This document shows positions 1 through 64,000 of a DNA stretch of 64,000 nt, one piece after another (positions within the stretch are counted from its first letter, which is position 1; each line of letters opens with the position of its first letter). A program made the translations under genes and the position numbers. This DNA comes from an uncultured Actinomycetota bacterium. Lineage in GTDB: Bacteria; Actinomycetota; Actinomycetes; Streptosporangiales; Streptosporangiaceae. The DNA lies in NCBI GenBank assembly GCA_963725175.1, contig CAVRXH010000006.1, positions 5,939,580 through 6,003,579 of the forward strand, in the 5' to 3' direction. The notes beneath the pieces are model-generated. The model saw only the letters and a program-made list of their open reading frames with translations. It was not told where the DNA came from and ran no database searches.

Positions 1-147
1 CGCCATGGGGCGCACCGCGCCCTCTCCGCAAGCGACCTGCTGACTTGCGCGACGGCCGCGCATCACCACCTGGTGGTTCTGCACGACGACGGCAACTTCG
101 CGACAGTCGCCCAGTACCTGCCTGACCTCCGTGAGCGCACCATCTAG
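1..147 (+). CDS. PIN-domain (VapC-like) toxin, 3' fragment entering from the left edge
   Basis: Frame 1 is open from base 1 to TAG 145-147. It reads ..SASDLLTCATAAHHHLVVLHDDGNFATVAQYLPDLRERTI*, which fits the DLLIAATA..h.L.vLH.D.DF pattern of VapC C-termini. The start lies outside the window. Confidence 0.45.
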   Translation, partial: RHGAHRALSASDLLTCATAAHHHLVVLHDDGNFATVAQYLPDLRERTI

Positions 148-304
148 GACGCCCACCCGCGCTATAACCCGATGCTCGCGCCGTTGCGGTTCCGAGGCTG
201 AGCCCTGGGCGCGTGGCCGGCGATACCTGGGTACTGCCGGTCCTGGCCAGCCCGGTGAGGCTGGCCAGGACCGGAGTTGCTCGTCCCGCGAGCGGGCCCA
301 GCGG

Positions 305-2421
305 TTACCAGGCGACCTTGATCAGCGCTGCCATTTTTGGCGTGCCGATGCCCGTGGCCATGTCGTAGCCGGATGTGGTGGCGTACAGGCCGTTGCTGAG
401 GGCCGCGCGCTGCCGCCGCTCGAGGCCGGTGATGTCGGTGAAGTACCGGCGCGGGTCGGTGCGGAGCAGCGCGTATACCCACGGGTTGATGTTGCCGGAC
501 CGGTAGCCGTGGAAGCTGTCCCTGTCGGCGGTCATCGCCGCCCACAGCGGGCCGGACAGGCTGGTGCCGTTGGCCTCGAACCAGCCGGGTACCAGCTCGT
601 CGTCGCTGAACGTCGCGCAGGTGCTTTCGGGCTGGCGGGCCGTTCCCGTGCAGTACACGGACACGCCGGTCTGCGGGTCGGCGTTGGCGGACACGTCCGG
701 GTCCTCGCGGCACGGGGTGCCGGCCGCCGCGAGCGCGCACTCGGGGACGCCCGAGCCGTTCACCTTGCCGGACGCGTTCGGGTACGCCGGGTTACGCACG
801 CCCGGGCCGTGCTGGTAGAACGGCCGGCCCCAGTACTGGCTGAACCCGCCGCCGCCGGCGCCGACCGCCAGGCACCAGAACGGGCCGCCCTGGTTGTCGT
901 TGTCCGGCGCCGGGGCCTGCTGGCTGCACAGGTCATCGACGTTCCACACGGTCTCGGTGCCGGGCGGCGGCGGGCCGGGGTCGGGGTTCATCCTGGGGTT
1001 GTAGCTCTCCAGCGAGGTGCCGCCCGTGCCGGTCACCCAGGGCTGCGCGGACGGGTCGATCACGTTCTGGGTGAACGGGCCGGTCAGCGAGTCGACGCAC
1101 TCGTAGATGCCCCAGTCCCCGGAGCCGCTGAACATGCTCTGGCCCTGGAGCGCCAGCTGCTCGAAGATCTCGTTCTCGGCCTGCACGTAGCCGGCGGACA
1201 GGTCGTCCTCGCAGGTGGCCCAGCTCGCGCTGACCACGTCGGCAGTGTCCTGCCTGGCGATCGCCGCGTACTCGGCCAGGCTGGTCTGGCCGGTGGTGTC
1301 CTGCGGCGCGTTGTAGACCTCGACCCGCCGGGCGTCCGGGGCGATGGCCAGGTCGGCCTCGATGTCCCCGGCCGTCTCGATGTCCCCGGAGTAGCCGTTG
1401 ATGTCCGCCGGGCACGAGTCGCCGGACGGGCACTTCGGGTGCACAGGACCGCCGTCCACGTTGATGTTGACCAGGTGCGGGTGGTAGCGCGGCCCGTAGA
1501 AGTGCCGCGCCCAGGTGCCGATGTCCGAGCGCCGGTACGCCGACAGCTCGAACAGGCCGATCGTCACCCCGGCGCCCTTGGTGCGCGGGCCGCCGCGCGG
1601 CGCGCCGTAGATGGAGTTGAGCTGTGCGGGGGTCAGCCCGCTGCAGCCGGGGCCGGCGCCGTAGCCGACCGCGTTGGTCTGGGTGAAGATCGCCCCGGTG
1701 GCTACCTCGTTGAACAGCTGGGTCCTCGTGACGTAGGGCGCCTCGCAGTTCTTCCTCGCCGCCGGCTGGGCGGCCGCCGCCGGCCCCGGGCGGCCGGCCG
1801 CTTCGCGGTGCCCGGCGTCATCAGCATCGAGTGCGGTCGCGCGGTGTTCGTCAGGCCGGTCACGCCGAGCACGTCGCGGGCCAGGCCCGCGGGCAGCCGG
1901 GCCGCCGTCGAGTTGGCGAAGTAGCGGGTCCCGCTCCCGTTCCGGTAAGAACCGAGCGAGGTACGGAACGCGCCCTGCACCTGAGCGCTCGTTCCGGTGG
2001 CCCGGATTAGGAACGGCGACGGCGAGCCGGCCACCGTCAGCCCGGCCGAGCGCAGGTAGGCGATGACGGCGGACCGCACGGTGGCGGCCGGGGCGTACCT
2101 GGCGTCGAACTGCCCGGCGGCCAGCCACCGGTGGAAGGCGCCGCTGCCGGGGGTGTAGGCCGCGCGCAGCGCGGCGGCCAGACCGGCCGGGTCGCGCGGC
2201 GCCAGGGTCAGCTCGACCGACATCCGGGCGCTGGTGTAATTCCCCGTGCGCTGCCCGGTGATCAGCCCGGTGCTGTCGCGCAGCGCCGCGAACCCGGCCG
2301 CCGGGCCCGCGGGCCCGGCGGCCGACTCAGCCGAGGCGGTGGCGTAGCCGCCGCTTAGTACCGCTAAAGCTGCCGAGGCGGCCCCCGCGACCAGGACACG
2401 AGCCGGATTTATCCGCATCAT
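305..2421 (-). pseudogene. S53 sedolisin/kumamolisin-type serine peptidase (signal peptide, pro-kumamolisin activation domain, catalytic domain) with the frame broken near 1785-1805
   Basis: ATGATG at 2421 follows a GAGGAGGG SD. That frame (ORF 1702..2505) gives a signal peptide plus prodomain (..GLTNTARPHSMLM..). ORF 305..2128 carries the catalytic domain (..LTPAQLNSIYG.., ..SGSGDWG.., ..NGTSLSGPLWAA..). The two frames join in the GC run gcgaagcggccggccgccc. Confidence 0.8.
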
Positions 2422-2697
2422 GCTAGCCCTCCTCAATCGGGCGCTATGACCGGTTGCTCCGGCAAATGCTCCAGCGGCAGAAGCGCCATTCAGCGCCAGC
2501 TTCATAACTTTTCAGCGCCATCAAGGGAACCGGGTGGTCAGCGGCCACTCAGGCTGAACGCCCGTTCACTCCCGGCACGGTGCCGTGGGTCTCGTTTTGG
2601 CCACGAATGTGAGGGTGCTCCTTGCGCAGCAGCCCCTTCGTCGTGAACCTTGGTTCATCACTAACCGGTTGTGGCCACTCCAGCAAGGCAACGTCTG

Positions 2698-3576
2698 ATG
2701 AATAGTGATTCATCCGTGGTGCCGGCTCAGCGACCTGCGGCATCCGCGAGCGGGACCCTGGACGTGCGCGGGGTGACCGTGCGGTTCGGCGGCCTGACCG
2801 CGCTGGACGACGTGTCGCTCACCGCGGCCGGCCAGCAGGTGACCGGGATCATCGGCCCGAACGGCGCCGGCAAGACCACCCTGCTCAACGTCCTGTGCGG
2901 CTTTATCCGGCCGCAGTCGGGCCAGCTCAGCTTTGACGGGCAGCGACTGGCCCGGCTGCGGCCGCACAAGCTGGCCCGGCTGGGCATCGCCAGGACACTC
3001 CAGGGCGTCGGGCTGTTCGCCGGGCTGACGGTGGCCGAGAACGTGATGGCCGGCGCGGCCGGCGGCGACCGCGCGGGCGCGTGGCGGGCCGGCTTCTGGC
3101 CGGCCGCGCTCGGCCTGCCGGTGTCAGACGGCCGCCAGCGCGCGCTCCGCGCGCTGGCGATGGAGACGCTGGACCGGCTCGGCGTGGCGGACCTGGCCGA
3201 CGAGCTGCCCGGCGCGCTGCCGCACGGGCCGCGCAAGCGGGTCGCGCTGGCCAGGGCGATGGCGGCCCGGCCGAGGCTGCTGCTGCTCGACGAGCCGGCC
3301 AGCGGCCTGAGCGAGAGCGAGCTGCCTGAGCTGGGCGAGCTGATCACCGAGCTGGCCCGGCAGGCCACGGTCGTGGTGATCGAGCACCGGATGGACCTGA
3401 TGATGTCGGTCTGCGAGCAGATCTTCGTGCTCGACTTCGGCAAGGTGATCGCCTCGGGAACCCCGGCCCAGGTTCAGGCCGACCCGGCCGTCACCGCGGC
3501 CTACCTCGGCACCGAGCCGGAAGCGGGTCCGGTCGCCGAGACCGGGGACTCCGGCGAGGAGGCCGGCGATGAGTGA
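2698..3576 (+). CDS. livG: Branched-chain amino acid-type ABC transporter ATP-binding protein (LivG family)
   Basis: Walker A GPNGAGKTT, LSGG-type signature and a LivG-like C-terminal extension. The start is uncertain: the ORF opens at GTG 2671 and there is an ATG at 2698. Confidence 0.85.
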   Translation: MNSDSSVVPAQRPAASASGTLDVRGVTVRFGGLTALDDVSLTAAGQQVTGIIGPNGAGKTTLLNVLCGFIRPQSGQLSFDGQRLARLRPHKLARLGIARTLQGVGLFAGLTVAENVMAGAAGGDRAGAWRAGFWPAALGLPVSDGRQRALRALAMETLDRLGVADLADELPGALPHGPRKRVALARAMAARPRLLLLDEPASGLSESELPELGELITELARQATVVVIEHRMDLMMSVCEQIFVLDFGKVIASGTPAQVQADPAVTAAYLGTEPEAGPVAETGDSGEEAGDE

Positions 3577-4324
3577 GCCAGCCGCCGCCCCGGCGGCAAG
3601 CGCGGCGAGCGCCGCCCCGGTGCTGGAGGTCACCGACGTGGTGGCCGGCTACAACGCCGCGCCGGTGCTGGACGGGGTGAGCATCGCGGCCCCGGCCGGC
3701 ACGATCACCGCCGTGCTCGGCGCCAATGGCGCGGGCAAGACGACGCTGCTGCGGACCATCTCGGGCTTCCTGCGGCCGCGGGCTGGCCAGGTGCTGCTGG
3801 ACGGCGCCAGCCTCACCAGGCGCGCCCCGGAGGAGATCGCCAGGGCCGGCCTCGCGCACGTGCCCGAGGGCCAGGGCGTGATCACCGAGCTGACCGTCGA
3901 GGAGAACCTGCGGGTCGGGCTGCTGCTGCGGGACCGGGGCCAGCGCGCGGCGGCGCTGGCCGCCAGCTACGACCAGTTCCCGGTGCTGGGCAAGCGGCGG
4001 CGGGCGCTGGCCGGCTCGCTGTCCGGCGGCGAGCGGCAGATCCTGGTGATCGCCAGGGCGCTGCTCACCGCGCCGCGGGTGCTGCTGCTCGACGAGCCCT
4101 CCCTTGGCCTGGCACCCCGGATCGTCGCGCAGGTGATGGACCTGGTCAGGGGGCTACGCGACGACACGGGACTGACCGTGCTGCTGGTCGAGCAGAACGC
4201 GCGCGGCGCGCTGGCCATCGCCGATCAGGGCCTGGTGCTCAGCCTCGGCAAGGTCGTGGCCAGGGCGGGCGCCGCCGAGCTGGCCGCCGACGAGGGCCTG
4301 CGCCGGCACTACCTCGGCTTCTAG
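3569..4324 (+). CDS. livF: Branched-chain amino acid-type ABC transporter ATP-binding protein (LivF family)
   Basis: GANGAGKTTLL, LSGGERQ and LLLDEPS motifs. The ATG overlaps the livG stop by 8 nt. Confidence 0.88.
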   Translation: MSEPAAAPAASAASAAPVLEVTDVVAGYNAAPVLDGVSIAAPAGTITAVLGANGAGKTTLLRTISGFLRPRAGQVLLDGASLTRRAPEEIARAGLAHVPEGQGVITELTVEENLRVGLLLRDRGQRAAALAASYDQFPVLGKRRRALAGSLSGGERQILVIARALLTAPRVLLLDEPSLGLAPRIVAQVMDLVRGLRDDTGLTVLLVEQNARGALAIADQGLVLSLGKVVARAGAAELAADEGLRRHYLGF

Positions 4325-4337
4325 GAGAAGGGCGGTC

Positions 4338-5216
4338 ATGCAAGAGTTCCTTGAGTTCACGCTCGGCGGGCTCAGCACCGGGATGATCTACGCGGCGATC
4401 GCCCTGTCCCTGGTGCTGATCTGGCGCGGCACCCGGGTGCTCAACTACGCCCAGGGCGGCATGGCGATGTTCACCACCTACGTCGCGCTGCTGGTCATCA
4501 ACAGGACCGGGAACTACTGGCTGGGCTTCGCCGCGGCGCTGGCCGCCGGCCTGGTGCTCGGCGCGGTGCTCGAGCGCGCGGTGATCCGGCCGACCGCCCG
4601 CCGCCCCCCGCTGAACGCGGTCATCGTCACCATCGGGCTCCTTATCTTCCTGGAGGGCCTGGCCGGCATCCTGTACGGCGGCCAGTACCGGTCGTTCCCG
4701 CCCGCGTACTCGATCGTGGGCCTGAAGGCAGGCTCGCTGGCGCTTGGCGTCTCCCCGGACGGGATCTTCACGGCCGGGGCGGTGCTCGCCGCGGCGATCC
4801 TGCTCGCGGTCGTGTTCCGGTACACGCCGGCCGGCCTGCGGCTGCGGGCCACGGCGTTCAACCCGGATGTGTCCCGGCTGCTCGGAGTGCGGATCGGGCG
4901 GGTGCTGACCCTCGGCTGGGCGCTGGCCGGCCTGCTCGGCGCGCTGGCCGGGCTGCTGGTCACCCCGACCACGTTCCTCTACCCGAACAGCATGGACGCG
5001 ATCTTCGTCCTCGGCTTCACCGCCGCGGTGATCGGCGGCCTGGACAGCCCGCTCGGCGCGGTCATCGGCGGGCTGCTGCTCGGCGTGCTGCTCAGCTATG
5101 TCGGCGGCTACCTGGGCAGCGACCTGGTCGGCATCGCCGGCCTGGCCGCGCTGACCGCGGTGCTCATGCTGCGGCCCGCCGGGCTGTTCTCCTCCTCCTC
5201 GGTCCGGCAGGTGTGA
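4338..5216 (+). CDS. livH: Branched-chain amino acid ABC transporter permease (LivH family)
   Basis: 292-aa polytopic membrane protein with a typical LivH N-terminus (MQEFLEFTLGGLSTGMIYAAIAL). Confidence 0.85.
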   Translation: MQEFLEFTLGGLSTGMIYAAIALSLVLIWRGTRVLNYAQGGMAMFTTYVALLVINRTGNYWLGFAAALAAGLVLGAVLERAVIRPTARRPPLNAVIVTIGLLIFLEGLAGILYGGQYRSFPPAYSIVGLKAGSLALGVSPDGIFTAGAVLAAAILLAVVFRYTPAGLRLRATAFNPDVSRLLGVRIGRVLTLGWALAGLLGALAGLLVTPTTFLYPNSMDAIFVLGFTAAVIGGLDSPLGAVIGGLLLGVLLSYVGGYLGSDLVGIAGLAALTAVLMLRPAGLFSSSSVRQV

Positions 5217-5217
5217 C

Positions 5218-6263
5218 GTGACGCTCGCCAGGCATCTCGGCACGGCGCTGGTCGCCGGAGTGCTCCTGCTGCTGCTTTCCTACAAACTGGGTTCGTACCG
5301 TGACTACGAGCTCGCGGAGGTGGCGGCCTTCGTGGTCGCGGTCGCGGGGCTGACGGTGCTGATCGGGGTCAGCGGGCAGATCTCCATCGGGCACGGCGCC
5401 TTCATGGCCGTCGGGGCGTACGCGGCGGCGCTGCTGATGACGCACCTGCACTGGCCGCTTGAGCTGATCATCGCCGGCAGCGCGGTGATCACCGCCGCCG
5501 CCGGGGCGGTGGTCGGCGTCGCGGCCGCCCGGCTGCGCGGCCCCTACCTCGCGGGCGCCACGCTGATGCTCGCCGTCGCGCTGCCCTCGATCGCCGACCG
5601 TTACCAGGGTGTCTTCGGCGGCGATCAGGGCCTGGACATCAACGTGACGGCGCCTGGCTTCCTCGGCCCGGCGTTCCCGCTCACCCAGTGGCTGGCCCTG
5701 CTGTGCTGCGCCGCCGCGCTGATCACCCTGGTGCTGCTGGCCAACCTGGTGCGCAGCGGGACCGGCCGCGGCTGGCGGGCGATCCGCGACGATGAGGTGG
5801 CCGCCGCGCTGGCCGGCTACGCCGTGGCCCGGCTGCGGGTGCTGGCGTTCGTGGTGAGCGCCGCCTGCGCCGGGGTCGGCGGCGCGCTGCTCGCGGTCGT
5901 CACGGCCAACGTGTCGCCGGGCGCGTTCACCCTGACGCTGTCGATCGGGCTGCTCACCGCGGCCGTGCTCGGCGGCCTGGGCAGCATCGCCGGGGCGGTA
6001 TGGGGCAGCCTGCTGTTCGTCCTGGTGCCGAGCTACCTCACCAACCTCGCCGCCAGCCACGGCCTGTCGGGCGCGGCCAGCTCCAGCGTGCCGATCGCCG
6101 CGTACGGGCTGGTGCTCGTCCTGGTCATGCTCATCTTCCCCGCCGGAATCCAGGGCGGCGTACGCCGCCTGCTCGGACTGGCCGCGCCAGCGGCCGGCCC
6201 GCCATTGAGCGTCCTGCGCCGGCGCCGCCGGCCCGTGACGCGAAGGAGAAAGGCACCACATGA
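5218..6263 (+). CDS. livM: Branched-chain amino acid ABC transporter permease (LivM family); C-terminus probably frameshifted
   Basis: GTG at 5218 lies 1 nt after the livH stop, and the product is LivM-like up to ..PAGIQGGVRRLLG. As written, the frame has no stop until 6777, running 518 nt into the next gene as Arg-rich nonsense. The adjacent frame stops at TGA 6261-6263, overlapping the next ATG (ATGA). Confidence 0.75.
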
Positions 6264-7603
6264 AGAGAACACGCACAGTTACCCTTGCGCCGGTGGCTGG
6301 GCTGGCCGCCGTCGCGATGCTGCTCGCCGCGTGCGGTTCCAGCGGGTCCAGCGGCAGCGGCAAGTCAGGCTCGGGGTCGGCGCTGACCGCGTCGGCGCCT
6401 GGCGTCACCGCCACCACCATCACGATTGGCAGTCACCAGCCGCTCACCGGCATCGCCGCGCCCGGCTACGACGAGATCGCGCCCGCCGCCAACGCCTATT
6501 TCCAGTACCTGAACGCGCACGGCGGCATCTACGGCAGGAAGATCGACTACAAGTACCTCAACGACCAGTACAACCCGTCGCTGACCTCGACCGTCGTCCG
6601 CCAGCTCGTGCTCAAGGACAACGTGTTCGCGATCTTCAACGGGCTGGGCACGCCCACGCACCTGGCGGTCGCGCCGTTCCTGAACAGCGAGAAGGTGCCC
6701 GACGTGTTCGTCGCCTCGGGCTGCGAGTGCTGGAACGCGCCGTCCAAGTGGCCCTACACCTTCGGCTGGCAGCTTGACTACGTGCGCGAGGGCAAGATCC
6801 TCGGCCAGTACGTCGCGCAGCACTTCAAGGGGAAGAAGATCGGCTTCTTCTACCAGGACGACGAGTTCGGCCAGGACGGGGTCAAGGGCCTGGAGGACGA
6901 GATCCCCGCGAAGCAGGTCGTCGCCAAGGAGGCCTACGACCCGACCAACACCACGGTCGGCCCGCTGGTCGCCAAGCTCAAGGCGGCCGGGGCGCAGGTC
7001 GTCGTCTCGTTCTCGGTGCCGGCCTTCACCGCGCTGCTCAAGCTGAACGCGCTCGGGCTGAGCTACAACCCGCAGCTCGTGGTCAGCAACGTGGGCGCGG
7101 ACGCGATCACCCTGGCGGGCCTGCTTCAGGCGTTCGCCGCCAAGGCGCACCAGAAGGTGAACGGCAACGAGCTGACCCAGGGCATCATCACCGACGGCTA
7201 CCTGCCGACCCTGGGGGACACCAGCAACGGCTGGATCTCGCTGTTCAAGCAGATCCACGACAAGTACATCCCGAAGCTGCCGTTCGACGGGAACGTGCTC
7301 TACGGGATGTCGTCGGCCTACACCTTCGCCGAGGCGATGTTCAAGGCCGGGCGTAACCCGACCAGGCAGGATCTGGTCAACGCGATCAACGGCGGGCTGG
7401 CGCAGGGCGTGGCCATCGCGCCGTACGCCTACTCGGCGACCAACCACAACGGAGTCACCGGCGCCTACATCGGCATCATCAAGGACGGCGTGCTGGTGCA
7501 GACCGGCCCGGTGCTGGTCACCGACACCAGCCCGACCGGTGCCATCACGCCGGACACGACGCCGCAGCCGGCGGCGCCCGCGAACGGCATCCCGCCGCAC
7601 TGA
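6260..7603 (+). CDS. ABC transporter substrate-binding lipoprotein (LivK / Peripla_BP_6-like)
   Basis: AAGGAGAAAGG SD. Lipobox LLAAC followed by a Gly/Ser linker. 447-aa periplasmic-binding-protein-like sequence closing the liv operon. Confidence 0.85.
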   Translation: MKRTRTVTLAPVAGLAAVAMLLAACGSSGSSGSGKSGSGSALTASAPGVTATTITIGSHQPLTGIAAPGYDEIAPAANAYFQYLNAHGGIYGRKIDYKYLNDQYNPSLTSTVVRQLVLKDNVFAIFNGLGTPTHLAVAPFLNSEKVPDVFVASGCECWNAPSKWPYTFGWQLDYVREGKILGQYVAQHFKGKKIGFFYQDDEFGQDGVKGLEDEIPAKQVVAKEAYDPTNTTVGPLVAKLKAAGAQVVVSFSVPAFTALLKLNALGLSYNPQLVVSNVGADAITLAGLLQAFAAKAHQKVNGNELTQGIITDGYLPTLGDTSNGWISLFKQIHDKYIPKLPFDGNVLYGMSSAYTFAEAMFKAGRNPTRQDLVNAINGGLAQGVAIAPYAYSATNHNGVTGAYIGIIKDGVLVQTGPVLVTDTSPTGAITPDTTPQPAAPANGIPPH

Positions 7604-7609
7604 CCGCAC

Positions 7610-7650
7610 GGCCCGGTGCCCGCCGGTGATCATGAAGCGGGCACCGGGCC
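7610..7650 (+). terminator. Hairpin after the liv operon
   Basis: Perfect 14-bp stem GGCCCGGTGCCCGC / GCGGGCACCGGGCC with a 13-nt loop, starting 7 nt after the SBP stop. There is no T-run. Confidence 0.55.
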
Positions 7651-7681
7651 GGCGGGCGCCGGGGCGGACTGCCACACTGGT

Positions 7682-7710
7682 GCTGACCAGCGGAGTTCAC
7701 GCTGGTCAGC
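7682..7710. promoter_or_regulatory. Perfect 10-bp inverted repeat upstream of tetR (candidate operator)
   Basis: GCTGACCAGC-ggagttcac-GCTGGTCAGC, ending 35 nt upstream of the TetR start codon. Confidence 0.4.
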
Positions 7711-7744
7711 GTCCCGCCGCGACAGATCAGCAGAGGTAGCCAGC

Positions 7745-8358
7745 GTGAGTATCGCACCCAGCCGCAAGCCGGCCGCGCGGGACCGGCCGCCGGCCGAGCG
7801 ACTGCTGAGCGCGGCCGAGCGGCTGTTCGGCGAGCGCAGCTACCGGCGCACCACCGTGGCCGACATCTGCGCGCAGGCCGGCATCGCGACGGGCAGCTTC
7901 TACGCGCACTTCGGCTCCAAGTCCGACATCTTCGCGGCGGTCATCCGGCAGATCAACGCCGACCTGCGGGCGACTATGTCGGCGGCGCTGGACACCGCGG
8001 CGGGCAATCAGCGGGCCAGGGAGCGCGCCTCGTTCCGTGCCTATTTCGACCTCATGTCGGAGCGGCCGTGGATCTTCCGCATCGTCCGCGAGGCGGAGTT
8101 CCTGGCGCCGGGGGAGTTCCGCGCCTACTACGAGCGGCTGGCCAGGGGATACGCGCGGGGTGTCCGGGCGGCGCAGCTCGCCGGCGAGGTCGACGCGCGC
8201 TATGACCCGGAGGTCATCGCCTACGTCTACACCGGGCTCGGCAACTTCATCGGGATGCGCTGGGCCGAGTGGACCGCGGGCGGCCGGGTCCCCGACGACA
8301 TCTTCGAGGACGTGATGAGCGTCCTGGCCCGCGGCCTCCCCCCGCCGGCCCCGCCTAG
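7745..8358 (+). CDS. TetR/AcrR family transcriptional regulator; stop reached only after a frame correction
   Basis: GTG 7745 follows an AGAGG SD. HTH region ERSYRRTTVADICAQAGIATGSFYAHFGSKSDIF. As written, the frame runs on to 9022, through a palindromic repeat and antisense to bioY. A 1-nt shift in the C-run at 8338-8343 gives TAG 8356-8358 and a typical 204-aa TetR. Confidence 0.8.
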
Positions 8359-8390
8359 CTCGCCGGCCTGCCGCCGCGCCATCCCGGCTT

Positions 8391-8436
8391 ATCGGGTAGC
8401 GCTTTGGGCGTATGCGGCCCCAAAGCGCTACCCGAT
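8391..8436. repeat. REP-like palindromic element, copy 1
   Basis: Perfect 18-bp stem ATCGGGTAGCGCTTTGGG / CCCAAAGCGCTACCCGAT with a 10-nt loop. It lies between the convergent tetR and bioY genes. A second, inverted copy is at 63404-63459. Confidence 0.8.
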
Positions 8437-8446
8437 CATGAAGTAC

Positions 8447-9040
8447 TCAGCTGCTGGGGCGGCGGCCGGCGAGGGACCAGGCGGCGGGCAGCAGGCCGGC
8501 CGCGATGGCGGCCTTGATCGCGTCGCCGATCAGGAACGGGGTCAGCCCGTCGGCGATCGCGGCGGACACGCTCAGGTGCAGCGACACCGCCAGCCAGGTC
8601 ACGCCGACCGCGTAGATGACCACCTCGCCGGCCAGCATCACCGGCACCGAGCGGAGCACGGAGCGGTCGCCGCCCCGGCCGGCCAGGTAGCCGCACAGCG
8701 CCGCCGCCAGGAAGAACCCGACGATGTACCCGAACGACGCGCCCACGTAGCCGCTGGCGTGCCCGGCGAACCACGGCACGCCGGCCACGCCGGCCACCGC
8801 GTACAGGGCCATCGCGGCGGCGGCCCGGCGCCAGCCGAGCGCGGTGCCGGCGAGCAGCACGCCGAGGGTCTGCCCGGTGACCGGGACTGGCGTGAACGAC
8901 AGGTGGATCTGGAGCTGGGCGAGTACGCCGACGAACCCGGCCGCGCCGACCACGAGCAGGATGTCCCTGACCAGGGTGCCGGGCAGCAGGTCGGCCAGCA
9001 CCAGCGGGCGCGGGCGTCGTAGCGTATCTGAGTGCGACAT
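8447..9040 (-). CDS. bioY: Biotin transporter BioY
   Basis: ATG 9040 follows a GGAGG SD. 198-aa membrane protein with the BioY pattern (..FTPVPVTGQTLGVLLAG.., ..GYIVGF.., ..FLIGDAIKA..). Confidence 0.85.
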   Translation of the reverse strand: MSHSDTLRRPRPLVLADLLPGTLVRDILLVVGAAGFVGVLAQLQIHLSFTPVPVTGQTLGVLLAGTALGWRRAAAAMALYAVAGVAGVPWFAGHASGYVGASFGYIVGFFLAAALCGYLAGRGGDRSVLRSVPVMLAGEVVIYAVGVTWLAVSLHLSVSAAIADGLTPFLIGDAIKAAIAAGLLPAAWSLAGRRPSS

Positions 9041-9073
9041 CGGGGCGGAGCCTCCTACTGAAGGGCGCGTGAC

Positions 9074-9586
9074 GTGGAGCCGGACGTGCTGGGACGCTAC
9101 CACGAGGGTGCTTTGCCGACATTCCGGGCATCGAGCGCACCGGCTGCCGACGCCTCCGGGCCACCCCTGCCCGACCTGCTGAGCTACCTGCGCGGCGACT
9201 GGCAGGTGGCCCGCCGGCTCACCGATCACCGGTCCGGCACGGCGGGGGAGTTCACCGGCACCGCGTCGTTCCGCGCGCTGGGCAGGGCCGGGCTGGCGTA
9301 CCGGGAGGAGGGGGAGCTGCGGTTCGGGGGGCACCTGGGACCGGCCAGCCGAGACCTGATCTACCTCGCCGCTGCGGACGGCGCGCTAGATGTCCGGTTC
9401 GGCGACGGGCGCGCGTTCTACCGGCTGGAGGCGAGCGGCGGCCGGTGGACCGCCGGGCACCCGTGCGGCCTGGATCACTACCAGGTCACCGGCGAGCTGC
9501 TCGGCGCCGGCCGGTACGCCGAGCACTGGCAGGTCACCGGGCCCGCCAAGAATTACGAGATCGACTCCACGCTGGTCCGCCGGTGA
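9074..9586 (+). CDS. Hypothetical protein (possibly DUF6314-like), first gene of an operon divergent from bioY
   Basis: 170-aa ORF with coding-like GC3. Its stop overlaps the next start (GTGA). The family name is recalled from memory only, and the start is uncertain. Confidence 0.55.
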   Translation: MEPDVLGRYHEGALPTFRASSAPAADASGPPLPDLLSYLRGDWQVARRLTDHRSGTAGEFTGTASFRALGRAGLAYREEGELRFGGHLGPASRDLIYLAAADGALDVRFGDGRAFYRLEASGGRWTAGHPCGLDHYQVTGELLGAGRYAEHWQVTGPAKNYEIDSTLVRR

Positions 9587-11319
9587 CCGGCGCGGACGGC
9601 TACTCCGGCACCATTCCCCGGCTGCTCGCCCAGGCCGCCGGCCGGGACGCCGCAGGCACCTGGCTGCGCGCCGACTCGGGGACGCTGACCTTCGGCGGCG
9701 CGGCCGCCGCGACCGCGCTGACCGCGCAGGTGCTGACCGAGGCCGGGGTGCGCAAGGGCGACCTGGTGATGATGACCGCGCGGAACATCCCGCCCTACCT
9801 CATCTGCTGGCTGGCCCTGACCTCGCTCGGCGCGGTCACCGTCGCGGTGAACCCGCGCAGCCAGCCCGCCGAGCTGGCCGGGCTGATTTCCCAGGTCAGC
9901 CCGCGCGCCCTGATCACCGACGACACCCTCGCCGAGCTGACCGGCGTGGCCCTGGCCGGGGTCGCCGCACCCGGAGCGCCCGCACCCAGCTCCGCCGCAG
10001 CCGGCACCGCCGAGCCAGGAGTCGCTGGACCAGGGAGCTTCGCGTCCTTGGCCGCCGCGGCGCCGGCCGGGCTGGCCGTGCTCGACGTCGCCGGTCTGGT
10101 GCCGGCCGGCTGGGCCGACCCGGCCGCGATGGCCGCCGCCGCGCGCCGGGCCGGGCCGCTGCCCGACGTGGCCAGGCCGGACGACCCGGCCACCCTGATC
10201 CCGACCTCGGGTACCACCGGCCGGTCCAAGCTGGTCATCCAGACCCACCGGGCGTACGCGATGGCCGGCGAGGGTTTCCCGTACTGGATGGAGCTGACCG
10301 CCGCCGACCGGATGATGACCTCGCTGCCGCTGTTCCACGTCAACGCGCCCGCCTACTCCGTGCTCGGCTCGCTGGCCTGCGGCGCGGGGCTGGTGCTGCT
10401 GGAGCGGTTCTCGGCCAGCGGGTTCCTGGACGCGGCGCGGCGGCACGGGGCGACCGAGTTCAACGCCATCGGGGCGATGCTGGAGATGCTGATGCGCCAG
10501 CCCGAGCGGCCCGATGACGCCGGCACCCCGCTGCGGCTGTGCTACACAGGACCCGCGCCCGAGCGCGACCGGCACCTGGAGATGGAACGGCGGCTCGGCC
10601 TGCGGATCGTCGTCGGCTACGCGATGTCGGAGTCCCCGTACGGGCTGATCTGGGCGCGCGGCACCCGCCCGTACGGCACCCTCGGCTCGGTGCGCCAGCA
10701 CCCGGTGCTCGGCACCGTCAACGCCGCGCGGGTCGTCGCGCCGGACGGCACCGACCTGCGCCCCGGCGACAGCGGAGAGCTGCTGCTGCGCAACCCGGCC
10801 GTGACGCCGGGCTACTTCGGCATGCCGGAGGAGACCGCGCGGGTGATCACCGGCGGCTGGCTGCACACCGGCGACCTGGTCACGGTGAACGCCGACGGCA
10901 CCTACACGTTCGTGTCCCGGATCAAGGAAGTGATCCGCCGCCGTGGCGAGAACCTGTCGCCGCTCGAAGTCGAGGACGTCCTCGCCGCGCACCCGGCGGT
11001 GCTGGAGTGCGCCGTCACCGGGGTGCCCTCCGATCTCACCGAGGAAGAGGTCAAGGCCTTCGTCGTGACGGCCGGGGACCAGCGCGCCGACTTCGCCGAG
11101 CTGCATGCCTTCGCCGCCGCCCGGCTCGCCGCGTTCAAGGTGCCCCGGTACTGGCAGCAGGTCAGCGAGCTGCCCAGGACCCCGACGGCGCGAGTCGCCA
11201 AGCACCTGCTGCCGGCCGGGCACCCGCCCGGCGAGTACGACGCCCGCCCGCCGGACCAGGCCTCCGCCCACCCGGCCCAGCCCGCAGAGCCGGCCCAGCC
11301 CGCACAGGAGACCCCGTGA
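9583..11319 (+). CDS. AMP-dependent acyl-CoA synthetase/ligase
   Basis: AMP-binding motif TSGTTGRSK, plus ..GYAMSE.. and ..WLHTGD... GTG 9583 overlaps the previous stop. There is an Ala/Pro-rich insertion before the P-loop and a PAQPAEPAQPAQ tail. Confidence 0.85.
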   Translation: MTGADGYSGTIPRLLAQAAGRDAAGTWLRADSGTLTFGGAAAATALTAQVLTEAGVRKGDLVMMTARNIPPYLICWLALTSLGAVTVAVNPRSQPAELAGLISQVSPRALITDDTLAELTGVALAGVAAPGAPAPSSAAAGTAEPGVAGPGSFASLAAAAPAGLAVLDVAGLVPAGWADPAAMAAAARRAGPLPDVARPDDPATLIPTSGTTGRSKLVIQTHRAYAMAGEGFPYWMELTAADRMMTSLPLFHVNAPAYSVLGSLACGAGLVLLERFSASGFLDAARRHGATEFNAIGAMLEMLMRQPERPDDAGTPLRLCYTGPAPERDRHLEMERRLGLRIVVGYAMSESPYGLIWARGTRPYGTLGSVRQHPVLGTVNAARVVAPDGTDLRPGDSGELLLRNPAVTPGYFGMPEETARVITGGWLHTGDLVTVNADGTYTFVSRIKEVIRRRGENLSPLEVEDVLAAHPAVLECAVTGVPSDLTEEEVKAFVVTAGDQRADFAELHAFAAARLAAFKVPRYWQQVSELPRTPTARVAKHLLPAGHPPGEYDARPPDQASAHPAQPAEPAQPAQETP

Positions 11320-12187
11320 CCGAGTACCCGACCGCCATCGGCACCAGCGACGCCACCTCGATCTCGCTGCTCGGGCACGACCTGGCGGCGGAGCTGATGG
11401 GCCAGGTCAGCTTCGGCGAGCTGGCGTTCTGGCTGGTCGCGCTGCGGCGGCCGGCGCCGGGGGAGCTGCGGCTGTTCGAGGCGGTGCTGGTCGCGCTCGC
11501 CGATCACGGGTTCACCCCGTCGGCCATCGCCGCGCGGCTGACGCTGACCGGCGCGCCCGAGTCGGTGCAGGGCGCGCTCGCGGCGGGGCTGCTCGGCGGC
11601 GGGTCCCGGTACCTGGGCGTGACCGAGGACTGCGGCCGGTTCCTCGCGGACGCGCTGGCGGCGGCGCGCGGCGCTGACGGCGGCGGCCCCGGCGCCGGCC
11701 ATGACAGCGGCCCCGGCGACCGCCCTGGTGGCGACGCTGCCGCTAGGGCATCCCGGCTGCCAGCCGACGACGACGAGGCCGGCTGGGACGAACTGGCGGC
11801 CAGGGCGGTCCGCGCCAGGCGAGCGGCGGGCCTGCTAGTCCCCGGCCTCGGCCACCCGGTGCACAAGGACGGCGACCCGCGCACGCCCGTCATCTTCGCC
11901 ATCGCGCGCGAGGCGGGGGTGCTCGGCCCGCACCTGCGGCTGTTCGCGGCCGTGGGGCGGGTGCACCCCGCGATCCTGAACCGCACCCTGCCGCTGAACG
12001 GCGCCGGGGTGTGCGGCGCCGCCCTCGCCGACCTCGGCTTCGCGCCGGACATGCTGCGCGGCTTCGCCCTGCTGGCCCGCGCCGCCGGGCTGCTCGGGCA
12101 CCTGGCCGAGGAGATGCGCCGGCCGGCCGGCCCGGCATCTACCGAGCGGCCGACGAGTCGGTCCGCTACCAGCCGCCCGGCACCTGA
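11316..12187 (+). CDS. Citryl-CoA lyase / citrate-synthase-family protein; C-terminus frameshifted near 12120-12140
   Basis: GTG 11316 overlaps the previous stop (GTGA). Motifs include ..ALADHGFTPSA.., ..PGLGHPVHKDGDPR.. and ..NGAGVCGA... After ..HLAEEMRRPAG the written frame turns into Arg/Ser/Pro nonsense running to 12287. The adjacent frame reads GIYRAADESVRYQPPGT* and stops at 12185-12187. Confidence 0.75.
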
Positions 12188-12568
12188 GCCGCCGCCGGCC
12201 CGAACCCGCAGCCGAGCGCCCCGAGCCCGCGCGGCATCGCAGCGGGGTCGGTCACGCGCCGCCCGTTCAGGCACCGCCCGTTTCTAGCGCAATGCGCATG
12301 ACTCTTGACATGGAGTAATTTTACGTCTTGAATCATGTCTTGAAGTTAGGGCAGTACGTCGGGAGGAGCCCGGCTTGTCCGTCCCGCCCGCAGCGTCACT
12401 GACCGCACTCAGCCTCGCCTGGTTACCGGCGTCACCGGCTGCAACGCGGTCATCCGGGGGCACAGGCGCATCGCGGTCGCATCTTCCGTGGCACCAGTCG
12501 GGCCTGGCCGGCCTGAGCGGCCGGCCGTCGCGCCCGAGTCATCTCCCCAGTCTGGAGGCTGCACTCTG

Positions 12569-14006
12569 ATGTTCGACACCCCGCCGGCCCGGCCGGCCTT
12601 CATCCTGCGGCAGCGACGCCTGCTCGCCGCTATCGCGTCCGTCGTCACGTTACTCGGCGCCGCCGCGATCGCGGTCATCACGATGGCGCTGCCGGCCTCC
12701 GCCACCACCGTGCCGGCCCCGCCGGCCGGCTGGTCCACCGTGTTCAGCGACAACTTCGCCGGGGCGTCGGGCTCGCAGGTCAACTCGGCCAACTGGAAGT
12801 ACGACACCGGCGCCGGATCCACGTTCGGCACCGGCGAGATCGAGACGATGACCAACTCGACCAGCAACGTCTATCTCGACGGCAACGGCCACCTGGTGAT
12901 CAAGGCGATCAACTCCGGCGGCAACTGGACCTCCGGCCGGATCCAGACCAACAGCGCCAACGTCGGCGCGCCCGCCGGCGGCGAGCTTGAGGTCACCGCG
13001 TCGATCGAGCAGCCCAATCCGTCCAGCGGCCTCGGCTACTGGCCGGCGTTCTGGATGCTCGGCGCCGGCTCCTGGCCGTCCACCGGCGAGATCGACATCA
13101 TGGAGGACGTCAACGCGCTCTCCGAGCACTCGGGGACATTCCACTGCGGAGTCGACCCCGGCGGCCCGTGCAACGAGACCGACGGCATCGGCAGCGGCCT
13201 GGACGCCTGCTCGGGCTGCCAGACCGGCTACCACACCTACACGGTGATCGTGAACCGGACCAACGCCTCGGCCGAGTCGATCACCTGGTACCTGGACGGC
13301 ACGCAGTTCTTCCAGGTCAACGAGAGCCAGGTGCCGGTGGCGACCTGGCAGGCGGCCGTAGACCATAACTTCTCGATCATCTTCGACCTGGCGATGGGCG
13401 GCGGCTACCCGAACGGGGTTTGCAACTGCACCACGCCGACCAGCTCGACCACCTCGGGCGCGACGATGAGCGTCGCCTACGTCGCCGCGTACGAGACCAG
13501 CAGCGGCACCCCCACCCCGACGCCGACCCCGACCACCACCGGCCCCGGTGGCGGCGGAATCCTGCTCCACGACCGCGACCGCGGACATCTCGGCCGACTG
13601 CTACAACTCCAGCAAGGGCACCATCTCCGTCACCGCAGCCAGCGGGGACACCAACCCGTCCGGCGTGGACGGCAACCAGGCGTCCCAGCTCATCAACGGT
13701 GATTACCTCGAATACAACAACATCAACTTCGGCTCAGCAGGATCGAGCCAGTTCGATGCCAGAGTGGCCTCCGGGGCCGCGGGCGGGGTAAGCGGCCTGG
13801 TCGAGGTGGTCCTCGACAACCCGTCTAACGCCCCCGTCGGGAGCTTCGCGGTCGGCAATACCGGCGGCTGGAGCACCTGGAAGACGGTCCCGGCGAACAT
13901 CACCAAGACGACGGGCACGCACAACGTGTACCTGGAGTTCTCCTCGGCCGCGGGCGGTAATCCGGCGTTCGTGAGCCTGCATTACTTCAACTTCCCCACC
14001 GCGTAA
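12569..14006 (+). pseudogene. Secreted GH16 beta-glucanase with C-terminal CBM6-type carbohydrate-binding module; frame broken in the linker near 13545-13565
   Basis: ATG 12569 follows a TGGAGG SD, and a signal peptide is present. The GH16 active-site region is EIDIMED. A TPTPTPTPTTTGPGGGG linker follows, then the CBM continues in another frame (ORF 13548..14006: ..ADISADCYNSS..GDYLEYNNINFG..VSLHYFNF). Confidence 0.8.
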
Positions 14007-14016
14007 CGGCTGACGT

Positions 14017-14070
14017 ACGGCCGGCCCCGGTGCGCTGTCCACGGCGCCCGGGGCCGGCCGTCGGCGTTTC
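14017..14070 (+). terminator. Hairpin terminator after the GH16-CBM6 gene
   Basis: Perfect 14-bp stem ACGGCCGGCCCCGG / CCGGGGCCGGCCGT, followed by cggcgTTTCT. Confidence 0.6.
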
Positions 14071-14110
14071 TGGGCTGGTCCATGCCCGCAGGCCCGAGCC
14101 GTCTCTACTA

Positions 14111-14145
14111 TGCAAAGAAGTGTTTGCAAAGACTTGTTTGGAAAG
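14111..14145. promoter_or_regulatory. AT-rich overlapping palindromes upstream of the wHTH regulator (candidate operator/promoter)
   Basis: Sequence TGCAAAgaagtgTTTGCAAAgacttgTTTGGAAAG. It contains 6-bp arms TGCAAA/TTTGCA and the palindromic 8-mer TTTGCAAA, and ends 15 nt before ATG 14160. Confidence 0.45.
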
Positions 14146-14159
14146 CTATCTTGGCACCT

Positions 14160-14831
14160 ATGCCAGCCAAGCCAGCTCAGTCCGGGGCGCCGGGTCAGCC
14201 CGGCCGGACCGTCAAGCGGCTGACCGACCCCCGGGCGCTGCGAGCCCTCGCCCATCCGACCAGGCTCTCGCTGGTCGGCCTGCTGCGCAGGGACGGGCCG
14301 CTCACCGCCACCCAGGCCGGCCAGCGGCTCGGCGAGAGTTCCGCCAGCGCCTCGTTCCACCTGCGGCAGCTCGCCAAGTACGGGCTCGTGGAGGAGGCCG
14401 GGGGCGGCACCGGCCGGGAACGGCCGTGGCAGGCGACGACCCAGTTCACCGCCTGGCCCGAGGTCCCCGACGACGACGAGCAGGCCGCCGCCTCCGACCT
14501 GCTCGCCACCGTGATCGCCGATCGCTATTTCCAGTACCTCCAGCGGTGGCTGCTGGCCCGGCACACCGAGCCGGTCGCCTGGCAGGAGGCGGCCATGTTC
14601 GGCGACACCGTGATCTGGGTGACCGATGAGGAACTGGCCGGGCTCGCGGCGCAGGAGCGGGCGCTGGTGGACCGCTACCTCGACCGGGCGGAGCACGCCG
14701 AGCTGCGCCCGCCGGGCGCGCGCCTGGTGAGCTACCTGCACCTGGCCTTCCCCGGCGATCTCTCCGGTGCCGCGCCCGGGCCCGAGAAGCCCGCCCCCGT
14801 GACGGGCGAGGATGGGCGGGCGGCACGGTGA
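14160..14831 (+). CDS. ArsR-like winged-helix transcriptional regulator
   Basis: ..LRALAHPTRLSLVGLLRRDGPLTATQAGQRLGESSASASFHLRQLAKYGLVEE.. The ATG at 14160 lies within ORF 14082..14831. Confidence 0.8.
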   Translation: MPAKPAQSGAPGQPGRTVKRLTDPRALRALAHPTRLSLVGLLRRDGPLTATQAGQRLGESSASASFHLRQLAKYGLVEEAGGGTGRERPWQATTQFTAWPEVPDDDEQAAASDLLATVIADRYFQYLQRWLLARHTEPVAWQEAAMFGDTVIWVTDEELAGLAAQERALVDRYLDRAEHAELRPPGARLVSYLHLAFPGDLSGAAPGPEKPAPVTGEDGRAAR

Positions 14832-16174
14832 CGATGAGCGTGGCGCGGCTGACGCGGCGGGTGCCGCCGCTGCTGCGCGAGGTCACCTTCCGGCGGTACT
14901 GGACCGCGCAGTCGGTCTCCATGCTGGGTGACCAGGTCACCACCATCGCGATGCCGCTCGCCGCCGTTCTCGCGCTGCACGCCACCGCCAGCGACATGGG
15001 CTACCTGACCGCGCTGGAATGGCTGCCCAGCCTGCTGTTCGGCCTGGTCGCCGGCGCCTGGGTGGACCGGCGCGGCCGGCGCCGGGCGGTGATGATCGCC
15101 GCCGACCTCGGCAGGTTCCTGCTGCTCGCCAGCGTCCCGGTCTGCTACGGCCTGGGCGTGCTCACCCTCGGCCAGCTCTACGGCGTGGCGTTCGGGGCGG
15201 GCCTGCTGAGCATCTTTTTCACGGTGTCGGACGCCAGCATGTTCGTCGCCATCGTGCCCGAGGACCAGTACGTCGAGGGCAACTCGCTGGTGTACGGGAG
15301 CCGGGCGATGTCGTTCGTCGTCGGGCCGAGCGTCGGCGGGCTGCTGGTCCAGTTGCTGTCCGCGCCGGCGGCACTCGCGGCGGACGCGCTGTCCTTCCTC
15401 GGCTCGGCGTTCTCCCTCAGCCGGATCTCGCCGAAGGAGCCGCCGCCCGACCCCGGCGGCCGTGGCTCGGTCACCGCAGGCGCCCGGTACATCGTGGGCG
15501 CGCCCGTCGTCCGGGCCTCGCTGATGGCCGTCGCGGTGATCAACTTCTTCACGCTGATGTACTTCACCCTGTTCATCCTGTACGCCACCAGGGACCTGCA
15601 CGTCCGGGCCGGCCTGCTCGGCCTGGTGCTGGGCGCGGCCGCCGTGGGCGGGGTGCTCGGCGCGGTGCTGACCCGGCGGCTCGCGGCGGCCATCGGCGTG
15701 GGCTGGGCTTACATCGCCGGGTGCGCCGGGTACACCGCGCCGCTCGCCCTGGTGCCGCTGGCCGGCGGGGCGCGGCCCGAGGTGCTGGCGATGCTGTTCG
15801 CCGCCGAGTTCTGCTCCGGGTTCGGCGTGATGGTGCTGGACATCAGCATCGGATCGATCTTCGCGGCGGTGATTCCCGACAAGCTCAGGGCCAGGGTGAC
15901 CGGCGCGTTCCAGGCGGTGAACTACGGCACCAGGCCGGTCGGCGCCCTGGCCGGCGGCATCCTCGGCAGCTCGCTGGGGCTGCGCTCGACGCTGTGGATC
16001 GGCGTGGTCGGCGGTTTCGCCGGCGCGCTGCTGCTGCTCGCCTCGCCGCTGCCCAGGTTTCGCATGCCGGTCACGGACCCTGACGCGGAGTCCGATGCGG
16101 GGCCGAACGCGGCGCCGGACTTCGAGCCGGGCGTCGGGCCGGAGGATCAGCGGCCGGAGCCCGCTACTTCCTAG
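14828..16174 (+). CDS. MFS transporter
   Basis: 448-aa protein with 12 predicted TM segments. The start overlaps the regulator's stop (GTGA). Confidence 0.85.
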   Translation: MTMSVARLTRRVPPLLREVTFRRYWTAQSVSMLGDQVTTIAMPLAAVLALHATASDMGYLTALEWLPSLLFGLVAGAWVDRRGRRRAVMIAADLGRFLLLASVPVCYGLGVLTLGQLYGVAFGAGLLSIFFTVSDASMFVAIVPEDQYVEGNSLVYGSRAMSFVVGPSVGGLLVQLLSAPAALAADALSFLGSAFSLSRISPKEPPPDPGGRGSVTAGARYIVGAPVVRASLMAVAVINFFTLMYFTLFILYATRDLHVRAGLLGLVLGAAAVGGVLGAVLTRRLAAAIGVGWAYIAGCAGYTAPLALVPLAGGARPEVLAMLFAAEFCSGFGVMVLDISIGSIFAAVIPDKLRARVTGAFQAVNYGTRPVGALAGGILGSSLGLRSTLWIGVVGGFAGALLLLASPLPRFRMPVTDPDAESDAGPNAAPDFEPGVGPEDQRPEPATS

Positions 16175-17349
16175 CCCGCCATGCTCAGCCGGGCCAGCGC
16201 GGCCCCGTAGCGGATCGCGACAAGCTGGCCGACCGCTGAGTGCGCGCCCAGCGGGGCCACGCAGGGCGCGCCGAGGGCCGAGCTGATCGCTTCCAGCTCC
16301 CGCCGAGGAGTTTCCGGGCCGATCAGGCACGGGGCGATGACCGGCCGCTCGGCACCCGCCTCGCGGAGCCTGGCCAGCGCGGCGTCGATGCTGGCCGGGT
16401 CGTCGATCGAGGCCGGGGCCGTCGGCATGGCCAGCCGGGAGGCCAGCAGCACCGCCGCGACACCCGCCGCGCCAGTCGCCTCTACGCCGCGGTCGGCGAG
16501 CACTATGACGCCGTAGTTCGTGGTCGAGATAGACAGGCCGCGAGACCGCGCGTTGCGGGCCAGGCCCGCCTCCGCCAGCCGGGCGTGCAGCGCCTCGGCG
16601 ATCAGCGGGTGCGGTCCCAGGTGCGCGCCGAGCATGACCTGCCCGCCGGCGCCTTCCGCCGCCCTGGCCAGCGCCGCGTCTATGGCCTGATGCGGGCCCG
16701 CGAGCAGCGGCACGATCACGCCGCCGAGCGCTCGCTCGCCGGCCGGCACCTCGTCGAAACGCAGGCAGTCGGTCAGCCGGTGCGCGTCCCCGCCCAGGAA
16801 GCCGACCCGGATCTCGACGCCGGGGCACGAGGTTTCCGCGGTAGCCGCGATCTGCTCGATCGTCCCGATGTGCTCGCCGTCGGCGCCGCCTGGAACCGCG
16901 ATGACCAGGGCCGGCGCGTCCGAGGACACGCTCAGCCGGTGCGGGCTGCGGTGCCGCCCGGCCGGCCGGGTCCGCATGGTCCGCCGGGGCAGGGCGCCGT
17001 TTCGCTGCGGCATGTCGTCACCGCGCTGCGGCAGTCCTCCGTCGCGCTGGGGGAGCCCGCCGTCGCGCTGCGGGAGCCCGCCATCGCGCTGCGGGAGCGG
17101 CTCGCCGCGCCGGGGCAGCGACTCGGCCGCCGGCAGCGGCGCGAGCGAGTCGCTGGTGGTCTCGCTGGAGGCCGGCCGCTGCGGCCGTTCGAACAGGCTG
17201 CCGCCCGATGCGGTCGGGTTATCGCCGCCCGGCTGCCTGCGCCGGGGCAGCGGGGCTGACCCCGGCGAGGGTTCACGCCAAGGCGGCTGCTGCGGATCCG
17301 GGCTCTGGTCAATCACGATGACGTATCGTAATCGCTGGTGGCGGCGCAT
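16171..17349 (-). CDS. CbiX/SirB-type sirohydrochlorin chelatase (double CbiX domain) with a ~150-aa disordered Pro/Arg-rich N-terminal extension
   Basis: The C-terminal ~240 aa resemble two CbiX repeats (..LVIAVPGGADGEH.., ..VIVLADRG..). High GC3 persists through the N-terminal extension. The true start is uncertain. Confidence 0.7.
   Translation of the reverse strand: MRRHQRLRYVIVIDQSPDPQQPPWREPSPGSAPLPRRRQPGGDNPTASGGSLFERPQRPASSETTSDSLAPLPAAESLPRRGEPLPQRDGGLPQRDGGLPQRDGGLPQRGDDMPQRNGALPRRTMRTRPAGRHRSPHRLSVSSDAPALVIAVPGGADGEHIGTIEQIAATAETSCPGVEIRVGFLGGDAHRLTDCLRFDEVPAGERALGGVIVPLLAGPHQAIDAALARAAEGAGGQVMLGAHLGPHPLIAEALHARLAEAGLARNARSRGLSISTTNYGVIVLADRGVEATGAAGVAAVLLASRLAMPTAPASIDDPASIDAALARLREAGAERPVIAPCLIGPETPRRELEAISSALGAPCVAPLGAHSAVGQLVAIRYGAALARLSMAG
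17024..17107. repeat. 21-bp tandem repeat, about 4 units, inside the cbiX-like gene
   Basis: Units cgcgctgcggcagtcctccgt / cgcgctgggggagcccgccgt / cgcgctgcgggagcccgccat / cgcgctgcgggagcggctcgc. They encode GLPQRDG heptads on the minus strand. Confidence 0.85.
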
Positions 17350-17440
17350 TGTCTGTGTTCTGCGATGTTCGCACCTTAACTACGTATGTCACCGTTTCGT
17401 GCTACCGGCCTTGCCCGGTTTGTACCCTCTGCTGCCAGTG

Positions 17441-17809
17441 CTAGTCGTCCCGCAGCATGCTGCGGTAGACGGCGATGAGCGCACTCCGCTGCTCCGGGCT
17501 CAGCCGCCCCTCAGCCTTGATCGCGTCCTCTACACCCGGCGCAATCGCTGCCCCGCCGCCCGACCGGTCGTGCCGCAGCAAGCCGGCCTGAGCGAGCAGC
17601 GTCTCGGTTGAGACGTTCAGCGCGTCTGAGATCAGCCGGATCACCCGCACGCTCGGCTGGTGCAGCCCGCGCTCGATCTGGCTGAGGTAGGGGTTGGACA
17701 GCCGGGTGCGCTCAGCGAGCTGCCGCAGCGACAGGTTGGCGAGCTTGCGCTTGTCGCGAATGAAGGCGCCAAGCGCCTCCATCTGGCCATCCCACGGTGG
17801 TTCGGTCAT
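17441..17809 (-). CDS. XRE-family helix-turn-helix transcriptional regulator
   Basis: ATG at 17809. Motif ..LSLRQLAERTRLSNPYLSQIERGLHQPSVRVIRLISDALNVS... Confidence 0.85.
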   Translation of the reverse strand: MTEPPWDGQMEALGAFIRDKRKLANLSLRQLAERTRLSNPYLSQIERGLHQPSVRVIRLISDALNVSTETLLAQAGLLRHDRSGGGAAIAPGVEDAIKAEGRLSPEQRSALIAVYRSMLRDD

Positions 17810-17925
17810 CGGTGCCTGCCTGGCTTCACGGTCAGTGGTCAGTAGGTAGGTGCCTGGGTGCGTCGACGTCCGCCTGCCTGTCAGCGATCGGCGGCGGGCG
17901 GGCCTAGCAGCCCGCCCGCCGCCGA

Positions 17926-18921
17926 TCACGCCTCGGGCTTGTCAGCCTTCTGGCTGCCGCCCTTAGCCGTCCGGCTGGCCGCCTTCTTGGTCCCGGCCTG
18001 GCCAGCCGTGGTGTCCGTCTTCCCGGCCGTGCCCGTCTTCCCGGCCGTGCCCGTCTTCGCGGCGGCAGTGCCGCTCTTCCGGGCAGCGGTGGCGGACTTC
18101 GCGGCGATGGTGCCGGCTTTTCCGGCAGTGGTGCCGGTCTTCGCGGCGGTGGCGCTGGCCTTCGCGGAGCTCGTCGTCGGGCTCTTCTTCGGCGTGGTCT
18201 TCCGCGCCCGAGCCCGCGGCGTCGCGGTCTCGGTGGCGTCGCCCTGGCCGCCGTCCGTCCCGTCCGCGTCGCTCGCGGCGTTTCCGGCCGCAGCGGTGTC
18301 AGCGGCAGCGGTGTCAGCGGCAGCAGGGCTGGCGTGAGCATCGGCCGGGCCGGGCTTTGCCTGGCCGGTCGTCATGCTGCCGTGCGTGGCGCTCTCCTGC
18401 GCGGTGCCGGGGTCGTGCGCGACGGGCGTGCTGCTGGCTGTCCCCGAGCCGGGAAGCGCGGCGCGGACGGACTGGGCTGCCTGGACGGCCTGGCCAATCC
18501 GGTTCACGCCCTGGGCCAGCAGCGGCCCGGCGACCTGGGCGCCGCGCGCCAGGATCGGGCCAGCCGCCTCGGCGACCTGCCCAGCGATCCTGGTCCCGGC
18601 CGCGAACGCCTGCTCGGCGACGTCCTGTGCGCCGCTCAGCAGCTTCTCCCTGCTGGGCAGCTTCGGCATAGGCGGCGTCTGGATCTTGATGTCGGGCAGC
18701 TTCATCTCGGGCAGCTTGAGGTCCGGAAGCTGCGGCCGGAATGACTCGGCGGCGGCCGTCAGGCTCTTGACGACCTCGGCCACCGTCTCCTGGCCCTTGC
18801 GGAGCTGCTCGGGGGCGTTCTTCGCCTGCTGCTGTGCCTTGCGGGCCTGCTCCTGCGCCTTACGGGCGGCTCCGATGAGCTGATCTTGCAGCTCCTGCCC
18901 GACGGCCTTGGTGTCGATCAT
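17926..18921 (-). CDS. Coiled-coil protein with a Lys/Ala/Thr-rich repetitive C-terminal tail (HbhA / histone-H1-tail-like)
   Basis: 331 aa. N-terminal Gln/Lys/Ala-rich helical region, central Ala/Gly-rich region, and a C-terminal tail of AAKTGT/AGKTGT repeats (nt about 17985-18180). High GC3. Confidence 0.7.
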   Translation of the reverse strand: MIDTKAVGQELQDQLIGAARKAQEQARKAQQQAKNAPEQLRKGQETVAEVVKSLTAAAESFRPQLPDLKLPEMKLPDIKIQTPPMPKLPSREKLLSGAQDVAEQAFAAGTRIAGQVAEAAGPILARGAQVAGPLLAQGVNRIGQAVQAAQSVRAALPGSGTASSTPVAHDPGTAQESATHGSMTTGQAKPGPADAHASPAAADTAAADTAAAGNAASDADGTDGGQGDATETATPRARARKTTPKKSPTTSSAKASATAAKTGTTAGKAGTIAAKSATAARKSGTAAAKTGTAGKTGTAGKTDTTAGQAGTKKAASRTAKGGSQKADKPEA

Positions 18922-19017
18922 CGCGTGTGTCCTCCTCGCGTCTGCTGCAAACTATATCAAGCAAATCGCGTGCTATGCCAAGCGCCCCAGCTAGCGACGC
19001 CGGGGCGAGGCAGTTCC

Positions 19018-19125
19018 GCCAGGTCGGCCACGCCGGCACCGCTGCCAGGTCGGCTGCACCCGCATCTCCCTAGGTCGCCCACGACGGCATCGCCGCCACC
19101 TCGGCCACGCCGGCATCGGCATCCC
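19018..19125. repeat. Degenerate ~25-27-bp tandem repeats (about 4 units) upstream of the repeat-tail protein gene
   Basis: Units begin ccaggtcggccacgccggca / ccaggtcggctgcacccgca / ctaggtcgcccacgacggca / cctcggccacgccggcatcg. Confidence 0.6.
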
Positions 19126-19344
19126 GGCAACAGTGGATGCGGGTTTGCTGCGGTCGCCACGGCAGCAAAACCCGGCTCGCTGCCGCTGGGTCCGGCGTGC
19201 CCCCATCTGCTTCGCGCCCGCTGGGGGCGGTGCTACGCCCGCGCCGGCTCGCTGCCGCTGGGCCGCCGTCGGCTGCCGGCCACGCCGTGCTTGCTGCCTG
19301 CTGAGGTCGGCCGCCCGGCGGGCGAAACCCGCCGGGAACTAGCA

Positions 19345-19398
19345 ACAGTGAACCCGCTTTTACTGTCGCTGAAACGACAGTAAAAGCGGGTTCACTGT
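19345..19398. repeat. Perfect 24-bp inverted repeat (54-nt hairpin) with nested palindromes
   Basis: ACAGTGAACCCGCTTTTACTGTCG-ctgaaa-CGACAGTAAAAGCGGGTTCACTGT. Each arm is bounded by ACAGT..ACTGT. The element is more AT-rich than its surroundings. Confidence 0.9.
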
Positions 19399-19432
19399 CG
19401 TAGGCGTCCGCAGTTCAGCTGATAACAGCAAG

Positions 19433-19563
19433 AGGCAGGGCAGGGCAGGGCAGGGCAGGGCAGGGCAGGGCAGGGCAGGGCAGGGCAGGGCAGGGCAGGG
19501 CAGGGCAGGGCAGGGCAGGGCAGGGGCAGGGGCAGGGCAGGGGCAGGGGCAGGGGCGGGGCGG
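19433..19563. repeat. Pentanucleotide microsatellite (CAGGG)x17 grading into (CAGGGG)n; G-quadruplex-type tract on the + strand
   Basis: 17 perfect CAGGG units span 19436-19520. They are followed by CAGGGG x2, CAGGG, CAGGGG x3 and CGGGGCGG. Confidence 0.95.
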
Positions 19564-19716
19564 TGACTGGGGGAATGAAGATTCGGTTTGCGAAGGATTT
19601 GGCGGGGTGGAGGGCGGAATTTTGGGGGCCGGGGAAAGGCGGGGAGGTGGAGAGACGAGGGGATAGCCAGGGGTGGCGCGTAATGCGCCGGAAGTCGCGC
19701 CGAGGGGGGCGCGGGG

Positions 19717-20001
19717 CTAGCCGTGCAGGGGGTGCGGGCTAGCGGGCTTGCTCGCGACCACGTAGGCGGCGAAGAGAATCGCTCCGGCAATCAGCGTGAC
19801 CCTGGTCCACCTGGGGGCGCCTTTCCAGCTGAAGCCGGCGACCAGCATGGCGGGGACGGTGAGGATCGGAACGACGACTAGGCCGATGATGGCCGCGACC
19901 ACGGCGAATGTTCCGGTGCGCTTGCTGTTCAGCGCACCTTTCGGAATGAGTGCCACGCACTGAGCGTAACTCCGGGTAAACAATTCGTACAGGAATGGCA
20001 A
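19717..20001 (-). CDS. Small membrane protein (2 predicted TM segments)
   Basis: High GC3 from about codon 16 onward (..FAVVAAIIGLVVVPILTVPAMLVAGF..LIAGAILFAAYVV..). The first 15 codons are AT-rich, so the real start may be GTG 19956. Confidence 0.5.
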   Translation of the reverse strand: MPFLYELFTRSYAQCVALIPKGALNSKRTGTFAVVAAIIGLVVVPILTVPAMLVAGFSWKGAPRWTRVTLIAGAILFAAYVVASKPASPHPLHG

Positions 20002-20241
20002 CTGCGAGAATGATCACAGCGACCCTGGAGAGGCCCAAAATCCGTGGTCAGCCGTCCGGACGCGGCGAAAACGCAGGGGAAACGGCGCTGACGTGGCCGC
20101 CGGGTGCTGACCGGAATGCCAGTGGTCTCGCGCCAGAACGTCTATTTGTGCCAATCAGAGAACATCGCGTATCAAGCTTCCCGCGAACCATTGTTCGCTA
20201 TCCGAATAGCAGCGTGCGACATGTGTTGCTAGCGTTGCGGC

Positions 20242-20745
20242 ATGACCACCGAGCGAGTGCTCCCGGCCCTGGAGGCGGGAGACCGGCAGCTGCTCACGGC
20301 CTTCCTGGATTTCCAGCGGGCCACGCTGGCCACCAAGTGCGCGGGACTGGCCGATGACCAGCTCCGCGAGATGGCGGTCCCGCCGTCCAGCCTGTCGCTG
20401 CTCGGCCTGGTCCGGCACATGGCCGAGGTAGAGAAGAACTGGTTCCGCCCGCTGCTTGAGGGCGACGGCATGGCCGGGATCTGGGCGCCGGGGCTCGACG
20501 TTGAGCCGGCCTTTGACGAGGTGGCGTCGGCCGACGTCGCGGCGGCGTTCACGGCCTGGGACGCCGAGTGCGAGCACGCGCGGGAGCTGGTGGCGGCCGC
20601 GCCTTCGCTGGACGCCACCGGCATGCGCGGCGGCGAGCGGTTCTCGCTGCGCTGGGTGATCGTGCACCTGATCGAGGAGTACGCACGGCACAACGGGCAC
20701 GCGGACCTGCTGCGCGAGCGAATCGACGGCTCGACCGGCCAGTAG
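20242..20745 (+). CDS. DinB-family (DUF664 / mycothiol-transferase-like) protein
   Basis: ..LLTAFLDFQRATLATKCAGLADDQL.. and ..RWVIVHLIEEYARHNGHADLLRERIDG.. are hallmark DinB/DUF664 segments. Confidence 0.8.
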   Translation: MTTERVLPALEAGDRQLLTAFLDFQRATLATKCAGLADDQLREMAVPPSSLSLLGLVRHMAEVEKNWFRPLLEGDGMAGIWAPGLDVEPAFDEVASADVAAAFTAWDAECEHARELVAAAPSLDATGMRGGERFSLRWVIVHLIEEYARHNGHADLLRERIDGSTGQ

Positions 20746-20932
20746 CCGCGCCAGCCAACGCGCCCCGGCGGTGACGGACTCTTTGCCTGGCCCGGCGTTG
20801 ACATCGTGCGGACGCGGAGCCAGGCTCGAACCGCAAACGATTGTGGCATGAGGCGATAAGCCGGGATCTGTGCTGGCGCCCGTCGCGGTCACCCCCGCGC
20901 ACGTCGCCCGTGCATGACCCAGGCGAGGCGAG

Positions 20933-21889
20933 GTGGCCATGTCCGAGCTGAGTTCCGGTGGCCGGGCCGGCTGGCTGGGAACCGGGCGCATGGGGTCCGC
21001 GCTGGCCCGTCGGCTGCTGGCCGGCGGCTGCGACGTGACGGTGTTCAACCGGACCGCGAAGCGGGCCAGCCCGCTGGTCCAGGCGGGTGCCAGGCTGGCG
21101 GAAAGCGCCGCCGAGCTGGCCGGCCTGGACATCGTGTTCGTCACCGTCGGCACTTCCGACGACCTGATCACCGCGCTGCTCGGGCCGGACGGGGTGCTGT
21201 CGGGCCAGGGCGCGCCGCCGGTGGTGGTGGACTGCTCGACGGTGTCGGCCGACGCCTCGCTGCTAGTTCGCGAGCGGCTGGCCGGGCACGGCGCTGCGCT
21301 GCTGGCCGCCCCGGTGATGGGCAACCCGCGGGCCGCCGCGGCGGGCCTGGCGACGCTCGCGGTGTCCGGCCCGCGCACCGCGTTCGAGCAGGCGCGGCCC
21401 TACCTGAGCCTGCTCGGTTCTGGCGCGACCTACGTGGGCGATGGCGAGCAGGCCAGGGTGGTGAAGCTGTGCCACAACCTGTTCCTCGGGGTGGTGTCTC
21501 AGTCGCTGGCCGAGATCGCGGTGCTGGCGGAGAAGAGCGGCGTCAGCCGGCAGGCGCTGATGGCCTGCCTGAACGCCAGCGTGCTCGGCTCGGCGTTCAC
21601 CAGGTACAAGACGCCGGCGCTGGTCAACCTGGACTTCGAGGCGACGTTTACCGGCACGCTGCTGCGCAAGGACTTCGACCTGGGCCTGGCCGCCGCCAGG
21701 GAGCGCGAGGTGCCGATGCCGGTGGCCGCGCTGGTGCACCAGCTCGTGCAGGGGCTGGTCGGGCACGGCTACGGCGACCTCGACTTCGCCGCGCTGCTCG
21801 CGATCCAGGCGGCCTCGGCAGGCCTGGATCTGGCCAGCGAGGACGCCCCGGTCTCCGACGGCCTCGACCCGCCAGGCCCGCCGCCCTAG
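20933..21889 (+). CDS. NAD(P)-dependent beta-hydroxyacid dehydrogenase (HIBADH / 6PGDH-like)
   Basis: Rossmann motif GWLGTGRMGSALARRLLAGGCDVTVFNRT. An alternative ATG lies at 20939. Confidence 0.8.
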   Translation: MAMSELSSGGRAGWLGTGRMGSALARRLLAGGCDVTVFNRTAKRASPLVQAGARLAESAAELAGLDIVFVTVGTSDDLITALLGPDGVLSGQGAPPVVVDCSTVSADASLLVRERLAGHGAALLAAPVMGNPRAAAAGLATLAVSGPRTAFEQARPYLSLLGSGATYVGDGEQARVVKLCHNLFLGVVSQSLAEIAVLAEKSGVSRQALMACLNASVLGSAFTRYKTPALVNLDFEATFTGTLLRKDFDLGLAAAREREVPMPVAALVHQLVQGLVGHGYGDLDFAALLAIQAASAGLDLASEDAPVSDGLDPPGPPP

Positions 21890-21915
21890 CCGCCCGCCCG
21901 CGCGAGACCAGAGCC

Positions 21916-23115
21916 TCAGACCCAGATTGACCCCAGCGCACGGTAGATGTTGCCGCCGAGAACCGCGCGGATCTGGTCGTCGTCGTAGCCGTGGCTGACC
22001 AGCCAGCCGCAGATGTTGGCGAAATTCTCCGTCGGGTTCTCCAGTCCGTCCACGTACTCGACCCGCTCGAAGGCCGGCCCGCTGGTCGCTCGGCCGAGGC
22101 CGAGCAGGTGGCCGAACACCCGGTGCAGCCCGACATGATCCCCGTAGAGGGTGTCCGGGCCGAACGCGACGTGCTCCAGGCCGACCAGCTCCGCGCAGTA
22201 CTCGAAGTGATCCATCACCGAGGAGATGGTGTGCCGGGGATGCGCGCCGGACAGCGTGGTGTGCGGGGCGGCGGACATGCCGATCACCCCGCCGGTTCCC
22301 GCCACCGCGCGGAGCACCGCGTCGGGCTTCATCCGGGGCGTGTCCCAGACCGCCCGCGCGCCCGCGTGGGTGAGGAACACCGGCGCGCTGGTGAGCTCGC
22401 AGGTGTCCAGCGCGGTCCGGTCCGAGGAATGGGACAGGTCGATGGCCAGGCCTAGCCGATTCATCCGGGTCACCGCGCGGCGGCCGAGCGCGGTCAGCCC
22501 GCCGTCGCGGGCCTCGTTCAGCCCGCTGCCGAGGGCGTTGGCGTCGGAGTAGGCGATGCCGATCTGCCGCAGCCCCAGCCCGTACAGGACGTCGAGCCGG
22601 TCGATCTCGTTCTCGATGGGCGTCGCCGCCTCCAGCCCGAACACCAGCCCGACCCGCCCCGCCGCGTGCGCGGCGTCGATGTCGGCCAGGCAGCGGATCA
22701 CCGTCACCGCGCGCTGGTGGGCCAGGTCGGCCTGGCGCATGCCCAGGTCGGTGATGATGTCGTCCCACCGCCACGGCGCGTTCCCTGTGACGCAGGCGGT
22801 GCCGTCCATCATGTTGTCGAACACCACAGTCATCCCGGAGGCGGCCAGGCCCGCGTAGGCGGCGTGCTGCCGCCCGGTGCGGTTGTAGGCGGGCGTCTCC
22901 TCCATCCGGGCGGGGAACCTGACCGGGTGATCGTGCAGGCTGATCACCAGGCTGCCGTCCAGTAGCCGCGCCGCCCGCTCGCGCTGCGCGGGCGTGAGCC
23001 GCGCCGCGTAAGGCGGCACCCGGCCGAACTCCGGTGCCAGCTCGAACGCGGGGGAGTCGGCACCCGCGCCCAGGTAGGAGTACGCCGTATACGGCCGGCC
23101 AGGGTCGTCAGTCAT
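21916..23115 (-). CDS. Membrane (renal-type) dipeptidase, peptidase family M19
   Basis: ..VISLHDHP.., ..IDLSHSSDRT.., ..FLTHAGARAV.. 399 aa. Confidence 0.8.
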   Translation of the reverse strand: MTDDPGRPYTAYSYLGAGADSPAFELAPEFGRVPPYAARLTPAQRERAARLLDGSLVISLHDHPVRFPARMEETPAYNRTGRQHAAYAGLAASGMTVVFDNMMDGTACVTGNAPWRWDDIITDLGMRQADLAHQRAVTVIRCLADIDAAHAAGRVGLVFGLEAATPIENEIDRLDVLYGLGLRQIGIAYSDANALGSGLNEARDGGLTALGRRAVTRMNRLGLAIDLSHSSDRTALDTCELTSAPVFLTHAGARAVWDTPRMKPDAVLRAVAGTGGVIGMSAAPHTTLSGAHPRHTISSVMDHFEYCAELVGLEHVAFGPDTLYGDHVGLHRVFGHLLGLGRATSGPAFERVEYVDGLENPTENFANICGWLVSHGYDDDQIRAVLGGNIYRALGSIWV

Positions 23116-24529
23116 CGCCAGGTCCTCTCTCGCGCCGAGCCGGCTCGCGCCCGTCCGGAGTCGGCCCAGGCAAGCGAGCCGCGGCGAGCCGGTGCGGTCC
23201 CGCCGCGAGCAGCCGCCAGAGCATTTCCCAGGCTCGCATGCCCTCGCGCAGCCTGGCGATGCGCAGGAACTCGCCCGGCGCGTGCAGCCGCTCGTCCGAG
23301 GTCGAGAACGAGAAGAACAGCGTCTTCACCCCGAGCACTCGCTCGAACAGGTCGGTGGCCGGCAGCGTGCCGGCGATGGCGGCGTGCAGCACCGGCTGGC
23401 CGGGGTAGACCGACTCCAGGGCCGCCGTGGCGGCGCGGATGGCCGGGTGCGCGGCCGGGATCGTGTACGCGGGGACCCGCGCCTGGTCCGGGCGGGTCAG
23501 CACCCGGACGCCGGGCAGGTCCAGCCCGTGCACGTGCGCCTCGATCGCCGCCAGGACGCGATCGGGGTGCTGGCCCGGCACCAGGCGGCAGGACAGGTGC
23601 GCGGTGGCGGCGCGCGGGATGACGGTGTACTTCCCGCCGCCGGAGATCCCGTTGACCTCCAGCGTCGGCCGTTCCCAGAGCCGCTCAAGCGTGGAGTACC
23701 CCGGCTCGCCGTGCGCCTCGCGGAGCCCGAGTCCGCCCAGGTACTCCGTTTCGCTGAAATCGACAGCCGCGATCTGGCGGCGGCGTCCGGCGGGCAGTTC
23801 GGGTACCCCGTCGTAGAACCCGGCTACGGCGACGCCGCCGTCGCGGTCATGCAGGCTCGCGACGATCGCGGCCAGGGCGTGCAGCGGGTTGGCGACCGTG
23901 CCGCCGTACCGGCCCGAGTGCAGGTCGGCAGCCGCGCCCTCGACGGTGATGTCCAGGCTCGCCAGTCCCTTGGAGGCCAGCGCCAGCGATGGCTCGCCCG
24001 GCCGCCACATGGCGCCGTCGGCCGAGATGACCAGGTCGGCGGCGAGCGCGGCGGCGTGCTGGCGGACGAACTCCGGCAGGTGCGGGCTGCCGATCTCCTC
24101 CTCGCCCTCGATGAGGAACTTCACGTTCAGCGGCAGCGCGCCCTCCTGGCCGAGGAACGCCTGCGCGGTCTTGAGCACCAGGTAGACCGGGCCCTTGTCG
24201 TCGGTGACGCCCCGGCCGACCGCGATATCGCCGCGCACCGTCAGCTCGAACGGCGGCGAGGGCCAGTCGGCCAGGTCGCCGGGCGGCTGCACGTCGTAGT
24301 GCCCGTAGACCAGCACGGTCGGCGCGCCCGGCGCGCCCAGCCACTCGCCGAGCACCACCGGGTGCCCGGCGGTGGGCAGCACCCGCCCGCCGGCGAAGCC
24401 GAGCTGCCCGGCTACCCAGTCCGCGGCGGCCCGCATCACGGCGGCACCGGCGTGCCTGCTGACGCTCGGCACGGCGACGTACTGAGCCAGCTCGCCGAGG
24501 TAGCGCGCGTCGTAGCCGAGGGTGAGCAT
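23108..24529 (-). CDS. M20-family dipeptidase/desuccinylase-like metallopeptidase
   Basis: ..VLVYGHYDVQPPGD..W.SPPFE..GRGVTDDKGP.. and ..FLIEGEEEIGSP... It overlaps the M19 gene by 8 nt. Confidence 0.85.
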   Translation of the reverse strand: MLTLGYDARYLGELAQYVAVPSVSRHAGAAVMRAAADWVAGQLGFAGGRVLPTAGHPVVLGEWLGAPGAPTVLVYGHYDVQPPGDLADWPSPPFELTVRGDIAVGRGVTDDKGPVYLVLKTAQAFLGQEGALPLNVKFLIEGEEEIGSPHLPEFVRQHAAALAADLVISADGAMWRPGEPSLALASKGLASLDITVEGAAADLHSGRYGGTVANPLHALAAIVASLHDRDGGVAVAGFYDGVPELPAGRRRQIAAVDFSETEYLGGLGLREAHGEPGYSTLERLWERPTLEVNGISGGGKYTVIPRAATAHLSCRLVPGQHPDRVLAAIEAHVHGLDLPGVRVLTRPDQARVPAYTIPAAHPAIRAATAALESVYPGQPVLHAAIAGTLPATDLFERVLGVKTLFFSFSTSDERLHAPGEFLRIARLREGMRAWEMLWRLLAAGPHRLAAARLPGPTPDGREPARRERGPGDD

Positions 24530-24538
24530 GGCCGCGCG

Positions 24539-25234
24539 CTAGCTGTGCCCGCCGTCGATGGCGATGACCTGGCCGGTCACCCACGACGACTGCGGCGCGG
24601 CGAAGAACAGCACCCCGTTGGCGATGTCGGCCGGGTCGCCAAGCCGCCGCATGGCGATGCCCGCGACCAGGTCGCGCTGGCCGCCCGGGCCGTAGCTCTG
24701 CCACTGCGCGATGGTGGTCGGGTTGGACAGGATGAAGCCGGGCGCGATGCAGTTGACCGTGATGCCGAACGGGCCGAGCTCGTGCGCGAGCTGGCGGGTC
24801 AGCCCGATCTGCGCCGCCTTAGCGCTCGCGTAGGCCTGGATGCCCGTCTTGCTGACGCCAAGCCCGGCGGCCGAGGAGATGGTGACGATCCGGCCCCAGC
24901 GGCGCTGCTTCATGCCAGGAACCACCGCCCTGGTGCACAGGAACGCGGTGGTCAGGTTGGCGTTCACCACCGCGGCCCAGTCCGCGTCCGGCACGTCCTC
25001 CAGCGGCCTGCCGACCTGCCCGGCGACCCCGCCCGCGTTGTTGACGAGGATGTCCACCGGGCCGGCCGCGGCGAAGAACGCGCGCACCTGACCGGGGTCC
25101 GACAGGTCGGCGGTGTCGGTGTCCACCGGGTGCACCGTCGCCCCGGCGTCCCGCAGGGCGGCGGCGATGGCCGCGCCGATGCCGTGCGCGGTGCCCGTCA
25201 CCACGGCGTTCTTCCCGGCCAGCCCGGTCGTCAT
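24539..25234 (-). CDS. SDR-family oxidoreductase (FabG-like)
   Basis: GKNAVVTGTAHGIGAAIA, NNAG and YASAKAA motifs. Confidence 0.85.
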   Translation of the reverse strand: MTTGLAGKNAVVTGTAHGIGAAIAAALRDAGATVHPVDTDTADLSDPGQVRAFFAAAGPVDILVNNAGGVAGQVGRPLEDVPDADWAAVVNANLTTAFLCTRAVVPGMKQRRWGRIVTISSAAGLGVSKTGIQAYASAKAAQIGLTRQLAHELGPFGITVNCIAPGFILSNPTTIAQWQSYGPGGQRDLVAGIAMRRLGDPADIANGVLFFAAPQSSWVTGQVIAIDGGHS

Positions 25235-25367
25235 CGGGAGCGATCACCTGCCTCGCGGTGCCGTCGCGAGGCAGCCGCGGCGGTCGTCCCGATGTTAACG
25301 CAAACGTGTTACTAGCGTATATAGGGCATTTACCCTGAACGGGGATGCTCGGCGCCAGCCGCCGTTC

Positions 25368-26222
25368 TCAGGCGCTGATCAGGATGATGCCGACCGCGAT
25401 GACGATCGCGGCGGCGACCCGCCTGGTACCGAAGCGCTCCCGGAAGAAAACCATCCCGATCAGCGCCGCGAACACCACGCTGACCTCGCGGATGGCGGCG
25501 ACCTCGGCCATCGGCGCGCGGGCCTGCGCCCACAGCACCACCCCGTAGGCCAGCGCGGCCAGCGCCCCGGCCAGCAGGCCGCGGCTCACCAGCCGGGCGT
25601 CGCGCCAGGCCGCGGCCGGCCGCCGGGCCAGCGCCGCGATCAGGAACGGCGGCCCCTGGAGCACGAACAGCAGCCCGGTGTAGGAGTAGGGATCATGCGC
25701 GGCCCGCACGCCGATGCCGTCCACCACCGTGTAGCTGGCGATGGTGACGCCGGTCAGCAGCGCGACCCCGATGGCCGGCAGCTCGGCCCGGCTCGGCCAG
25801 CCCGCCGACAGCGCGAGGCTCATCAGCCCGGCGGCCAGGATCGCCACCCCGGCCAGCGCCCCGGCGGCCAGGTGCTCGTGGGCGAACACGGCCGCGCCGA
25901 GCGCGACCAGCAGCGGTGAGGTGCCGCGGGCGATCGGGTACACCTGGTTGAACGAGCCCAGCCGGTAGGAGGCCATCAGCCCGGCCTCGTACGCGATGTG
26001 AATGGCCGCCGAGATGATCGCCAGCAGCACGGCCTTGCCAGGCGGCAGCCCGGCCAGCCCGAGCGCGACCGCGCCGCCCGCCGTCAGCGCGACGCCGATC
26101 AGCGCGAACGCCATCAGCCGGTCGCTGATGTCCTTGGCGATCGCGTTCCAGGTGGCGTGCAGCGCGCCCGCGCCGATCACGATGACCACGATCAGCCCGG
26201 TGAGCTGCGGCTGACCGCCCAT
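25368..26222 (-). CDS. EamA/DMT-family transporter
   Basis: 284 aa with 10 predicted TM segments and a duplicated EamA-like architecture. Confidence 0.8.
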   Translation of the reverse strand: MGGQPQLTGLIVVIVIGAGALHATWNAIAKDISDRLMAFALIGVALTAGGAVALGLAGLPPGKAVLLAIISAAIHIAYEAGLMASYRLGSFNQVYPIARGTSPLLVALGAAVFAHEHLAAGALAGVAILAAGLMSLALSAGWPSRAELPAIGVALLTGVTIASYTVVDGIGVRAAHDPYSYTGLLFVLQGPPFLIAALARRPAAAWRDARLVSRGLLAGALAALAYGVVLWAQARAPMAEVAAIREVSVVFAALIGMVFFRERFGTRRVAAAIVIAVGIILISA

Positions 26223-26230
26223 GCCCGGGG

Positions 26231-27061
26231 CTACGCCCGGCCCGGCCGGTCAGCCGGCCTGGTGCCGGCCACGATCGTCGCGCCCAGCTCGGGGTCGTGC
26301 ATCGACCCGCCGCGCAGCCCGGCGTCCGCGACCGCCCGCACGGCGCTCGCGAGCTGCCGGTCGCTGGTCTCGATGAGCAGCCAGCCACCGGGCGCGAGCC
26401 AGGACGGCGCGCCCGCGGCGACCCGGCGCAGCAGGTCAAGGCCGTCCGGGCCGCCGTCCAGCGTGGCCGCCGGCTCGTGGTCCCGCGCCTCGGGCGGCAG
26501 CAGCGCGATCTCGGCGGTCGGCACGTACGGCACGTTCGCCGTGATCAGGGTGACCCGGCCGCGCAGGCTCGCGGGCAGCGCGTCGTACAGGTCGCCGGCG
26601 TAGACCCGCCCGGCCGCGCCGAGGTTGGCACGGGCGCAGGCCACGGCCGCCGGATCGGCGTCGGCCGCGTGCAGCTCAGTGCTGCCAGCGCCCAGCCCGC
26701 CCAGCCCGGCCAGCACGGCCGCGCCGATCGCGGCGGAGCCGCAGCACAGGTCGACGACGACGTGCGGCCCGGCGGACCGGCGGGCCAGCGCGATAGCGTG
26801 GCGGGCCAGGAACTCGGTGCGGCGGCGCGGGATGAACACGCCCGGCGTGACAGCAATGCGCAGCCCGCAGAACTCCGCCCAGCCCAGCACCAGCTCAAGC
26901 GGCAGCCCGTCCGCGCGCCGCGCGGCCAGCTCCGCGGCCTGCGCCGGGCTCGCCGCCGCCTGCGTGATCAGCCGGGCCTCGTCCTCGGCGAAGACACAGC
27001 CGGCGGCCCGGAGCAGCGCCACGAGGGCTGGATCCGGCGGGGGAGCGGGGAATTCAGGCAT
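26231..27061 (-). CDS. PrmC-related putative protein N5-glutamine methyltransferase
   Basis: ATG 27061 lies within ORF 26231..27373. SAM motif VVDLCCGSAAIG and catalytic motif NVPYVP. Confidence 0.75.
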   Translation of the reverse strand: MPEFPAPPPDPALVALLRAAGCVFAEDEARLITQAAASPAQAAELAARRADGLPLELVLGWAEFCGLRIAVTPGVFIPRRRTEFLARHAIALARRSAGPHVVVDLCCGSAAIGAAVLAGLGGLGAGSTELHAADADPAAVACARANLGAAGRVYAGDLYDALPASLRGRVTLITANVPYVPTAEIALLPPEARDHEPAATLDGGPDGLDLLRRVAAGAPSWLAPGGWLLIETSDRQLASAVRAVADAGLRGGSMHDPELGATIVAGTRPADRPGRA

Positions 27062-27111
27062 GCAACCCGAAACCCTATCCAGGGCCGCGCGCCGCCCGGC
27101 CGTGCGGGGGC

Positions 27112-28356
27112 TCATCCCGGCAGCGGCGCGGGATCTGGCCCCAGGGCTGGCGGCCGCGCGGCGGCGGCGAGCGCGAGGACGGCCACGGCGCTGAGCAGCG
27201 CCGCGGCGGCGTAGGGCAGCCGGTAGGACAGGTGCGCGATGGCGGCGGCGCCGATCGCCTGGCCGAACGGCACCACCCCGAACAGCAGGAAGGACCACGC
27301 CGCCGACACCCGGCCCTGCAGCTGCTCGGGGGTCAGCCGCTGACTGAGATTGATCACCGCGACCACGGTCCACGGCAGCGCGAACCCGGCCAGCGCGTAC
27401 GCCGCGAGGTCCAGGCCGAGCACCGGGATCGTGAGCAGCGCCGAGGCCAGCGCGCAGTTGACCAGGCCGGCTAGCTGGAGGAACCGCTCGCCCCTGCGGC
27501 GGATGATCCTGGCGCTGACCAGGCCGGCCACGACTGAGCCCGCGCCGAGCATCGCGCTGAAGACGCCGAGGAACGCCGGGCGCTGGTGCACCGCCGTGAC
27601 CATGCTGTACTGCGCGCCCGAGCTGAGGCTAGAGGCGAACATGGCCAGCGTCGCGGCCAGCGTCGCCGACCGCAGGCCAGGCGTCCGCCAGACGTGGCTG
27701 AACCCCGCGACCGCCTCGGTGCGCCACCGGCCCGCCGGCCGGCCGCGCCGGGGCTCGGTGATCCGCAGCCGGGACAGCGCGGCCACCGCGACCAGGAAGG
27801 TGGCCGAGTCGAGCGCGGCCACGACGCCGCCGCCGAACAGCTCGAACAGGCCCGCGCCGAACAGCGGCGCGACCAGCTTGCCGCCCTCGGTGATGCTCAT
27901 CATCAGGCCGTTGATCCGGCGGCGCTCGCTGAGGGAGAACATCGTGTAGAACAGCCCGCTCGACGCCGGCCCGTCCACGACCATGGACAGGCCGTAGCAG
28001 GCCATCACCGCGTAGATCATCCACACGGCAGCGGAGGTGCGGACCGCGAGCAGCGGCAGCAGGACCAGTGCCATCGCCAGGTTCACCGCGATCAGCAGCC
28101 GCCTCCTGGGCAGCCGGTCGGCCAGCATCCCGGCCGGCGCCGCGAGCAGCGTCGGCGCGTAGACGCAGACCTGGGCCAGCGCGGCCATCGAGCTGCTGCC
28201 GGTCAGCTCCTTGACCCAGATCCCCGCCACCAGGCTCATCGCGCCATTGCCCAGCAGCGAGGCCGACACCCCGGTCAGGTAAATGCGCGCGTTCCTGCGC
28301 TGCTCCGCCTGGCCGGGCGCCCCGCCCGGCGTTCGGACGGCGGGCGGGGTGGTCAT
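27112..28356 (-). CDS. MFS transporter
   Basis: 414 aa with 12 predicted TM segments and the MFS loop motif ..LADRLPRRRLL... Confidence 0.85.
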   Translation of the reverse strand: MTTPPAVRTPGGAPGQAEQRRNARIYLTGVSASLLGNGAMSLVAGIWVKELTGSSSMAALAQVCVYAPTLLAAPAGMLADRLPRRRLLIAVNLAMALVLLPLLAVRTSAAVWMIYAVMACYGLSMVVDGPASSGLFYTMFSLSERRRINGLMMSITEGGKLVAPLFGAGLFELFGGGVVAALDSATFLVAVAALSRLRITEPRRGRPAGRWRTEAVAGFSHVWRTPGLRSATLAATLAMFASSLSSGAQYSMVTAVHQRPAFLGVFSAMLGAGSVVAGLVSARIIRRRGERFLQLAGLVNCALASALLTIPVLGLDLAAYALAGFALPWTVVAVINLSQRLTPEQLQGRVSAAWSFLLFGVVPFGQAIGAAAIAHLSYRLPYAAAALLSAVAVLALAAAARPPALGPDPAPLPG

Positions 28357-28605
28357 TAATCCACTCTAAGCCGCATTTCTTATTCGCGCGGTCCTGATAG
28401 CCGCTGACGTGGCCGGATCTGAATAAGTCGGGCCTGGTTCATATTCTCGGTATATGAGATTTACTGCGGTGATAATGCGCCTGGTAATTGCACTCCGACC
28501 GCCGCCCGGCAATTTCGCGCGTCCTTGGCTTATCAGGAGGGCTGGCCTGCCGCCGTGAGCAGCCCGCTCAGGGTGCCTGCCGTGCCGGAGGCCGGGACGC
28601 GCGGC

Positions 28606-28974
28606 TCAGCCGCGGTCGTGGAGGGTCACCTGGTAGCCGTCGGGGTCGGCGAACGTGAAAGTGCGGCCGAACGGCCCGTCGGCGGGCGCTGAGATGATCG
28701 TCGTGCCGGCGGCGGCGAGGGCGTCGTGGATGTCCTGCGCGTCGGGGGCGTGCAGCCACAGCGCCATTCCCTGGCCCGGCTGGGCGATCGCGTCCAGGTC
28801 GGTGCCCGCGATGACGTCGCGGACGGCGAGCGCGATCGGCCTGGTTTCGAACACGACGGCGTGCGGCGGTCCCGCCTCGGAGCGCTTCAGCCCCAGGTAC
28901 CGCTCGTAGAAAGCGGCGGAGCGCTCCAGGTCGCGCACCTGCAGTGAGATGAAGTCGGGTCCGGTGACGGCCAC
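28606..28974 (-). CDS. VOC/glyoxalase-family protein
   Basis: GTG 28974 follows a GAGGAGG SD. Motifs ..FISLQVRDLERSAAFYERYLGL.. and ..FADPDGYQVTLH... Confidence 0.8.
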   Translation of the reverse strand: MAVTGPDFISLQVRDLERSAAFYERYLGLKRSEAGPPHAVVFETRPIALAVRDVIAGTDLDAIAQPGQGMALWLHAPDAQDIHDALAAAGTTIISAPADGPFGRTFTFADPDGYQVTLHDRG

Positions 28975-28995
28975 GATCGTTACCTCCTCATGGGA

Positions 28996-29039
28996 TGTCA
29001 GTCTTCTGACACACCTCACTGTATGTCAGACTACTGACA
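28996..29039. promoter_or_regulatory. Two 16-bp perfect palindromes in the VOC/MarR divergent intergenic region (candidate MarR operators)
   Basis: TGTCAGtcttCTGACA (28996-29011) and TGTCAGactaCTGACA (29024-29039). The second abuts the MarR ATG. Confidence 0.65.
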
Positions 29040-29500
29040 TGAGTCAAGGCGAGCCGGGAATCGAGCTGGGCACATCGCTGGGGTACATGCTGAAGGCGGC
29101 CGCGAGCGCCCTGCACGCTGCCCTGGAGGCCGTGCTGAGGCCGCTGGGCATGACGATCACCCACTACGCCTGCCTGGAGCTGCTTGCCCAGCGGCCGGGC
29201 CTGTCGAACTCCGAGCTTGCCCGCGGCGCCTTCGTCACCCGGCAGTCGATGAGCGTGCTCCTGCAGGCCCTCGAACGCCAGGGACTCGTTATCCGCGCGG
29301 CACGGGCACCCGTCGGCAGGGCCCTGCCCACCGAGCTGACCGCCCGCGGGCGCCGCCAGCTCACGATGGCCAGCGCCGCGGTCCGCCGCGTCGAGCAGGA
29401 CATGCTGGCCAGCCTGGACGCCAGCGAGCAAGATCAGATGCGGCTCCTGCTCACCGCGTGCATCACCGCACTGACCGAACCGCCCGCACCGGCGACGTAG
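29039..29500 (+). CDS. MarR-family transcriptional regulator
   Basis: ..LGYMLKAAASALHAALEAVLRPLGMTITHYACLELLAQRPGLSNSELARGAFVTRQSMSVLLQALERQGLV... Confidence 0.85.
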   Translation: MSQGEPGIELGTSLGYMLKAAASALHAALEAVLRPLGMTITHYACLELLAQRPGLSNSELARGAFVTRQSMSVLLQALERQGLVIRAARAPVGRALPTELTARGRRQLTMASAAVRRVEQDMLASLDASEQDQMRLLLTACITALTEPPAPAT

Positions 29501-29600
29501 CTGCCCCGGAATCTACGACTCTGTCGGCCGGCCAGCTCACCAAGGCCGGCGCGCGCCGCCTGACGACCCTGCTCGAACGCGTCCTGGTGCGAGCGGCAGG

Positions 29601-30484
29601 CTAGATAACGGCCAGGTCGAGAGCGGCCAGCCTGGCCCGGTCAGCGATCAGCTCGTAGCCGCTGATCTTCTCGCCCTCGATGGTGACGGCCAGGGCCAGC
29701 AGCAGCCGGCCGCGCGGGGCGACCAGGAGGCCGGCCGCGCCGTTGATCAGGGCCAGCTCGGCGACGGCGGCGTTCTGGCCGAACGCGGCGATCTCCCTGG
29801 CCACCACACCCGCGCCGCGGACCTCGGCCGGCCAGCCGCCGGCATCGCCACCCGGTCGGCGCGGCGGACCACGTCCGGGGCCAGCACCGCCAGCACCGCG
29901 TCCACGTCGCCGGCCCGCGACGCGGCCAGGAACGCCTCCACCATCCGGCGGTGCCTGGCCAGCTCGGCGGCGGGCACCGCCGGCCTGCCGCGAACCTTCT
30001 GCCGCGCCCGGCTGGCTAGCTTCTTCGCCGCGGCCGCCGTCTTCCCGACCACCGGGGCGATCTCCCCGAACGGCACGGCGAGCATGTCATGCAGCACGAA
30101 CGCGACCCGCTCGTCCGGGCTGAGCGCATCCAGCACCACCAGCAGCGCGCGGCCCGCCTCCTCGGCCAGCACCGCCTCCCGCTCGGGATCGCCGGCCGCC
30201 GCGGCGGCTCCCGGTCCGGCCGCGTCGGCGGGCATCTCGCCCGCCAGGTCCTCCCGCCGCGCCGCGCGGGCGCGCAGCATGTCCAGGCAGATGCGGGACG
30301 CCGTGGTCCGCAGCCAGCCGCCCAGGCTGGCGATCTCGCCGACGTCGGCGCGCTCCAGCCGCAGCCAGGTCTCCTGGACCGCGTCCTGCGCCTCCTCCAG
30401 CGAGCCGAGCATCCGGTAGGCGACGCCCTGGAGCTGCCCGCGCCGCGACTCGAAGTCCCTCGCCAGCGCCTCGCGCTCGTTCAC
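29601..30484 (-). pseudogene. ECF-type RNA polymerase sigma-70 factor with a SnoaL-like C-terminal domain; frame broken near 29836-29850
   Basis: ORF 29747..30484 carries sigma regions 2 and 4 (..AQDAVQETWLRL.., ..LSPDERVAFVLHDMLAVPFGEIAPVVGKT..). The C-terminal domain continues in ORF 29601..29807 (..VAREIAAFGQNAAVAELALINGAAGLLVAPRGRLL..). The junction reads GWPAEVRGAG in the second frame, within the run ggccggccagccgcc. Confidence 0.8.
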
Positions 30485-30546
30485 CGGTCACCTCTGCTCC
30501 TTCGGGCCCGTCAATAGTAGGGAGCCCGCGGAGGAGGACATTGATC

Positions 30547-31209
30547 ATGGAGGTCCACGAGGCGGTACTGAGCCGCCGGGCGGTGCGCGGTTTCACCAGC
30601 GAGCCGGTTCCGGCGGGCGTGCTGGAGCGGGTGCTGGCCGTCGCCGCCCGCGCGCCATCCGGCGGAAACCTGCAGCCCTGGCACAGCTACGTGCTCACCG
30701 GGCCATCGCTGGCCGAGCTCAAGAAGCGCGTCGGCGAGCGGCTGGCGGCAGGCGACGCCGGCGACGAGCGCGAGTTCGAGATGTACCCGGCCGGGCTGGA
30801 GCCGCCATACCGGGAACGCCGCGCCGCCGCCGGGGAGCAGCGGTACGCGGCGCAGGGCATCGCCCGCTCCGACCGGGCCGGCCGCGCGCGGGCGGTGGCC
30901 GCGAACTGGGACTGCTTCGGCGCGCAGGCCGCGCTGTTCTGCTACATCGACCGCGGCATGGGCCGGCCCCAGTGGGCCGATCTCGGCATGTACCTCCAGA
31001 CCGTCATGCTGCTGCTGCGAGCCGAGGGCCTGCACAGCTGCCCGCAGCTGGCCTGGACGGTGTACCGGACGTCAGTCGCGGAGGTGGCGACGCCGCCGCC
31101 GGGGCTGCTGATGTTCTGCGGCATGTCGATCGGCTACGCCGACCCGGCCGCCCCCCGCCCCCGCATCACCCGCGCCCCCCTAGCCGAGACAGTCACCTTC
31201 CTGAACTAG
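30547..31209 (+). CDS. Nitroreductase-family protein
   Basis: ..AVLSRRAVRGFTSEPVP..VLAVAARAPSGGNLQPW.. The ORF opens at 30541, with an ATG at 30547. Confidence 0.8.
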   Translation: MEVHEAVLSRRAVRGFTSEPVPAGVLERVLAVAARAPSGGNLQPWHSYVLTGPSLAELKKRVGERLAAGDAGDEREFEMYPAGLEPPYRERRAAAGEQRYAAQGIARSDRAGRARAVAANWDCFGAQAALFCYIDRGMGRPQWADLGMYLQTVMLLLRAEGLHSCPQLAWTVYRTSVAEVATPPPGLLMFCGMSIGYADPAAPRPRITRAPLAETVTFLN

Positions 31210-31279
31210 CCAGCCCGGGTCGGTGCCGTCCCGGCAGGCGGGGCCGGCTGGCGGCAAAGCCGCGTCGGCGCACGGCGGG

Positions 31280-32722
31280 TTACCGGGGCGCGGGGGTCTC
31301 CGGGGCGTCGGGGACGGCGTGCAGGCCGGGCGGCGCGGTGGCGGGCGGCTGGGCCGGGGGGTCCGCTGCTGGCTCGGGCGCCGTCTCGGGTCCGGCGGCC
31401 GGGGTGACGGCCGCAGCCTCGGTGACGGCCGGGTCGGCGGCGGGCAGCTCGGGGACGGGGACCGCGCCGCCGGCTGCGGTGTCCGCGGGCAGCGTCCCGG
31501 CGGCGCGGTTCGCGCCCGCCGTCGCGGACCTGAGCGTGTCCAGGATGGTCAGGCCCTGGCCGACCAGGCCGGTCATGACCTGGCCGACGCCCTCGGTGCC
31601 GTTCAGGATGGTCAGGTTCGAGGCAGCGATGCCCTGCGCCGCGGAACCGACCAGCGACGGCAGGCTGTCCACGATGGCGGCGGCCGCCAGCAGCTCCTGA
31701 TGCCCGCCGGCCAGCGACGCGGCCCGCAGGTTGTTGGCGTCGGCCTGGGCCATCGCCGTCGCCCGCTGAGCATAGGCCTCGGCGTCCGCGCGGATCCGGG
31801 CGGCCTGCGCTTCCGCCCCGGCCAGGGTCGTCTGCCGGAACGCCTCGCCCTCGGCGGTGAACTTGGCCCGGTCCCTGGCGGCCTCGGCCAGCGCGCGCTG
31901 CTTGTACGCCTCGGCGTCGGCCGGGCGGCGAACCTCGGCCTCCAGCCGCTGCGCGGCCAGGTCGGCGCGGCGCTGGGCGAGCATGGTCTGCTGCTCGATG
32001 ACCTCCTGCGAGGCGCGGGCCTCGGCCAGCGGCCCGGACTGCGCGGCCCTGGCCTTGGCCTCCTCGGTCTCGGCCTGGAACCCGGACACCTTGATGGCCA
32101 GGTCGCGCTCGTACAGCGCCTTCATCGCGGCGGCCTGCTGCTCCTGCTCGGCGGCCTCCTGGTCGGCGCGCGCCCGCGCGATGCGGGCCTGGCTGGCCAC
32201 CGAGGCGGCGTGCGGCGCTGACAGGTTGTTGATGTACCCGGACAGGTCCTCGATCTCCTGGATCTCCAGGGCGTCCACCACGATGCCGAGCTTCTCCATC
32301 TCGGCGTGGCTGCCCTCCTTGATCTCCTGCGCCACCCGGTCCCGCTCCCGGATGATCTGCTCCACCGTGAGCCCGCCGATGATGGACCGCAGGTGACCGG
32401 CGAACACCCGGCCGACCAGGATCTCCATCTTGTCCTGCTCCGACAGGAACCGGCGGGCGGCGTTGGCGATCGACGCCGAGTCGTCGCCGACCTTGAACGC
32501 GGCCACGGCCCGGACGTTCAGCCGGATGCCCTGGCTGGTGATGCAGTCCTCGACGATCTCCGCCTCGCGCAGGGCCAGGGACAGCACCCGGGCCTGGCGG
32601 ACGACGGGCACCACGAAGCTGCCGTGGCCGGTGATGATCCGGAACTGGGTGTCCTGCCGGCGTCGCTTCGACCCGGAGATCAGCAGCGCTTCATTGGGTG
32701 CCGGGACATGCCAGAAAAACAT
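31280..32722 (-). CDS. Flotillin / SPFH (band 7) domain protein
   Basis: ATG 32722 (MFFWHVPAPNEALLISG..). An SPFH domain is followed by a long Ala/Glu/Gln/Arg coiled-coil flotillin region and an Ala/Pro-rich tail. Confidence 0.85.
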   Translation of the reverse strand: MFFWHVPAPNEALLISGSKRRRQDTQFRIITGHGSFVVPVVRQARVLSLALREAEIVEDCITSQGIRLNVRAVAAFKVGDDSASIANAARRFLSEQDKMEILVGRVFAGHLRSIIGGLTVEQIIRERDRVAQEIKEGSHAEMEKLGIVVDALEIQEIEDLSGYINNLSAPHAASVASQARIARARADQEAAEQEQQAAAMKALYERDLAIKVSGFQAETEEAKARAAQSGPLAEARASQEVIEQQTMLAQRRADLAAQRLEAEVRRPADAEAYKQRALAEAARDRAKFTAEGEAFRQTTLAGAEAQAARIRADAEAYAQRATAMAQADANNLRAASLAGGHQELLAAAAIVDSLPSLVGSAAQGIAASNLTILNGTEGVGQVMTGLVGQGLTILDTLRSATAGANRAAGTLPADTAAGGAVPVPELPAADPAVTEAAAVTPAAGPETAPEPAADPPAQPPATAPPGLHAVPDAPETPAPR

Positions 32723-32745
32723 GATGGGCTCCAGGATTGGCCGTG

Positions 32746-33018
32746 CTAGGGAACCGGGGTGACGAAGACGGAGCGCGCGGACAGGCACTCCACCACCGCG
32801 ACGCGGCTGTGCCGCCGGATGGGCTCATCTGACCAGGCGGCGAACGCCTCGGTGCCGCCGCGGATGGGCAGCAGCACCTCGCCGGGACCCCCGGCCGGGA
32901 TGGAGACGGTTACCCGTCCGATGGCTCCGAGCAGGCTCTGCTCCGCGTCAGCCACGGCCCCCGACCAGCTTTCCGGCCATGTTCGCCTCGTCTTATCGCA
33001 CCGCGCCCGCCTTGCCAT
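32746..33018 (-). CDS. NfeD-like small OB-fold protein, upstream partner of flotillin
   Basis: ..LLGAIGRVTVSIPAGGPGEVLLPIRGGTEAFAAWSDEPIRRHSRVAVVECLSARSVFVTPV matches the NfeD C-terminal pattern. The real start may be GTG 32955. Confidence 0.65.
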   Translation of the reverse strand: MARRARCDKTRRTWPESWSGAVADAEQSLLGAIGRVTVSIPAGGPGEVLLPIRGGTEAFAAWSDEPIRRHSRVAVVECLSARSVFVTPVP

Positions 33019-33165
33019 TCGCGGCCTTCCCGATCATTATGCTCCCGCCGCGCGGGGCCGCTGACCGGCCGGCCTCGCGCCGGCCACCGCGCGCGGCGGC
33101 CAGGGCTAGAAGTCGACCCGCATCACGACGCGGCCTAGTGCTGGACCGGCTGGTGAGCGCCGGAG

Positions 33166-34212
33166 TTACGGGCGGGGTCCCTCGGTGGACAGCAGAACGA
33201 CGGTGGCCGACGGGCCCAGGCCGAGCCCGGCTAGCGGGAGCTCGCGGACGGCGGCCAGGGCGGCTGCCCCGCAGGGGCCGGCGGCGACCCCGTGCGCGGC
33301 GAGGTCGCCCGCCGCGATGGCCGCCTGCTCCTCGGAAACGGCGATCGCTCCCGACAGGCCGTTCCGCAGCGAAGGCCAGGCCAGGGCGGACGGCGTCGGG
33401 CAGTTCAGGCCCGCCATCCGGGTGCGGCCCGTGCTGACCGTGACCGGGCGGCCGGCCAGCAGGCTGCGGCGGACGCAGTCGGCGCTGTCCGGCTCGGCCG
33501 TGACGACGTGCGCGCGGCCCCGGTAGTGCGTGACGATCGCCTGGGCCAGCGCGCCGACCCCGGCCGGCACCACGACCAGGTCCGGGTCGGCGAGGTCGTC
33601 GATCTCGGCGGGCAGCGTGCTGTAGCCGTCCGCGATCCAGCCCGGCACCTGCGTGTACCCGTCCCAGGCGGTGTCCTGCACCAGCTCGGCGCCGGTGCCG
33701 GCGGCGCACTTGGCTGCCCGGCGCACGGCCTCGTCGTAGTCCCCGGCGACCCGGCGGATGACCGCGCCCTCGGCCGCGATGAGGTCGGCGGCCGCGTGGT
33801 CCACCGCGTCCGGCACGAAGATCTCCGACCGCGCGCCGAGCAGCGCGGCCATCCGGGCGACCGCCCGGCCGTGGTTGCCGTCCGTCGCGGCGGTGAACGC
33901 CAGGCCGGGAGGGACGACGGCGCGCAGGCTGGCCAGCGTGATCGCGTCACGGGCCAGGCCGGCGCGGCTGGCCAGCAGGCGGGCGATCGCCCAGGAGGCA
34001 CCGAGGATCTTGAACGCCGGGAGTCCGAGGCGGCACGATTCGTCCTTGGCCAGGACCCGGCCGACGCCGAGTTCGGCCGCGAGGGCGGGCAGGTCGGCGA
34101 GCGGGGTCGGCGCGTAACCGGGCAGCCGGGCGTGGAACGCGCGCACCTCCGGCCCCGGGCGCAGCGGCGGCGCGCCGCCGCGCAGGTCACGGGCCTGCGG
34201 ACGAAGGAACAT
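33166..34212 (-). CDS. PLP-dependent enzyme, diaminopropionate ammonia-lyase family
   Basis: ..LPGYAPTPLADLPALAAELGVGRVLAKDESCRLGLPAFKILGASWA.. and ..TATDGNHGRAVA... Confidence 0.75.
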   Translation of the reverse strand: MFLRPQARDLRGGAPPLRPGPEVRAFHARLPGYAPTPLADLPALAAELGVGRVLAKDESCRLGLPAFKILGASWAIARLLASRAGLARDAITLASLRAVVPPGLAFTAATDGNHGRAVARMAALLGARSEIFVPDAVDHAAADLIAAEGAVIRRVAGDYDEAVRRAAKCAAGTGAELVQDTAWDGYTQVPGWIADGYSTLPAEIDDLADPDLVVVPAGVGALAQAIVTHYRGRAHVVTAEPDSADCVRRSLLAGRPVTVSTGRTRMAGLNCPTPSALAWPSLRNGLSGAIAVSEEQAAIAAGDLAAHGVAAGPCGAAALAAVRELPLAGLGLGPSATVVLLSTEGPRP

Positions 34213-34271
34213 GGCCGCATCATCGCCGCAGAGCGATCATTCAGTCCAGTGCCGAGCCGGGCCGGCCGGGC

Positions 34272-35225
34272 TCAGAGCCCCAGCGCCTCGCTGATGTCCG
34301 CGCGCGCGAGCTGGGCCACGCACCAGGCGAAATGCCCGTCGCTGCCGTCGGAGGTGAACGCGTTGCTCGTCGCGACCGCGTAGACCGCCTGGAAGATCAG
34401 CAGCACCTCGGGCGGATAGCCAAGCTCCCTGGCGAACCGGGCCGTCAGGTCGCGGGTGATCTCCGCCGCCTGCGGCCCGTACATGTTCATGCACGCCGCC
34501 GTGATGGCCGCGTCGAGCCGGGCGTCGCCCGCCGTGGTGACGAACCCGAAATCGAGCACCGCGGTCGGCCGGGCCGCCTCGTCGACCAGGATGTTCGAGC
34601 CGAGCAGGTCGCCGTGAATCGGCACGTCCGGGCACCCGCCGAGGCCCGCCAGCCGGTCCAGCAGCGCCGCGTGGCGGCGGTCGAAGTCCGGTAGCCGGCT
34701 CCTGATGACCGGCCCGAACCTGGCGACGCGCCGGTCCAACAGCCCGCGCAGGGCCGCGGGGAAGCTGTCCGCGCCCGCCCACAGCGGCCGGTCCTCGTCC
34801 ACGACCGCCAGCTCGCGCATGCTGGCGGTGGCCGGAACCGTGGCGAGCGCGGCCAGGATGGCGGTCACGCAGGCGACCGCGGGCTCCCCTGTCTCCCGTT
34901 CCCCGGCCGCGAACCGGTGCTGCAGCTGCTCGCCGGGCAGCTTGCGCTCGTAGGTCACCGATCGGCCAGCTATCCGCTCGATGGAAAGGATCTCCGGCGT
35001 CTCGAACGGCAGCCCAGCGGCGGCCACGTCCGCGTAGAACGCCTGCATGCGCTCCAGGGTGGCGACGCCGCGCTCGCGCCAGACCTTCGCGACCAGCCCG
35101 CCGCCCAGGTCATAGATGGCGCCCTCCATCCCGGCCGCCAGCGGCGCGGGATCATGGCCCTGCCGCGCGAACCGGTCCAGCCACTGCTGGCTGTGCCGCT
35201 GCACGTTATCCGGCACGGCGGTCAC
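34272..35225 (-). CDS. Aminoglycoside/phosphotransferase-family kinase (APH fold)
   Basis: ..VAKVWR.. and catalytic IHGDLLGSNILVDEAARPTAVLDFGF. GTG 35225 follows a GGGAGGA SD. Confidence 0.8.
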   Translation of the reverse strand: MTAVPDNVQRHSQQWLDRFARQGHDPAPLAAGMEGAIYDLGGGLVAKVWRERGVATLERMQAFYADVAAAGLPFETPEILSIERIAGRSVTYERKLPGEQLQHRFAAGERETGEPAVACVTAILAALATVPATASMRELAVVDEDRPLWAGADSFPAALRGLLDRRVARFGPVIRSRLPDFDRRHAALLDRLAGLGGCPDVPIHGDLLGSNILVDEAARPTAVLDFGFVTTAGDARLDAAITAACMNMYGPQAAEITRDLTARFARELGYPPEVLLIFQAVYAVATSNAFTSDGSDGHFAWCVAQLARADISEALGL

Positions 35226-35231
35226 GTCCTC

Positions 35232-35255
35232 CCGGTGCTGGCGTGAATACTGGAG
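35232..35255. repeat. 24-nt conserved motif, copy 1 (CCGGTGCTGGCGTGAATACTGGAG)
   Basis: 23/24 identical to 41674-41697. It lies 7-30 nt upstream of the APH start, in the opposite orientation. Confidence 0.85.
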
Positions 35256-35384
35256 TTCGTGCGCCGCCTCGGTGATCCGGCCCGCCGGCGTTGATCGCGG
35301 TGCACGGCGGTCCGGCCTGGCGGTGGCCAGGTGAAACGAGCGCCCCTATCCGTGCTGCACAACGGAGCCGGGTGCCGTCACGGC

Positions 35385-35726
35385 CTAGCCGGCGGCATGG
35401 CCGATTCCGAAGGCATAGGCGAGGAAGATAACGCCGACCACGCAGGGTGCGAGGCTGATGGTCCACCCGATCGGCAGCCCGCCACCGAAGCTACCGCGCA
35501 TGCGCCCGGTCTGCGGGACCAGGCGGCAGACGATGTAGGCGGCCAATGCTGCCACCTCGATGACGCCGGACCAGGCGAGCAGCGGGCCGGCCCAGCCGCG
35601 GCTCAGCCTGATAGCCAGGATGAGCGCGAGTGGCTGGGCGATGATGCCGGCTGTTACCCCGGCCAGCCGTGCGGGGGAGACGCGGAGCACGGCCAGCGCG
35701 CTCCGCGAGCCGCTATCGCCGGCCAT
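35385..35726 (-). CDS. Small membrane protein (3-4 predicted TM segments)
   Basis: ATG 35726 overlaps the GNAT stop by 1 nt (TGATG). Sequence ..AGIIAQPLALILAIRL..VIEVAALAAYIVC..LAPCVVGVIFLAYAFG... Confidence 0.6.
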   Translation of the reverse strand: MAGDSGSRSALAVLRVSPARLAGVTAGIIAQPLALILAIRLSRGWAGPLLAWSGVIEVAALAAYIVCRLVPQTGRMRGSFGGGLPIGWTISLAPCVVGVIFLAYAFGIGHAAG

Positions 35727-36295
35727 CAGTGGCTGTCCTGCAACGCTTGCCAGTCTTCCCTGGTCAGGGCGTACTCCACCTCGCCCTGGTCCGCGCCGGG
35801 GATGTCGGGGGCATGGCCCGAGCTGTACGTCCGCGCGAACGTCAGCCCGGACTTCTCCATCACCCGGCGGGACGCCTGGTTGACCGCCATCGTGCGCGCG
35901 ATCACCCGGCGCAGGCCCTGCCGCGCGAAGCCGTGGTCGATGAGCGCCCGCGAGCCCTCCGTGCCGTAGCCCTTTCCCCATGCTGCCTTCCGCAGCCGGT
36001 AGCCCAGCTCGACTTCGCCGTCAGCGCTGTCCGGGCCCGGCCGGAAATGGAACCAGCCAAGGAACTCGCCGGTCGCCTTGTCCAGCGCGGCCCAGAAGCC
36101 CAGGCCGTCGAACCGCTCGTAGAAGCTGAGGAAAAACGGGATCACCCGGTCCCGCACCTCCTCGCGCGGCGTCGGCTGGCCGCCGGTGAGGAACCACATC
36201 ACGTCCGGGTCGGCGTTCAGCTCGACCAGCAGGTCGATGTCGGCCTCAGTGAACCGCCGCAGCACCAGCCGCTCAGTCTCCAGGAAGATGGTCAC
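35726..36295 (-). CDS. GNAT-family N-acetyltransferase (RimJ/RimL-like)
   Basis: MTIFLETERLVLRRFTEADIDLLVELNADPDVMWF.. and ..GYRLRKAAWGKGYGTEGSRALIDHGF... Confidence 0.85.
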   Translation of the reverse strand: MTIFLETERLVLRRFTEADIDLLVELNADPDVMWFLTGGQPTPREEVRDRVIPFFLSFYERFDGLGFWAALDKATGEFLGWFHFRPGPDSADGEVELGYRLRKAAWGKGYGTEGSRALIDHGFARQGLRRVIARTMAVNQASRRVMEKSGLTFARTYSSGHAPDIPGADQGEVEYALTREDWQALQDSH

Positions 36296-36353
36296 TGACC
36301 CATTATCGGCCGGTGCGGTCGCCGCGATTCCCCGGCGAGCGGGAGGTCGGCCG

Positions 36354-36764
36354 CTAAGGGAGATACAGGCAGAACGGGTGGCCGGCCGGGTCGATCATGA
36401 CCCGGACATTCTCCTGCGGCTGGTAGTCAGCCAGCACCGCGCCCGCCTCGGTGGCCCAGACGACTGCCGCGTCGAGGTCATCGGCGGCGATGTCCAGGTG
36501 CACGGTGGTGTGCTGCTTGCCCGCCTCGCTCGGCCACGTCGGCCGGATGTACTCCGCCTCGTACTCGAAGCTCAGCACCATGCCGGGCTGTCCCGCCGGC
36601 GGCCGCAGCTGCGCCCAGCCATCCTCCGGCGGGAAGCCGGGCCGCCCCGCTTCCTCAACGGCCACGGGCCAGCCGAGCAGCCGCGCGTAAAACGCGGCCA
36701 GCTCACGCGGCGCGGGCGCGCCGATCGTCACCGACGTCACGTCCAGCCGCGGTCGCCGCGTCAT
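36354..36764 (-). CDS. VOC/glyoxalase-like protein
   Basis: ..VTIGAPAPRELAAFYARLLGW.. and ..VHLDIAADDLDAAV..MIDPAGHPFCL... Confidence 0.75.
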   Translation of the reverse strand: MTRRPRLDVTSVTIGAPAPRELAAFYARLLGWPVAVEEAGRPGFPPEDGWAQLRPPAGQPGMVLSFEYEAEYIRPTWPSEAGKQHTTVHLDIAADDLDAAVVWATEAGAVLADYQPQENVRVMIDPAGHPFCLYLP

Positions 36765-36950
36765 CTCAGCGGACGCCCTGAAGATCGTGCGGAAACCTGG
36801 TCAGCATCGCGCAATCCCCTAGATGCGGCATCGGGGCGAACGTAGCACGGCCGGGGTCCAGGCAGATGAATGACTTCGCCGCGCGTGCCGTTGCCAGTCG
36901 AGGAGAATACTCAGTATGCTACTCGGCATGCTATCGAGAGTGGCCAGTTC

Positions 36951-37541
36951 ATGAGCGTGCGGCACGCGATGCTCGCGCTGCTGAGCGAGGGGCCTAAGTA
37001 CGGGCTGCGACTCCGCGAGGAGTTCGAGGAGCGCACGGGCGAGGTCTGGCCGCTGAACGTGGGCCAGGTGTACACCACGCTGCAGCGGCTGGAGCGCGAT
37101 GGCCTGGTCGAGTCCGACGGGACCGGCGAGGACGGCCCGCAGAAGGTCTTCCGGATCACCGCCGATGGCGAGCGGGAGCTGGCCTGGTGGCTGCGCACGC
37201 CGCCCGACCTGAGCTCGCCGCCGCGCGACGAGCTCGTGATGAAGGTGCTGATCGCCCTGCGGGTGCCTGGTGCCGATCCGCATGAGGTCATCCAGGCGCA
37301 CCGGCGCTACCTGATGCAGCTCATGCAGCAATGGACGCGGATCAAGGAAGACGAAGCCGGCGGCCTGGGCCTGGCGCTGGCGGTCGACGCCGAGCTGCTC
37401 CGGCTTGACTCGGTGATCAGGTGGCTGGACGTCGCAGATACCCGCATCAAGCGGGCTGGCGCCGGCGCCTTCGCACCCGAGCCCGAGCAAGGCCAAGCGC
37501 CGCTGCCACGGCACCGGCGGGAACTGAGGATGCCCAGATGA
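36951..37541 (+). CDS. PadR-family transcriptional regulator
   Basis: MSVRHAMLALLSEGPKYGLRLREEFEERTGEVWPLNVGQVYTTLQRLERDGLVE.. Confidence 0.85.
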   Translation: MSVRHAMLALLSEGPKYGLRLREEFEERTGEVWPLNVGQVYTTLQRLERDGLVESDGTGEDGPQKVFRITADGERELAWWLRTPPDLSSPPRDELVMKVLIALRVPGADPHEVIQAHRRYLMQLMQQWTRIKEDEAGGLGLALAVDAELLRLDSVIRWLDVADTRIKRAGAGAFAPEPEQGQAPLPRHRRELRMPR

Positions 37542-38263
37542 AGTCGCTAGAGCTGCACCAGGTGTCCAAGTCCTACGGGCAGGGCACCGCCGAGGTACAC
37601 GCCCTCCGCGGCGTCAGCCTGTCGGCCGACGAGGGCGCGATGGTCGCGGTCATGGGGCCGAGCGGGTCGGGCAAGAGCACGCTGCTCACCATCGCGGGGA
37701 CGCTGGAGGAGCCGACAAGCGGCGAGGTGCTGATCGCCGGGCAGGCCGTCGCGGGCATGTCCCGCAACGCCAGGGCGCGGCTGCGGCGGCGCGCCATCGG
37801 GTACGTGTTCCAGGACTTCAACCTGCTGCCCGGGCTGACCGCCGCCGAGAACGTGGCGCTGCCGCTCGAGCTGGACGGCATGCCCGCCCGCAGGGCAGGG
37901 GTCGCCGGCCGCGAGGCGCTGGAGCGTCTCGGCCTGGGCGAACGGGCCGCGCACTACCCCGACCAGCTCTCCGGCGGAGAACGGCAGCGGGTGGCGATCG
38001 CCCGCGCGATGGTGGGCGAGCGGAAGCTGCTGCTCGCCGACGAGCCCTCGGGCGCGCTGGACTCGGTCAACGGCGAGGCGGTGATGCGCCTGCTGCACAC
38101 CGCGTGCAAGGAAGGCGGGATGACCGCGGTGGTGGTGACCCACGACGCGCAGCTCGCCGCGTGGGCCGACCGGGTGATGTTCCTGCGGGACGGCCGGGTG
38201 ACCGACCAGACCGCCCCGGCACCGGGACCTGAGTCGCTGCTCGCACCGGGGGACGCGCGATGA
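37538..38263 (+). CDS. ABC transporter ATP-binding protein (MacB/LolD/FtsE-like)
   Basis: ATGA overlap with the padR stop. Motifs GPSGSGKSTLL, LSGGERQRVAIARA and LLLADEPSGALD. Confidence 0.88.
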   Translation: MKSLELHQVSKSYGQGTAEVHALRGVSLSADEGAMVAVMGPSGSGKSTLLTIAGTLEEPTSGEVLIAGQAVAGMSRNARARLRRRAIGYVFQDFNLLPGLTAAENVALPLELDGMPARRAGVAGREALERLGLGERAAHYPDQLSGGERQRVAIARAMVGERKLLLADEPSGALDSVNGEAVMRLLHTACKEGGMTAVVVTHDAQLAAWADRVMFLRDGRVTDQTAPAPGPESLLAPGDAR

Positions 38264-40800
38264 GCACGGGTCTGCGGGAACGGCCAGCCGCCGGGAGGGC
38301 GCCGAACGGGGGCGCTCCCGCCCGCCGCGCGGTCATCCGCTGGGGAGTGCGGCTGCTGCGCCGCGAGTGGCGGCAGCAGCTGCTGATCCTGGGGCTGATC
38401 ACGGTCGCGGTGGCGGCCGCGGTCGTCGCCTCGGCGGTCGCGACCGATACCCCGGCCCCGATAGCCGGGGTGCTCGGCACCGCGCAGGATGCCGCCACGC
38501 TCACCGGCACGCCCGCGAAGATCAGTGCCGGGATCAGCGACCTCGCAAGCCGCTACGGCAGGACCGACGTCATCGAGAACGAGGCCGTGCCGATCCCCGG
38601 CACCCGCCGCACGTTCGACCTGCGGGCGCAGAATCCGCGCGGGCCGTTCGGCCGCCCGATGCTGTCCCTGGCCAGCGGTCATTACCCGGCCACGGCGGAC
38701 CAGATCGCGGTGACCAGCGGCGTCGCCGCCGACTTCGGGCTCAGCACCGGCCGCGGCTGGACCATCGCCGGCAAGACCTGGAAAGTGACCGGCATCGTCC
38801 AGAACCCGCAGAACCTGCTGGACGAGTTTGCCCTGGTCATGCCCGGCCAGGTCGCCGCGCCTGACAACGTCACGGTCCTGTTCAGCGCTCCGGGCCAGAC
38901 CGCGCAGGGCATCCAGGCGGCCACCGGCATCGACGTCACCACCGCCCAGACGGTGGCGAACGCCAACGTGATCAACCCCCAGACGATCTCGATCTCGGCC
39001 GCCGTCCTGGGCATGCTGCTGATCGCGCTCGTCGGAATCGGCGGCTTCACGGTCCTGGCGCAGCGCAGGCTGAGGGCGATCGGCATGCTCGCCGCCCAGG
39101 GCGCGACGCCGCGGCACATCGGGCTCGTCGTCAGGGCCAACGGCGCCGCGACCGGCGTCGCGGGCGCGGTGGCCGGCTTCGTGCTCGGCTTCCTCGCCTG
39201 GCTCGCTTACCGCCCGCAGGCCGAGCAGAGCGCACATCACCTGATGGGCGTGTTCCAGCTGCCGTGGACCGTCATCGGCATCTCCATGGCCCTCGCGGTC
39301 ATCGCCACCTACTTCGCCGCCTCCCGGCCGGCGAGGGCCATCGCCGGAGCCTCCATCGTGGCGGCGCTGGCCGGCCGCCCGCCCGCGACGAAGAAGACCG
39401 GCCACCTCGCGGTCCCCGTCGGCCTTGGCTTCCTCGTCGTGGCCTTCCTCCTGCTCGGCGCCGCCGGCGCCATCGGCACCGGGGGCGGCGACCAGAGCGG
39501 CCATATCCGCGAGCTCGTCCTCGGCTTCCTGGTGCTCGCGGTCGCCATCGTGCTGCTCGCCCCGGCCTGCCTGGTGGTCCTCGCCGCCGCCGGACGGCGG
39601 GCACCCATATCGGTGCGGCTCGCCCTGCGGGACCTCGCGCGCTACCGGGCACGATCGGGCCCGGCGCTGGCGGCGATCAGCCTCAGCACCCTGATCGCGG
39701 TCATCATCTGCGTGGCCAGCGCCGCCCGGCTGGACAACGTCCTCGACTATGCCGGCCCGAGCCTGACCTCCAGCCAGCTCATCGTCTACGCCCCGGCCAG
39801 CGGGATGGGCAAGCAACCGGGCGGCCCGCCAGGGCCGAGCACCGCCCCGCCGGTCAGCATGGCGAAAGCGCGGCAGGTCGCCGGCCAGATCGCCGCCGGC
39901 CTCGGCACCACTCGCATGATCACGCTGGAGTCGACCAGCGCGTGCGTGCGGCACGCCGGGGCCGGGCGGCAATGGGACGGTGCGGTCTACGTGGCCACCC
40001 CGCAGCTGCTCAGCGCGTTCGGCATCAGGCAGTCGCAGGTCAGTCCCGACGCCGACCTGCTCACGATGCGCCCAGGCCTGTCCACCATGAGCCTGATGCA
40101 GCTCGCCACCGGCCCGTCGTGCGGCGGGAACCCCGGCAGCGGCAACCCCTTCGCCTGTCCGCCGGGCTCGTGTGTGAGCAGCCCGCCGATCCAGGAGTTC
40201 AGCCAGCTCCCGTCCGGCGTCTCCGCGCCGAACACGGTGATCACGCAGCACGCGATCACCGCGCTCCGCCTGCAGAGGTCGGTCACCACGGACGGCTGGC
40301 TCATCACCGCGCCGCGCGACCTCACCGCCGCGCAGATCGCCAGGGCGCAGCAGCTCGCGGCCGGAGCGTCCGGGATGAGCGTCGAGACCCGCAACAGCAT
40401 CCCGTCGCTGGCCCAGATCATCGACGCGGCCACGATCTTCGGCATCGTTCTCGCGCTCGGCATCCTCGGCATGAGCGTGGGCCTGGTCCGCAGCGAGGCG
40501 GCCGGCGACCTGCGGACGCTCACCGCCGCGGGCGCGGCCCCCGCCACCCGCCGCACCATCACCGCGGCCACCGCCGGGGCGCTCGCCTTCACCGGGGCCG
40601 TGATCGGCATCGCCGGCGGCTACCTGGCGGCGATCGGCTTCTTCCGGAGCAACCAGCTAGACGGCCTGTCCTCGCTATCCAGCATCCCGGTGACCAACCT
40701 GCTGGTGATCCTCGTCGGCATGCCGCTGGCCGCCGTGGTCATCGGCTGGCTGACCGCGGGCCGCGAGCCGGCCAGCATGTCCCGCCAGCCCCTCGAATAA
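38260..40800 (+). CDS. ABC transporter permease with duplicated FtsX domains
   Basis: 846 aa. ATGA overlap with the ATPase gene. Two FtsX-like 4-TM blocks are separated by large extracytoplasmic regions. Confidence 0.8.
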   Translation: MSTGLRERPAAGRAPNGGAPARRAVIRWGVRLLRREWRQQLLILGLITVAVAAAVVASAVATDTPAPIAGVLGTAQDAATLTGTPAKISAGISDLASRYGRTDVIENEAVPIPGTRRTFDLRAQNPRGPFGRPMLSLASGHYPATADQIAVTSGVAADFGLSTGRGWTIAGKTWKVTGIVQNPQNLLDEFALVMPGQVAAPDNVTVLFSAPGQTAQGIQAATGIDVTTAQTVANANVINPQTISISAAVLGMLLIALVGIGGFTVLAQRRLRAIGMLAAQGATPRHIGLVVRANGAATGVAGAVAGFVLGFLAWLAYRPQAEQSAHHLMGVFQLPWTVIGISMALAVIATYFAASRPARAIAGASIVAALAGRPPATKKTGHLAVPVGLGFLVVAFLLLGAAGAIGTGGGDQSGHIRELVLGFLVLAVAIVLLAPACLVVLAAAGRRAPISVRLALRDLARYRARSGPALAAISLSTLIAVIICVASAARLDNVLDYAGPSLTSSQLIVYAPASGMGKQPGGPPGPSTAPPVSMAKARQVAGQIAAGLGTTRMITLESTSACVRHAGAGRQWDGAVYVATPQLLSAFGIRQSQVSPDADLLTMRPGLSTMSLMQLATGPSCGGNPGSGNPFACPPGSCVSSPPIQEFSQLPSGVSAPNTVITQHAITALRLQRSVTTDGWLITAPRDLTAAQIARAQQLAAGASGMSVETRNSIPSLAQIIDAATIFGIVLALGILGMSVGLVRSEAAGDLRTLTAAGAAPATRRTITAATAGALAFTGAVIGIAGGYLAAIGFFRSNQLDGLSSLSSIPVTNLLVILVGMPLAAVVIGWLTAGREPASMSRQPLE

Positions 40801-40830
40801 CCGAGGCCGGACTGGCCGATCGTGCCAGCC

Positions 40831-41550
40831 TTAGCCGCCGAGCTGGCTCGAGCCGGGCATCTTGACGGTACGGGCCACGAGGAAGACCGGCTTGCGGTCG
40901 GCGTCGTGTGCCTGGTCCCAGTCCGGCGCCGGCAGCGGCTCAGCCATCTGGTCCAGCCACAGGTCGTGCCGCCGGAGCGTGTTGAGGTAGGTCGACAGCA
41001 TCCGGTGACTGGCGCCCACCTGGCGGCGCAGCGTGGACAGGGCGTCCTGCGCCGTCCAGTGCCCTTCGTCGTAGTAGCTTCCCGCCGTTGGCCAGGAGCC
41101 CGAGACGTCCTTCCCGCCGGCGAAGCACGGGTGCAGGATCGAGAAGACGAACCGCCCGCGTGGCCGCAGCGCGGCGCTGACAGCCGCGATCGCGCCGTCG
41201 AGGTCGTCAATGTCGGAGAGCCCGAAACTGCAGGTCGCCACGTCGAACGGGGCCTTGCTCGGGAGCCCGGATGTCACGTCGGCGTGGATATAGCGGATGC
41301 CGCGCGGCTCGTCCCGCTCAGCTTCCCCGGCTTTCCTGAGCAGGTTCCCGGAGATATCAATCCCCACGACTTCCGCGCCGCGTCTGGACAGCTCGCGGGT
41401 GATCCGGCCGTGCCCGCAGGCGACATCCAGTACCCGCAGGCCATCGACCGGCCCCACGAGGTCGAGAAGGGCAACGGACACCGAATCGTCCGTGACGTCG
41501 AACCCGCTGATGTAGAAGTCCGCGACCGCGTCATACCTGGCCAGCACCAT
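40831..41550 (-). CDS. Class I SAM-dependent methyltransferase
   Basis: Motif I VLDVACGHGRITRELSRRGAEVVGIDIS. Confidence 0.8.
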   Translation of the reverse strand: MVLARYDAVADFYISGFDVTDDSVSVALLDLVGPVDGLRVLDVACGHGRITRELSRRGAEVVGIDISGNLLRKAGEAERDEPRGIRYIHADVTSGLPSKAPFDVATCSFGLSDIDDLDGAIAAVSAALRPRGRFVFSILHPCFAGGKDVSGSWPTAGSYYDEGHWTAQDALSTLRRQVGASHRMLSTYLNTLRRHDLWLDQMAEPLPAPDWDQAHDADRKPVFLVARTVKMPGSSQLGG

Positions 41551-41630
41551 GCCCCGACTCTAGGTAGCCGGTCCTCCTGGCCGGCGCGGATTCGCAGTGA
41601 GCGGATTCTTGCTGGCCGGCTGGGAGGTCG

Positions 41631-42626
41631 GTGCTGAGGGTGCCCCAGGTGCCCTGCTGGGTGACGGCCCCGACCGGTGCTGTCGTGAATACTGGAGCGG
41701 TGCCTGGCGGTTCCCCTGCGGTTGACGGCGAAGTCATCGCGGCCGGGGGAGTGAAGCAGTTCGTGCGCCGTCTGGGCGACCCGGCCCTGCCGACGCTGAT
41801 CGTGGTGCACGGCGGTCCGACCTGGGACCACTCTTACCTGCTGCCCGCCGTCGCGGAGCTTGCCGACCTTGCTCACGTCGTGCTGTTCGACCTGCGCGGC
41901 TGCGGCCGGAGTTCCCGTACGCCGCCGGCGGGTGACCTTCCGGTGGCCGCCCTGCAGCCCGACCTGGTGGCCGACGATGTCGCCGCGCTAGCCCGGCGCT
42001 ACGGCGCGGACCCCGCGGCCCGCGTGGATGTGCTCGGCTTCTCCTACGGCGGGCGGGTCGCCATGCGCGTAGTGGATCAGTATCCCGGCCTCGTCCGCCG
42101 GCTGATCCTGGCCTCCACCACGGCCTACCAGGACTATCAGGCCGACCTGGAGGCGTCCGCCGACTATCGGGCCCGCGCCGCGCTGAGCACGCCCGTCGCG
42201 TGGGACGACCCGGCGCTGACCGGCCCGAAGGCGGAGGACGGCGCGTTCAGCCGGGCGATGGCCTACGCCAGCGCGCCCTACGACATCTGGCACCTGGAAC
42301 GGATGCGCGACTGGCACCGGGTTCTGGACCAGGTCCGGTTCAGCAGTGACTGGAACGCCCCCTACGCGGATGGCCAGCTCCGGCCCGGAGCACCCGACGA
42401 CGCCGAACGCATCCTGCGTGACTGGGCCAGGCCCGTGCTCATCGTGCACGGCCGCCGGGAAATGACCTTCCCGGTCAGCGTCGCCCGGCGGCTGCACACC
42501 GCGCTGCCCGCCAGCACCCTCGCCGAGATCCCCGGCGCCGCGCACATGGCGCACTTCGACAACCCCGGCGCCTGGCTGGCCGCCATCCGCGCCTTCCTCA
42601 GCCTCCCCGAGCCGCTCGGGCGCTGA
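41631..42626 (+). CDS. Alpha/beta hydrolase (proline-iminopeptidase-like)
   Basis: ..LIVVHGGPTWDHSYL.., nucleophile elbow GFSYGG, and ..GAAHMAHFDNP... The start is uncertain: in-frame GTGs lie at 41685 and 41700. Confidence 0.8.
   Translation: MLRVPQVPCWVTAPTGAVVNTGAVPGGSPAVDGEVIAAGGVKQFVRRLGDPALPTLIVVHGGPTWDHSYLLPAVAELADLAHVVLFDLRGCGRSSRTPPAGDLPVAALQPDLVADDVAALARRYGADPAARVDVLGFSYGGRVAMRVVDQYPGLVRRLILASTTAYQDYQADLEASADYRARAALSTPVAWDDPALTGPKAEDGAFSRAMAYASAPYDIWHLERMRDWHRVLDQVRFSSDWNAPYADGQLRPGAPDDAERILRDWARPVLIVHGRREMTFPVSVARRLHTALPASTLAEIPGAAHMAHFDNPGAWLAAIRAFLSLPEPLGR
41674..41697. repeat. 24-nt conserved motif, copy 2 (CCGGTGCTGTCGTGAATACTGGAG)
   Basis: 23/24 identical to 35232-35255. It lies in the divergent methyltransferase/hydrolase region. 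Confidence 0.85.
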
Positions 42627-42656
42627 GGCTATGCGCGCGTGCCACGAGCTCGCCGT

Positions 42657-43562
42657 TCAGCCCCGGTACGCCACCGTCACGTAGTCCGACGACTTCGCCC
42701 CATAGCTGGACCCGGTCACGTACACCCTGGTACCGGCCGGGCTGACCGCCACCGTGTAGGCGAAGTCGTGGCTGTTGCCCGGCCCCTGGTAGCGGGCCGC
42801 CCACAGTCGCGCCCCGGTCGCCGCGCTGTACGCCACCGTCGCGTAGTCAGACGACTTCGCCGCCTGGCTGCGCCCGGTGACGAACACCCTGGTCCCGCCC
42901 CGGCTGACCGCGATGGCGTTAGGGCTGTCGTAGCCGTACTTGCCGGCGCCGTTGTAGCGGGCCGCCCACAGCCGAGCGCCGGTCGCGGCGCGGTACGCCA
43001 CCGTGGCGTAGTCAGTCGACGTTGACCCGTCGCTGGACCCGGTGACATACACCCTGTTCCCGCCGGGGCTGACCGCCACGGCGGAGGCGTAGTCGTTGCC
43101 GTTGGCCGGGCCGTTGTACCTGGCCACCCATAGCCGCGCGCCGGTCGCGGCGTTATAGGCCACCGTCGCGAAGTCAGCCGACGCTGGCCCCTGCCTGGAT
43201 CCGGTGACGTAGACCGTGGCCCCGTCCGGGCTCACCGCCAGGGCGGCAGCGGTGCCGTCGCGGTAGCGCGCCGTCCACAGCCGCGCGCCGGTCGCGGCGC
43301 TGTACGCCACCGTCGCGTAACCAGTCGGCGTCGCCTGGCTGGACCCGGTCACGTATACCCGGAGCCCGCCCGGGCCGACCGCCAAGGCGGTGGCGGTCCC
43401 GTTGCGGTGGCGCGCCAGCCATAGCCGCGCGCCGCCCGCAGGAACCGGCCGGCCGGCCGCTCCCTCGGCGGCACCCGATGCGGCCAGAGCCGATGCCGCC
43501 AGCGCCATACCTAACGCCGCCGCGCACAATCCGCGCGCCACGTTCCCGCCCATCGGAGTCAT
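42657..43562 (-). CDS. Secreted six-repeat beta-propeller protein (SBBP-type repeats)
   Basis: A signal peptide is followed by six ~43-aa repeats of the form YATVAY.AATGARLW.ARY.G......A.AVAVSP.G.RVYVTGSS. Confidence 0.75.
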   Translation of the reverse strand: MTPMGGNVARGLCAAALGMALAASALAASGAAEGAAGRPVPAGGARLWLARHRNGTATALAVGPGGLRVYVTGSSQATPTGYATVAYSAATGARLWTARYRDGTAAALAVSPDGATVYVTGSRQGPASADFATVAYNAATGARLWVARYNGPANGNDYASAVAVSPGGNRVYVTGSSDGSTSTDYATVAYRAATGARLWAARYNGAGKYGYDSPNAIAVSRGGTRVFVTGRSQAAKSSDYATVAYSAATGARLWAARYQGPGNSHDFAYTVAVSPAGTRVYVTGSSYGAKSSDYVTVAYRG

Positions 43563-43888
43563 TCCCCTCGTGAGGCCAGGCGCCCGGGAACCGCGCCCAG
43601 GGCTGGCGCGCGACGTCTGCCGTCCGGGAGAACCACCGGCCTGGAATCGCCGTCACCTGCGCTGACGACCCCCGGCCGCACCGGCCGGGTTTACCAGCTC
43701 GCGCTACCAGCGTCGCACAACCACCGCGACCGCGCTGCCTCCCGCCATGCCTGCCGACGGCGCCTAGTCCTGCAATTCGGTCAGCAGGGCCGAGTCTGTC
43801 GGCAACGTGCCGGGACAGCGCGGCGGCACATGCGGCGGTCGGCCGTTGGAGTAGTGGGAAAGTGGCCGCCGAGGCCTACTCTGGTGTC

Positions 43889-44119
43889 ATGACGATGACT
43901 GTCCACCTGCACGGCGATTTGGCTGCCGCGCTGGAGGCCGAGGCCGCCCGCCGCGGCCAGAGCCCCGAGCAGGTCGCCGCCGACCTGCTCGCTGAGCGGC
44001 TGCCGCCCGGCGGGAAGCGCCGCCGCAGGCTCGCCTTCGCTGGGGTCGGCGAGTCCGCCTCCGGCCGGTCAGCCTCCGAGGCTGACCGGATGCTGGCCGA
44101 GGGGTTCGGGCGCGACTAG
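43889..44119 (+). CDS. vapB: Ribbon-helix-helix antitoxin (VapB-like)
   Basis: MTMTVHLHGDLAAALEAEAARRGQSPEQVAADLLAE.. plus the C-terminal motif LAFAGVGESASGRSASEADRMLAEGFGRD. It is followed immediately by a PIN start. Confidence 0.7.
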   Translation: MTMTVHLHGDLAAALEAEAARRGQSPEQVAADLLAERLPPGGKRRRRLAFAGVGESASGRSASEADRMLAEGFGRD

Positions 44120-44227
44120 GTGCTGATCGTGGACACCGGGCCACTGGTCGCGGCGGCCGGTCTCCACATTCGGAGACCGGCCTTAAACCCGGACTGTGCG
44201 TGGGCGGTACTGGGATTGAACCAGTGA
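44120..44227 (+). pseudogene. Truncated vapC (only about 14 PIN-domain codons remain)
   Basis: GTG 44120 lies 1 nt after the vapB stop and encodes VLIVDTGPLVAAAG (compare the intact VapC MLIVDTGPLVAYLN at 48046). The frame then runs through the tRNA-operon hairpin into tRNA-Val and stops at 44227. Confidence 0.7.
44155..44182 (-). terminator. Hairpin downstream of the tRNA-Gly/Cys/Val operon
   Basis: Perfect 11-bp stem GGCCGGTCTCC / GGAGACCGGCC with a 6-nt loop, 19 nt past the 3' end of tRNA-Val(GAC). Confidence 0.55.
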
Positions 44228-44272
44228 CCCCTACCGTGTCAGGGTAGTGCTCTCCCGCTGAGCTAACCGCCC
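44201..44272 (-). tRNA. tRNA-Val (anticodon GAC)
   Basis: The reverse complement is GGGCGGTTAGCTCAGCGGGAGAGCACTACCCTGACACGGTAGGGGTCACTGGTTCAATCCCAGTACCGCCCA. It folds as a cloverleaf with a 7-bp acceptor stem and anticodon loop CTGACAC. Confidence 0.9.
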
Positions 44273-44276
44273 GCAG

Positions 44277-44348
44277 AGGCGGAAGCGGGAATCGAACCCG
44301 CGTAAGGGGCTTTGCAGGCCCCTGCCTAAGCCACTCGGCCATTCCGCC
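44277..44348 (-). tRNA. tRNA-Cys (anticodon GCA)
   Basis: The reverse complement is GGCGGAATGGCCGAGTGGCTTAGGCAGGGGCCTGCAAAGCCCCTTACGCGGGTTCGATTCCCGCTTCCGCCT. Anticodon stem GGGGC/GCCCC, loop CTGCAAA. Confidence 0.85.
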
Positions 44349-44429
44349 ACAAGCCGCCCCGGGGAGCTGGCCTGAGTATCTCTGAGCCGTACTGGCCGTC
44401 GACTCGCGAGACGGCTTCCGGCGCTTCCG

Positions 44430-44502
44430 AGCGGACGACGGGATTCGAACCCGCGACCCTCACCTTGGCAAGGTGATGCTCTACCAACTGAGCCACGTCC
44501 GC
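44430..44502 (-). tRNA. tRNA-Gly (anticodon GCC)
   Basis: The reverse complement is GCGGACGTGGCTCAGTTGGTAGAGCATCACCTTGCCAAGGTGAGGGTCGCGGGTTCGAATCCCGTCGTCCGCT. The anticodon loop contains TTGCCAA. Confidence 0.9.
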
Positions 44503-44800
44503 GTACTGCCAGCCGCTCCGGGCTGGCCCGGAGTACCACTGGCGTGCGTTCAGAACTGTAGCCGATCCTGACCGGCCCGCAAACTCGGCTGGGCCAGGGG
44601 ACCCGCGACCAGGGCGGGCAGACGGGGCATGCAGGGCGGTCGCCGCGCGTCAGGCCCGTTTCGTCCCAATTCCCTTCCCTGCCCCGCCCGCCGGGCCAGC
44701 GTCCCCGGAGCGAGCGCCGCAGCGACAGCGAACCTAGGTGCCAGGCCAGCAATCACGGCCCCCATCGCGGGAACTTATGCCCGGATGGGAGGCTGCTCCC

Positions 44801-46339
44801 ATGCGAACTGTGATCGTCTCCGGCGACGCCCTGACCGTGGATGACGTCGTTGACGTCGCACGCGGTGCCGCGCGCGCCGAGCTTGGCCCTGACGTGGCCA
44901 GGCGAATGGAATTCAGCCGGGATGTCGTGACGGCAGCGATCGCCGGTGACAGCCCGGTTTACGGCGTGAACACCGGCTTCGGGGCACTGGCCGACACCGC
45001 CGTCGGCGAGGCTGACCTGAGCAAGCTCCAGCGGGCGATCATCGTCTCGCACGGCGCGGGAGTCGGGCAGCCCCTGGACGACGCCGCGGTCCGGGCCATC
45101 CTGCTGCTCCGCGCCAGGACCCTGGCGGCCGGGCTGTCCGGGGTGCGCACCGACCTGCCGCGCCGCCTGCTTGAGCTGCTCGACCGCAACCTGCTGCCGG
45201 TCATCCCCGGCAAGGGCTCGGTCGGCGCGTCCGGGGACCTGGCGCAGCTCGCGCACCTGGCCCAGCCGCTGATCGGCGCGGGCCGGCTGCGCGCCGAAGG
45301 GGACGGGCCGCAGGGCCGGCCCGCCAGCGAGGTGCTGGCCGAGCATGGCATCGAGCCGCTGGTTCTCGGCCCGAAGGAGGGCCTGTCCCTGGTCAACGGC
45401 ACCGAGCCGATGCAGGCCCTGCTCGCGTTCTCGGTGCACGACGCGGCGCTGCTGGCGCAGGCCGCCGACGTGGCCTGCGCCATGTCGATCGAGGCGCTGC
45501 TCGGCACGGACCGCCCCTATGACGAGCGGGTCCAGGTGATCCGGCCGCATCAGGGCCAGCAGGACAGCGCCGCGAACCTGCGGGCGCTGCTGGCCGGCTC
45601 GCAGCTGATGGCCAGCCACCGGCATAGCCGCCACGCGGTCCAGGACGCCTACTGCCTGCGCTGCGCTCCCCAGGTGCACGGCGCCGTCCGGGACGTGCAC
45701 CGCTTCGCCAGGGGCGTGATCGACACCGAGCTGGGCGCGGTGGTGGACAACCCGGTCATCGTCGCCGACGGCGAGGTCATGACGACTGGAAACTTCCACG
45801 GCGAGCCGCTGGCGTTCGCGGCCGACATGCTCGGCATCGCCGTCGCCGAGTTCGCCAGCATCAGCGAGCGGCGGGTGGACCGGATGCTGGACCCGGCGTT
45901 CTCCCGCGGCCTGCCCGCGTTCCTGGCCCCGGACGCGGGCACGAACTCCGGCTTCATGCTGGCCCAGTACACCGCCGCATCCCTGGTCAGCGAGAACAAG
46001 GTGCTCGCCCATCCCGCCAGCGTCGACACCATCCCGACCTCGGGGAAGCAGGAAGATCACGTGTCGATGGGCTGGACGGGGGTCCGCAAGCTGCGGGAGA
46101 TCGTGGAGAATGTCCGGGCCTGCCTGGCGGTCGAGATCCTCTGCGCCGCCCAGGGCGTCGGCCTGCGTGCCGACATCGCGGCGCCGAGCGCCCCGGTCGC
46201 GGCGGTGCACGAGCTGATCAGGGCCCACGTGCCGAGCATGGATGTCGATCGCGAAGTTTCCGATCAGATAGCCGCCATCGACCAGCTACTGCCAGATATA
46301 TGCGCAACGGCCGCGCAGGCGTGCGGCGGGCTCAGATAG
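44801..46339 (+). CDS. hutH: Histidine ammonia-lyase
   Basis: ATG 44801 follows a GGGAGG SD. MIO-forming ASG triad in GSVGASGDLAQLAHLA. The ..IIVSHGAGVG.. segment carries the Ser-His pair typical of HAL rather than PAL/TAL. Confidence 0.88.
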   Translation: MRTVIVSGDALTVDDVVDVARGAARAELGPDVARRMEFSRDVVTAAIAGDSPVYGVNTGFGALADTAVGEADLSKLQRAIIVSHGAGVGQPLDDAAVRAILLLRARTLAAGLSGVRTDLPRRLLELLDRNLLPVIPGKGSVGASGDLAQLAHLAQPLIGAGRLRAEGDGPQGRPASEVLAEHGIEPLVLGPKEGLSLVNGTEPMQALLAFSVHDAALLAQAADVACAMSIEALLGTDRPYDERVQVIRPHQGQQDSAANLRALLAGSQLMASHRHSRHAVQDAYCLRCAPQVHGAVRDVHRFARGVIDTELGAVVDNPVIVADGEVMTTGNFHGEPLAFAADMLGIAVAEFASISERRVDRMLDPAFSRGLPAFLAPDAGTNSGFMLAQYTAASLVSENKVLAHPASVDTIPTSGKQEDHVSMGWTGVRKLREIVENVRACLAVEILCAAQGVGLRADIAAPSAPVAAVHELIRAHVPSMDVDREVSDQIAAIDQLLPDICATAAQACGGLR

Positions 46340-46496
46340 GCCAGTCACCCCGCGGGTAATTCCGGCGGAAAAGGCGCCGGTCCCGATATTGCGGGGGCGG
46401 GGCGGGGCGCCAGTGACGTGAGTGGCATTCTTACATGCGCCGGCCCGGCTCTCCAGCGAACCGGGCCGGGGTGCCGGCCGAGGGCCGGCGAGGTGC

Positions 46497-46919
46497 TCAG
46501 GCGCGCCAGAGCAGCTCGTCAAGCTCGGTGTCGACGTCGAGGAACTCGCCCTCGCGCCCGGCCGAGATCATGTCAAAGGTCCTGGTGAGGAACGCGGCGG
46601 TCGCCTCGCGCGGCGCCTCGAAGTGTGCCTCGCCGAACGGTGAGGACAGGGCCAGGTTCAGCACCGGCCTGCCGCGCTCATTCGACGGCCAGACCTGGAC
46701 ATCGCCCTCGCCGGCCGGGCCGTCGAGGCCCGCCGTGAGCAGCTCGCGTGCGAAGATCCACTCCACCGGCTCGTCGGCGCCGACGTGGAACGACATGCGG
46801 ATCGCATACGGGTCGTCGGCGCTGTAGCACAGGCTGGCCACGAGGGGAACGGCTCCGTGCTCGGGAACCACCAGGCTGAGACCAAGCTCAGCGGTCACGG
46901 TAGCGCTGCTGTTCATCAT
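46497..46919 (-). CDS. ssgB: SsgA-like sporulation/cell-division protein (SsgB-type SALP)
   Basis: ..ELGLSLVVPEHGAVPLVASLCYSADDPYAIRMSFHVGADEPVEWIFARELLTAGL..GDVQVWPS.. aligns by eye with SsgB. Confidence 0.8.
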   Translation of the reverse strand: MMNSSATVTAELGLSLVVPEHGAVPLVASLCYSADDPYAIRMSFHVGADEPVEWIFARELLTAGLDGPAGEGDVQVWPSNERGRPVLNLALSSPFGEAHFEAPREATAAFLTRTFDMISAGREGEFLDVDTELDELLWRA

Positions 46920-47394
46920 CGGGTCAGACCTTCTGCCTTGTCGTGTCCCGGATTGCCGGGCTTCATTATTGGTGTGCGTTTGCCATCACTTATGGCACTT
47001 AACGTGCCGCTGGAATGTCATCGCAGGAAGTAGATTCCGCGAATTGAGTCGCTCGTAACCTCGGTCAGCGTTCAACAAAACCGGCTTCACTAGCCCCGAC
47101 CTGGTCAAACGCTTCGGCAGATAAAACACGCTTTCCGGAGCGTCCTGTTCCATCCGGCCCCACGACCCAATGTGACCTTCGTCTCACTCGGGCCTGCTCC
47201 GGCGCGTCGCGCTTGCGGATCTGGCTCGCATGAGTGCGGAACAGCCTGCTGGGCAGGGGATTCCAGTCCGCCGCGACAGGCTGCCCGGAGACGACCTCGA
47301 ACTAACACAAAGGCCATAAATAGTAATAACTGGACAGGGCTATTGCCGCCGTCTCTGCCGTGACCAGTCATTCCCCGGGGTGATCTATGGGGCT

Positions 47395-47441
47395 CTGCGG
47401 GGGCCGCCGGCCGCCCGGAGGCGGTGGCCGCAGAGTTTTTT
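47395..47441 (+). terminator. Orphan Rho-independent terminator (candidate sRNA 3' end)
   Basis: GC-rich hairpin with outer stem CTGCGG/CCGCAG, inner stem GCCGCC../GGCGG.. and tetraloop CGGA. It is followed 2 nt later by TTTTTT. There is no plus-strand CDS upstream. Confidence 0.55.
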
Positions 47442-47584
47442 CCGGATCTCGCGCGGCGGCCCGGTCCTGGCACGGGCACGGCGGCCGGAAGCGGGACTAA
47501 CCGCCCGGGCCGGGCGCGGCGCCGCCCGTCCGCCGGATGCGCTAATCTGAGACCGCCGTCACGGACCCGGTCAGGCCGTGCCAC

Positions 47585-47656
47585 GGGCGATTGGCTCAGC
47601 GGAAGAGCGCTGCCTTCACACGGCAGAGGTCGCTGGTTCGAACCCAGCATCGCCCA
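47585..47656 (+). tRNA. tRNA-Val (anticodon CAC)
   Basis: GGGCGATTGGCTCAGCGGAAGAGCGCTGCCTTCACACGGCAGAGGTCGCTGGTTCGAACCCAGCATCGCCCA. Acceptor GGGCGAT/ATCGCCC, anticodon loop TTCACAC. Confidence 0.9.
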
Positions 47657-47671
47657 CACAGCATCGCCCAC
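47645..47671 (+). repeat. 13-bp perfect direct duplication of the tRNA-Val 3' end
   Basis: CAGCATCGCCCAC occurs at 47645-47657 (the last 12 nt of the tRNA plus 1) and again at 47659-47671. Confidence 0.9.
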
Positions 47672-47689
47672 CAGCACTAGTTCACCGAC

Positions 47690-47725
47690 AGGTCCCGCCC
47701 GGCACGCCGGGCGGGACCTTTTCTC
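47690..47725 (+). terminator. Rho-independent terminator of tRNA-Val(CAC)
   Basis: Perfect 13-bp stem AGGTCCCGCCCGG-cacg-CCGGGCGGGACCT followed by TTTCTC. Confidence 0.8.
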
Positions 47726-47804
47726 ATCTGCGGGGCAGCCGCTAATCATGTTGCCCTCGCTAGCGGCTATCTGGACCGGCACCGGAGAACGCGATGGGAA
47801 GCTC

Positions 47805-48059
47805 ATGCAGGCAGGCCGCTCCGTGCTGACGTACGCTGGGTTTGTGACAGCGGCTGACTACAGCGATCTCCACGAGCTCATTGACCGCCTGGAACCAGAA
47901 CAGGCCGAGGAGCTGCGTGAGCACGTACTCAGGCTGATTCACCCGGTTCGGAGCCGGTTTAAGGTGCTGCGGACCTTCAGCGGCCCCGAGGCCAACCTCG
48001 GCGTCAGGGCGCGGGAAGTCATGCGCGCTGACTTCGAGCGTGACGATGCTGATCGTTGA
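47805..48059 (+). CDS. vapB: Antitoxin of the VapBC-type module
   Basis: 84 aa. The C-terminal FKVLRTFSGPEANLGVRAREVMRADFERDDADR resembles the toxin-binding tail of the 43889 antitoxin. It overlaps the PIN gene by 14-20 nt. An alternative ATG lies at 47748. Confidence 0.65.
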   Translation: MQAGRSVLTYAGFVTAADYSDLHELIDRLEPEQAEELREHVLRLIHPVRSRFKVLRTFSGPEANLGVRAREVMRADFERDDADR

Positions 48060-48456
48060 TACCGGCCCGCTCGTCGCTTACCTGAATCACAACGATCCAG
48101 ATCACGCTCGCTGCGCCGAACTTCTGGACTCGCGCACCGATGATCTTCTCGTGACCCCCTACGTCATCACCGAGGCCTGTTACCTCGTCGGGAAGTACGT
48201 CGGACCGGAGGCCGAGATCAACCTGGTTGAGGCGCTCGCCGCGGGGGACCTGAGCCAGATTGATGTCCCGGCAGGAGATCTGATCCGCATGGCCGAACTC
48301 ATGCGGCAGTACATCGGCTTCCCGCTGGGTGTTGCCGATGCGTCGGTCATCGCCACCGCCGAGCGCCTTCGGGCCACCGAGGTGGCCACACTGGACCGGC
48401 GGCACTTCCACGCGGTACGACCGGCCCACGTGACGGCGCTGAAGCTGCTTCCTTAA
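48040..48456 (+). CDS. vapC: PIN-domain ribonuclease toxin VapC
   Basis: MTMLIVDTGPLVAYLN..LLVTPYVITEACYLV..GVADASVIATAERL..VATLDRRHF carries the conserved acidic PIN residues. Confidence 0.85.
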   Translation: MTMLIVDTGPLVAYLNHNDPDHARCAELLDSRTDDLLVTPYVITEACYLVGKYVGPEAEINLVEALAAGDLSQIDVPAGDLIRMAELMRQYIGFPLGVADASVIATAERLRATEVATLDRRHFHAVRPAHVTALKLLP

Positions 48457-48533
48457 GGCTGTCGGGGCTGCCGTCCGATAGGAGAGTTGGCGGGGCGGGC
48501 AGGGAAATCGGGCAGACGGGACCGGCTGGTCCT

Positions 48534-49976
48534 GTGCAGACTGGCGGCGTGCTGCTGACGATCTCCACGACTCATGCTCCGGCGTCCGATCTCGGGTACC
48601 TGCTGCATAAGCACCCCGGCCGGGTTCAGGCGTTCCCGCAGTCGGTGGGCACCGCGCACGTCTTCTACCCGGCGGTCAGCGACGAGCGCTGCACGGTGGC
48701 GCTGCTGCTGGAGGTTGACCCGGTGGCGCTGGCGCGCGGCCGGGCGGGCCGGCGCGGCGAGGCGTTCCCGCTGGGGCAGTACGTCAGCGACCGGCCCTAT
48801 GTCGCGTCCAGCATGCTCGCGATGGCGCTCAAGGATGTCTTCCGCACGGCGCTGACCGGGCGCTGCGACGCCCGTCCGGAACTGGCCGCCGCGGCGATCC
48901 CGCTGGAGATCGGAATCCCGGCGGTGCCCAGCCGCGGCGATGCGGACCTGCCCCGGCGGCTGTTCGGGCCGCTGGGCTGGCAGGTCGCGGCGGCTCGCGG
49001 GCCGCTTGACCCGGAGATCCCGGACTGGGGCGACTCGCCGTACGCCGATGTCCGGCTCACCGGCGAGCTCCGGCTGGCCGATGCCCTGAACCACCTGTAC
49101 GTGCTGCTCCCGGTGCTGGACGACGCCAAGCACTACTGGGTCAGCGAGGACGAGATCGGCAAGCTGCTCCGCGCGGGCGAGGGCTGGCTGCCGTCGCACC
49201 CGGAGCAGGAACTGATCACCCGGCGGTACCTGTCGCACCAGCGGGACCTGGCCAGGTCGGCGCTGGCCCGGCTGGCGGAGGCCGACGACGCCGGGCCGGC
49301 CGAGTTCGACAACGCCCCGGACGGCGCGGTCGCGCTCGATGACCCGCGGCGGCCAGGCGAGCTGGCCGGGCAGCGGCGGGCGGCGGTGCTCGCCGCGGTG
49401 CTGGCGTCGGGGGCGCGCCGGGTCGGTGACCTGGGCTGCGGCGAGGGCCTGCTGGCGGCGGACCTGCTGGCCGCGCCGGGCATCGAGCAGGTAGTGGCCA
49501 CCGACGTGTCGGCGCGGGCGCTCCAGATCGCCGCGCGGCGGCTGGGCCTGGACCAGATGCCGGACCGGCAGCGGCAGCGCCTGGAGATCTTCCAGTCGGC
49601 GCTGACCTACCGCGACGACCGGCTGGCGGGCCTGGACGCCGCCGTCCTGATGGAGGTGATCGAGCACATCGACCCGCCGCGGCTGGACACGCTGGAACGG
49701 GTGGTTCTCGGCCACGCGGCCCCGGCCACGGTGATCATCACCACCCCGAACGCGGAGCACAACGTGCTGTTCGACGGCCTGCGAGCGGGCGGGCTGCGGC
49801 ACGCGGACCACCGGTTCGAGTGGACGCGCGAGCAGTTCAGGGCCTGGGCGAGCCGGGCGGCGGCCGCCTACGGGTACACGGCCGCGTTCGCCGGAATCGG
49901 CCCCGACGACCCGCGGGTCGGGCCGCCGACCCAGCTCGCCATCCTGACCAGGACCGGGGCGGAGGTGCCCGCATGA
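48534..49976 (+). CDS. hen1: 3'-terminal RNA ribose 2'-O-methyltransferase Hen1 (bacterial RNA repair)
   Basis: N-terminal Hen1 ligase-activating domain (..LLTISTTHAPASDLGYLLHKHPGRVQ..) and C-terminal methyltransferase (..VGDLGCGEGLL.., ..LMEVIEHIDPPRL.., ..HRFEWTREQF..). The start may be GTG 48549. Confidence 0.85.
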   Translation: MQTGGVLLTISTTHAPASDLGYLLHKHPGRVQAFPQSVGTAHVFYPAVSDERCTVALLLEVDPVALARGRAGRRGEAFPLGQYVSDRPYVASSMLAMALKDVFRTALTGRCDARPELAAAAIPLEIGIPAVPSRGDADLPRRLFGPLGWQVAAARGPLDPEIPDWGDSPYADVRLTGELRLADALNHLYVLLPVLDDAKHYWVSEDEIGKLLRAGEGWLPSHPEQELITRRYLSHQRDLARSALARLAEADDAGPAEFDNAPDGAVALDDPRRPGELAGQRRAAVLAAVLASGARRVGDLGCGEGLLAADLLAAPGIEQVVATDVSARALQIAARRLGLDQMPDRQRQRLEIFQSALTYRDDRLAGLDAAVLMEVIEHIDPPRLDTLERVVLGHAAPATVIITTPNAEHNVLFDGLRAGGLRHADHRFEWTREQFRAWASRAAAAYGYTAAFAGIGPDDPRVGPPTQLAILTRTGAEVPA

Positions 49977-52558
49977 GCGCGGAACTGGGTGTCCCCGAGC
50001 TGAGCCTGATCGTGCTGATCGGCGTCACGGGGTCGGGAAAATCGACGTTCGCCCGGACGCGCTTCCGGCCGACTGAGGTCATCTCCTCGGACTTCTGCCG
50101 CGGCCTGGTCGCCGACGACGAGAACGACCAGTCGGCGACGCCCGAGGCCTTCGAGCTGCTCTCCTACATCGTCGGCAAGCGCCTGGCGGGGGGCCGGCTG
50201 ACCGTGGTGGACGCGACCAGCGTCCAGCCGGGCGCCCGCAGGCCGCTGGTCGCCCTGGCCAGGGAGCACGACGTGCTGCCGGTCGCGATCGTGCTGGATG
50301 TCCCCGAGGGCACCTGCGCGGCCAGGAACGCGGCGCGGCCGGACCGGGACTACGGCAGCCAGGTGGTCCGCCGCCAGCACGACCAGCTCCGGCGCGGTCT
50401 CAGCGGGCTGCGCCGGGAGGGCTTCCGCGCGGTCCACGTGCTGCGCGGCACGGCCGAGATCGACGCGGCGAGCATCACCAGGACCCGGCTGTACAACGAC
50501 CTGCGTGCCGAGAACGGGCCGTTCGACGTCATCGGCGACGTGCACGGCTGCCGCGCCGAGCTGGAAGGGCTGCTGGCCGAGCTGGGCTACGAGATCACCA
50601 GGGACGGCCAGGGCCGTGCCACGGGCGCGCACCACGAGGGCCGCCGGGCGGTCTTCGTCGGGGACCTGGTGGACCGGGGCCCGGACACTCCCGGCGTGCT
50701 GCGGCTGGTGCTGGGGATGGTCTCCGCCCAGGACGCGTACTGCGTGATGGGCAATCACGAGAGCAAGCTGCTGCGGGCCCTGCGCGGCAGCAAGGTCCAG
50801 GTCAGTCACGGCCTCGCGCAGTCGCTGGCGCAACTGGAGTCGGAGCCGCAGGAGTTCAGGATCGAGGTTGAGCGGTTCCTCGACGGGCTGATCAGCCACT
50901 ACGTCTTTGACGGCGGGCGGCTGGTGGTGGCGCACGCGGGCCTGATCGAGCGGTACCAGGGCCGCGCGTCGGGACGGGTCCGGTCGTTCTGCCTGTACGG
51001 CGACACCACGGGGGAGACCGACGAGTACGGGCTGCCGGTCCGCTACCCGTGGGCCCGCGACTATCGCGGCGCGGCGATGGTGCTGTACGGGCACACGCCG
51101 GTGCCCGCGCCGGAATGGGTCAACAACACGCTCTGCCTGGACACCGGCTGCGTGTTCGGCGGCCGCCTCACGGCGCTGCGCTATCCCGAGCGGGCGATCG
51201 TCTCGGTGCCCGCCACCGCCGTGCACTACGAGCCGGCCAGGCCGTTCCCGGCCAGCCCGGAGGCGGGCGGCGAGACCGGGCCGGAGGCCGGCGGGGCGGT
51301 GGCGGGCCGCCGGGAGCCCGACGTGCTCGACATCACCGACGTCACCGGGACGCGGGTCATCGAGACGGCGTACCAGCCGCGCATCGGGGTGCGCGAGGAG
51401 AACGCGGCGGCGGCGCTTGAGGTGATGAGCAGGTTCGCGATCGATCCCCGCTGGCTGGTGTACCTGCCGCCGACCATGAGCCCGGTCGCCAGCTCGGCCG
51501 AGCCCGGCCTGCTGGAGCACCCGGCGCAGGCGTTCGACTACTTCAGGACCGCCGGCGTCGGCCAGGTCGTGTGCGAGGAAAAGCACATGGGCTCGCGGGC
51601 GGTCGCGCTGGTCTGCCGGACGCCGGGCGAGGCCAGCGCCAGGTTCGGCGTGCCGGACGGCCAGGCGGGAGCGGTGTGGACCCGCACCGGGCGGGCGTTC
51701 TTCCGCGACGAGCTGACCGGGCAGTTCACCGGCCGGCTGCGGGAGGCAGCCGAACGGGCCGGGCTGTTCGTCGAGCTGGACACCCCCTGGCTGCTGTTCG
51801 ACGCCGAGCTGATGCCGTGGAGCGCCAAGGCCGGCCCGCTGCTGCGCGACCAGTACGCGGCGATCGGCGCGGCGGCCCGTGCCGCGCTCCCGGCCGCCGT
51901 GGCGACCCTGGAGCAGGGGGCAGCGGCCGGGCTGGACCTGGGCGAGTTGCTCGGCCGCATGAAGGGGCGGGAGGCCCGCGCCGCCGCGTTCACGGCTGCC
52001 TACCGGCGGTACTGCTGGCCGGTTGCGGAACTAGCTGGCATCAGGTTCGCGCCGTTCCAGCTCCTGGCCAGCGCGGGGGCGGTGCACCAGGAGCGGCCGC
52101 ACGGCTGGCACCTGGCCCTGGCCGACCGGCTGGCCGGCGCCGACCCGGAGCTGATCGCGGTCACCCGGCGGACTGTCGTGGACGTCACGGACCCAGGCTC
52201 GGTCGCGGCGGGGTGCGAGTGGTGGGCCCGGCTGACCGGGGACGGTGGCGAGGGCATGGTGGTCAAGCCGGCCCGGAACCTGGCCAGGGACCGCAAGGGG
52301 CTGGTGCAGCCGGGCCTGAAGGTGCGCGGCCGGGAGTACCTGCGGCTGATCTACGGCCCCGACTACACCGAGCCGGCGAACCTGGAACGGCTGCGCACCC
52401 GGAGCCTGGGCCACAAGCGCTCGCTGGCGCTGCGCGAGTACGCGCTCGGCCTGGAGGCGCTGGACCGGCTAGCCAGGGGCGAGCCGCTGTGGCGAGTACA
52501 CCAGTGCGTCTTCGCCGTCCTGGCCCTCGAATCCGAGCCAGTCGACCCGCGCCTGTAG
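49973..52558 (+). CDS. pnkp: Polynucleotide kinase-phosphatase-ligase Pnkp (bacterial RNA repair)
   Basis: ATGA overlap with hen1. Kinase P-loop GVTGSGKST. Metallophosphatase motifs GDVHGC, GDLVDRGP and GNHE. A C-terminal ligase-like domain is present. 861 aa. Confidence 0.88.
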   Translation: MSAELGVPELSLIVLIGVTGSGKSTFARTRFRPTEVISSDFCRGLVADDENDQSATPEAFELLSYIVGKRLAGGRLTVVDATSVQPGARRPLVALAREHDVLPVAIVLDVPEGTCAARNAARPDRDYGSQVVRRQHDQLRRGLSGLRREGFRAVHVLRGTAEIDAASITRTRLYNDLRAENGPFDVIGDVHGCRAELEGLLAELGYEITRDGQGRATGAHHEGRRAVFVGDLVDRGPDTPGVLRLVLGMVSAQDAYCVMGNHESKLLRALRGSKVQVSHGLAQSLAQLESEPQEFRIEVERFLDGLISHYVFDGGRLVVAHAGLIERYQGRASGRVRSFCLYGDTTGETDEYGLPVRYPWARDYRGAAMVLYGHTPVPAPEWVNNTLCLDTGCVFGGRLTALRYPERAIVSVPATAVHYEPARPFPASPEAGGETGPEAGGAVAGRREPDVLDITDVTGTRVIETAYQPRIGVREENAAAALEVMSRFAIDPRWLVYLPPTMSPVASSAEPGLLEHPAQAFDYFRTAGVGQVVCEEKHMGSRAVALVCRTPGEASARFGVPDGQAGAVWTRTGRAFFRDELTGQFTGRLREAAERAGLFVELDTPWLLFDAELMPWSAKAGPLLRDQYAAIGAAARAALPAAVATLEQGAAAGLDLGELLGRMKGREARAAAFTAAYRRYCWPVAELAGIRFAPFQLLASAGAVHQERPHGWHLALADRLAGADPELIAVTRRTVVDVTDPGSVAAGCEWWARLTGDGGEGMVVKPARNLARDRKGLVQPGLKVRGREYLRLIYGPDYTEPANLERLRTRSLGHKRSLALREYALGLEALDRLARGEPLWRVHQCVFAVLALESEPVDPRL

Positions 52559-52724
52559 TCGTCAGCGTGCTCGCGCGCCGCGAACCTCCCGCATTCCCGC
52601 GCGCCGTGGACCGATCGCCCCGTCATCCGCCAACTGGAAAGGAAAACCCGGCCCACAAGGAGCCGGGTGGTATATAGGGCAACTATAACGCGCTTACCGT
52701 GAGCCTGCTTCCCGGTGACGGGAA

Positions 52725-53456
52725 CTACCAGCCATCTGGGCGCTGGTACTGGCCAGCCGGATTCGGGAGCTGATGGTTCTTGAGGTCGGCAGCTGTCAGT
52801 CTGGCCCACCAGTGCCGCCCGGCCCCGGCTGCGGGATCTCCGCGCAAATCACCAGCCAGGTAGTTGCGCGAAGGATTGATCAGGCCGACCGGGACGTGCA
52901 GCCGGGCTTGCTCGACGGGGAACCGCAGGTCACTGTCATTGGAGATGACAAGTGCCGCGTCGACAGCACCGCCCAGAACGTCCAGCAGCAGGTGCGCTGC
53001 CACGTTGACGTCAGAGCCCTTTTCCTCGCGATTGGCATACGACACCATGAATACCGCATCCGAGACAGGGCCGCCTCGGCCGTCCTGGACCATCACCGGC
53101 CAGGTGGGTCCGACCAGTTCGGGCCGCCCCTGCTGGTCTTTCACCGCGAGCGGGGCAGTCTTCACCCGAGCCACATAAGTTCCATACTCGATGTGGTCGA
53201 CGCTGCCCGTCGCTAGCAGGGCCTTGAGGTAGACGTCCTGATCAGCCTGCCCGGAGGGGTTTGAGACGCCGTCGATCCGAGCGGTGCGGTACACCACCCT
53301 GTCCACCTGCGCGCCGCGCCAGCTCGCTCGCCGCCCTGTCAGGTCCGACGCCAGCGTGCGCAGGTCCAGCCAGCGCCATCCCGGAGTGCTCCGGCCGCAC
53401 AGGCCTCGGGCACCGTAGTACACATTGAAGCCATCCACGTACACACCGACGCGCAT
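52725..53456 (-). CDS. NYN-domain (LabA/DUF88-like) predicted ribonuclease
   Basis: [15 protein letters not shown].. (first acidic motif), ..[16 protein letters not shown].. and ..[10 protein letters not shown].. follow the NYN pattern. GC content looks lower than in neighbouring genes. Confidence 0.75.
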
Positions 53457-53722
53457 TGACGGAAGCTAGCAGCAGCTACCGACACGCGCTCGCAGTAACG
53501 GGCGGGTGGCCCGGTGGTGCGCGAAGCTGAGCAAGGGAGGCCGCACGGTAGCGGCGATTTGTCCCGGCGCCCGCTCCCGGCCGTTTGGTTTGGTTACGTT
53601 GTGTGAAAGTGGCAAAGCTATGTGTAGTCATAGCAGTGCCGGCATCGTGCTGATCCGCTGATCTGCCTTACGAGCGTCGGCGCGAGAGAAGTCAGCTGCT
53701 GCCGCGCTTGTGAGGACGCGCC

Positions 53723-54040
53723 GTGCCCGGACCACTCGCCGCCGCGACCCGCGTCATCGGCGGTCACTCGGCCAAGGTGGCGCTCTCGCTGTCCGCGCGG
53801 CAGATTGTCATCATCTGCGTCATCCTGGGCGCGTTCGCCGTCCTGGTGATCCTGCCGGTGCTGGGCGGCATGCTGGTGGACGTGGTCAGCGCTGGCGCGG
53901 CCAAGTTCGGCGTGGCGGTGTTCTTCATGGGCCTGGGCACGCTGGGCCTCGGGCTGATCGCCAGCGTGCAGTTTCTCACCGTCATCGGGGCCTGCCTGGT
54001 CGGCGCCGTCGTCCTCGGCGCGATCTTCGACAACTACTAG
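53723..54040 (+). CDS. Small membrane protein (3 predicted TM segments)
   Basis: Strong GC3 bias throughout. Sequence ..IVIICVILGAFAVLVILPVLGG.., ..FGVAVFFMGLGTLGLGLIA.., ..VIGACLVGAVVLGAIF... Confidence 0.65.
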   Translation: MPGPLAAATRVIGGHSAKVALSLSARQIVIICVILGAFAVLVILPVLGGMLVDVVSAGAAKFGVAVFFMGLGTLGLGLIASVQFLTVIGACLVGAVVLGAIFDNY

Positions 54041-54142
54041 CCCCCTCGCGCTGCCCGCGTCGGCGTCCATTTCTTAAAGATTTGGTAAAGGGCGCTGACC
54101 GGCCGAAACTTGCGGCATCGCTCCTGCATACTCGATGCGGTG

Positions 54143-54562
54143 ATGACTCTTCGGATTCAAATAGTCACAAAGCGTAGTATTCGCTGCGCCCTTGCCTCGA
54201 CGGGGCTGGCTGCCGCCCTGGCGCTGACCGGCTGCGGCGGAAGTTCCGCGCCGTCAGCGAGCGCCCAGCCGAGCACCAGCTCCGCGTCTAGCACGGCGCA
54301 CGCGGCCGCCGACTCGGTGGTCATTCACATGTTCGCGTTCCACCCCGGCACCCTGACGGTGTCGCCGGGCGCGACGGTCAAGGTCCGCAACGCGGACTCG
54401 ACGACGCACACGCTGACGGACAAGGCCAATCCGAAGCTGTTCAGCACCGGCGATATCGGCCCCGGTCAGACCAGGACCTTCAAGGCGCCGACCAAGCCCG
54501 GAAGCTATCCGTTCTTCTGCCAGATCCACCAGTACATGACCGGGACCCTCGTCGTGAGCTAG
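54143..54562 (+). CDS. Cupredoxin (amicyanin/plastocyanin-like blue-copper) lipoprotein
   Basis: Lipobox LALTGC. Type-1 copper ligand pattern His (..STTHTL..) plus C-x2-H-x2-M (FFCQIHQYM). Confidence 0.75.
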   Translation: MTLRIQIVTKRSIRCALASTGLAAALALTGCGGSSAPSASAQPSTSSASSTAHAAADSVVIHMFAFHPGTLTVSPGATVKVRNADSTTHTLTDKANPKLFSTGDIGPGQTRTFKAPTKPGSYPFFCQIHQYMTGTLVVS

Positions 54563-54596
54563 CCGATCAGGGCCTCCGCAACACGAGGGAGGGCAC

Positions 54597-55469
54597 ATGG
54601 AACTTGACGAGGCCGCGCTGCGCGGGCTGACCGAGGAATCGCGAGATACCCATGCCGACGCGATCCGCGCGATCTCCGAACCTCTGGACGACATGGTCGA
54701 CCTCGGCCGCCAGGCGAGGTCGCGAAACGCCCTGGACCCGGACGAGAACGCCAGCTTCGCCGGCCTGAACCGGCGGCAGCTCGCGGCCACCGCCCGGCGG
54801 GGCGGCGGCCTGCTCGCCGCTACCGGAGTCCTCGCGGCGCTCGCCGACTTCATCGGCAGCCCCGCCTTCGCCGCGTCGGGAACCGACATCCAGGTGCTGC
54901 AGACGGCCTCCTCGATCGAGGTCCTGGCCATCTCCACCTACAAGACCGCGCTCACCCTCCCGTACATCGGCGGCAGCTCCGCGAACCCGGTCATCAAGGC
55001 CTTCGCGACCACCACGAAGAAGCAGCACCAGGACCACCTGGCGGCCTTCCAGGCCGCGACCACCGCGCTGGGCGGGAAGAAGCAGACCAAGCCCGACCCG
55101 AAGTTCGTGCCGGTGGTGGACAAGGCCGTCAAGTCGATCACCAAGGCCTCGCCGGCCAAGGGATCGCTGCTGGTCGTCGGCCTGGCCCTGGAGCTGGAGA
55201 ACATCGCGGCGGAGACCTATGTCAACAACATGAGCCTGCTCGCCGACGCGAACGCGAAGAAGGTCACCGCGAGCATCATGGGCGTGGAGGCTCAGCACGT
55301 CGCCATCCTGCTGGCGGTCCGCGCCCTCCTGAAGGCGGGCGACGCGGCCGACATCACGCTGCCCCCGCCGACGGCCAAGCTCCCGGCCGCCGCCGGCAAG
55401 GTCGGCTTCCCGAACGCCTTCTACCCGACGAGCAGCGCTGCCCCGGCAGCTCAGGGAGCAGTGAAATGA
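54597..55469 (+). CDS. Ferritin-like-domain protein with an internal twin-arginine signal
   Basis: ..NRRQLAATARRGGGLLAATGVLAALA.. is followed by ..LQTASSIEVLAISTY.., ..HQDHLAAF.. and ..LELENIAAETY..MGVEAQHVAIL.. (di-metal ferritin-like helices). Confidence 0.7.
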   Translation: MELDEAALRGLTEESRDTHADAIRAISEPLDDMVDLGRQARSRNALDPDENASFAGLNRRQLAATARRGGGLLAATGVLAALADFIGSPAFAASGTDIQVLQTASSIEVLAISTYKTALTLPYIGGSSANPVIKAFATTTKKQHQDHLAAFQAATTALGGKKQTKPDPKFVPVVDKAVKSITKASPAKGSLLVVGLALELENIAAETYVNNMSLLADANAKKVTASIMGVEAQHVAILLAVRALLKAGDAADITLPPPTAKLPAAAGKVGFPNAFYPTSSAAPAAQGAVK

Positions 55470-56305
55470 CCGCCATCGATCCCGGCTCGCACCTGTCAGA
55501 CGGCGAGATCCGCAGCATGACCCAGGATCTGGACGCCCTGCATCACGACCTCACCCTGCCCGCCCTGACGGACAGCCTCAGCGAGTGGGCGGAGGAGATC
55601 CACGAGCGCGATGCCTCCGGCGAGGACGAGCAAGAGGATGCCGCGCAGTCGGCGTTCCTCGCCCGCCGCAGGTTCCTGGTCGCCACGGGCGGCATCGCGG
55701 GCGCGGCCCTCATCGCGGCCTGCGGCAGCTCCGCGGCGCCCCAGTCAGGCTCCAGCCCGTCCGGCTCCGCGCAGGCGACGAGCGGCGGCGAGGGGCAGCA
55801 GCTCAGCGGCGACCTGCGGGTGGTCGCGATGGCCGCGAGCCTGGAGAACTCCGGCATCGCGACCTACAAGTCCGGCCTCAAGGCGGCCAAGGCCGGCAAG
55901 CTCGGCACGGTACCGCCGGCCATCGTCACCTTCGTGGAGACGGTGATGGGCCAGCACCAGGACCATCAGAAGGCGTGGAACGCCGTGCTCACCTCGGCGG
56001 GCAAGCAGCCGGTGACCACCGTTGATCCGGTGATCCAGCCCACCATCAACACGGCTTTCGGGAAGGTGACCACGGTCACCGGGCTGGCCAAGCTTGCCCT
56101 GCAGGTCGAGAACATCGCGGGCGAGACCTATCAGAACGGGCTGTCGGTCATCAAGAGCCCGGCCGGGATCAAGACCGCCGCCTCGATCCAGCCAGTCGAG
56201 TTCCAGCACGCCGCGATCCTGTCCTACGTCCTCGGCAAGTACCCGGTGCCCAGCGCCTTCACCGGCACCACCCTCGCCAGGCCGCCGAGCGACTACCGCA
56301 CCTAG
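55466..56305 (+). CDS. Ferritin-like-domain Tat lipoprotein (paralogue of the previous gene)
   Basis: ATGA overlap. ..ARRRFLVATGGIAGAALIAAC.. is followed by ..ASLENSGIATY.., ..HQDHQKAW.., ..LQVENIAGETY.. and ..VEFQHAAIL... Confidence 0.7.
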   Translation: MTAIDPGSHLSDGEIRSMTQDLDALHHDLTLPALTDSLSEWAEEIHERDASGEDEQEDAAQSAFLARRRFLVATGGIAGAALIAACGSSAAPQSGSSPSGSAQATSGGEGQQLSGDLRVVAMAASLENSGIATYKSGLKAAKAGKLGTVPPAIVTFVETVMGQHQDHQKAWNAVLTSAGKQPVTTVDPVIQPTINTAFGKVTTVTGLAKLALQVENIAGETYQNGLSVIKSPAGIKTAASIQPVEFQHAAILSYVLGKYPVPSAFTGTTLARPPSDYRT

Positions 56306-56408
56306 GGGCACGGCGAAGCGGGCGGTGGCCGGCAGCGGATCGTGAGCGCTGACGGCCGCCGCCCGCCGCGCGCCGCAGCGGAATGCAGCGCGGTGTCATG
56401 CGCAGATG

Positions 56409-56468
56409 AGCAACCAAGGGTTGCGCTTGAGGTCACGCCTCGCTACAGTGATGTGCAACCAAACGTTG
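56409..56468. promoter_or_regulatory. Two near-identical 15-bp palindromes upstream of the SRPBCC-ArsR operon (candidate ArsR operators)
   Basis: GCAACcaaggGTTGC (56409-56423) and GCAACcaaacGTTGC (56454-56468), with centres 45 bp apart. Confidence 0.65.
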
Positions 56469-56494
56469 CGAAAAGTGGCCGAGAGGCGGGGGCT

Positions 56495-56956
56495 ATGGAA
56501 TACGGCTCGATCGAGCGGGAGATCCGGATCGACGCGCCGCCGGAGATCGTCTTCGACGTGGTGAGCGACCCGGTGCACGTCCAGCAGTGGTGGCCGGACG
56601 AGGCCAGCTACGAGGCGGTGCCGGGCAGCTCGGGGGAGATCGTCTTCATCAGGGACGGCGAGCGGGTCCCGATGGCCTTCCAGGTGGTCGACGCGGTCCC
56701 GCCCCGGCTGTTCTCGTTCCGCTGGACGCAGCCAGACGGCGAGCCCGCCAGGCCGGACAACTCTTTCCTGGTGACCTTCGATCTGGAGCCGGCCGGCGGC
56801 GGCACGCTGCTGCGGATGACCGAGACGGGCTTCCGGGAGCGCGGCTGGGAGGCCGCCGTCCTGGAGGAGGCCTACCGGGACCACGCCAGCGGCTGGGACC
56901 ACTACCTGCCGCGGCTGGCGCCCTACATCCAGAAGTACCTCGAATCGGCGCGATGA
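56495..56956 (+). CDS. SRPBCC-family (Aha1/BPI-like) protein
   Basis: MEYGSIEREIRIDAPPEIVFDVVSDPVHVQQWWPDE.. is the typical start of ArsR-linked SRPBCC proteins. Confidence 0.8.
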   Translation: MEYGSIEREIRIDAPPEIVFDVVSDPVHVQQWWPDEASYEAVPGSSGEIVFIRDGERVPMAFQVVDAVPPRLFSFRWTQPDGEPARPDNSFLVTFDLEPAGGGTLLRMTETGFRERGWEAAVLEEAYRDHASGWDHYLPRLAPYIQKYLESAR

Positions 56957-57348
56957 GCAGCGTCGTGACCAACACCGGCGCGTTGAGCACCGTGGACGAC
57001 GCGCTCTGGTCCGCGGTGGGCGACCCGACCCGGCGGCGGATGCTCGACCTGCTGCTCGCCGAGGGCAGCGGGACCGCGACCAGCCTGAGCGCGCGGCTCC
57101 CGGTGACCAGGCAGGCGGTCGCCAAGCACCTCGTGGTGCTGGACCGGGCCGGCCTGGTGCGCGGCGTCACCGCCGGGCGGGAGAAGCAGTACCGAGTCGA
57201 CTCCGCGCAGCTCGCGCGGGCCGTCGCGCAGCTCGCCGAGGTGGGCGCCAGCTGGGACCGGCGGCTGCGGCGGATCAAGGAGATCGCCGAGGCCATCGGG
57301 GAGCGGGCCCGCGAGCAGGCCGAGAAGGACGATGGGAAGGAGCAGTGA
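56953..57348 (+). CDS. ArsR/SmtB-family transcriptional regulator
   Basis: ATGA overlap. Sequence ..VGDPTRRRMLDLLLAEGSGTATSLSARLPVTRQAVAKHLVVLDRAGLV... Confidence 0.85.
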   Translation: MSSVVTNTGALSTVDDALWSAVGDPTRRRMLDLLLAEGSGTATSLSARLPVTRQAVAKHLVVLDRAGLVRGVTAGREKQYRVDSAQLARAVAQLAEVGASWDRRLRRIKEIAEAIGERAREQAEKDDGKEQ

Positions 57349-57350
57349 CA

Positions 57351-57497
57351 ATGCCAGACATCCTGCACCGCATCGGCGTCGAGGGATCGACGTCCAGCAC
57401 CAAGCGGGGCTCGTTCCTGATGAGCCTCAAGCAGCTCCTGGAGACCGGCGAAGGGGCACCGGACCCCCGCGACGTGCACATCAGCGACTGGCACTGA
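57351..57497 (+). pseudogene. 48-codon remnant of a third operon gene, apparently internally deleted
   Basis: It encodes MPDILHRIGVEGSTSSTKRGSFLMSLKQLLETGEGAPDPRDVHISDWH*. The N-terminal MPDILHRIGV and the C-terminal SLKQLLETGEG.P.P...ISDW look like the two ends of a ~150-aa ArsR-associated protein, but this family assignment is from memory only. Confidence 0.4.
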
Positions 57498-57530
57498 GCC
57501 GTTCGACTGGCAATGAGCCGTTCGCAGTTC

Positions 57531-57564
57531 CCGGCGGAGTCCTTCTCCCGAAGGGCTCCGCCGG
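57531..57564 (+). terminator. Hairpin after the ArsR operon
   Basis: CCGGCGGAGTCCTTC-tccc-GAAGGGCTCCGCCGG forms a 15-bp stem including one G-U pair. There is no T-run. Confidence 0.55.
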
Positions 57565-57716
57565 AACGCGTGCCGGCCGCGCGGTGGTCCGCGCTTATGC
57601 ACAGCGGACGGGCCGGATCAAGGAGCAAATGGTGTGCTACGCCATTCTCTGGGCGACACGTTACTGATCGTTTACGCCGGCAATAGGTTCCCCGCTAATC
57701 GAGTCGGGTACGCACC

Positions 57717-59087
57717 GTGACGCTGAGTAACTATGATGACGCTCACAGTTACGCACGGTCAGAGCGTGGCTGCGGGCGGTGGCGCAGACGGGGGAACGGC
57801 GTGTTCAGTGTTCGGGGGGCTAGCAAGCAGGCGGGCCCGGTCAAGGAGCGGCCTGCGACTCTGCCGGTGACGGGTGAGCCAGGGCACGGGCCCGGCCTGC
57901 CGCCGGAACCGCCACAGGGCGGGCCCGGCCGGCCAGGCGGGCACCAGCGCAAGATGATCATCCTGGCCGGCGCCTGCGCCCTCGCGGTGATCGCCGCCGC
58001 GGCCGGCTACGCGCTGACGCACACCGGCGGCTCGTCCGCTGGCTCCGGCAAGAGCGGCGGCGGCAGCGGCCTGGTGGCCGCGCTGCGGGTCGCGTCGGTG
58101 ACCCCGGTCACGGGCGACCGGCGCGTCGACGGCAGCGCCCCCATCATCATCCAGTTCAACGCCCCGCTGGCGGCCGGCTCGCCGATGCCGGTCATCACCC
58201 CGCCGGTCCGCGGCACCTGGACCAGGGTCGCCAACGACGCGACGTTCATCCCGGCAACGGCGTTCGCGCCCTACCACCGCTACACCGTCAGGGTCCCGGC
58301 CGGCGCCTCGGGCGTCCGGATCGCGGGCGGCAAGACGCTGGCCAGCCCCGTGGTGAGTCACTTCACCACCCGGGGCTACTCGCCGCTGCGGATGGCGCAG
58401 CTGCTCAGTCAGCTCGGTTACCTGCCACTGACCTGGTCGCCGGCTACCGGTGGCGCGGCCCGTTCAGAGGAAATGAACGGGGGCCTGCCCTCCAGCCAGC
58501 AGGCACTGGCCTTCGACCCGCCGGCCGGCTCGTTCAGCTGGCAGGCCGCCTACCCGGCGCTGCTCACCGATCAGTGGCAGCCCGGCCAGTGGAACGTGGT
58601 CGTCAAGGGCGCGGTCATGGCGTTCCAGTCCGAGCACCACCTGACCATCGACGGCAGCACGGGCCCGGCGCTGTGGGGCGCGCTGTTCCGCGCGGTCCGC
58701 GCCGACCAGCGCAACGCCAACGGCTACACCTACGCGGTGGCCAGCAAGTCGCTGCCGGAGACGCTGACGATCTGGCACGACGGGCGGCAGGTCTTCCGCA
58801 GCCTGGCCAACACGGGCATCCCGGTGTCGCCGACGGTGGACGGCACGTTCCCGGTCTATGAGAAGTTCCGGTTCCAGATCATGCGCGGCGTCAATCCGGA
58901 CGGCAGTTCCTACGCCGACCCGGTGTCATTCGTCTCCTATTTCAACGGCGGCGACGCGGTGCACTACTTCCCGCGCGGCTCCTACGGATTCCAGCAGAGC
59001 CTGGGCTGCGTGGAGCTGCCGTACAGCTCGGCCGAGCAGGCTTACCCGTACCTCACCTACGGGAGCCTGGTCACAGTCGCCGGCTGA
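57717..59087 (+). CDS. L,D-transpeptidase-family protein (TM anchor, Ig-like region, PG-binding domain, YkuD-like domain)
   Basis: PG_binding-like ..VKGAVMAFQSEHHLTIDGSTGPALWGAL.. and catalytic region ..GDAVHYFPRGSYGFQQSLGCVELP... The start is uncertain, with GTG 57801 as an alternative. Confidence 0.75.
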   Translation: MTLSNYDDAHSYARSERGCGRWRRRGNGVFSVRGASKQAGPVKERPATLPVTGEPGHGPGLPPEPPQGGPGRPGGHQRKMIILAGACALAVIAAAAGYALTHTGGSSAGSGKSGGGSGLVAALRVASVTPVTGDRRVDGSAPIIIQFNAPLAAGSPMPVITPPVRGTWTRVANDATFIPATAFAPYHRYTVRVPAGASGVRIAGGKTLASPVVSHFTTRGYSPLRMAQLLSQLGYLPLTWSPATGGAARSEEMNGGLPSSQQALAFDPPAGSFSWQAAYPALLTDQWQPGQWNVVVKGAVMAFQSEHHLTIDGSTGPALWGALFRAVRADQRNANGYTYAVASKSLPETLTIWHDGRQVFRSLANTGIPVSPTVDGTFPVYEKFRFQIMRGVNPDGSSYADPVSFVSYFNGGDAVHYFPRGSYGFQQSLGCVELPYSSAEQAYPYLTYGSLVTVAG

Positions 59088-59342
59088 GCCCGCCTGCCAG
59101 CCGGCCGCCCGCCCGGTTCCCCGCCACGGGGGTCCGGGCGGGCTCATGTCCGGACCTGGCAGGCGCTGACCTGCGTTCACGCCCGGATCGCCGGTGGTTC
59201 ACCGATCTGGGTGACAAAGTCGTATCCGTTTCTTAACGATCATTTATGCGCGCTTGCCAGAGCGGCTAACTGGCTTCCGTACCTGCGAAGTCCTGGTATA
59301 CATCAGGTCATCCGACGTATCGCCCGTCCTTGAGAGGGCTGG

Positions 59343-60536
59343 GTGCGTAGGCGAGGGAGCGCACTGTTGTCTGTTCTGGGTACCTTGCGTGGTCGTATCG
59401 CGATCCTGGGTGGCGTGATCGTCGTCTTGCTTGCCGCCGGGACCTGGATAGCGCTCACCCATGCGTCCGCCCAGCCGACCGTCCCCGTCGCGGCTGACGG
59501 GCACGCCTCGGCGCCGCCCAAGGCGACCCCGCTGAGCGTGGTGTCGGTCACGCCGGCCGAGCACGCCAAGGAAGTCAACGGCGCGGCCCCGGTCAAGATC
59601 ACGTTCTCCGCCGCCCTCGCCTCGGACTCGCCGATGCCGGAGGTGAAGCCGCACGTCGCCGGGCACTGGCAGAAGGCCGGCGCCGACGCGGTCGAGTTCG
59701 TCCCCGCCCGCGGCTTCGGCGAGTGGACGCACGTCAAGGTGCACATCCCCGGCGGCCCGGCGGGCCTGCAGGCCTCCGACGGCGGCCAGCTGGCGCACGG
59801 CAAGACGGTGAAGTTCGAGACGGGCGGGTATTCGCCCGAACGGCTCGCCGAGGTGCTCGCCCAGCTCGGCTACCTGCCGCTCACCTGGACCGCGGCCTCC
59901 GGCCAGGCTGCGCCGGGCATGGGCGACTCCGGCCAGGAGGCCGCGGCGTTCTCGCCCCCCACCGGTGACTACGCCTGGAAGCCCGGCTACCCGCACCACC
60001 TGCGGGACTACTGGGACAACGGGTCGCCAAGCGGCCTGATCGTCAGGGGCGCCGTGATGGCCTTCGAGTCCCAGCACGACCTCACCCTGGACGGCATCGC
60101 CGGCAAGGAGGTCTGGAAGTCGCTGCTCAAGGCCGCGACCAAGGACGAGGCCAACAGCTACGGCTACACCTACGCGCTGGCCAGCGAGCACCTGCCGGAG
60201 ACCCTCTCGGTCTGGCACGACGGCCACCGGATCCTGCACGGGCTGGCCAACACCGGCATCCCGGCGGCGCCCACCACGCTCGGCACCGCCCCGGTGTACC
60301 TGAAGTACAAGTACCAGGTGATGCGCGGCAAGAACCCGGACGGCAGCAAGTACGCCGACCCGGTCTGGTACGTGTCCTACTTCCGGGCGGGCGAGGCGGT
60401 GCACTACTTCGACCGCGCCTCCTACGGGTTCCAGCAGAGCCTGGGCTGCGTCGAGCTGCCGATGTCGGAGGCCAAGTACATCTGGCCGTACCTGACCTTC
60501 GGCACGCTGGTCACGGTCACGACCGCGAAGCCCTGA
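59343..60536 (+). CDS. L,D-transpeptidase-family protein (paralogue of the previous gene)
   Basis: Same architecture: ..VRGAVMAFESQHDLTLDGIAGKEVWKSL.. and ..GEAVHYFDRASYGFQQSLGCVELP... Confidence 0.78.
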   Translation: MRRRGSALLSVLGTLRGRIAILGGVIVVLLAAGTWIALTHASAQPTVPVAADGHASAPPKATPLSVVSVTPAEHAKEVNGAAPVKITFSAALASDSPMPEVKPHVAGHWQKAGADAVEFVPARGFGEWTHVKVHIPGGPAGLQASDGGQLAHGKTVKFETGGYSPERLAEVLAQLGYLPLTWTAASGQAAPGMGDSGQEAAAFSPPTGDYAWKPGYPHHLRDYWDNGSPSGLIVRGAVMAFESQHDLTLDGIAGKEVWKSLLKAATKDEANSYGYTYALASEHLPETLSVWHDGHRILHGLANTGIPAAPTTLGTAPVYLKYKYQVMRGKNPDGSKYADPVWYVSYFRAGEAVHYFDRASYGFQQSLGCVELPMSEAKYIWPYLTFGTLVTVTTAKP

Positions 60537-60694
60537 CGGGGCGCGCCGGGCCAGCCTCGCGGGCGGGCGCGGCGGCTGGAGCCAGGAGAGCCGGCGATTA
60601 CTGCCGCGCGCCAGGGCCGCCCGCCTCGGTAGCATCGGGTCCGGGACTGTAGCGGGCGCCCGCCCGCGCCCGCCATCGAGCCAAGGAGCCTGCC

Positions 60695-62755
60695 GTGCCT
60701 GCCGACCAGCTGCGCATCACTCTCGCCGGACGCGAGCATGTGGTGGACGGCGGCACGACGGCGGCCAGCCTGCTGGCCGGCGCGGACGGCGCGGACGGCG
60801 CGGCGGCCATCGCGGCGCGGGTGAACGGCGTGCTGAGCGACCTGGCGGCACCGCTCGCGGACGGCGACGTGGTCGAGCCGGTCATCGCTGCCAGCCCGGA
60901 CGGGCTGTCCATCCTGCGACACTCCACCGCCCACGTCCTCGCCCAGGCCGTGCAGGAGCTGTTCCCCGACGCGAAGCTGGGCATCGGCCCGCCGGTCGAG
61001 AACGGCTTCTACTACGACTTCGACGTGCTGCAGCCGTTCGGCCCCGATGACCTCAAGGCCATCGAGCAGCGGATGCGCCAGATCGTCAAGCAGGGTCAGC
61101 GGTTCGCCCGCCGCGCCGTCACCGACGAGCAGGCCCGCGCCGAGCTGGCCGGCGAGCCGTACAAGCTGGAGCTGATCTCGCTCAAGGGCAGCGGCCCGGC
61201 CGCCGGGGCGGCCGGCACCGAGCTGGCCGCCGCCGACGTCGCGGCCGCCGGCACCCCGAGCGCCGTGGCGGTCAGTGACGAGGAGGCCGTCGAGGTGGGC
61301 GGCGGCGAGCTGACCATCTACGACAACCTCAACGCCAAGACCGGCGAGACCTGCTGGAAGGACCTGTGCCGCGGGCCGCACCTGCCCACCACCCGGCACA
61401 TCCCGGCCTTCAAGCTGATGCGCAGCGGCGGCGCGTACTGGCGGGGCAGCGAGAAGAACCCGCAGCTCCAGCGGATCTACGGGACCGCGTGGGCCTCCCG
61501 CGAGGCGCAGGACCAGTACCTGACCCTGCTGGCCGAGGCCGAGAAGCGCGACCACCGCAAGCTGGGCACCGAGCTCGACCTTTTCTCCTTCCCGACCGAG
61601 ATCGGCAGCGGCCTGGCCGTCTTCCACCCCAAGGGCGGGCTGGTCCGCAAGATCCTGGAGGACTACTCGCGGCAGCGGCACGAGGCCGCCGGGTATGAGT
61701 TCGTCAACACCCCGCACATCACCAAGTCGGAGCTGTTCGAGATCTCCGGGCACCTGGGCTGGTTCGGCGAGAACATCTTCCCGCCCATGGAGATGGAAGG
61801 CGCCAAGTACTACCTCAAGCCCATGAACTGCCCGATGCACATCCTGATCTACCGGTCCCGCGGCCGGTCCTACCGGGACCTGCCGCTGCCGCTGTTCGAG
61901 TTCGGCACCGTGTACCGGTACGAGAAGTCGGGCGTGGTGCACGGGCTGACCCGGGTGCGCGGGCTGACCATGGACGACGCGCACATCTTCTGCACCCGCG
62001 AGCAGGCCGGCGAGCAGCTGCGCAAGCTGCTCACCTTCGTGCTCGACCTGCTCCGCGACTACGGCCTGGACGACTTCTACCTGGAGCTGTCAACCCGCGA
62101 CGACGTCAAGGACAAGTGGGTCGGCAGCCTGGAGGACTGGGAGCAGGCCACCGAGGAGCTGCGCCAGGCGGCGGTGTCGTCCGGCCTGGAGCTGGTCGCC
62201 GACCCCGGCGGCGCGGCGTTCTACGGGCCGAAGATCTCGGTGCAGGCCAGGGACGCCATCGGCCGGACCTGGCAGCTCTCCACCATCCAGGTCGACTACA
62301 ACCTGCCCAAGCGGTTCGGCCTGGAGTACCAGGCCGCCGACGGCTCCCGGCAGCAGCCGATCATGATCCACCGGGCGCTGTTCGGGTCCATCGAGCGGTT
62401 CTTCGGCATCCTGGTCGAGCACTACGCCGGGGCCTTCCCGCCGTGGCTGGCGCCCGTCCAGGTGACCGGCATCCCGATCGCGGACGCGCACGTGCCGTAC
62501 CTGGAGCAGGTCGCCGCCCGGCTGCGGGAGCGGGGCATCAGGATCGAGGTCGACGCCTCGGACGACCGGATGCAGAAGAAGATCAGGACCGCGCAGCGCC
62601 AGAAGGTGCCGTACATGCTGCTGGCCGGGGACGAGGACGTGTCCAAGGGCGCGGTCTCGTTCCGGTACCGCAGCGGCGAGCAGCGCAACGGCGTCCCCGT
62701 AGACGAGGCCATCGAGGAGATTGTCTCGGCGGTGGCCCGGCGGATCCAGGTCTGA
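60695..62755 (+). CDS. thrS: Threonine--tRNA ligase
   Basis: GTG follows an AAGGAG SD. TGS domain, editing-domain motif ..[12 protein letters not shown].., class II core ..[10 protein letters not shown].., ..[11 protein letters not shown].., ..FTMDDAHIF... 686 aa. Confidence 0.92.
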
Positions 62756-62760
62756 GACCC

Positions 62761-63318
62761 GTGTCCGATCCTCAGCCAGCAGGCGTCCCGGAGCCGGAGC
62801 CGCAGGACGGTGCCGGCACGCCGGACGGGTTCCAGCGGCTGTGGATGCCGCACCGGATGGCCTACATCAAGGGCGAGGGCAAGCCGGGGGAGTCGGGAGA
62901 ATGCCCGTTCTGCCGCATCCCCGGCCTGCCGGACGCCGACGGGCTGATCGTGGCCCGCGGCGTGCTGGTCTTCGCGATCCTGAACCTCTACCCGTATAAC
63001 AGCGGGCACCTGATGGTGCTGCCGTACCGGCACGTGGCGGACTACACGGACCTGGACGACAAGGAGACGGCGGAGCTCGCGGAGTTCACGAAGCGGGCGA
63101 TGACGGCACTGCGCGCGGCGTCGGGGGCGCAGGGCTTCAACCTCGGCATGAACATGGGCGCGGTCGCGGGCGCGGGGATCGCCGCTCACCTGCACCAGCA
63201 CGTGGTGCCGCGCTGGGGCGGCGACGCGAACTTCATGCCGGTTATCGGCCGCACCAAGGTGCTCCCTCAGTTGCTCGCCGACACGCGAGAGCTGCTCGCC
63301 GAAGCCTGGCCCCGCTAG
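62761..63318 (+). CDS. HIT-family protein (Ap4A-phosphorylase-like, as found downstream of thrS in mycobacteria)
   Basis: ..CPFCRI.. and the histidine-triad region ..GAGIAAHLHQHVVPRW... GTG 62761 lies 5 nt after the thrS stop. Confidence 0.8.
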   Translation: MSDPQPAGVPEPEPQDGAGTPDGFQRLWMPHRMAYIKGEGKPGESGECPFCRIPGLPDADGLIVARGVLVFAILNLYPYNSGHLMVLPYRHVADYTDLDDKETAELAEFTKRAMTALRAASGAQGFNLGMNMGAVAGAGIAAHLHQHVVPRWGGDANFMPVIGRTKVLPQLLADTRELLAEAWPR

Positions 63319-63403
63319 CGGGGCCAGCCGGCGGCCGGGGCCAGCCCGGCCCGGCCCGGCCGACGCAACCCGGCCCGACCTGGGCCGCGCCGATCGGGCC
63401 GCT

Positions 63404-63459
63404 TCATGATCGGGTAGCGCTTTGGGCCACATACGCCCCAAAATGCTCCCCGATCATGA
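63404..63459. repeat. REP-like palindromic element, copy 2 (inverted relative to copy 1)
   Basis: TCATGATCGGGTAGCGCTTTGGG-ccacatacg-CCCCAAAATGCTCCCCGATCATGA. One arm is identical to copy 1, the other has 3 mismatches, and the loop is roughly the reverse complement of the copy-1 loop. Confidence 0.8.
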
Positions 63460-63844
63460 GAGTCACCCGGTGGCGGCGCCCGCCCAGTCACACGCATCAC
63501 TCCAGCGCCGTCGCCGGGCGGGGCAGGCGTGATCTTCAGGATCACGGGTCAGCGGGGGCCTGCGAAGCGGACGGGTGCTGGCTGGGGTTAGGGCGGCTGG
63601 GGCTGGGGGTTTGTATTGCCCGGGGGGTAACCCCCGGACCCCCAGACCGGGGGGCGGAGCCCCCCCGGAGCCCCCTCTGCCGGCCGCTCGGGCCGGGCCG
63701 GCAGGGCCCGACCCTCGCGGACGGCATTGCTGTGGCTGGGGTTTCCGGGCGGGCGGGTGGGCGGGCGTGGCTCGACCCGGTCCGGGCGACGCGGCTCACC
63801 CCGCCCTCAGCCGGCCAGGCCGGCCCCGCCGGGCCGGGCCCATC

Positions 63845-64000
63845 AGTCGGCCTTGGACTCCTCGGCTACCTTGCCCGCCAGGTGGCTGGGCAGCGGCTCA
63901 TGGCGGAGGTAGGAGCGGCTGAACGAGCCTGTGCCGTGGGACATGGAGCGGAGGTCGATGGCATAGCGGGTGATCTCCAGCTCGGGGATCTCCGCCTTGA
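63845..64000 (-). CDS. Elongation factor G-family GTPase, C-terminal fragment (gene continues past the right edge)
   Basis: The minus strand reads ..KAEIPELEITRYAIDLRSMSHGTGSFSRSYLRHEPLPSHLAGKVAEESKAD*, the EF-G domain V / C-terminal pattern. Confidence 0.7.

Follow-up and report, generated by a model that had tools for sequence, protein, structure and literature searches.

Does the group of RNA-related genes beside tRNA-Val(CAC) in this genome act as one damage-repair circuit, or have its members come together by chance? The window, that is, the whole stretch of 64,000 nucleotides that was analysed, had been read from its letters as holding an antitoxin, a PIN/VapC RNase, Hen1, Pnkp and a convergent NYN nuclease. 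This sequence-only reading suggested that VapC, and perhaps the NYN protein, cuts tRNA or rRNA and that Pnkp/Hen1 reseals the RNA and 2'-O-methylates it against recutting, with read-through from vapBC into hen1-pnkp. Its layout is correct, every feature lying at the position given or within a few bases, and its gene identities are borne out by family, structure and homologue evidence. The combined circuit does not hold up. Because vapBC and the NYN gene are independent drop-ins beside a standard, probably self-promoted operon and are found there in this lineage only, the locus is very probably a canonical hen1-pnkp operon whose neighbours came together by chance, rather than a new damage-repair system. 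The activities ascribed below to VapC, the NYN protein, Hen1 and Pnkp are predicted ones.

The locus starts with tRNA-Val(CAC) on the forward strand (47585-47657; ARAGORN; Rfam tRNA, 67.9 bits). It is followed at 47690-47719, on the same strand, by an intrinsic-terminator-like hairpin of 13 pairs, 11 of them G-C, and then TTTTCTC. The core operon lies further downstream, also on the forward strand. hen1 (48534-49976) encodes an RNA 3'-terminal ribose 2'-O-methyltransferase, which scores 681 bits against TIGR04074 (cut-off 340), matches Hen1_L (E=1.7e-114) as well as the structures PDB 4dqz, 4drf, and 3jwh, and combines a Pnkp-ligase-activating domain at the N terminus with a methyltransferase domain at the C terminus. 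Translation probably starts at GTG 48549, giving 475 aa; most homologues have 471-476 aa, and 75 of 78 loci share the GTG start. pnkp (49973-52558, 861 aa) encodes a polynucleotide 5'-kinase, 2',3'-phosphatase, and RNA ligase, with 1372 bits against TIGR04075. The AAA_33, Metallophos, and PNKP_ligase domains were all found, and the protein matches all three C. thermocellum domain structures. The stop codon of hen1 and the ATG of pnkp overlap in the sequence ATGA, and the order hen1 then pnkp is kept in all 80 closest loci. With its two-domain Hen1, its three-domain Pnkp, two genes translationally coupled in a single operon, strong equivalog-level matches and a match to every solved domain, the pair resembles the bacterial Pnkp/Hen1 system of Clostridium thermocellum and Anabaena variabilis. 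There is no substantive difference; the copy here is the actinomycete version, whose start at GTG 48549 is probably leaderless. Bacterial Pnkp/Hen1 RNA repair was reportedly described by Chan, Zhou and Huang in 2009 and is said to be represented by structures from the Shuman laboratory. The in vivo substrates of this family are unknown (PMC4411300).

A promoter of the operon is predicted at 48505-48542 on the forward strand, based on positional conservation in 78 loci. It comprises an AAAT block (48505-48508), a -35-like GCAGACG (48512-48518), and a -10-like CAGACT (48537-48542) that ends 6 nt before GTG 48549, a spacing that would fit a leaderless transcript. Among the 78 loci, an nAnnnT hexamer starts at -14, -13, -12, and -11 in 12, 21, 25, and 12 loci, respectively, compared to 0-6 at other offsets, and AA[AT] is found at -46..-40 in 54 loci versus 2.7 on average in the background. 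A common pattern, AAAT-GGnCGCGACG-N18-(A/G)AGACT-N6-GTG, is found in the nearest relatives. This signal is conserved whatever gene lies upstream (the nearest one on the same strand in 46 cases and on the opposite strand in 30), and its elements are retained here between vapC and hen1. Most likely, hen1-pnkp would be transcribed from this conserved promoter of its own as a leaderless mRNA. The co-orientation of the four genes and the short gap of 77-92 nt between vapC and hen1 favor a common circuit, but the promoter-like element of hen1 argues against it. Since no terminator is predicted in this gap, some read-through co-transcription from vapBC into hen1 may nevertheless occur.

The genes on either side of hen1-pnkp have a different composition. 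The antitoxin, PIN, and NYN genes have a GC content of 63-66% versus 74-75% for hen1 and pnkp, and their GC3 values (0.73, 0.77, and 0.77) compare with 0.94 and 0.95 for hen1 and pnkp. With a window mean of 0.90 (sd 0.06), vapBC and the NYN gene are the lowest among the real genes in the window. The earlier remark that the island may be mosaic was right, and the different histories of the modules speak against a single circuit.

The upstream pair begins with a vapB-type antitoxin gene (47805-48059, forward strand, 84 aa), whose product matched nothing in Pfam, NCBIfam or PDB. In 31 metagenome loci and in contigs L082 and L083, a homologue with 57-74% identity immediately precedes and overlaps a PIN homologue, so this open reading frame is a real gene. 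It overlaps the start of vapC by 14 nt. vapC itself (48046-48456, forward strand) encodes a PIN-domain RNase of 136 aa (PF01850, E=1.2e-15); database copies (P0121, 136 aa) start at the equivalent of ATG 48046, not GTG 48040. Its nearest solved relative is M. tuberculosis VapC26 (PDB 5x3t_B, E=1.2e-25). In comparison with VapBC26 (Rv0581/Rv0582; PDB 5X3T), whose toxin cuts 23S rRNA at the sarcin-ricin loop, the alignment of the toxins spans 126 residues and keeps all four acidic residues of this protein (D5, E43, D98, and D117). The antitoxin gene likewise lies upstream and overlaps the toxin gene, whereas no similarity to VapB26 was detected for the 84-aa antitoxin. By homology, the RNA cut here would be 23S rRNA or tRNA, given that the phylogeny of VapC toxins is predictive of what they cleave (PMC5175351).

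We also looked at the linkage in reverse, in 70 metagenome loci with relatives of this VapC. Neither Hen1, Pnkp nor NYN was found in any of the 70 loci, 51 of which have at least 600 nt downstream, while an overlapping antitoxin homologue lies upstream in 31. Because the antitoxin is thus retained and none of the repair or NYN genes accompanies it, vapBC is a self-contained cassette. The 97 neighbor proteins at these loci fall into 64 clusters, and the longer contexts of VapC homologues (L082 and L083) are likewise unrelated to the hen1-pnkp locus; in L082, the homologue sits between large helicase genes.

The convergent gene on the reverse strand (52725-53456, 243 aa) encodes a solitary NYN-fold predicted RNase. 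A terminator-like hairpin with a T-run (52646-52668, reverse strand) lies 3' of it, between the NYN gene and pnkp. The protein scores 20.1 bits against Pfam NYN, below the 24.2-bit threshold, but matches PADLOC HEC-09 (E=1.4e-24), the best-scoring stretch aligning residues 2-99 with positions 3-89 of the 203-position profile. Residues D8, D87, E144, E145, D149, N173, and D176 are invariant. In the AlphaFold model (pLDDT 74.7), a stretch of ∼55 residues (93-150) is of low confidence, and Foldseek retrieves 2qip and the MARF1 NYN domains 5yaa and 6fdl with a probability of 0.99-1.0. This model supports the assignment as a LabA/MARF1-like NYN-fold predicted RNase. The profile searches suggested earlier thus matched PIN, Hen1, and the Pnkp domains, with NYN backed by HEC-09, conserved acidic motifs, and the fold. 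The protein shares the single-gene organization, the NYN fold, and conserved aspartates with HEC-09, a PADLOC candidate defence gene, and with LabA/MARF1 NYN domains. It differs from HEC-09 in that its gene is not embedded in Hma or any other defence system, and in its poorly modelled stretch and partial profile coverage. Homologues with 80-85% identity are found in unrelated places, one beside JetABCD (Wadjet), IS elements, and another toxin-antitoxin pair (L086/L087) and others among metabolic genes (L090 and L091).

The proposed circuit had been made to depend on recurrent PIN or NYN partners of Pnkp/Hen1. Our survey covered the best 80 of at least 586 hen1-pnkp hits, all Actinomycetota from many actinomycete genera, with 56-72% Hen1 identity. 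A tblastn search of 10 kb on either side of these 80 closest loci retrieved no match to the antitoxin, PIN, NYN or any of the window flanks, and PIN and NYN genes are not enriched among the neighbors surveyed. Scanned against Pfam in three sets, 122 genes upstream, 114 downstream, and 110 small ones within 3 kb, the neighbors are heterogeneous, e.g., GTP cyclohydrolase I (13), luciferase-like monooxygenase (11), TetR, GH127, and tRNA_edit (11); in all three sets, PIN and NYN are outside the 25 most frequent families.

Close relatives separate the modules further. Two conspecific contigs (L081 and L084) show an arrangement identical to the one described here, apart from an extra IS in L084, as one circuit would lead one to expect. 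But the sister contig L162 (∼97% nucleotide identity) carries intact Hen1 (97% aa) and Pnkp (96.6% aa) next to a decayed vapBC, lacking all of vapB (window positions 47798-48061) and the central part of vapC (48134-48390). Positions 52558-53702, which include the NYN gene, are also absent and replaced by ∼94 nt; this 1,145-nt segment, delimited by blastn of L162 against the window and without a strand of its own, is therefore an insertion or deletion unit. L162 also lacks 54315-56405, and its indels include cupredoxin/ferritin (Ferritin_2) genes. The tRNA-Val(CAC) gene lies upstream of hen1-pnkp both in L162 and in the more distant L167 (Hen1 75% identical), where ssgA, tRNA-Val(CAC), and an FtsX-domain gene precede the operon. 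An orphan RHH gene follows directly after pnkp in L167.

According to the preferred reading, the chance neighbourhood, hen1-pnkp would long have resided downstream of ssgA and tRNA-Val(CAC), with a variable slot on either side. Of these, the upstream one holds, in this lineage, a self-contained type II toxin-antitoxin module, the 84-aa antitoxin and a VapC26-like PIN RNase, which by homology would cut 23S rRNA or tRNA in a metal-dependent manner upon loss of the antitoxin. The downstream one holds the solitary HEC-09-type predicted RNase. All three modules would have been gained, and could be lost, independently of one another. hen1-pnkp would serve as the general heal-methylate-seal system known from bacteria: Pnkp would remove the 2',3'-cyclic phosphate and phosphorylate the 5'-OH, Hen1 would methylate the 2'-OH, and the Pnkp ligase would seal the break.

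As an alternative, the interval by tRNA-Val could be a recombination hotspot that collects a toxin-antitoxin pair, an anti-ribotoxin repair operon, and a candidate anti-phage NYN RNase gene, co-selected for a shared theme of RNA conflict or defence but without direct interaction. The strong variation among close relatives (indels in L162, extra IS in L084), the HEC-09 match, the Wadjet-associated NYN homologue, and the helicase-flanked VapC homologue would all fit. But no integrase, att-like repeat of the tRNA 3' end or transposase was found in the window interval, and the relatives of vapBC and NYN elsewhere are neither beside tRNA genes nor found in viral contigs. Moreover, the hen1-pnkp neighbors in the 80 genomes are ordinary metabolic or regulatory genes, the other variable genes here (cupredoxin and Ferritin_2) are not defence genes, and HEC-09 gave no phage protection when tested (Payne et al. 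preprint, bioRxiv 10.1101/2024.01.29.577857). We regard such a hotspot as improbable.

The end chemistry bears on the single circuit. VapC cuts leave 3'-OH/5'-P ends (PMC7180214), so that the earlier caveat on PIN chemistry was well placed. Such ends are ligatable and their 3'-terminal ribose can be methylated, but they would have no need of the Pnkp kinase and phosphatase. Metal-independent ribotoxins use the 2'-OH as nucleophile, which is why Hen1 methylation is protective (PMC4411300); loss of this nucleophile affects transesterifying ribotoxins only and leaves metal-dependent hydrolysis, the established PIN chemistry, untouched. The 3'-OH/5'-P ends expected from PIN and NYN nucleases thus do not fit the way in which Pnkp/Hen1 heals RNA and methylates the 2'-O position. 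A point in favor of a common circuit comes from Anabaena, where translational stress induces, at a late stage, both hen1-pnkP and seven vapC genes (PMC8421152). A conceptual precedent for an RNA-repair operon answering RNase toxins is provided by RtcB/RtcA and PrfH-RtcB: ectopic VapC or colicin D turns on rtcBA in E. coli (PMC7790460), and PrfH/RtcB repairs ribosome damage (PMC9304027). These operons differ in enzymes and regulation, no RtcR-like regulator being present here, and there too the toxin gene lies outside the repair locus. Taken together, with no conserved linkage in 80 hen1-pnkp and 70 VapC loci, the decay in L162, and the promoter-like element of hen1, a single damage-repair or counter-ribotoxin circuit is very unlikely.

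PIN genes lie near hen1 in two other lineages. In L164/L165, a divergent toxin-antitoxin pair (PIN toxin, FitA-like RHH antitoxin) abuts hen1, 97 nt from its GTG, and in L010 a PIN gene is located 1.76 kb upstream of hen1. This proximity could be counted in favor of a circuit, but the modules are not homologous to this VapC and are oriented differently. They leave a residual hint of a weak tendency of unrelated PIN genes to lie near hen1.

Every element that the sequence-only reading had placed in this region was found: tRNA-Val(CAC) (47585-47657, called by ARAGORN and Rfam), a GC-rich hairpin of 13 bp and T-run after it (47690-47719), an antitoxin gene, a PIN gene, hen1, pnkp and a convergent NYN gene. 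Profile searches confirmed the PIN, Hen1 and Pnkp domains, while the NYN assignment failed at the Pfam threshold and stood by the HEC-09 profile and by fold. The observation that vapBC and the NYN gene are less GC-rich than the repair genes also holds: GC3 is 0.73 for the antitoxin and 0.77 for both the PIN and NYN genes, compared to 0.94 for hen1 and 0.95 for pnkp. These three values are the lowest among the real genes of the window (mean 0.90, sd 0.06).

The hen1 gene (48534-49976, plus strand) scored 681 bits against TIGR04074 (cut-off 340). Its product consists of the N-terminal Pnkp-ligase-activating domain Hen1_L (PF12623, E=1.7e-114) and a C-terminal SAM-dependent 2'-O-methyltransferase domain (matches to several methyltransferase families); in the PDB, the N-terminal domain corresponds to 4dqz and the methyltransferase to 3jwh. 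The pnkp gene (49973-52558, plus strand; TIGR04075, 1372 bits, cut-off 750) encodes a P-loop 5'-kinase (AAA_33, 1.2e-27), a binuclear metallophosphatase (Metallophos, 3.8e-12) and a C-terminal adenylyltransferase/ligase (PNKP_ligase, 2.1e-178), and all three modules have PDB matches. Together, the two proteins match all solved domains of the Clostridium thermocellum system. An ATGA overlap at 49973-49976, read directly in the sequence, couples the two genes as in a single operon, and hen1 is immediately followed by pnkp in all 80 of the closest Hen1 loci. By its domain content and gene order, this is a canonical Pnkp/Hen1 repair operon, predicted to repair ribotoxin-cut RNA and to 2'-O-methylate the junction.

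Terminator prediction returned nothing between vapC and hen1, so that read-through from the cassette is possible. The region upstream of hen1 was aligned for 78 loci, anchored on a conserved GTG that is present in 75 of them and corresponds to position 48549 in the window. The nearest upstream gene differs among these loci and lies on the same strand in 46 and on the opposite strand in 30. A -10-like hexamer (nAnnnT) begins at -14, -13, -12 or -11 in 12, 21, 25 and 12 loci, respectively, with other offsets accounting for 0-6 each, and ends about 6 nt ahead of the GTG. An AA[AT] block at -46 to -40 was found in 54/78 loci against a background mean of 2.7. When the 70 nt upstream of hen1 were compared in the 80 loci and the more closely related ones (L001-L080, L162-L169), the nearest relatives were found to carry GCGACG at about -37 to -31 and to have the pattern AAAT-GGnCGCGACG-N18-(A/G)AGACT-N6-GTG in common. 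The element in the window (48505-48542, plus strand) comprises AAAT (48505-48508), GCAGACG (48512-48518) and CAGACT (48537-48542), which stops 6 nt short of the GTG at 48549.

From this geometry we infer a σ70-type promoter driving a leaderless mRNA, a type of transcript that is common in actinomycetes. The length of most Hen1 homologues (471-476 aa) fits a leaderless GTG start. The hen1-pnkp operon would accordingly retain its own promoter within the 92 nt after vapC. The annotated GTG at 48534 would fall inside this predicted promoter, and this usual start call is probably 15 nt too far upstream. Besides a leaderless transcript, the conserved upstream elements may possibly reflect a site for a shared regulator. 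An operon-specific promoter with a leaderless GTG, as indicated by this comparison, would offer a handle on what induces hen1-pnkp in actinomycetes.

Upstream of the operon, an 84-aa antitoxin ORF (47805-48059, plus strand) overlaps by 14 nt the gene for a 136-aa PIN toxin (vapC, 48046-48456, plus strand; PF01850, E=1.2e-15, 58.6 bits, cut-off 23.6), whose start at ATG 48046 is the one used in identical database copies. The toxin is closest to VapC26 of Mycobacterium tuberculosis (PDB 5x3t, E=1.2e-25), with D5, E43, D98 and D117 aligned to identical residues. The antitoxin had no credible match in Pfam, NCBIfam, PADLOC or, by phmmer, the PDB. Its family, at 57-74% identity, occurs in at least 31 loci (among L092-L125 and the long contigs L082 and L083), always paired with VapC26-like toxins, and by this association it is a VapB type outside current profile libraries. 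Relatives of the window VapC are encoded in 70 metagenome loci; in 31 of these, as well as in L082 and L083, an antitoxin homologue lies directly upstream and overlaps the toxin gene. Neighbours of the VapC loci (97 proteins) fall into 64 clusters, and the VapC homologues of L082 and L083 (79-82% identity) stand in unrelated surroundings. Since the pair is conserved and its contexts are unrelated, antitoxin and toxin are, on comparative grounds, a genuine, self-contained and widely scattered cassette. The recognition of a conserved antitoxin family of VapC26-like toxins that profile libraries miss is a modest by-product of this analysis.

The gene converging on pnkp (52725-53456, minus strand) encodes a protein that matches HEC-09, a PADLOC candidate defence gene profile for solitary NYN domains, in two stretches (84.9 bits, E=1.4e-24; best stretch, residues 2-99). 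It did not reach the gathering score of the Pfam NYN family PF01936 (20.1 vs 24.2 bits); many homologues at 72-87% identity carry this family as a precomputed match. The acidic motifs VDGFN, EEKGSDV and SNDSDL are invariant across 24 homologues, the invariant residues being D8, D87, E144, E145, D149, N173 and D176. A search with the AlphaFold model (pLDDT 74.7, pTM 0.76) in Foldseek returned LabA-like 2qip (probability 1.0, target-normalised TM-score 0.59) and the MARF1 NYN domains 5yaa and 6fdl (probability 0.99-1.0). As modelled, the protein thus adopts the PIN-like NYN fold, and its acidic metal-binding pocket is conserved. Between core elements, a stretch of about 55 residues (93-150) is modelled with very low confidence despite its highly conserved sequence. 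The family is very well conserved (over 100 clusters at 72-87% identity) and very abundant in soil metagenomes (4,677 matches among 8,000 candidates scored).

In the window, the NYN gene is surrounded by pnkp, a small membrane protein gene and a cupredoxin gene, and no defence system adjoins it. The contexts of its homologues differ. A defence system was found next to only one of three: L086/L087 carry Wadjet (JetABCD) together with IS elements and another toxin-antitoxin pair, and L090 and L091 carry metabolic genes. In the former (L086:8001-16735 and L087), an 85%-identical NYN homologue lies about 1.3 kb from JetABCD with a 143-aa gene between them; in jetD of L086 an rve integrase domain apparently forms a fusion or an interruption, and IS elements and a DUF433/PIN_10 pair are located nearby. 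The HEC-09 type member gave no phage protection in tests (bioRxiv 10.1101/2024.01.29.577857).

The proximity of these genes had been taken to suggest that vapBC, Hen1/Pnkp and the NYN nuclease form one RNA damage-repair circuit. Following the neighbourhood check proposed with that reading, we surveyed the 80 best of at least 586 actinomycete Hen1 matches, with one genome per species and Hen1 at 56-72% identity. These loci span Frankia, Kribbella, Streptomyces, Micromonospora, Nocardia, metagenome-assembled Streptosporangiaceae genomes and others. Within 10 kb on either side of hen1-pnkp, tblastn found the antitoxin, the PIN protein, the NYN protein or the window flank genes in none of the 80. 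Neighbouring genes were called by GC3 and scanned against Pfam in three sets: 122 upstream and 114 downstream genes, each up to 1.3 kb away, and 110 small genes no farther than 3 kb from the operon. Those that recur encode, among others, GTP cyclohydrolase I (13), luciferase-like monooxygenase (11), TetR, GH127 and YbaK-type tRNA_edit (11) proteins, families that are most likely genus-level synteny partners. PIN and NYN were outside the 25 most frequent families in each of the three neighbour sets, which limits PIN to at most 2-3 genes per set. A regular expression for the N-terminal motif, followed by Pfam confirmation, identified one PIN gene near hen1 (locus L010; 1.76 kb upstream, opposite strand) and none in the far zone. 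HMMs built from close PIN and NYN homologues added nothing in the 80 loci, but were set aside as a general PIN test because they missed both the PIN_10 control and the PIN protein of the hen1-pnkp relative L164. Enrichment of PIN or NYN genes near Pnkp/Hen1 was thus not observed in related genomes.

In L019-L039 and further Kribbella loci, genes for a YbaK-type aminoacyl-tRNA editing protein (11), GTP cyclohydrolase I (13) and DUF6099 (8) recur no more than 3 kb from hen1-pnkp, most likely as genus-level synteny. The tRNA-editing neighbour fits the theme of RNA repair.

In the reciprocal survey, sequence past the PIN gene extends for at least 600 nt in 51 and at least 1.5 kb in 26 of the VapC-relative loci, and Hen1, Pnkp and NYN were found in 0/70. 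An 844-aa gene 3' of vapC in L082 was considered as a divergent Pnkp and rejected, as it gave neither a tblastn nor a Pfam match. The full combination was absent from the 80 hen1-pnkp loci, the 70 VapC loci and the three NYN contexts, and is common to conspecific contigs only.

The most informative relative of the locus was the sister contig L162. This JGI contig is collinear over L162:1-9769 with window positions 46884-60136 at about 97% nucleotide identity. It retains tRNA-Val(CAC) along with Hen1 and Pnkp, both at full length (97% and 96.6% aa identity); its differences from the window are four clean indels, none of which affects hen1-pnkp. Missing are 47798-48061, which is the whole antitoxin gene; 48134-48390, the core of vapC, leaving PIN residues 9-33 and 118-138; 52558-53702, the NYN gene and its flanks, with about 94 nt in its place; and 54315-56405, most of the cupredoxin gene and two Ferritin_2 genes. 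Antitoxin and toxin core are gone together, the pattern expected if a lone toxin were harmful. The repair operon is therefore maintained without vapBC and without the NYN gene. A second conspecific assembly, L084, has the window arrangement plus an additional IS at about 56300; this DDE_Tnp_1 element (L084:6157-7089) lies between the second Ferritin_2 and the AHSA1/Polyketide_cyc2 genes and is not found in the window. In L167 (Hen1 75% identical), the order is ssgA (74% identical), tRNA-Val(CAC), an FtsX-domain gene and hen1-pnkp. Comparison of L162 and L167 with the window thus identifies hen1-pnkp, 3' of ssgA and tRNA-Val, as a stable ancestral core, and both flanking intervals as variable slots.

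Other toxin-antitoxin genes do occur near hen1-pnkp in this clade. L164/L165, the nearest non-conspecific lineage inspected (Hen1 77% identical), carry a different vapBC (L164:6323-7070, L165:4680-5427), in which a FitA-like RHH protein is the antitoxin and a PIN protein of 133 aa (PF01850, E=4.6e-9) the toxin. The pair is divergent from hen1, and with only 97 nt from the vapB start to the hen1 GTG, the predicted promoters of both must share this region. L167 has an orphan RHH gene right after pnkp, L166 a Phd/YefM gene 4 kb upstream, and L163 no gene of this sort. The orphan gene (L167:9045-9266 and L168:5242-5463) encodes a 73-aa RHH protein (FitA-like or RHH_1), converges on the 3' end of pnkp without a toxin gene, and may be what is left of a toxin-antitoxin pair, or else a small regulator. 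The PIN proteins near hen1 in the window, L164/L165 and L010 gave no mutual tblastn or phmmer match, and they differ in orientation and in antitoxin. Contexts of the same clade without hen1 contained toxin-antitoxin or PIN-like genes at a similar rate (DUF433/PIN_10 in L086, Mut7-C in L091). From these comparisons we read the PIN modules near hen1 as a scatter of abundant cassettes. A weak preference of PIN genes for the vicinity of hen1 is possible.

In a further reading, PIN toxin-antitoxin cassettes would have been acquired repeatedly next to the hen1-pnkp promoter in this clade, co-oriented in the window and divergent in L164/L165, where cassette and operon share a 97-nt control region. 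Antitoxin loss would then free the RNase and at the same time increase hen1-pnkp expression, and the repair enzymes would seal the cut rRNA or tRNA again. If true, the VapC toxin would come with an 'undo' of its own, and Pnkp/Hen1 would have its first assigned in vivo substrate. We consider it very improbable.

Chemistry weakens the circuit idea further. VapC toxins leave 3'-OH and 5'-phosphate ends (PMC7180214, citing McKenzie 2012); of the four Pnkp/Hen1 activities, kinase and phosphatase would therefore have nothing to do on ends of the PIN or NYN type. The site cut by VapC26 and VapC20 is the sarcin-ricin loop of 23S rRNA, and the target of a VapC can be predicted from its phylogeny (PMC5175351). 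Hen1 confers immunity by methylating the 2'-OH that serves as the nucleophile of metal-independent, transesterifying ribotoxins (PMC4411300). 2'-O-methylation would leave the nucleophile of a metal-dependent hydrolytic nuclease in place. Sealing of PIN- or NYN-cut RNA is chemically possible. In Anabaena, hen1-pnkP and several vapC genes are co-induced late in translational stress (PMC8421152), so that a relationship in trans between hen1-pnkp and vapC is conceivable. Real functional coupling would be of interest, because it is still not known on which natural substrates Pnkp/Hen1 acts in vivo (PMC4411300). Overall, the absence of recurrence and the loss of vapBC and the NYN gene in L162 leave the single circuit unsupported, and we would give functional coupling of vapBC or NYN with hen1-pnkp only a very slim chance.

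Further explanations for the arrangement were considered and rejected. A tRNA-targeted integrative island was sought by scanning 47300-57500 for tRNA-Val 3'-end repeats, integrases and transposases, which returned just short chance repeats; scans of viral contigs found no relatives of vapBC or NYN that would indicate a phage origin; an Rfam E-value scan of 43000-57000, run to look for Y RNA or another non-coding RNA partner, returned four tRNAs and nothing else; and tRNA adjacency is not general to the cassettes, as 24 vapBC/NYN homologue loci contained no credible tRNA, the sole call being an odd prediction with a four-base anticodon, which lies about 7 kb from the vapBC of L083.

Taken together, the locus is probably best described as a canonical hen1-pnkp operon with a probable promoter of its own. 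From the comparisons, a mobile VapC26-like toxin-antitoxin cassette occupies the variable slot on one side and a solitary HEC-09-like NYN gene the slot on the other; the modules are known in kind, and their combination is lineage-specific. As it stands, this matters little, adding another actinomycete hen1-pnkp operon, vapBC cassette and HEC-09-like NYN gene. It is a clear example of neighbours that, through a common theme, suggest a system for which comparative genomics gives no support. The near-identical pair of loci with and without vapBC and NYN would provide a natural comparison, if the organisms were cultured.

Some features of the wider setting were also recorded. Upstream there is a tRNA-Val(GAC)/Cys/Gly cluster (44200-44502, minus strand); next come a gene for a histidine/aromatic ammonia-lyase (44738-46339) and one of the SsgA sporulation/cell-division family (46497-46919, minus strand). 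The pairing of ssgA with tRNA-Val(CAC) is also kept in L167. Beyond the NYN gene, 53723-54040 encodes a 105-aa predicted membrane protein without a Pfam match. Its counterpart in L162 (91% aa identity) adjoins pnkp, and thus directly follows the repair operon where the NYN segment is absent.

Follow-up and report, generated by a model that had tools for sequence, protein, structure and literature searches.

Rubrerythrin, a cytoplasmic peroxide reductase, combines a dinuclear site in a four-helix bundle and Glu-x6-Tyr pairs with a small dedicated one-electron metalloprotein, the FeCys4 protein rubredoxin. The module described here, a cupredoxin gene and two ferritin-like genes (fer1 and fer2), appears to share this design, and rubrerythrin serves as our working mechanistic analogy; however, the module has copper instead of FeCys4, two paralogous subunits, Tat/lipoprotein export signals and His in place of one bridging Glu. 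Compared with bacterioferritin and Dps, its ferritin-like proteins are predicted to be exported and lipid-anchored, carry His-x-x-His in helix B, are extended at the N-terminus and by a conserved tail of ~40 residues at the C-terminus, and give no sign of a 24-mer or 12-mer cage. The Pfam family Ferritin_2 also contains RvFeMP-1 of the tardigrade Ramazzottius, its only solved member, and DRB0118 of Deinococcus. The only characterised enzymes of this family are non-redox Zn/Mg phosphatases (PMC11616004), which counts against a redox reading of the module; these hydrolases differ in having another ligand set and no redox partner, and fer1 and fer2 lack their IgG-like domain.

The iron uptake systems EfeUOB and FtrABCD likewise combine a helical metal-binding protein with an extracytoplasmic protein of the cupredoxin fold, and EfeB is Tat-exported, whereas the cupredoxin of the module is a free-standing type-1 copper protein. 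The first-pass annotation of this DNA had invoked the logic of EfeO-EfeB, an analogy which found no support. No EfeU/FTR1-type permease was found beside the module in the window (the whole 64-kb stretch analysed), and none was conserved in the ORF-family clustering of 81 related loci. No DyP peroxidase was conserved in these loci either (a single locus has a DyP gene, at a distance of 4.6 kb), and the NCBIfam EfeO model gave 17 bits against a cut-off of 270. EfeUOB-like iron uptake was rejected because neither a permease nor a conserved DyP peroxidase was seen. The literature search returned no description of a system of this composition (the matches for "Ferritin_2" concerned insect ferritin 2 only), in line with the earlier statement that no characterised one was known.

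The features of the locus are as follows.

53723 to 54040, forward strand: hydrophobic ORF of 105 aa (GC3 0.94, hydropathy scan)
54048 to 54066, forward strand: terminator-like hairpin followed by a T-rich tail (consensus scan)
54074 to 54089, forward strand: degenerate direct repeat TTAAA-N6-GTAAA, 5' of the cupredoxin gene
54143 to 54562, forward strand: cupredoxin lipoprotein gene (Pfam match, type-1 copper ligands)
54597 to 55469, forward strand: fer1, Ferritin_2 protein of 290 aa (Pfam match)
54597 to 54740, forward strand: N-terminal extension of fer1, aa 1-48 (conservation, GC3 0.86)
55466 to 56305, forward strand: fer2, Ferritin_2 lipoprotein of 279 aa (Pfam match, twin arginine and lipobox)

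The arrangement was compared with 81 related genome loci from Trebonia-like and Acidimicrobiales metagenome-assembled genomes (MAGs). A cupredoxin gene adjoins the fer1/fer2 pair in 75 of the 79 assessable loci (94%), in two gene orders, while fer1 identity across loci with the three-gene arrangement falls from 85% to ~53%. The recurrence of the three-gene arrangement is more than chance. In 72 of 76 loci the two ferritin-like genes share 4 or 1 bases, an overlap suggestive of translational coupling; in the window, the start of fer2 forms an ATGA overlap with the fer1 stop and is preceded by an AGGGAG ribosome-binding site. Judged by gene order and sequence, cupredoxin, fer1 and fer2 constitute a conserved three-gene unit of uncultured soil Actinomycetota. 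The annotation had reported four co-oriented ORFs, all of which are present, and had proposed a synteny survey and profile searches; the survey bore out the linkage of the cupredoxin to both ferritin-like genes, and all three genes of the unit gave Ferritin_2 or cupredoxin matches above the cut-off.

Beyond the pair and the cupredoxin, no ORF family was found in more than 21 of the 81 loci, in a clustering which missed an ECF sigma/anti-sigma pair and a cytoplasmic protein of 260 aa, both recovered by direct tblastn. The latter protein is linked to the module in 28 Acidimicrobiales loci; a role as maturation factor was considered, and no match was obtained in Pfam, NCBIfam or PDB. More distant ferritin-like pairs without the N-terminal extension are also without the cupredoxin, and the core function is therefore not strictly cupredoxin-dependent.

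The annotation had treated the 105-aa ORF as one of four cluster genes. Its composition is that of a coding sequence (GC3 0.94, GC2 0.43). A 19-residue hydropathy scan revealed overlapping hydrophobic stretches at approximately residues 16-105, which were read by eye as three membrane helices. The ORF gave no Pfam or NCBIfam match and no tblastn match in any of the 81 related loci. It was rejected as a part of the module, there being no homologue beside any other copy; a gap of ~100 bp with a terminator-like hairpin also separates it from the cupredoxin start. The terminator consensus scan is weak evidence alone (2 found against 1.3 expected). Among 10 Trebonia-like loci, 5 have a repeat resembling GTAAC-N6-G[TC]AAC ~70 nt 5' of the cupredoxin start (0.14 expected from shuffles), although the pattern was set after the data were seen and the copy in the window fails its strict form. 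The direct repeat is possibly a site for an activator of the response-regulator type, and is offered as a lead only.

Both ferritin-like proteins begin with an acidic segment ahead of the signal peptide, as had been noted previously. The segments preceding the twin arginine contain 14 D/E against 6 K/R in fer1 and 17 D/E against 2 K/R in fer2, whose extension covers aa 1-52. In fer1, a long helix is predicted at residues 5-42 (pLDDT 65-76), and L11, E13, S15, D17, D21 and an H/Q-x-D motif are conserved in at least 95% of the 81 orthologs. The two extensions are homologous to each other (hhalign 93%, E 2.7e-7) and are kept at the protein level in 81 fer1 and 75 fer2 orthologs, down to ~53% identity. 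A profile search with the extension alone yielded only 11 short fragments and no evidence of the extension on other protein families, by a word-indexed search which is weak for such a query. It might be argued that the three genes are neighbours by chance, or that the long ORFs are mis-called, with true starts downstream and the acidic segments untranslated; many long ORFs occur in high-GC genomes, and each extension contains an internal Met (M33 in fer1, M18 in fer2). We consider this extremely improbable, given the synteny statistics (75 of 79 loci), the conservation of the extensions as protein with invariant residues, their mutual homology, the ribosome-binding sites 5' of the upstream ATGs of both genes and a coding-type GC3 of 0.86-0.89 in the extensions. 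The acidic segments are therefore real and translated, and the later starts that the annotation had named as a refutation do not apply.

The export signals of the two proteins differ in their conservation. In fer2, the Tat motif R67 R68 x F70 L71 (RRRFL) is followed by the lipobox IAAC with Cys86; the lipobox and the ATGA coupling ascribed to this gene are both present. R-R-x-F-L occurs in 75 of 75 fer2 orthologs, and a lipobox (at the motif level) in 55 of 75, the others having sites of the signal-peptidase-I type; the TIGR01409 Tat profile scored 13.5 with fer2, below its cut-off of 16.7. The fer1 signal (aa ~52-93) contains RR at 59-60 and 67-68, a hydrophobic region and an AFA cleavage site. 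A-x-A is found in 81 of 81 fer1 orthologs, but RR in only 45, and 36 are without it. The twin-arginine motifs previously assigned to both proteins thus exist in the window, whereas that of fer1 is not a general property of its orthologs. Among representatives clustered at 50% identity, RR is absent from 12 of the 63 that carry the extension and from 4 of the 49 that do not (the latter probably truncated), a modest contrast which is only suggestive of a tie between RR loss and the extension-bearing clade. No tat gene was found in the 64-kb window. Of the 81 related loci, 12 have tatC within 6 kb of the module, with five or more different arrangements among them; tatA-tatC directly adjoin a distant pair. 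The signal peptides, together with tatC/tatA near the pair in several arrangements and lineages, support the extracytoplasmic location predicted for the module proteins in the annotation.

This situation resembles Tat hitch-hiker export, as in the small and large subunits of hydrogenases or the MelC1-MelC2 tyrosinase of Streptomyces, in that one partner has an invariant twin arginine and the other is without it in 36 of 81 loci. It differs in that fer1 and fer2 both keep a hydrophobic region and a cleavage site, and in their homologous cytoplasmic-side extensions of 45-50 residues, for which no known counterpart was found. With an invariant RR in one partner and a decaying RR in the other, the module is a natural test case for the Tat export of hetero-oligomers, and the conserved extension ahead of both signal peptides adds to this interest.

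The cupredoxin most likely starts at ATG 54143 (139 aa, MTLRIQ...) rather than at TTG 54110 of the mechanical ORF. It matched PF13473 (E 1.8e-13, 50.9 bits, cut-off 27) and PF00127 (E 1e-5, 26.3 bits, cut-off 21.2), and carries a lipoprotein signal of the Sec type with the lipobox LTGC and Cys31, numbered from that ATG. The type-1 copper ligand set is complete (His89, Cys126-x2-His129-x2-Met132), as the annotation had stated for this lipoprotein. His plus C-x2-H-x2-M is kept in all 74 complete orthologs, and a lipobox (at the motif level) in 63 of 75. By fold profile and ligand set, the protein is thus assigned to the type-1 (blue) copper proteins. Among proteins of solved structure, it is closest to the tethered cupredoxin domains of copper nitrite reductases (E ~1e-9) and to plastocyanins; these are electron-donor cupredoxins, which we count in favour of an electron-carrier role.

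The ferritin-like proteins matched Ferritin_2 (PF13668) with 63.3 bits (fer1) and 67.1 bits (fer2) against a cut-off of 24.7, in keeping with their description as ferritin-like paralogs. Their four-helix bundles span aa 96-250 in fer1, with a conserved C-terminal tail behind it, and aa ~113-262 in fer2. Both contain the same candidate ligand set, composed of Glu, His-x-x-His, Glu and Glu-x-x-His (three His and three Glu), with two Glu-x6-Tyr pairs: E108, H144, H147, E201, E231 and H234 with Y115/Y208 in fer1, and E127, H164, H167, E215, E245 and H248 with Y134/Y222 in fer2. Three of these residues (Y115, H144 and E201) do not vary among 86 diverse relatives, and the conservation of E108, H147, E231, H234 and Y208 is 90% or more. 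In helix B, the bridging Glu-x-x-His of di-iron proteins is replaced by His-x-x-His, and the metal site may differ from a classical di-iron centre with a carboxylate bridge.

A structure model built on the alignment of the 86 diverse sequences (a shallow alignment gave pLDDT 50) bears its closest likeness to bacterioferritin; this likeness is structural only, and neither protein matched PF00210. The Rubrerythrin family PF02915 scored 14.8 bits, below its cut-off of 22.8, the mature proteins contain no Cys-x-x-Cys pairs, and searches of PDB sequences gave no useful match, either for fer1 by itself or for a profile of 11 sequences. The top Foldseek match of the model was RvFeMP-1. A secreted dinuclear metallo-phosphatase, with a cupredoxin co-transcribed for an unrelated reason, could accordingly be envisaged, since fer1 and fer2 belong to Ferritin_2 and phosphatase activity is the sole biochemistry known for this family (PMC11616004). 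We regard such a non-redox hydrolase as very improbable: identity to RvFeMP-1 is only 13-14%, and it would leave unexplained why an intact type-1 copper protein is linked to the pair in 94% of the assessable loci. Furthermore, when compared by motif position rather than by structural superposition, neither protein matched the FeMP ligand set Glu / Glu-x-x-His / Glu-x-x-Asp / Asp. The corresponding pattern in fer1 is E108 / H144-x-x-H147 / E201-x-x-A204 / E231-x-x-H234, and that in fer2 is the same, with His-x-x-His for Glu-x-x-His in helix B, no Asp at +3 in helix C, and Glu-x-x-His in helix D.

Further structural neighbours of the model include CopM, a helical-bundle copper-binding protein, and DUF305 proteins. 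Together with the His-rich site, they could point to a role of the pair in the storage or transfer of a metal (copper, iron or manganese) outside the cell, such as loading of the cupredoxin or sequestration of an excess, with the ECF system sensing metal stress. A precedent is HbpS of Streptomyces, described as a Tat-secreted iron-binding protective protein (PMC3754957). Metal buffering or delivery nevertheless seems very doubtful to us, as one dinuclear site per subunit offers little storage capacity, storage motifs rich in Cys or Met are missing, some pairs have no cupredoxin, and Tat export suggests that the proteins acquire their metal within the cell and do not capture it outside.

The explanation we favour, tentatively and at somewhat less than even confidence, is an exported metal-based redox enzyme: a Tat-exported heterodimeric di-metal oxidoreductase with a dedicated cupredoxin. 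Here we infer the heterodimer, the identity of the metal, its redox activity, the electron exchange with the cupredoxin and its direction, and the substrate. The three genes would form one operon, and the paralogs fer1 and fer2 would assemble into a hetero-oligomer, in the simplest case a heterodimer. RvFeMP-1 is a dimer in the crystal, and DRB0118 is for the most part dimeric when in solution (PMC11616004), which we count in favour of a fer1/fer2 dimer. The subunits would fold in the cytoplasm, where they would also take up a cofactor of two metal ions, most likely iron, and be exported by Tat, with the invariant twin-arginine lipoprotein signal of fer2 as the main targeting signal. Fer2 would then be lipid-anchored on the outer face of the membrane, and fer1 freed from its signal peptide at the AFA site. 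The cupredoxin, exported separately by Sec as a lipoprotein and acquiring copper outside the cell, would be dedicated to carrying single electrons between the ferritin-like centre and the respiratory chain. Most probably, an oxidant such as peroxide or an oxygen species would be reduced at the cell surface, and the module would represent an extracytoplasmic rubrerythrin analogue in which a cupredoxin replaces rubredoxin. If true, this would be the first case of a redox enzyme of the ferritin fold shown to operate beyond the cytoplasmic membrane with a blue-copper carrier of its own; its present value is that of a well-delimited, strongly conserved candidate module.

The electrons might also flow in the opposite direction. 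An extracytoplasmic Fe(II) oxidase would oxidise Fe2+ at the cell surface and pass electrons through the cupredoxin to a terminal oxidase, whether for detoxification or as a source of energy in peat and in acidic soils rich in iron. Site and fold are similar to those of the bacterioferritin ferroxidase centre, Glu-x6-Tyr included, acidophilic iron oxidisers employ blue-copper carriers such as rusticyanin, and the carriers of the module are Acidimicrobiales and Trebonia-like MAGs from peat and other soils. However, ferroxidase centres normally take O2 directly and need no carrier, and the clustering of the 81 loci revealed no conserved iron transporter, cytochrome or mineral-handling gene nearby, so that we hold this alternative to be unlikely. 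The record titles of the carriers name palsa, bog, spruce peat and other soils, and these groups recur in MAG sets from peat, permafrost and acid soil.

A bolder and rather improbable extension of the redox reading concerns the acidic extensions, which could be a new pre-export module. Their cytoplasmic H-x-D helices, paired perhaps around a metal ion, would couple the weak fer1 signal to the strong Tat signal carried by fer2 and thereby restrict export to the correctly assembled, metal-loaded heterodimer; outside, a previously undescribed di-iron enzyme, wired to respiration via the cupredoxin, would reduce peroxide or oxidise Fe(II) at the surface of these Actinomycetota, which are abundant and uncultured in acid soils.

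The module in Acidimicrobiales relatives is linked to a sigma/anti-sigma pair of the SigK/RskA type, present in 45 of 83 loci and located divergently, just upstream of the module, in 38 of these; the sigma factor scored 147 bits with the SigK model, under its cut-off of 226. A promoter-like motif precedes the module in 43 of 81 loci, none of which belongs to the Trebonia-like group. The lineage of the window is without both the ECF pair and the motif: the latter is absent from the forward strand at 52000-57000, and no ECF homologue was found in the 64 kb. Stress-type control in relatives counts in favour of the redox reading, but for the module in the window this argument is carried over by analogy from Acidimicrobiales. 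This linkage provides a poorly understood sigma family with a testable target operon in a second actinobacterial class. It recalls mpt83-sigK-rskA of mycobacteria (ECF18/19 regulons), where SigK-like and RskA-like genes also stand beside exported-lipoprotein genes, but the target genes are unrelated, the mycobacterial target being a FAS1-domain lipoprotein. The motif, ATCC[GA]-N14/15-[CT]CGAA, occurs on the two strands of the intergenic region in 26 and 21 of 32 loci (0.5 in shuffles), and its presence in both promoter regions is consistent with autoregulation.

The genes for a cupredoxin and two paralogous ferritin-like proteins of the Ferritin_2 family (PF13668), here called fer1 and fer2, constitute a conserved three-gene module. 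The first-pass annotation had placed four co-oriented genes here, the first encoding a membrane protein, and both the ORF listing and the family scans confirmed the presence of all four ORFs, including the expected cupredoxin and Ferritin_2 profile matches:

53723-54040, + strand: hydrophobic ORF of 105 aa, no family match in the ORF listing and family scans
54048-54066: terminator-like hairpin, within the ~100 bp between the hydrophobic ORF and the cupredoxin start
54110-54562, + strand: cupredoxin ORF (PF13473, E 1.8e-13; PF00127, E 1e-5)
54597-55469, + strand: fer1, 290 aa (Ferritin_2 PF13668, 63 bits)
55466-56305, + strand: fer2, 279 aa (Ferritin_2, 67 bits)

GC content by codon position supports coding, with GC3 values of 0.84-0.94 across the four ORFs and across the acidic N-terminal segments ("extensions") that precede the export signals of fer1 and fer2. 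The cupredoxin most likely starts at the ATG at 54143, giving MTLRIQIVTKRSIRCALASTGLAAALALTGC, a predicted Sec-type lipoprotein signal. Direct reading of the DNA revealed GGGAGGG ahead of fer1 and AGGGAG upstream of fer2, whose start overlaps the fer1 stop as ATGA, in agreement with the coupling noted earlier.

A large protein collection contained more than 1500 fer1 homologues; the best 120 of these were full length (~290 aa) and, where named, came from Trebonia sp., Streptosporangiaceae or Acidimicrobiales. A scan with one genome per species yielded 370 loci, 80 of which (all from MAGs) were compared. Eleven of these were Trebonia-like (78-87% identity) and the remainder mostly belonged to Acidimicrobiales or Acidimicrobiaceae (53-61% identity); where the source was readable from the record title, the MAGs originated from palsa, bog, spruce peat and other soils. 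With one further locus, these form the set of 81 in which gene order was determined.

Gene order at the 81 loci
cupredoxin-fer1-fer2: 60 loci
fer1-fer2-cupredoxin: 14 loci
cupredoxin divergent from the fer1-fer2 pair: 1 locus
no cupredoxin beside the fer1-fer2 pair: 4 loci
module cut by a contig end: 2 loci

The fer1 and fer2 genes overlap by 4 bases in 58 of 76 loci and by 1 base in another 14. The survey thus bears out the proposed linkage of the cupredoxin with both ferritin-like genes; the membrane protein did not hold its place in the cluster, since the ORF at 53723-54040 had no match in any of the 81 related loci. Four Trebonia-like loci (L002:5055-5591 (+); L011:7738-8220 (+); L006; L012) carry a different hydrophobic ORF of ~170 aa adjoining the module, upstream in one locus and downstream in three, which has no Pfam match and is unrelated to the 105-aa ORF of the window. 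The conserved unit therefore comprises three genes, not four.

Ligand conservation was read from alignments of 81 fer1 and 75 fer2 orthologs, which revealed a pattern common to both paralogs.

Conserved residues of the candidate metal site
helix A, Glu-x6-Tyr: fer1 E108, Y115; fer2 E127, Y134
helix B, Gln-His-x-x-His: fer1 H144, H147; fer2 H164, H167
helix C, Glu-x6-Tyr: fer1 E201, Y208; fer2 E215, Y222
helix D, Glu-x-Gln-His: fer1 E231, H234; fer2 E245, H248

In an 86-sequence alignment that included distant relatives, Y115, H144 and E201 were invariant, and E108, H147, E231, H234 and Y208 were conserved in at least 90% of sequences. The fer1 structure model built from this alignment was confident (pLDDT 84 overall, above 94 in the bundle) and placed all six candidate ligands mid-helix. 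Both paralogs thus appear to contain a conserved candidate site of the dinuclear type. The site of E. coli bacterioferritin (Bfr) consists of E18/E51/H54/E94/E127/H130, with Y25; judged by ligand position and not by superposition, fer1 and fer2 have His where Bfr has the helix-B bridging Glu. Conservation of the last ~40 residues of fer1-type proteins (window 55344-55469; LPAAAGSVGFPxAF...P.EGAV) extends to distant relatives, and in the model these residues have a pLDDT of 84-95; fer2-type proteins have a different conserved C-terminal tail.

The characterised members of Ferritin_2 are metabolite phosphatases (FeMP), and a hydrolase resembling them is therefore one conceivable function of the pair. 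The ligands of the tardigrade enzyme RvFeMP-1 are E51, E90, H93, E132, D135 and D162 (PMC11616004), and three of these positions differ in fer1 and fer2. Judged by sequence, the two proteins are Ferritin_2 members outside the phosphatase subgroup, and we regard a hydrolase as improbable.

The signal sequences indicate that the products of the module are exported and membrane-anchored. All 75 fer2 orthologs contain R-R-x-F-L, and 55 of them a lipobox. The fer1 signal is more variable: a hydrophobic region and A-x-A are present in 81/81 orthologs, of which 45 have a twin-arginine, 8 have KR or RK and the other 28 have none of these; RR occurs twice in the fer1 of the window. A tatC gene lies within 6 kb of the module in 12 of the 81 loci with the extension, in at least five arrangements. 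Genes for TatA and/or TatC were seen no more than a few kb from the pair in diverse arrangements (L009:3186-4430 (+); L083:3795-4918 (-); 10 further loci), and in L083 tatA-tatC directly adjoin the ferritin-like pair in divergent orientation. This recurrent linkage supports the Tat dependence of the ferritin-like pairs.

The extensions comprise 45-50 residues ahead of the signals; they are acidic, helical by prediction and conserved as protein. L11, E13, S15, D17 and D21 are present in at least 95% of fer1 orthologs, and E14, T19, H26, D28 and P32 are conserved in fer2. The two segments are homologous (hhalign 93%, E 2.7e-7), with an H/Q-x-D core common to both, which means that they arose before the duplication and do not stem from miscalled start codons. 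The long acidic segments described in the first-pass annotation are therefore real, as protein conservation, homology between the paralogs and coding-type GC3 all speak against later starts. An exhaustive HMMER search (E up to 0.001) produced 974 clusters at 50% identity. Among the best 150 of these, the extension was present in 63 of 112 complete fer1-like representatives and absent from 49, which have ordinary short Tat signals; it was thus added within a sub-clade. When the extension alone was used as a profile, only fragments were matched, which gives no evidence of its presence in other protein families. Possible roles include a pairing of the two helices that would link the weak signal peptide to the strong one, the docking of some chaperone, or metal sensing.

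The relatives lacking the extension (context read at loci L082, L083, L084, L086 and L089) again occur as pairs, in which the fer1-like protein has a Tat signal with a signal-peptidase-I site and the fer2-like protein a Tat signal with a lipobox. No cupredoxin gene was found beside these five pairs. At L086 and L089/L090 the pairs are linked, in two gene orders, to the gene for a small secreted protein that is rich in Cys and contains an H-H-E-C-M motif (L086:144-650 (+); L089:5402-5869 (+); L090:5402-5869 (+)); it has no Pfam match, and the L086 copy is 37% identical to that of L089/L090 (E 1e-34). This protein may stand in for the cupredoxin, and such an alternation would fit an exchange of one redox partner for another.

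The blue-copper site of the cupredoxin appears intact, the type-1 copper ligands being kept in all 74 complete orthologs. Among solved structures, the closest to it are the additional cupredoxin domains that some copper nitrite reductases carry as fusions (6hbe, 9cck; E ~1e-9), and plastocyanins come next. The fused domains serve as built-in electron donors, which places the protein among electron-transfer cupredoxins and not copper chaperones. We infer that fer1 and fer2 form a heterodimer, given their translational coupling, their paralogy and the dimeric state of characterised Ferritin_2 proteins (PMC11616004), that metal is loaded in the cytoplasm ahead of Tat export, and that electrons are exchanged between the cupredoxin and the pair. 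As the function we tentatively favour an oxidant reductase that works outside the cytoplasm, an analogue of rubrerythrin. A rival reading, an Fe(II) oxidase handing electrons to the cupredoxin, seems less likely to us, and buffering or delivery of metal by the pair seems improbable; together with the hydrolase, these readings do not use up the whole probability.

Neither the domain families nor the principle of a di-metal bundle served by its own electron carrier is new. Our literature search found no description of a ferritin-like pair combined with a cupredoxin, of an extracytoplasmic, Tat-lipoprotein setting for such proteins, of paired Ferritin_2 paralogs of this kind, or of a conserved extension ahead of a Tat signal. 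The module is strongly conserved, cleanly delimited and unusual in its export features; its carriers are uncultured and its function is predicted from sequence.

Besides the tat genes, the module is linked in Acidimicrobiales to the genes of an ECF sigma/anti-sigma pair. Sigma and anti-sigma factor genes were present in 45 of 83 loci; SigK is the NCBIfam model that the sigma factor matches best, albeit below the cut-off (E 5e-43), and zf-HC2 and RskA domains were recognised in the anti-sigma factor. The pair is divergent and upstream of the module in 38 loci, with a gap of ~100-310 bp in 32 of these. The motif ATCC[GA]-N14/15-[CT]CGAA points towards the module in 26 of these 32 Acidimicrobiales intergenic regions (e.g. 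L042:5228-5437) and towards the sigma gene in 21 (shuffle control: 0.5 expected, maximum 3). In 43/81 loci, some of them with no sigma gene in view, it occurs no more than 350 bp upstream of the module. This looks like a shared ECF-type promoter, with autoregulation and the module as a direct target. Published accounts describe systems of the SigK/RskA type (ECF18/19) as redox-sensitive and name no known inducing signal for them (PMC7826278, PMC7509140).

Neither the gene pair nor the motif was found in the window or the other Trebonia-like loci. In half of ten Trebonia-like loci (L003, L004, L005, L008, L009), the cupredoxin start is preceded at ~70 nt by a direct repeat resembling GTAAC-N6-G[TC]AAC, of which the window has a degenerate copy (54074-54089). 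Its spacing of ~11 bp resembles that of OmpR/GlnR-type regulator sites; the pattern was defined post hoc, from data already seen, and is therefore only a lead.

Several neighbouring genes deserve mention. A ~260-aa cytoplasmic protein is encoded beside the module in 28/81 loci, all Acidimicrobiales (e.g. L042:7809-8591 (+)), in at least three arrangements; Glu-x-x-His occurs in it twice (EEFWH, QEGRH), it matched nothing in Pfam, NCBIfam or PDB, and it might be a maturation factor or a di-iron protein that has gone unrecognised. In 17 Acidimicrobiaceae loci a membrane protein of the DUF4395 family (PF14340), which has a cluster of Cys at its C-terminus, is encoded ~1 kb downstream (e.g. L042:8686-9192 (+)); its gene adjoins one for a low-molecular-weight phosphatase, an arrangement that probably reflects local synteny. 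The genes flanking the module in the window are unrelated to it (Pnkp, an NYN-like protein, an SRPBCC/AHSA1 protein, an ArsR-type regulator and two L,D-transpeptidases):

49820-52558, + strand: complete bacterial Pnkp, an RNA-repair protein that combines kinase, phosphatase and ligase domains (PNKP_ligase, E 2e-178)
52725-53456, opposite strand to Pnkp: NYN-like gene
57717-59087 and 59343-60536, both + strand: tandem of two L,D-transpeptidases, both secreted and paralogous to each other (Big_5, PG_binding_1 and YkuD domains), downstream of the SRPBCC/ArsR gene pair
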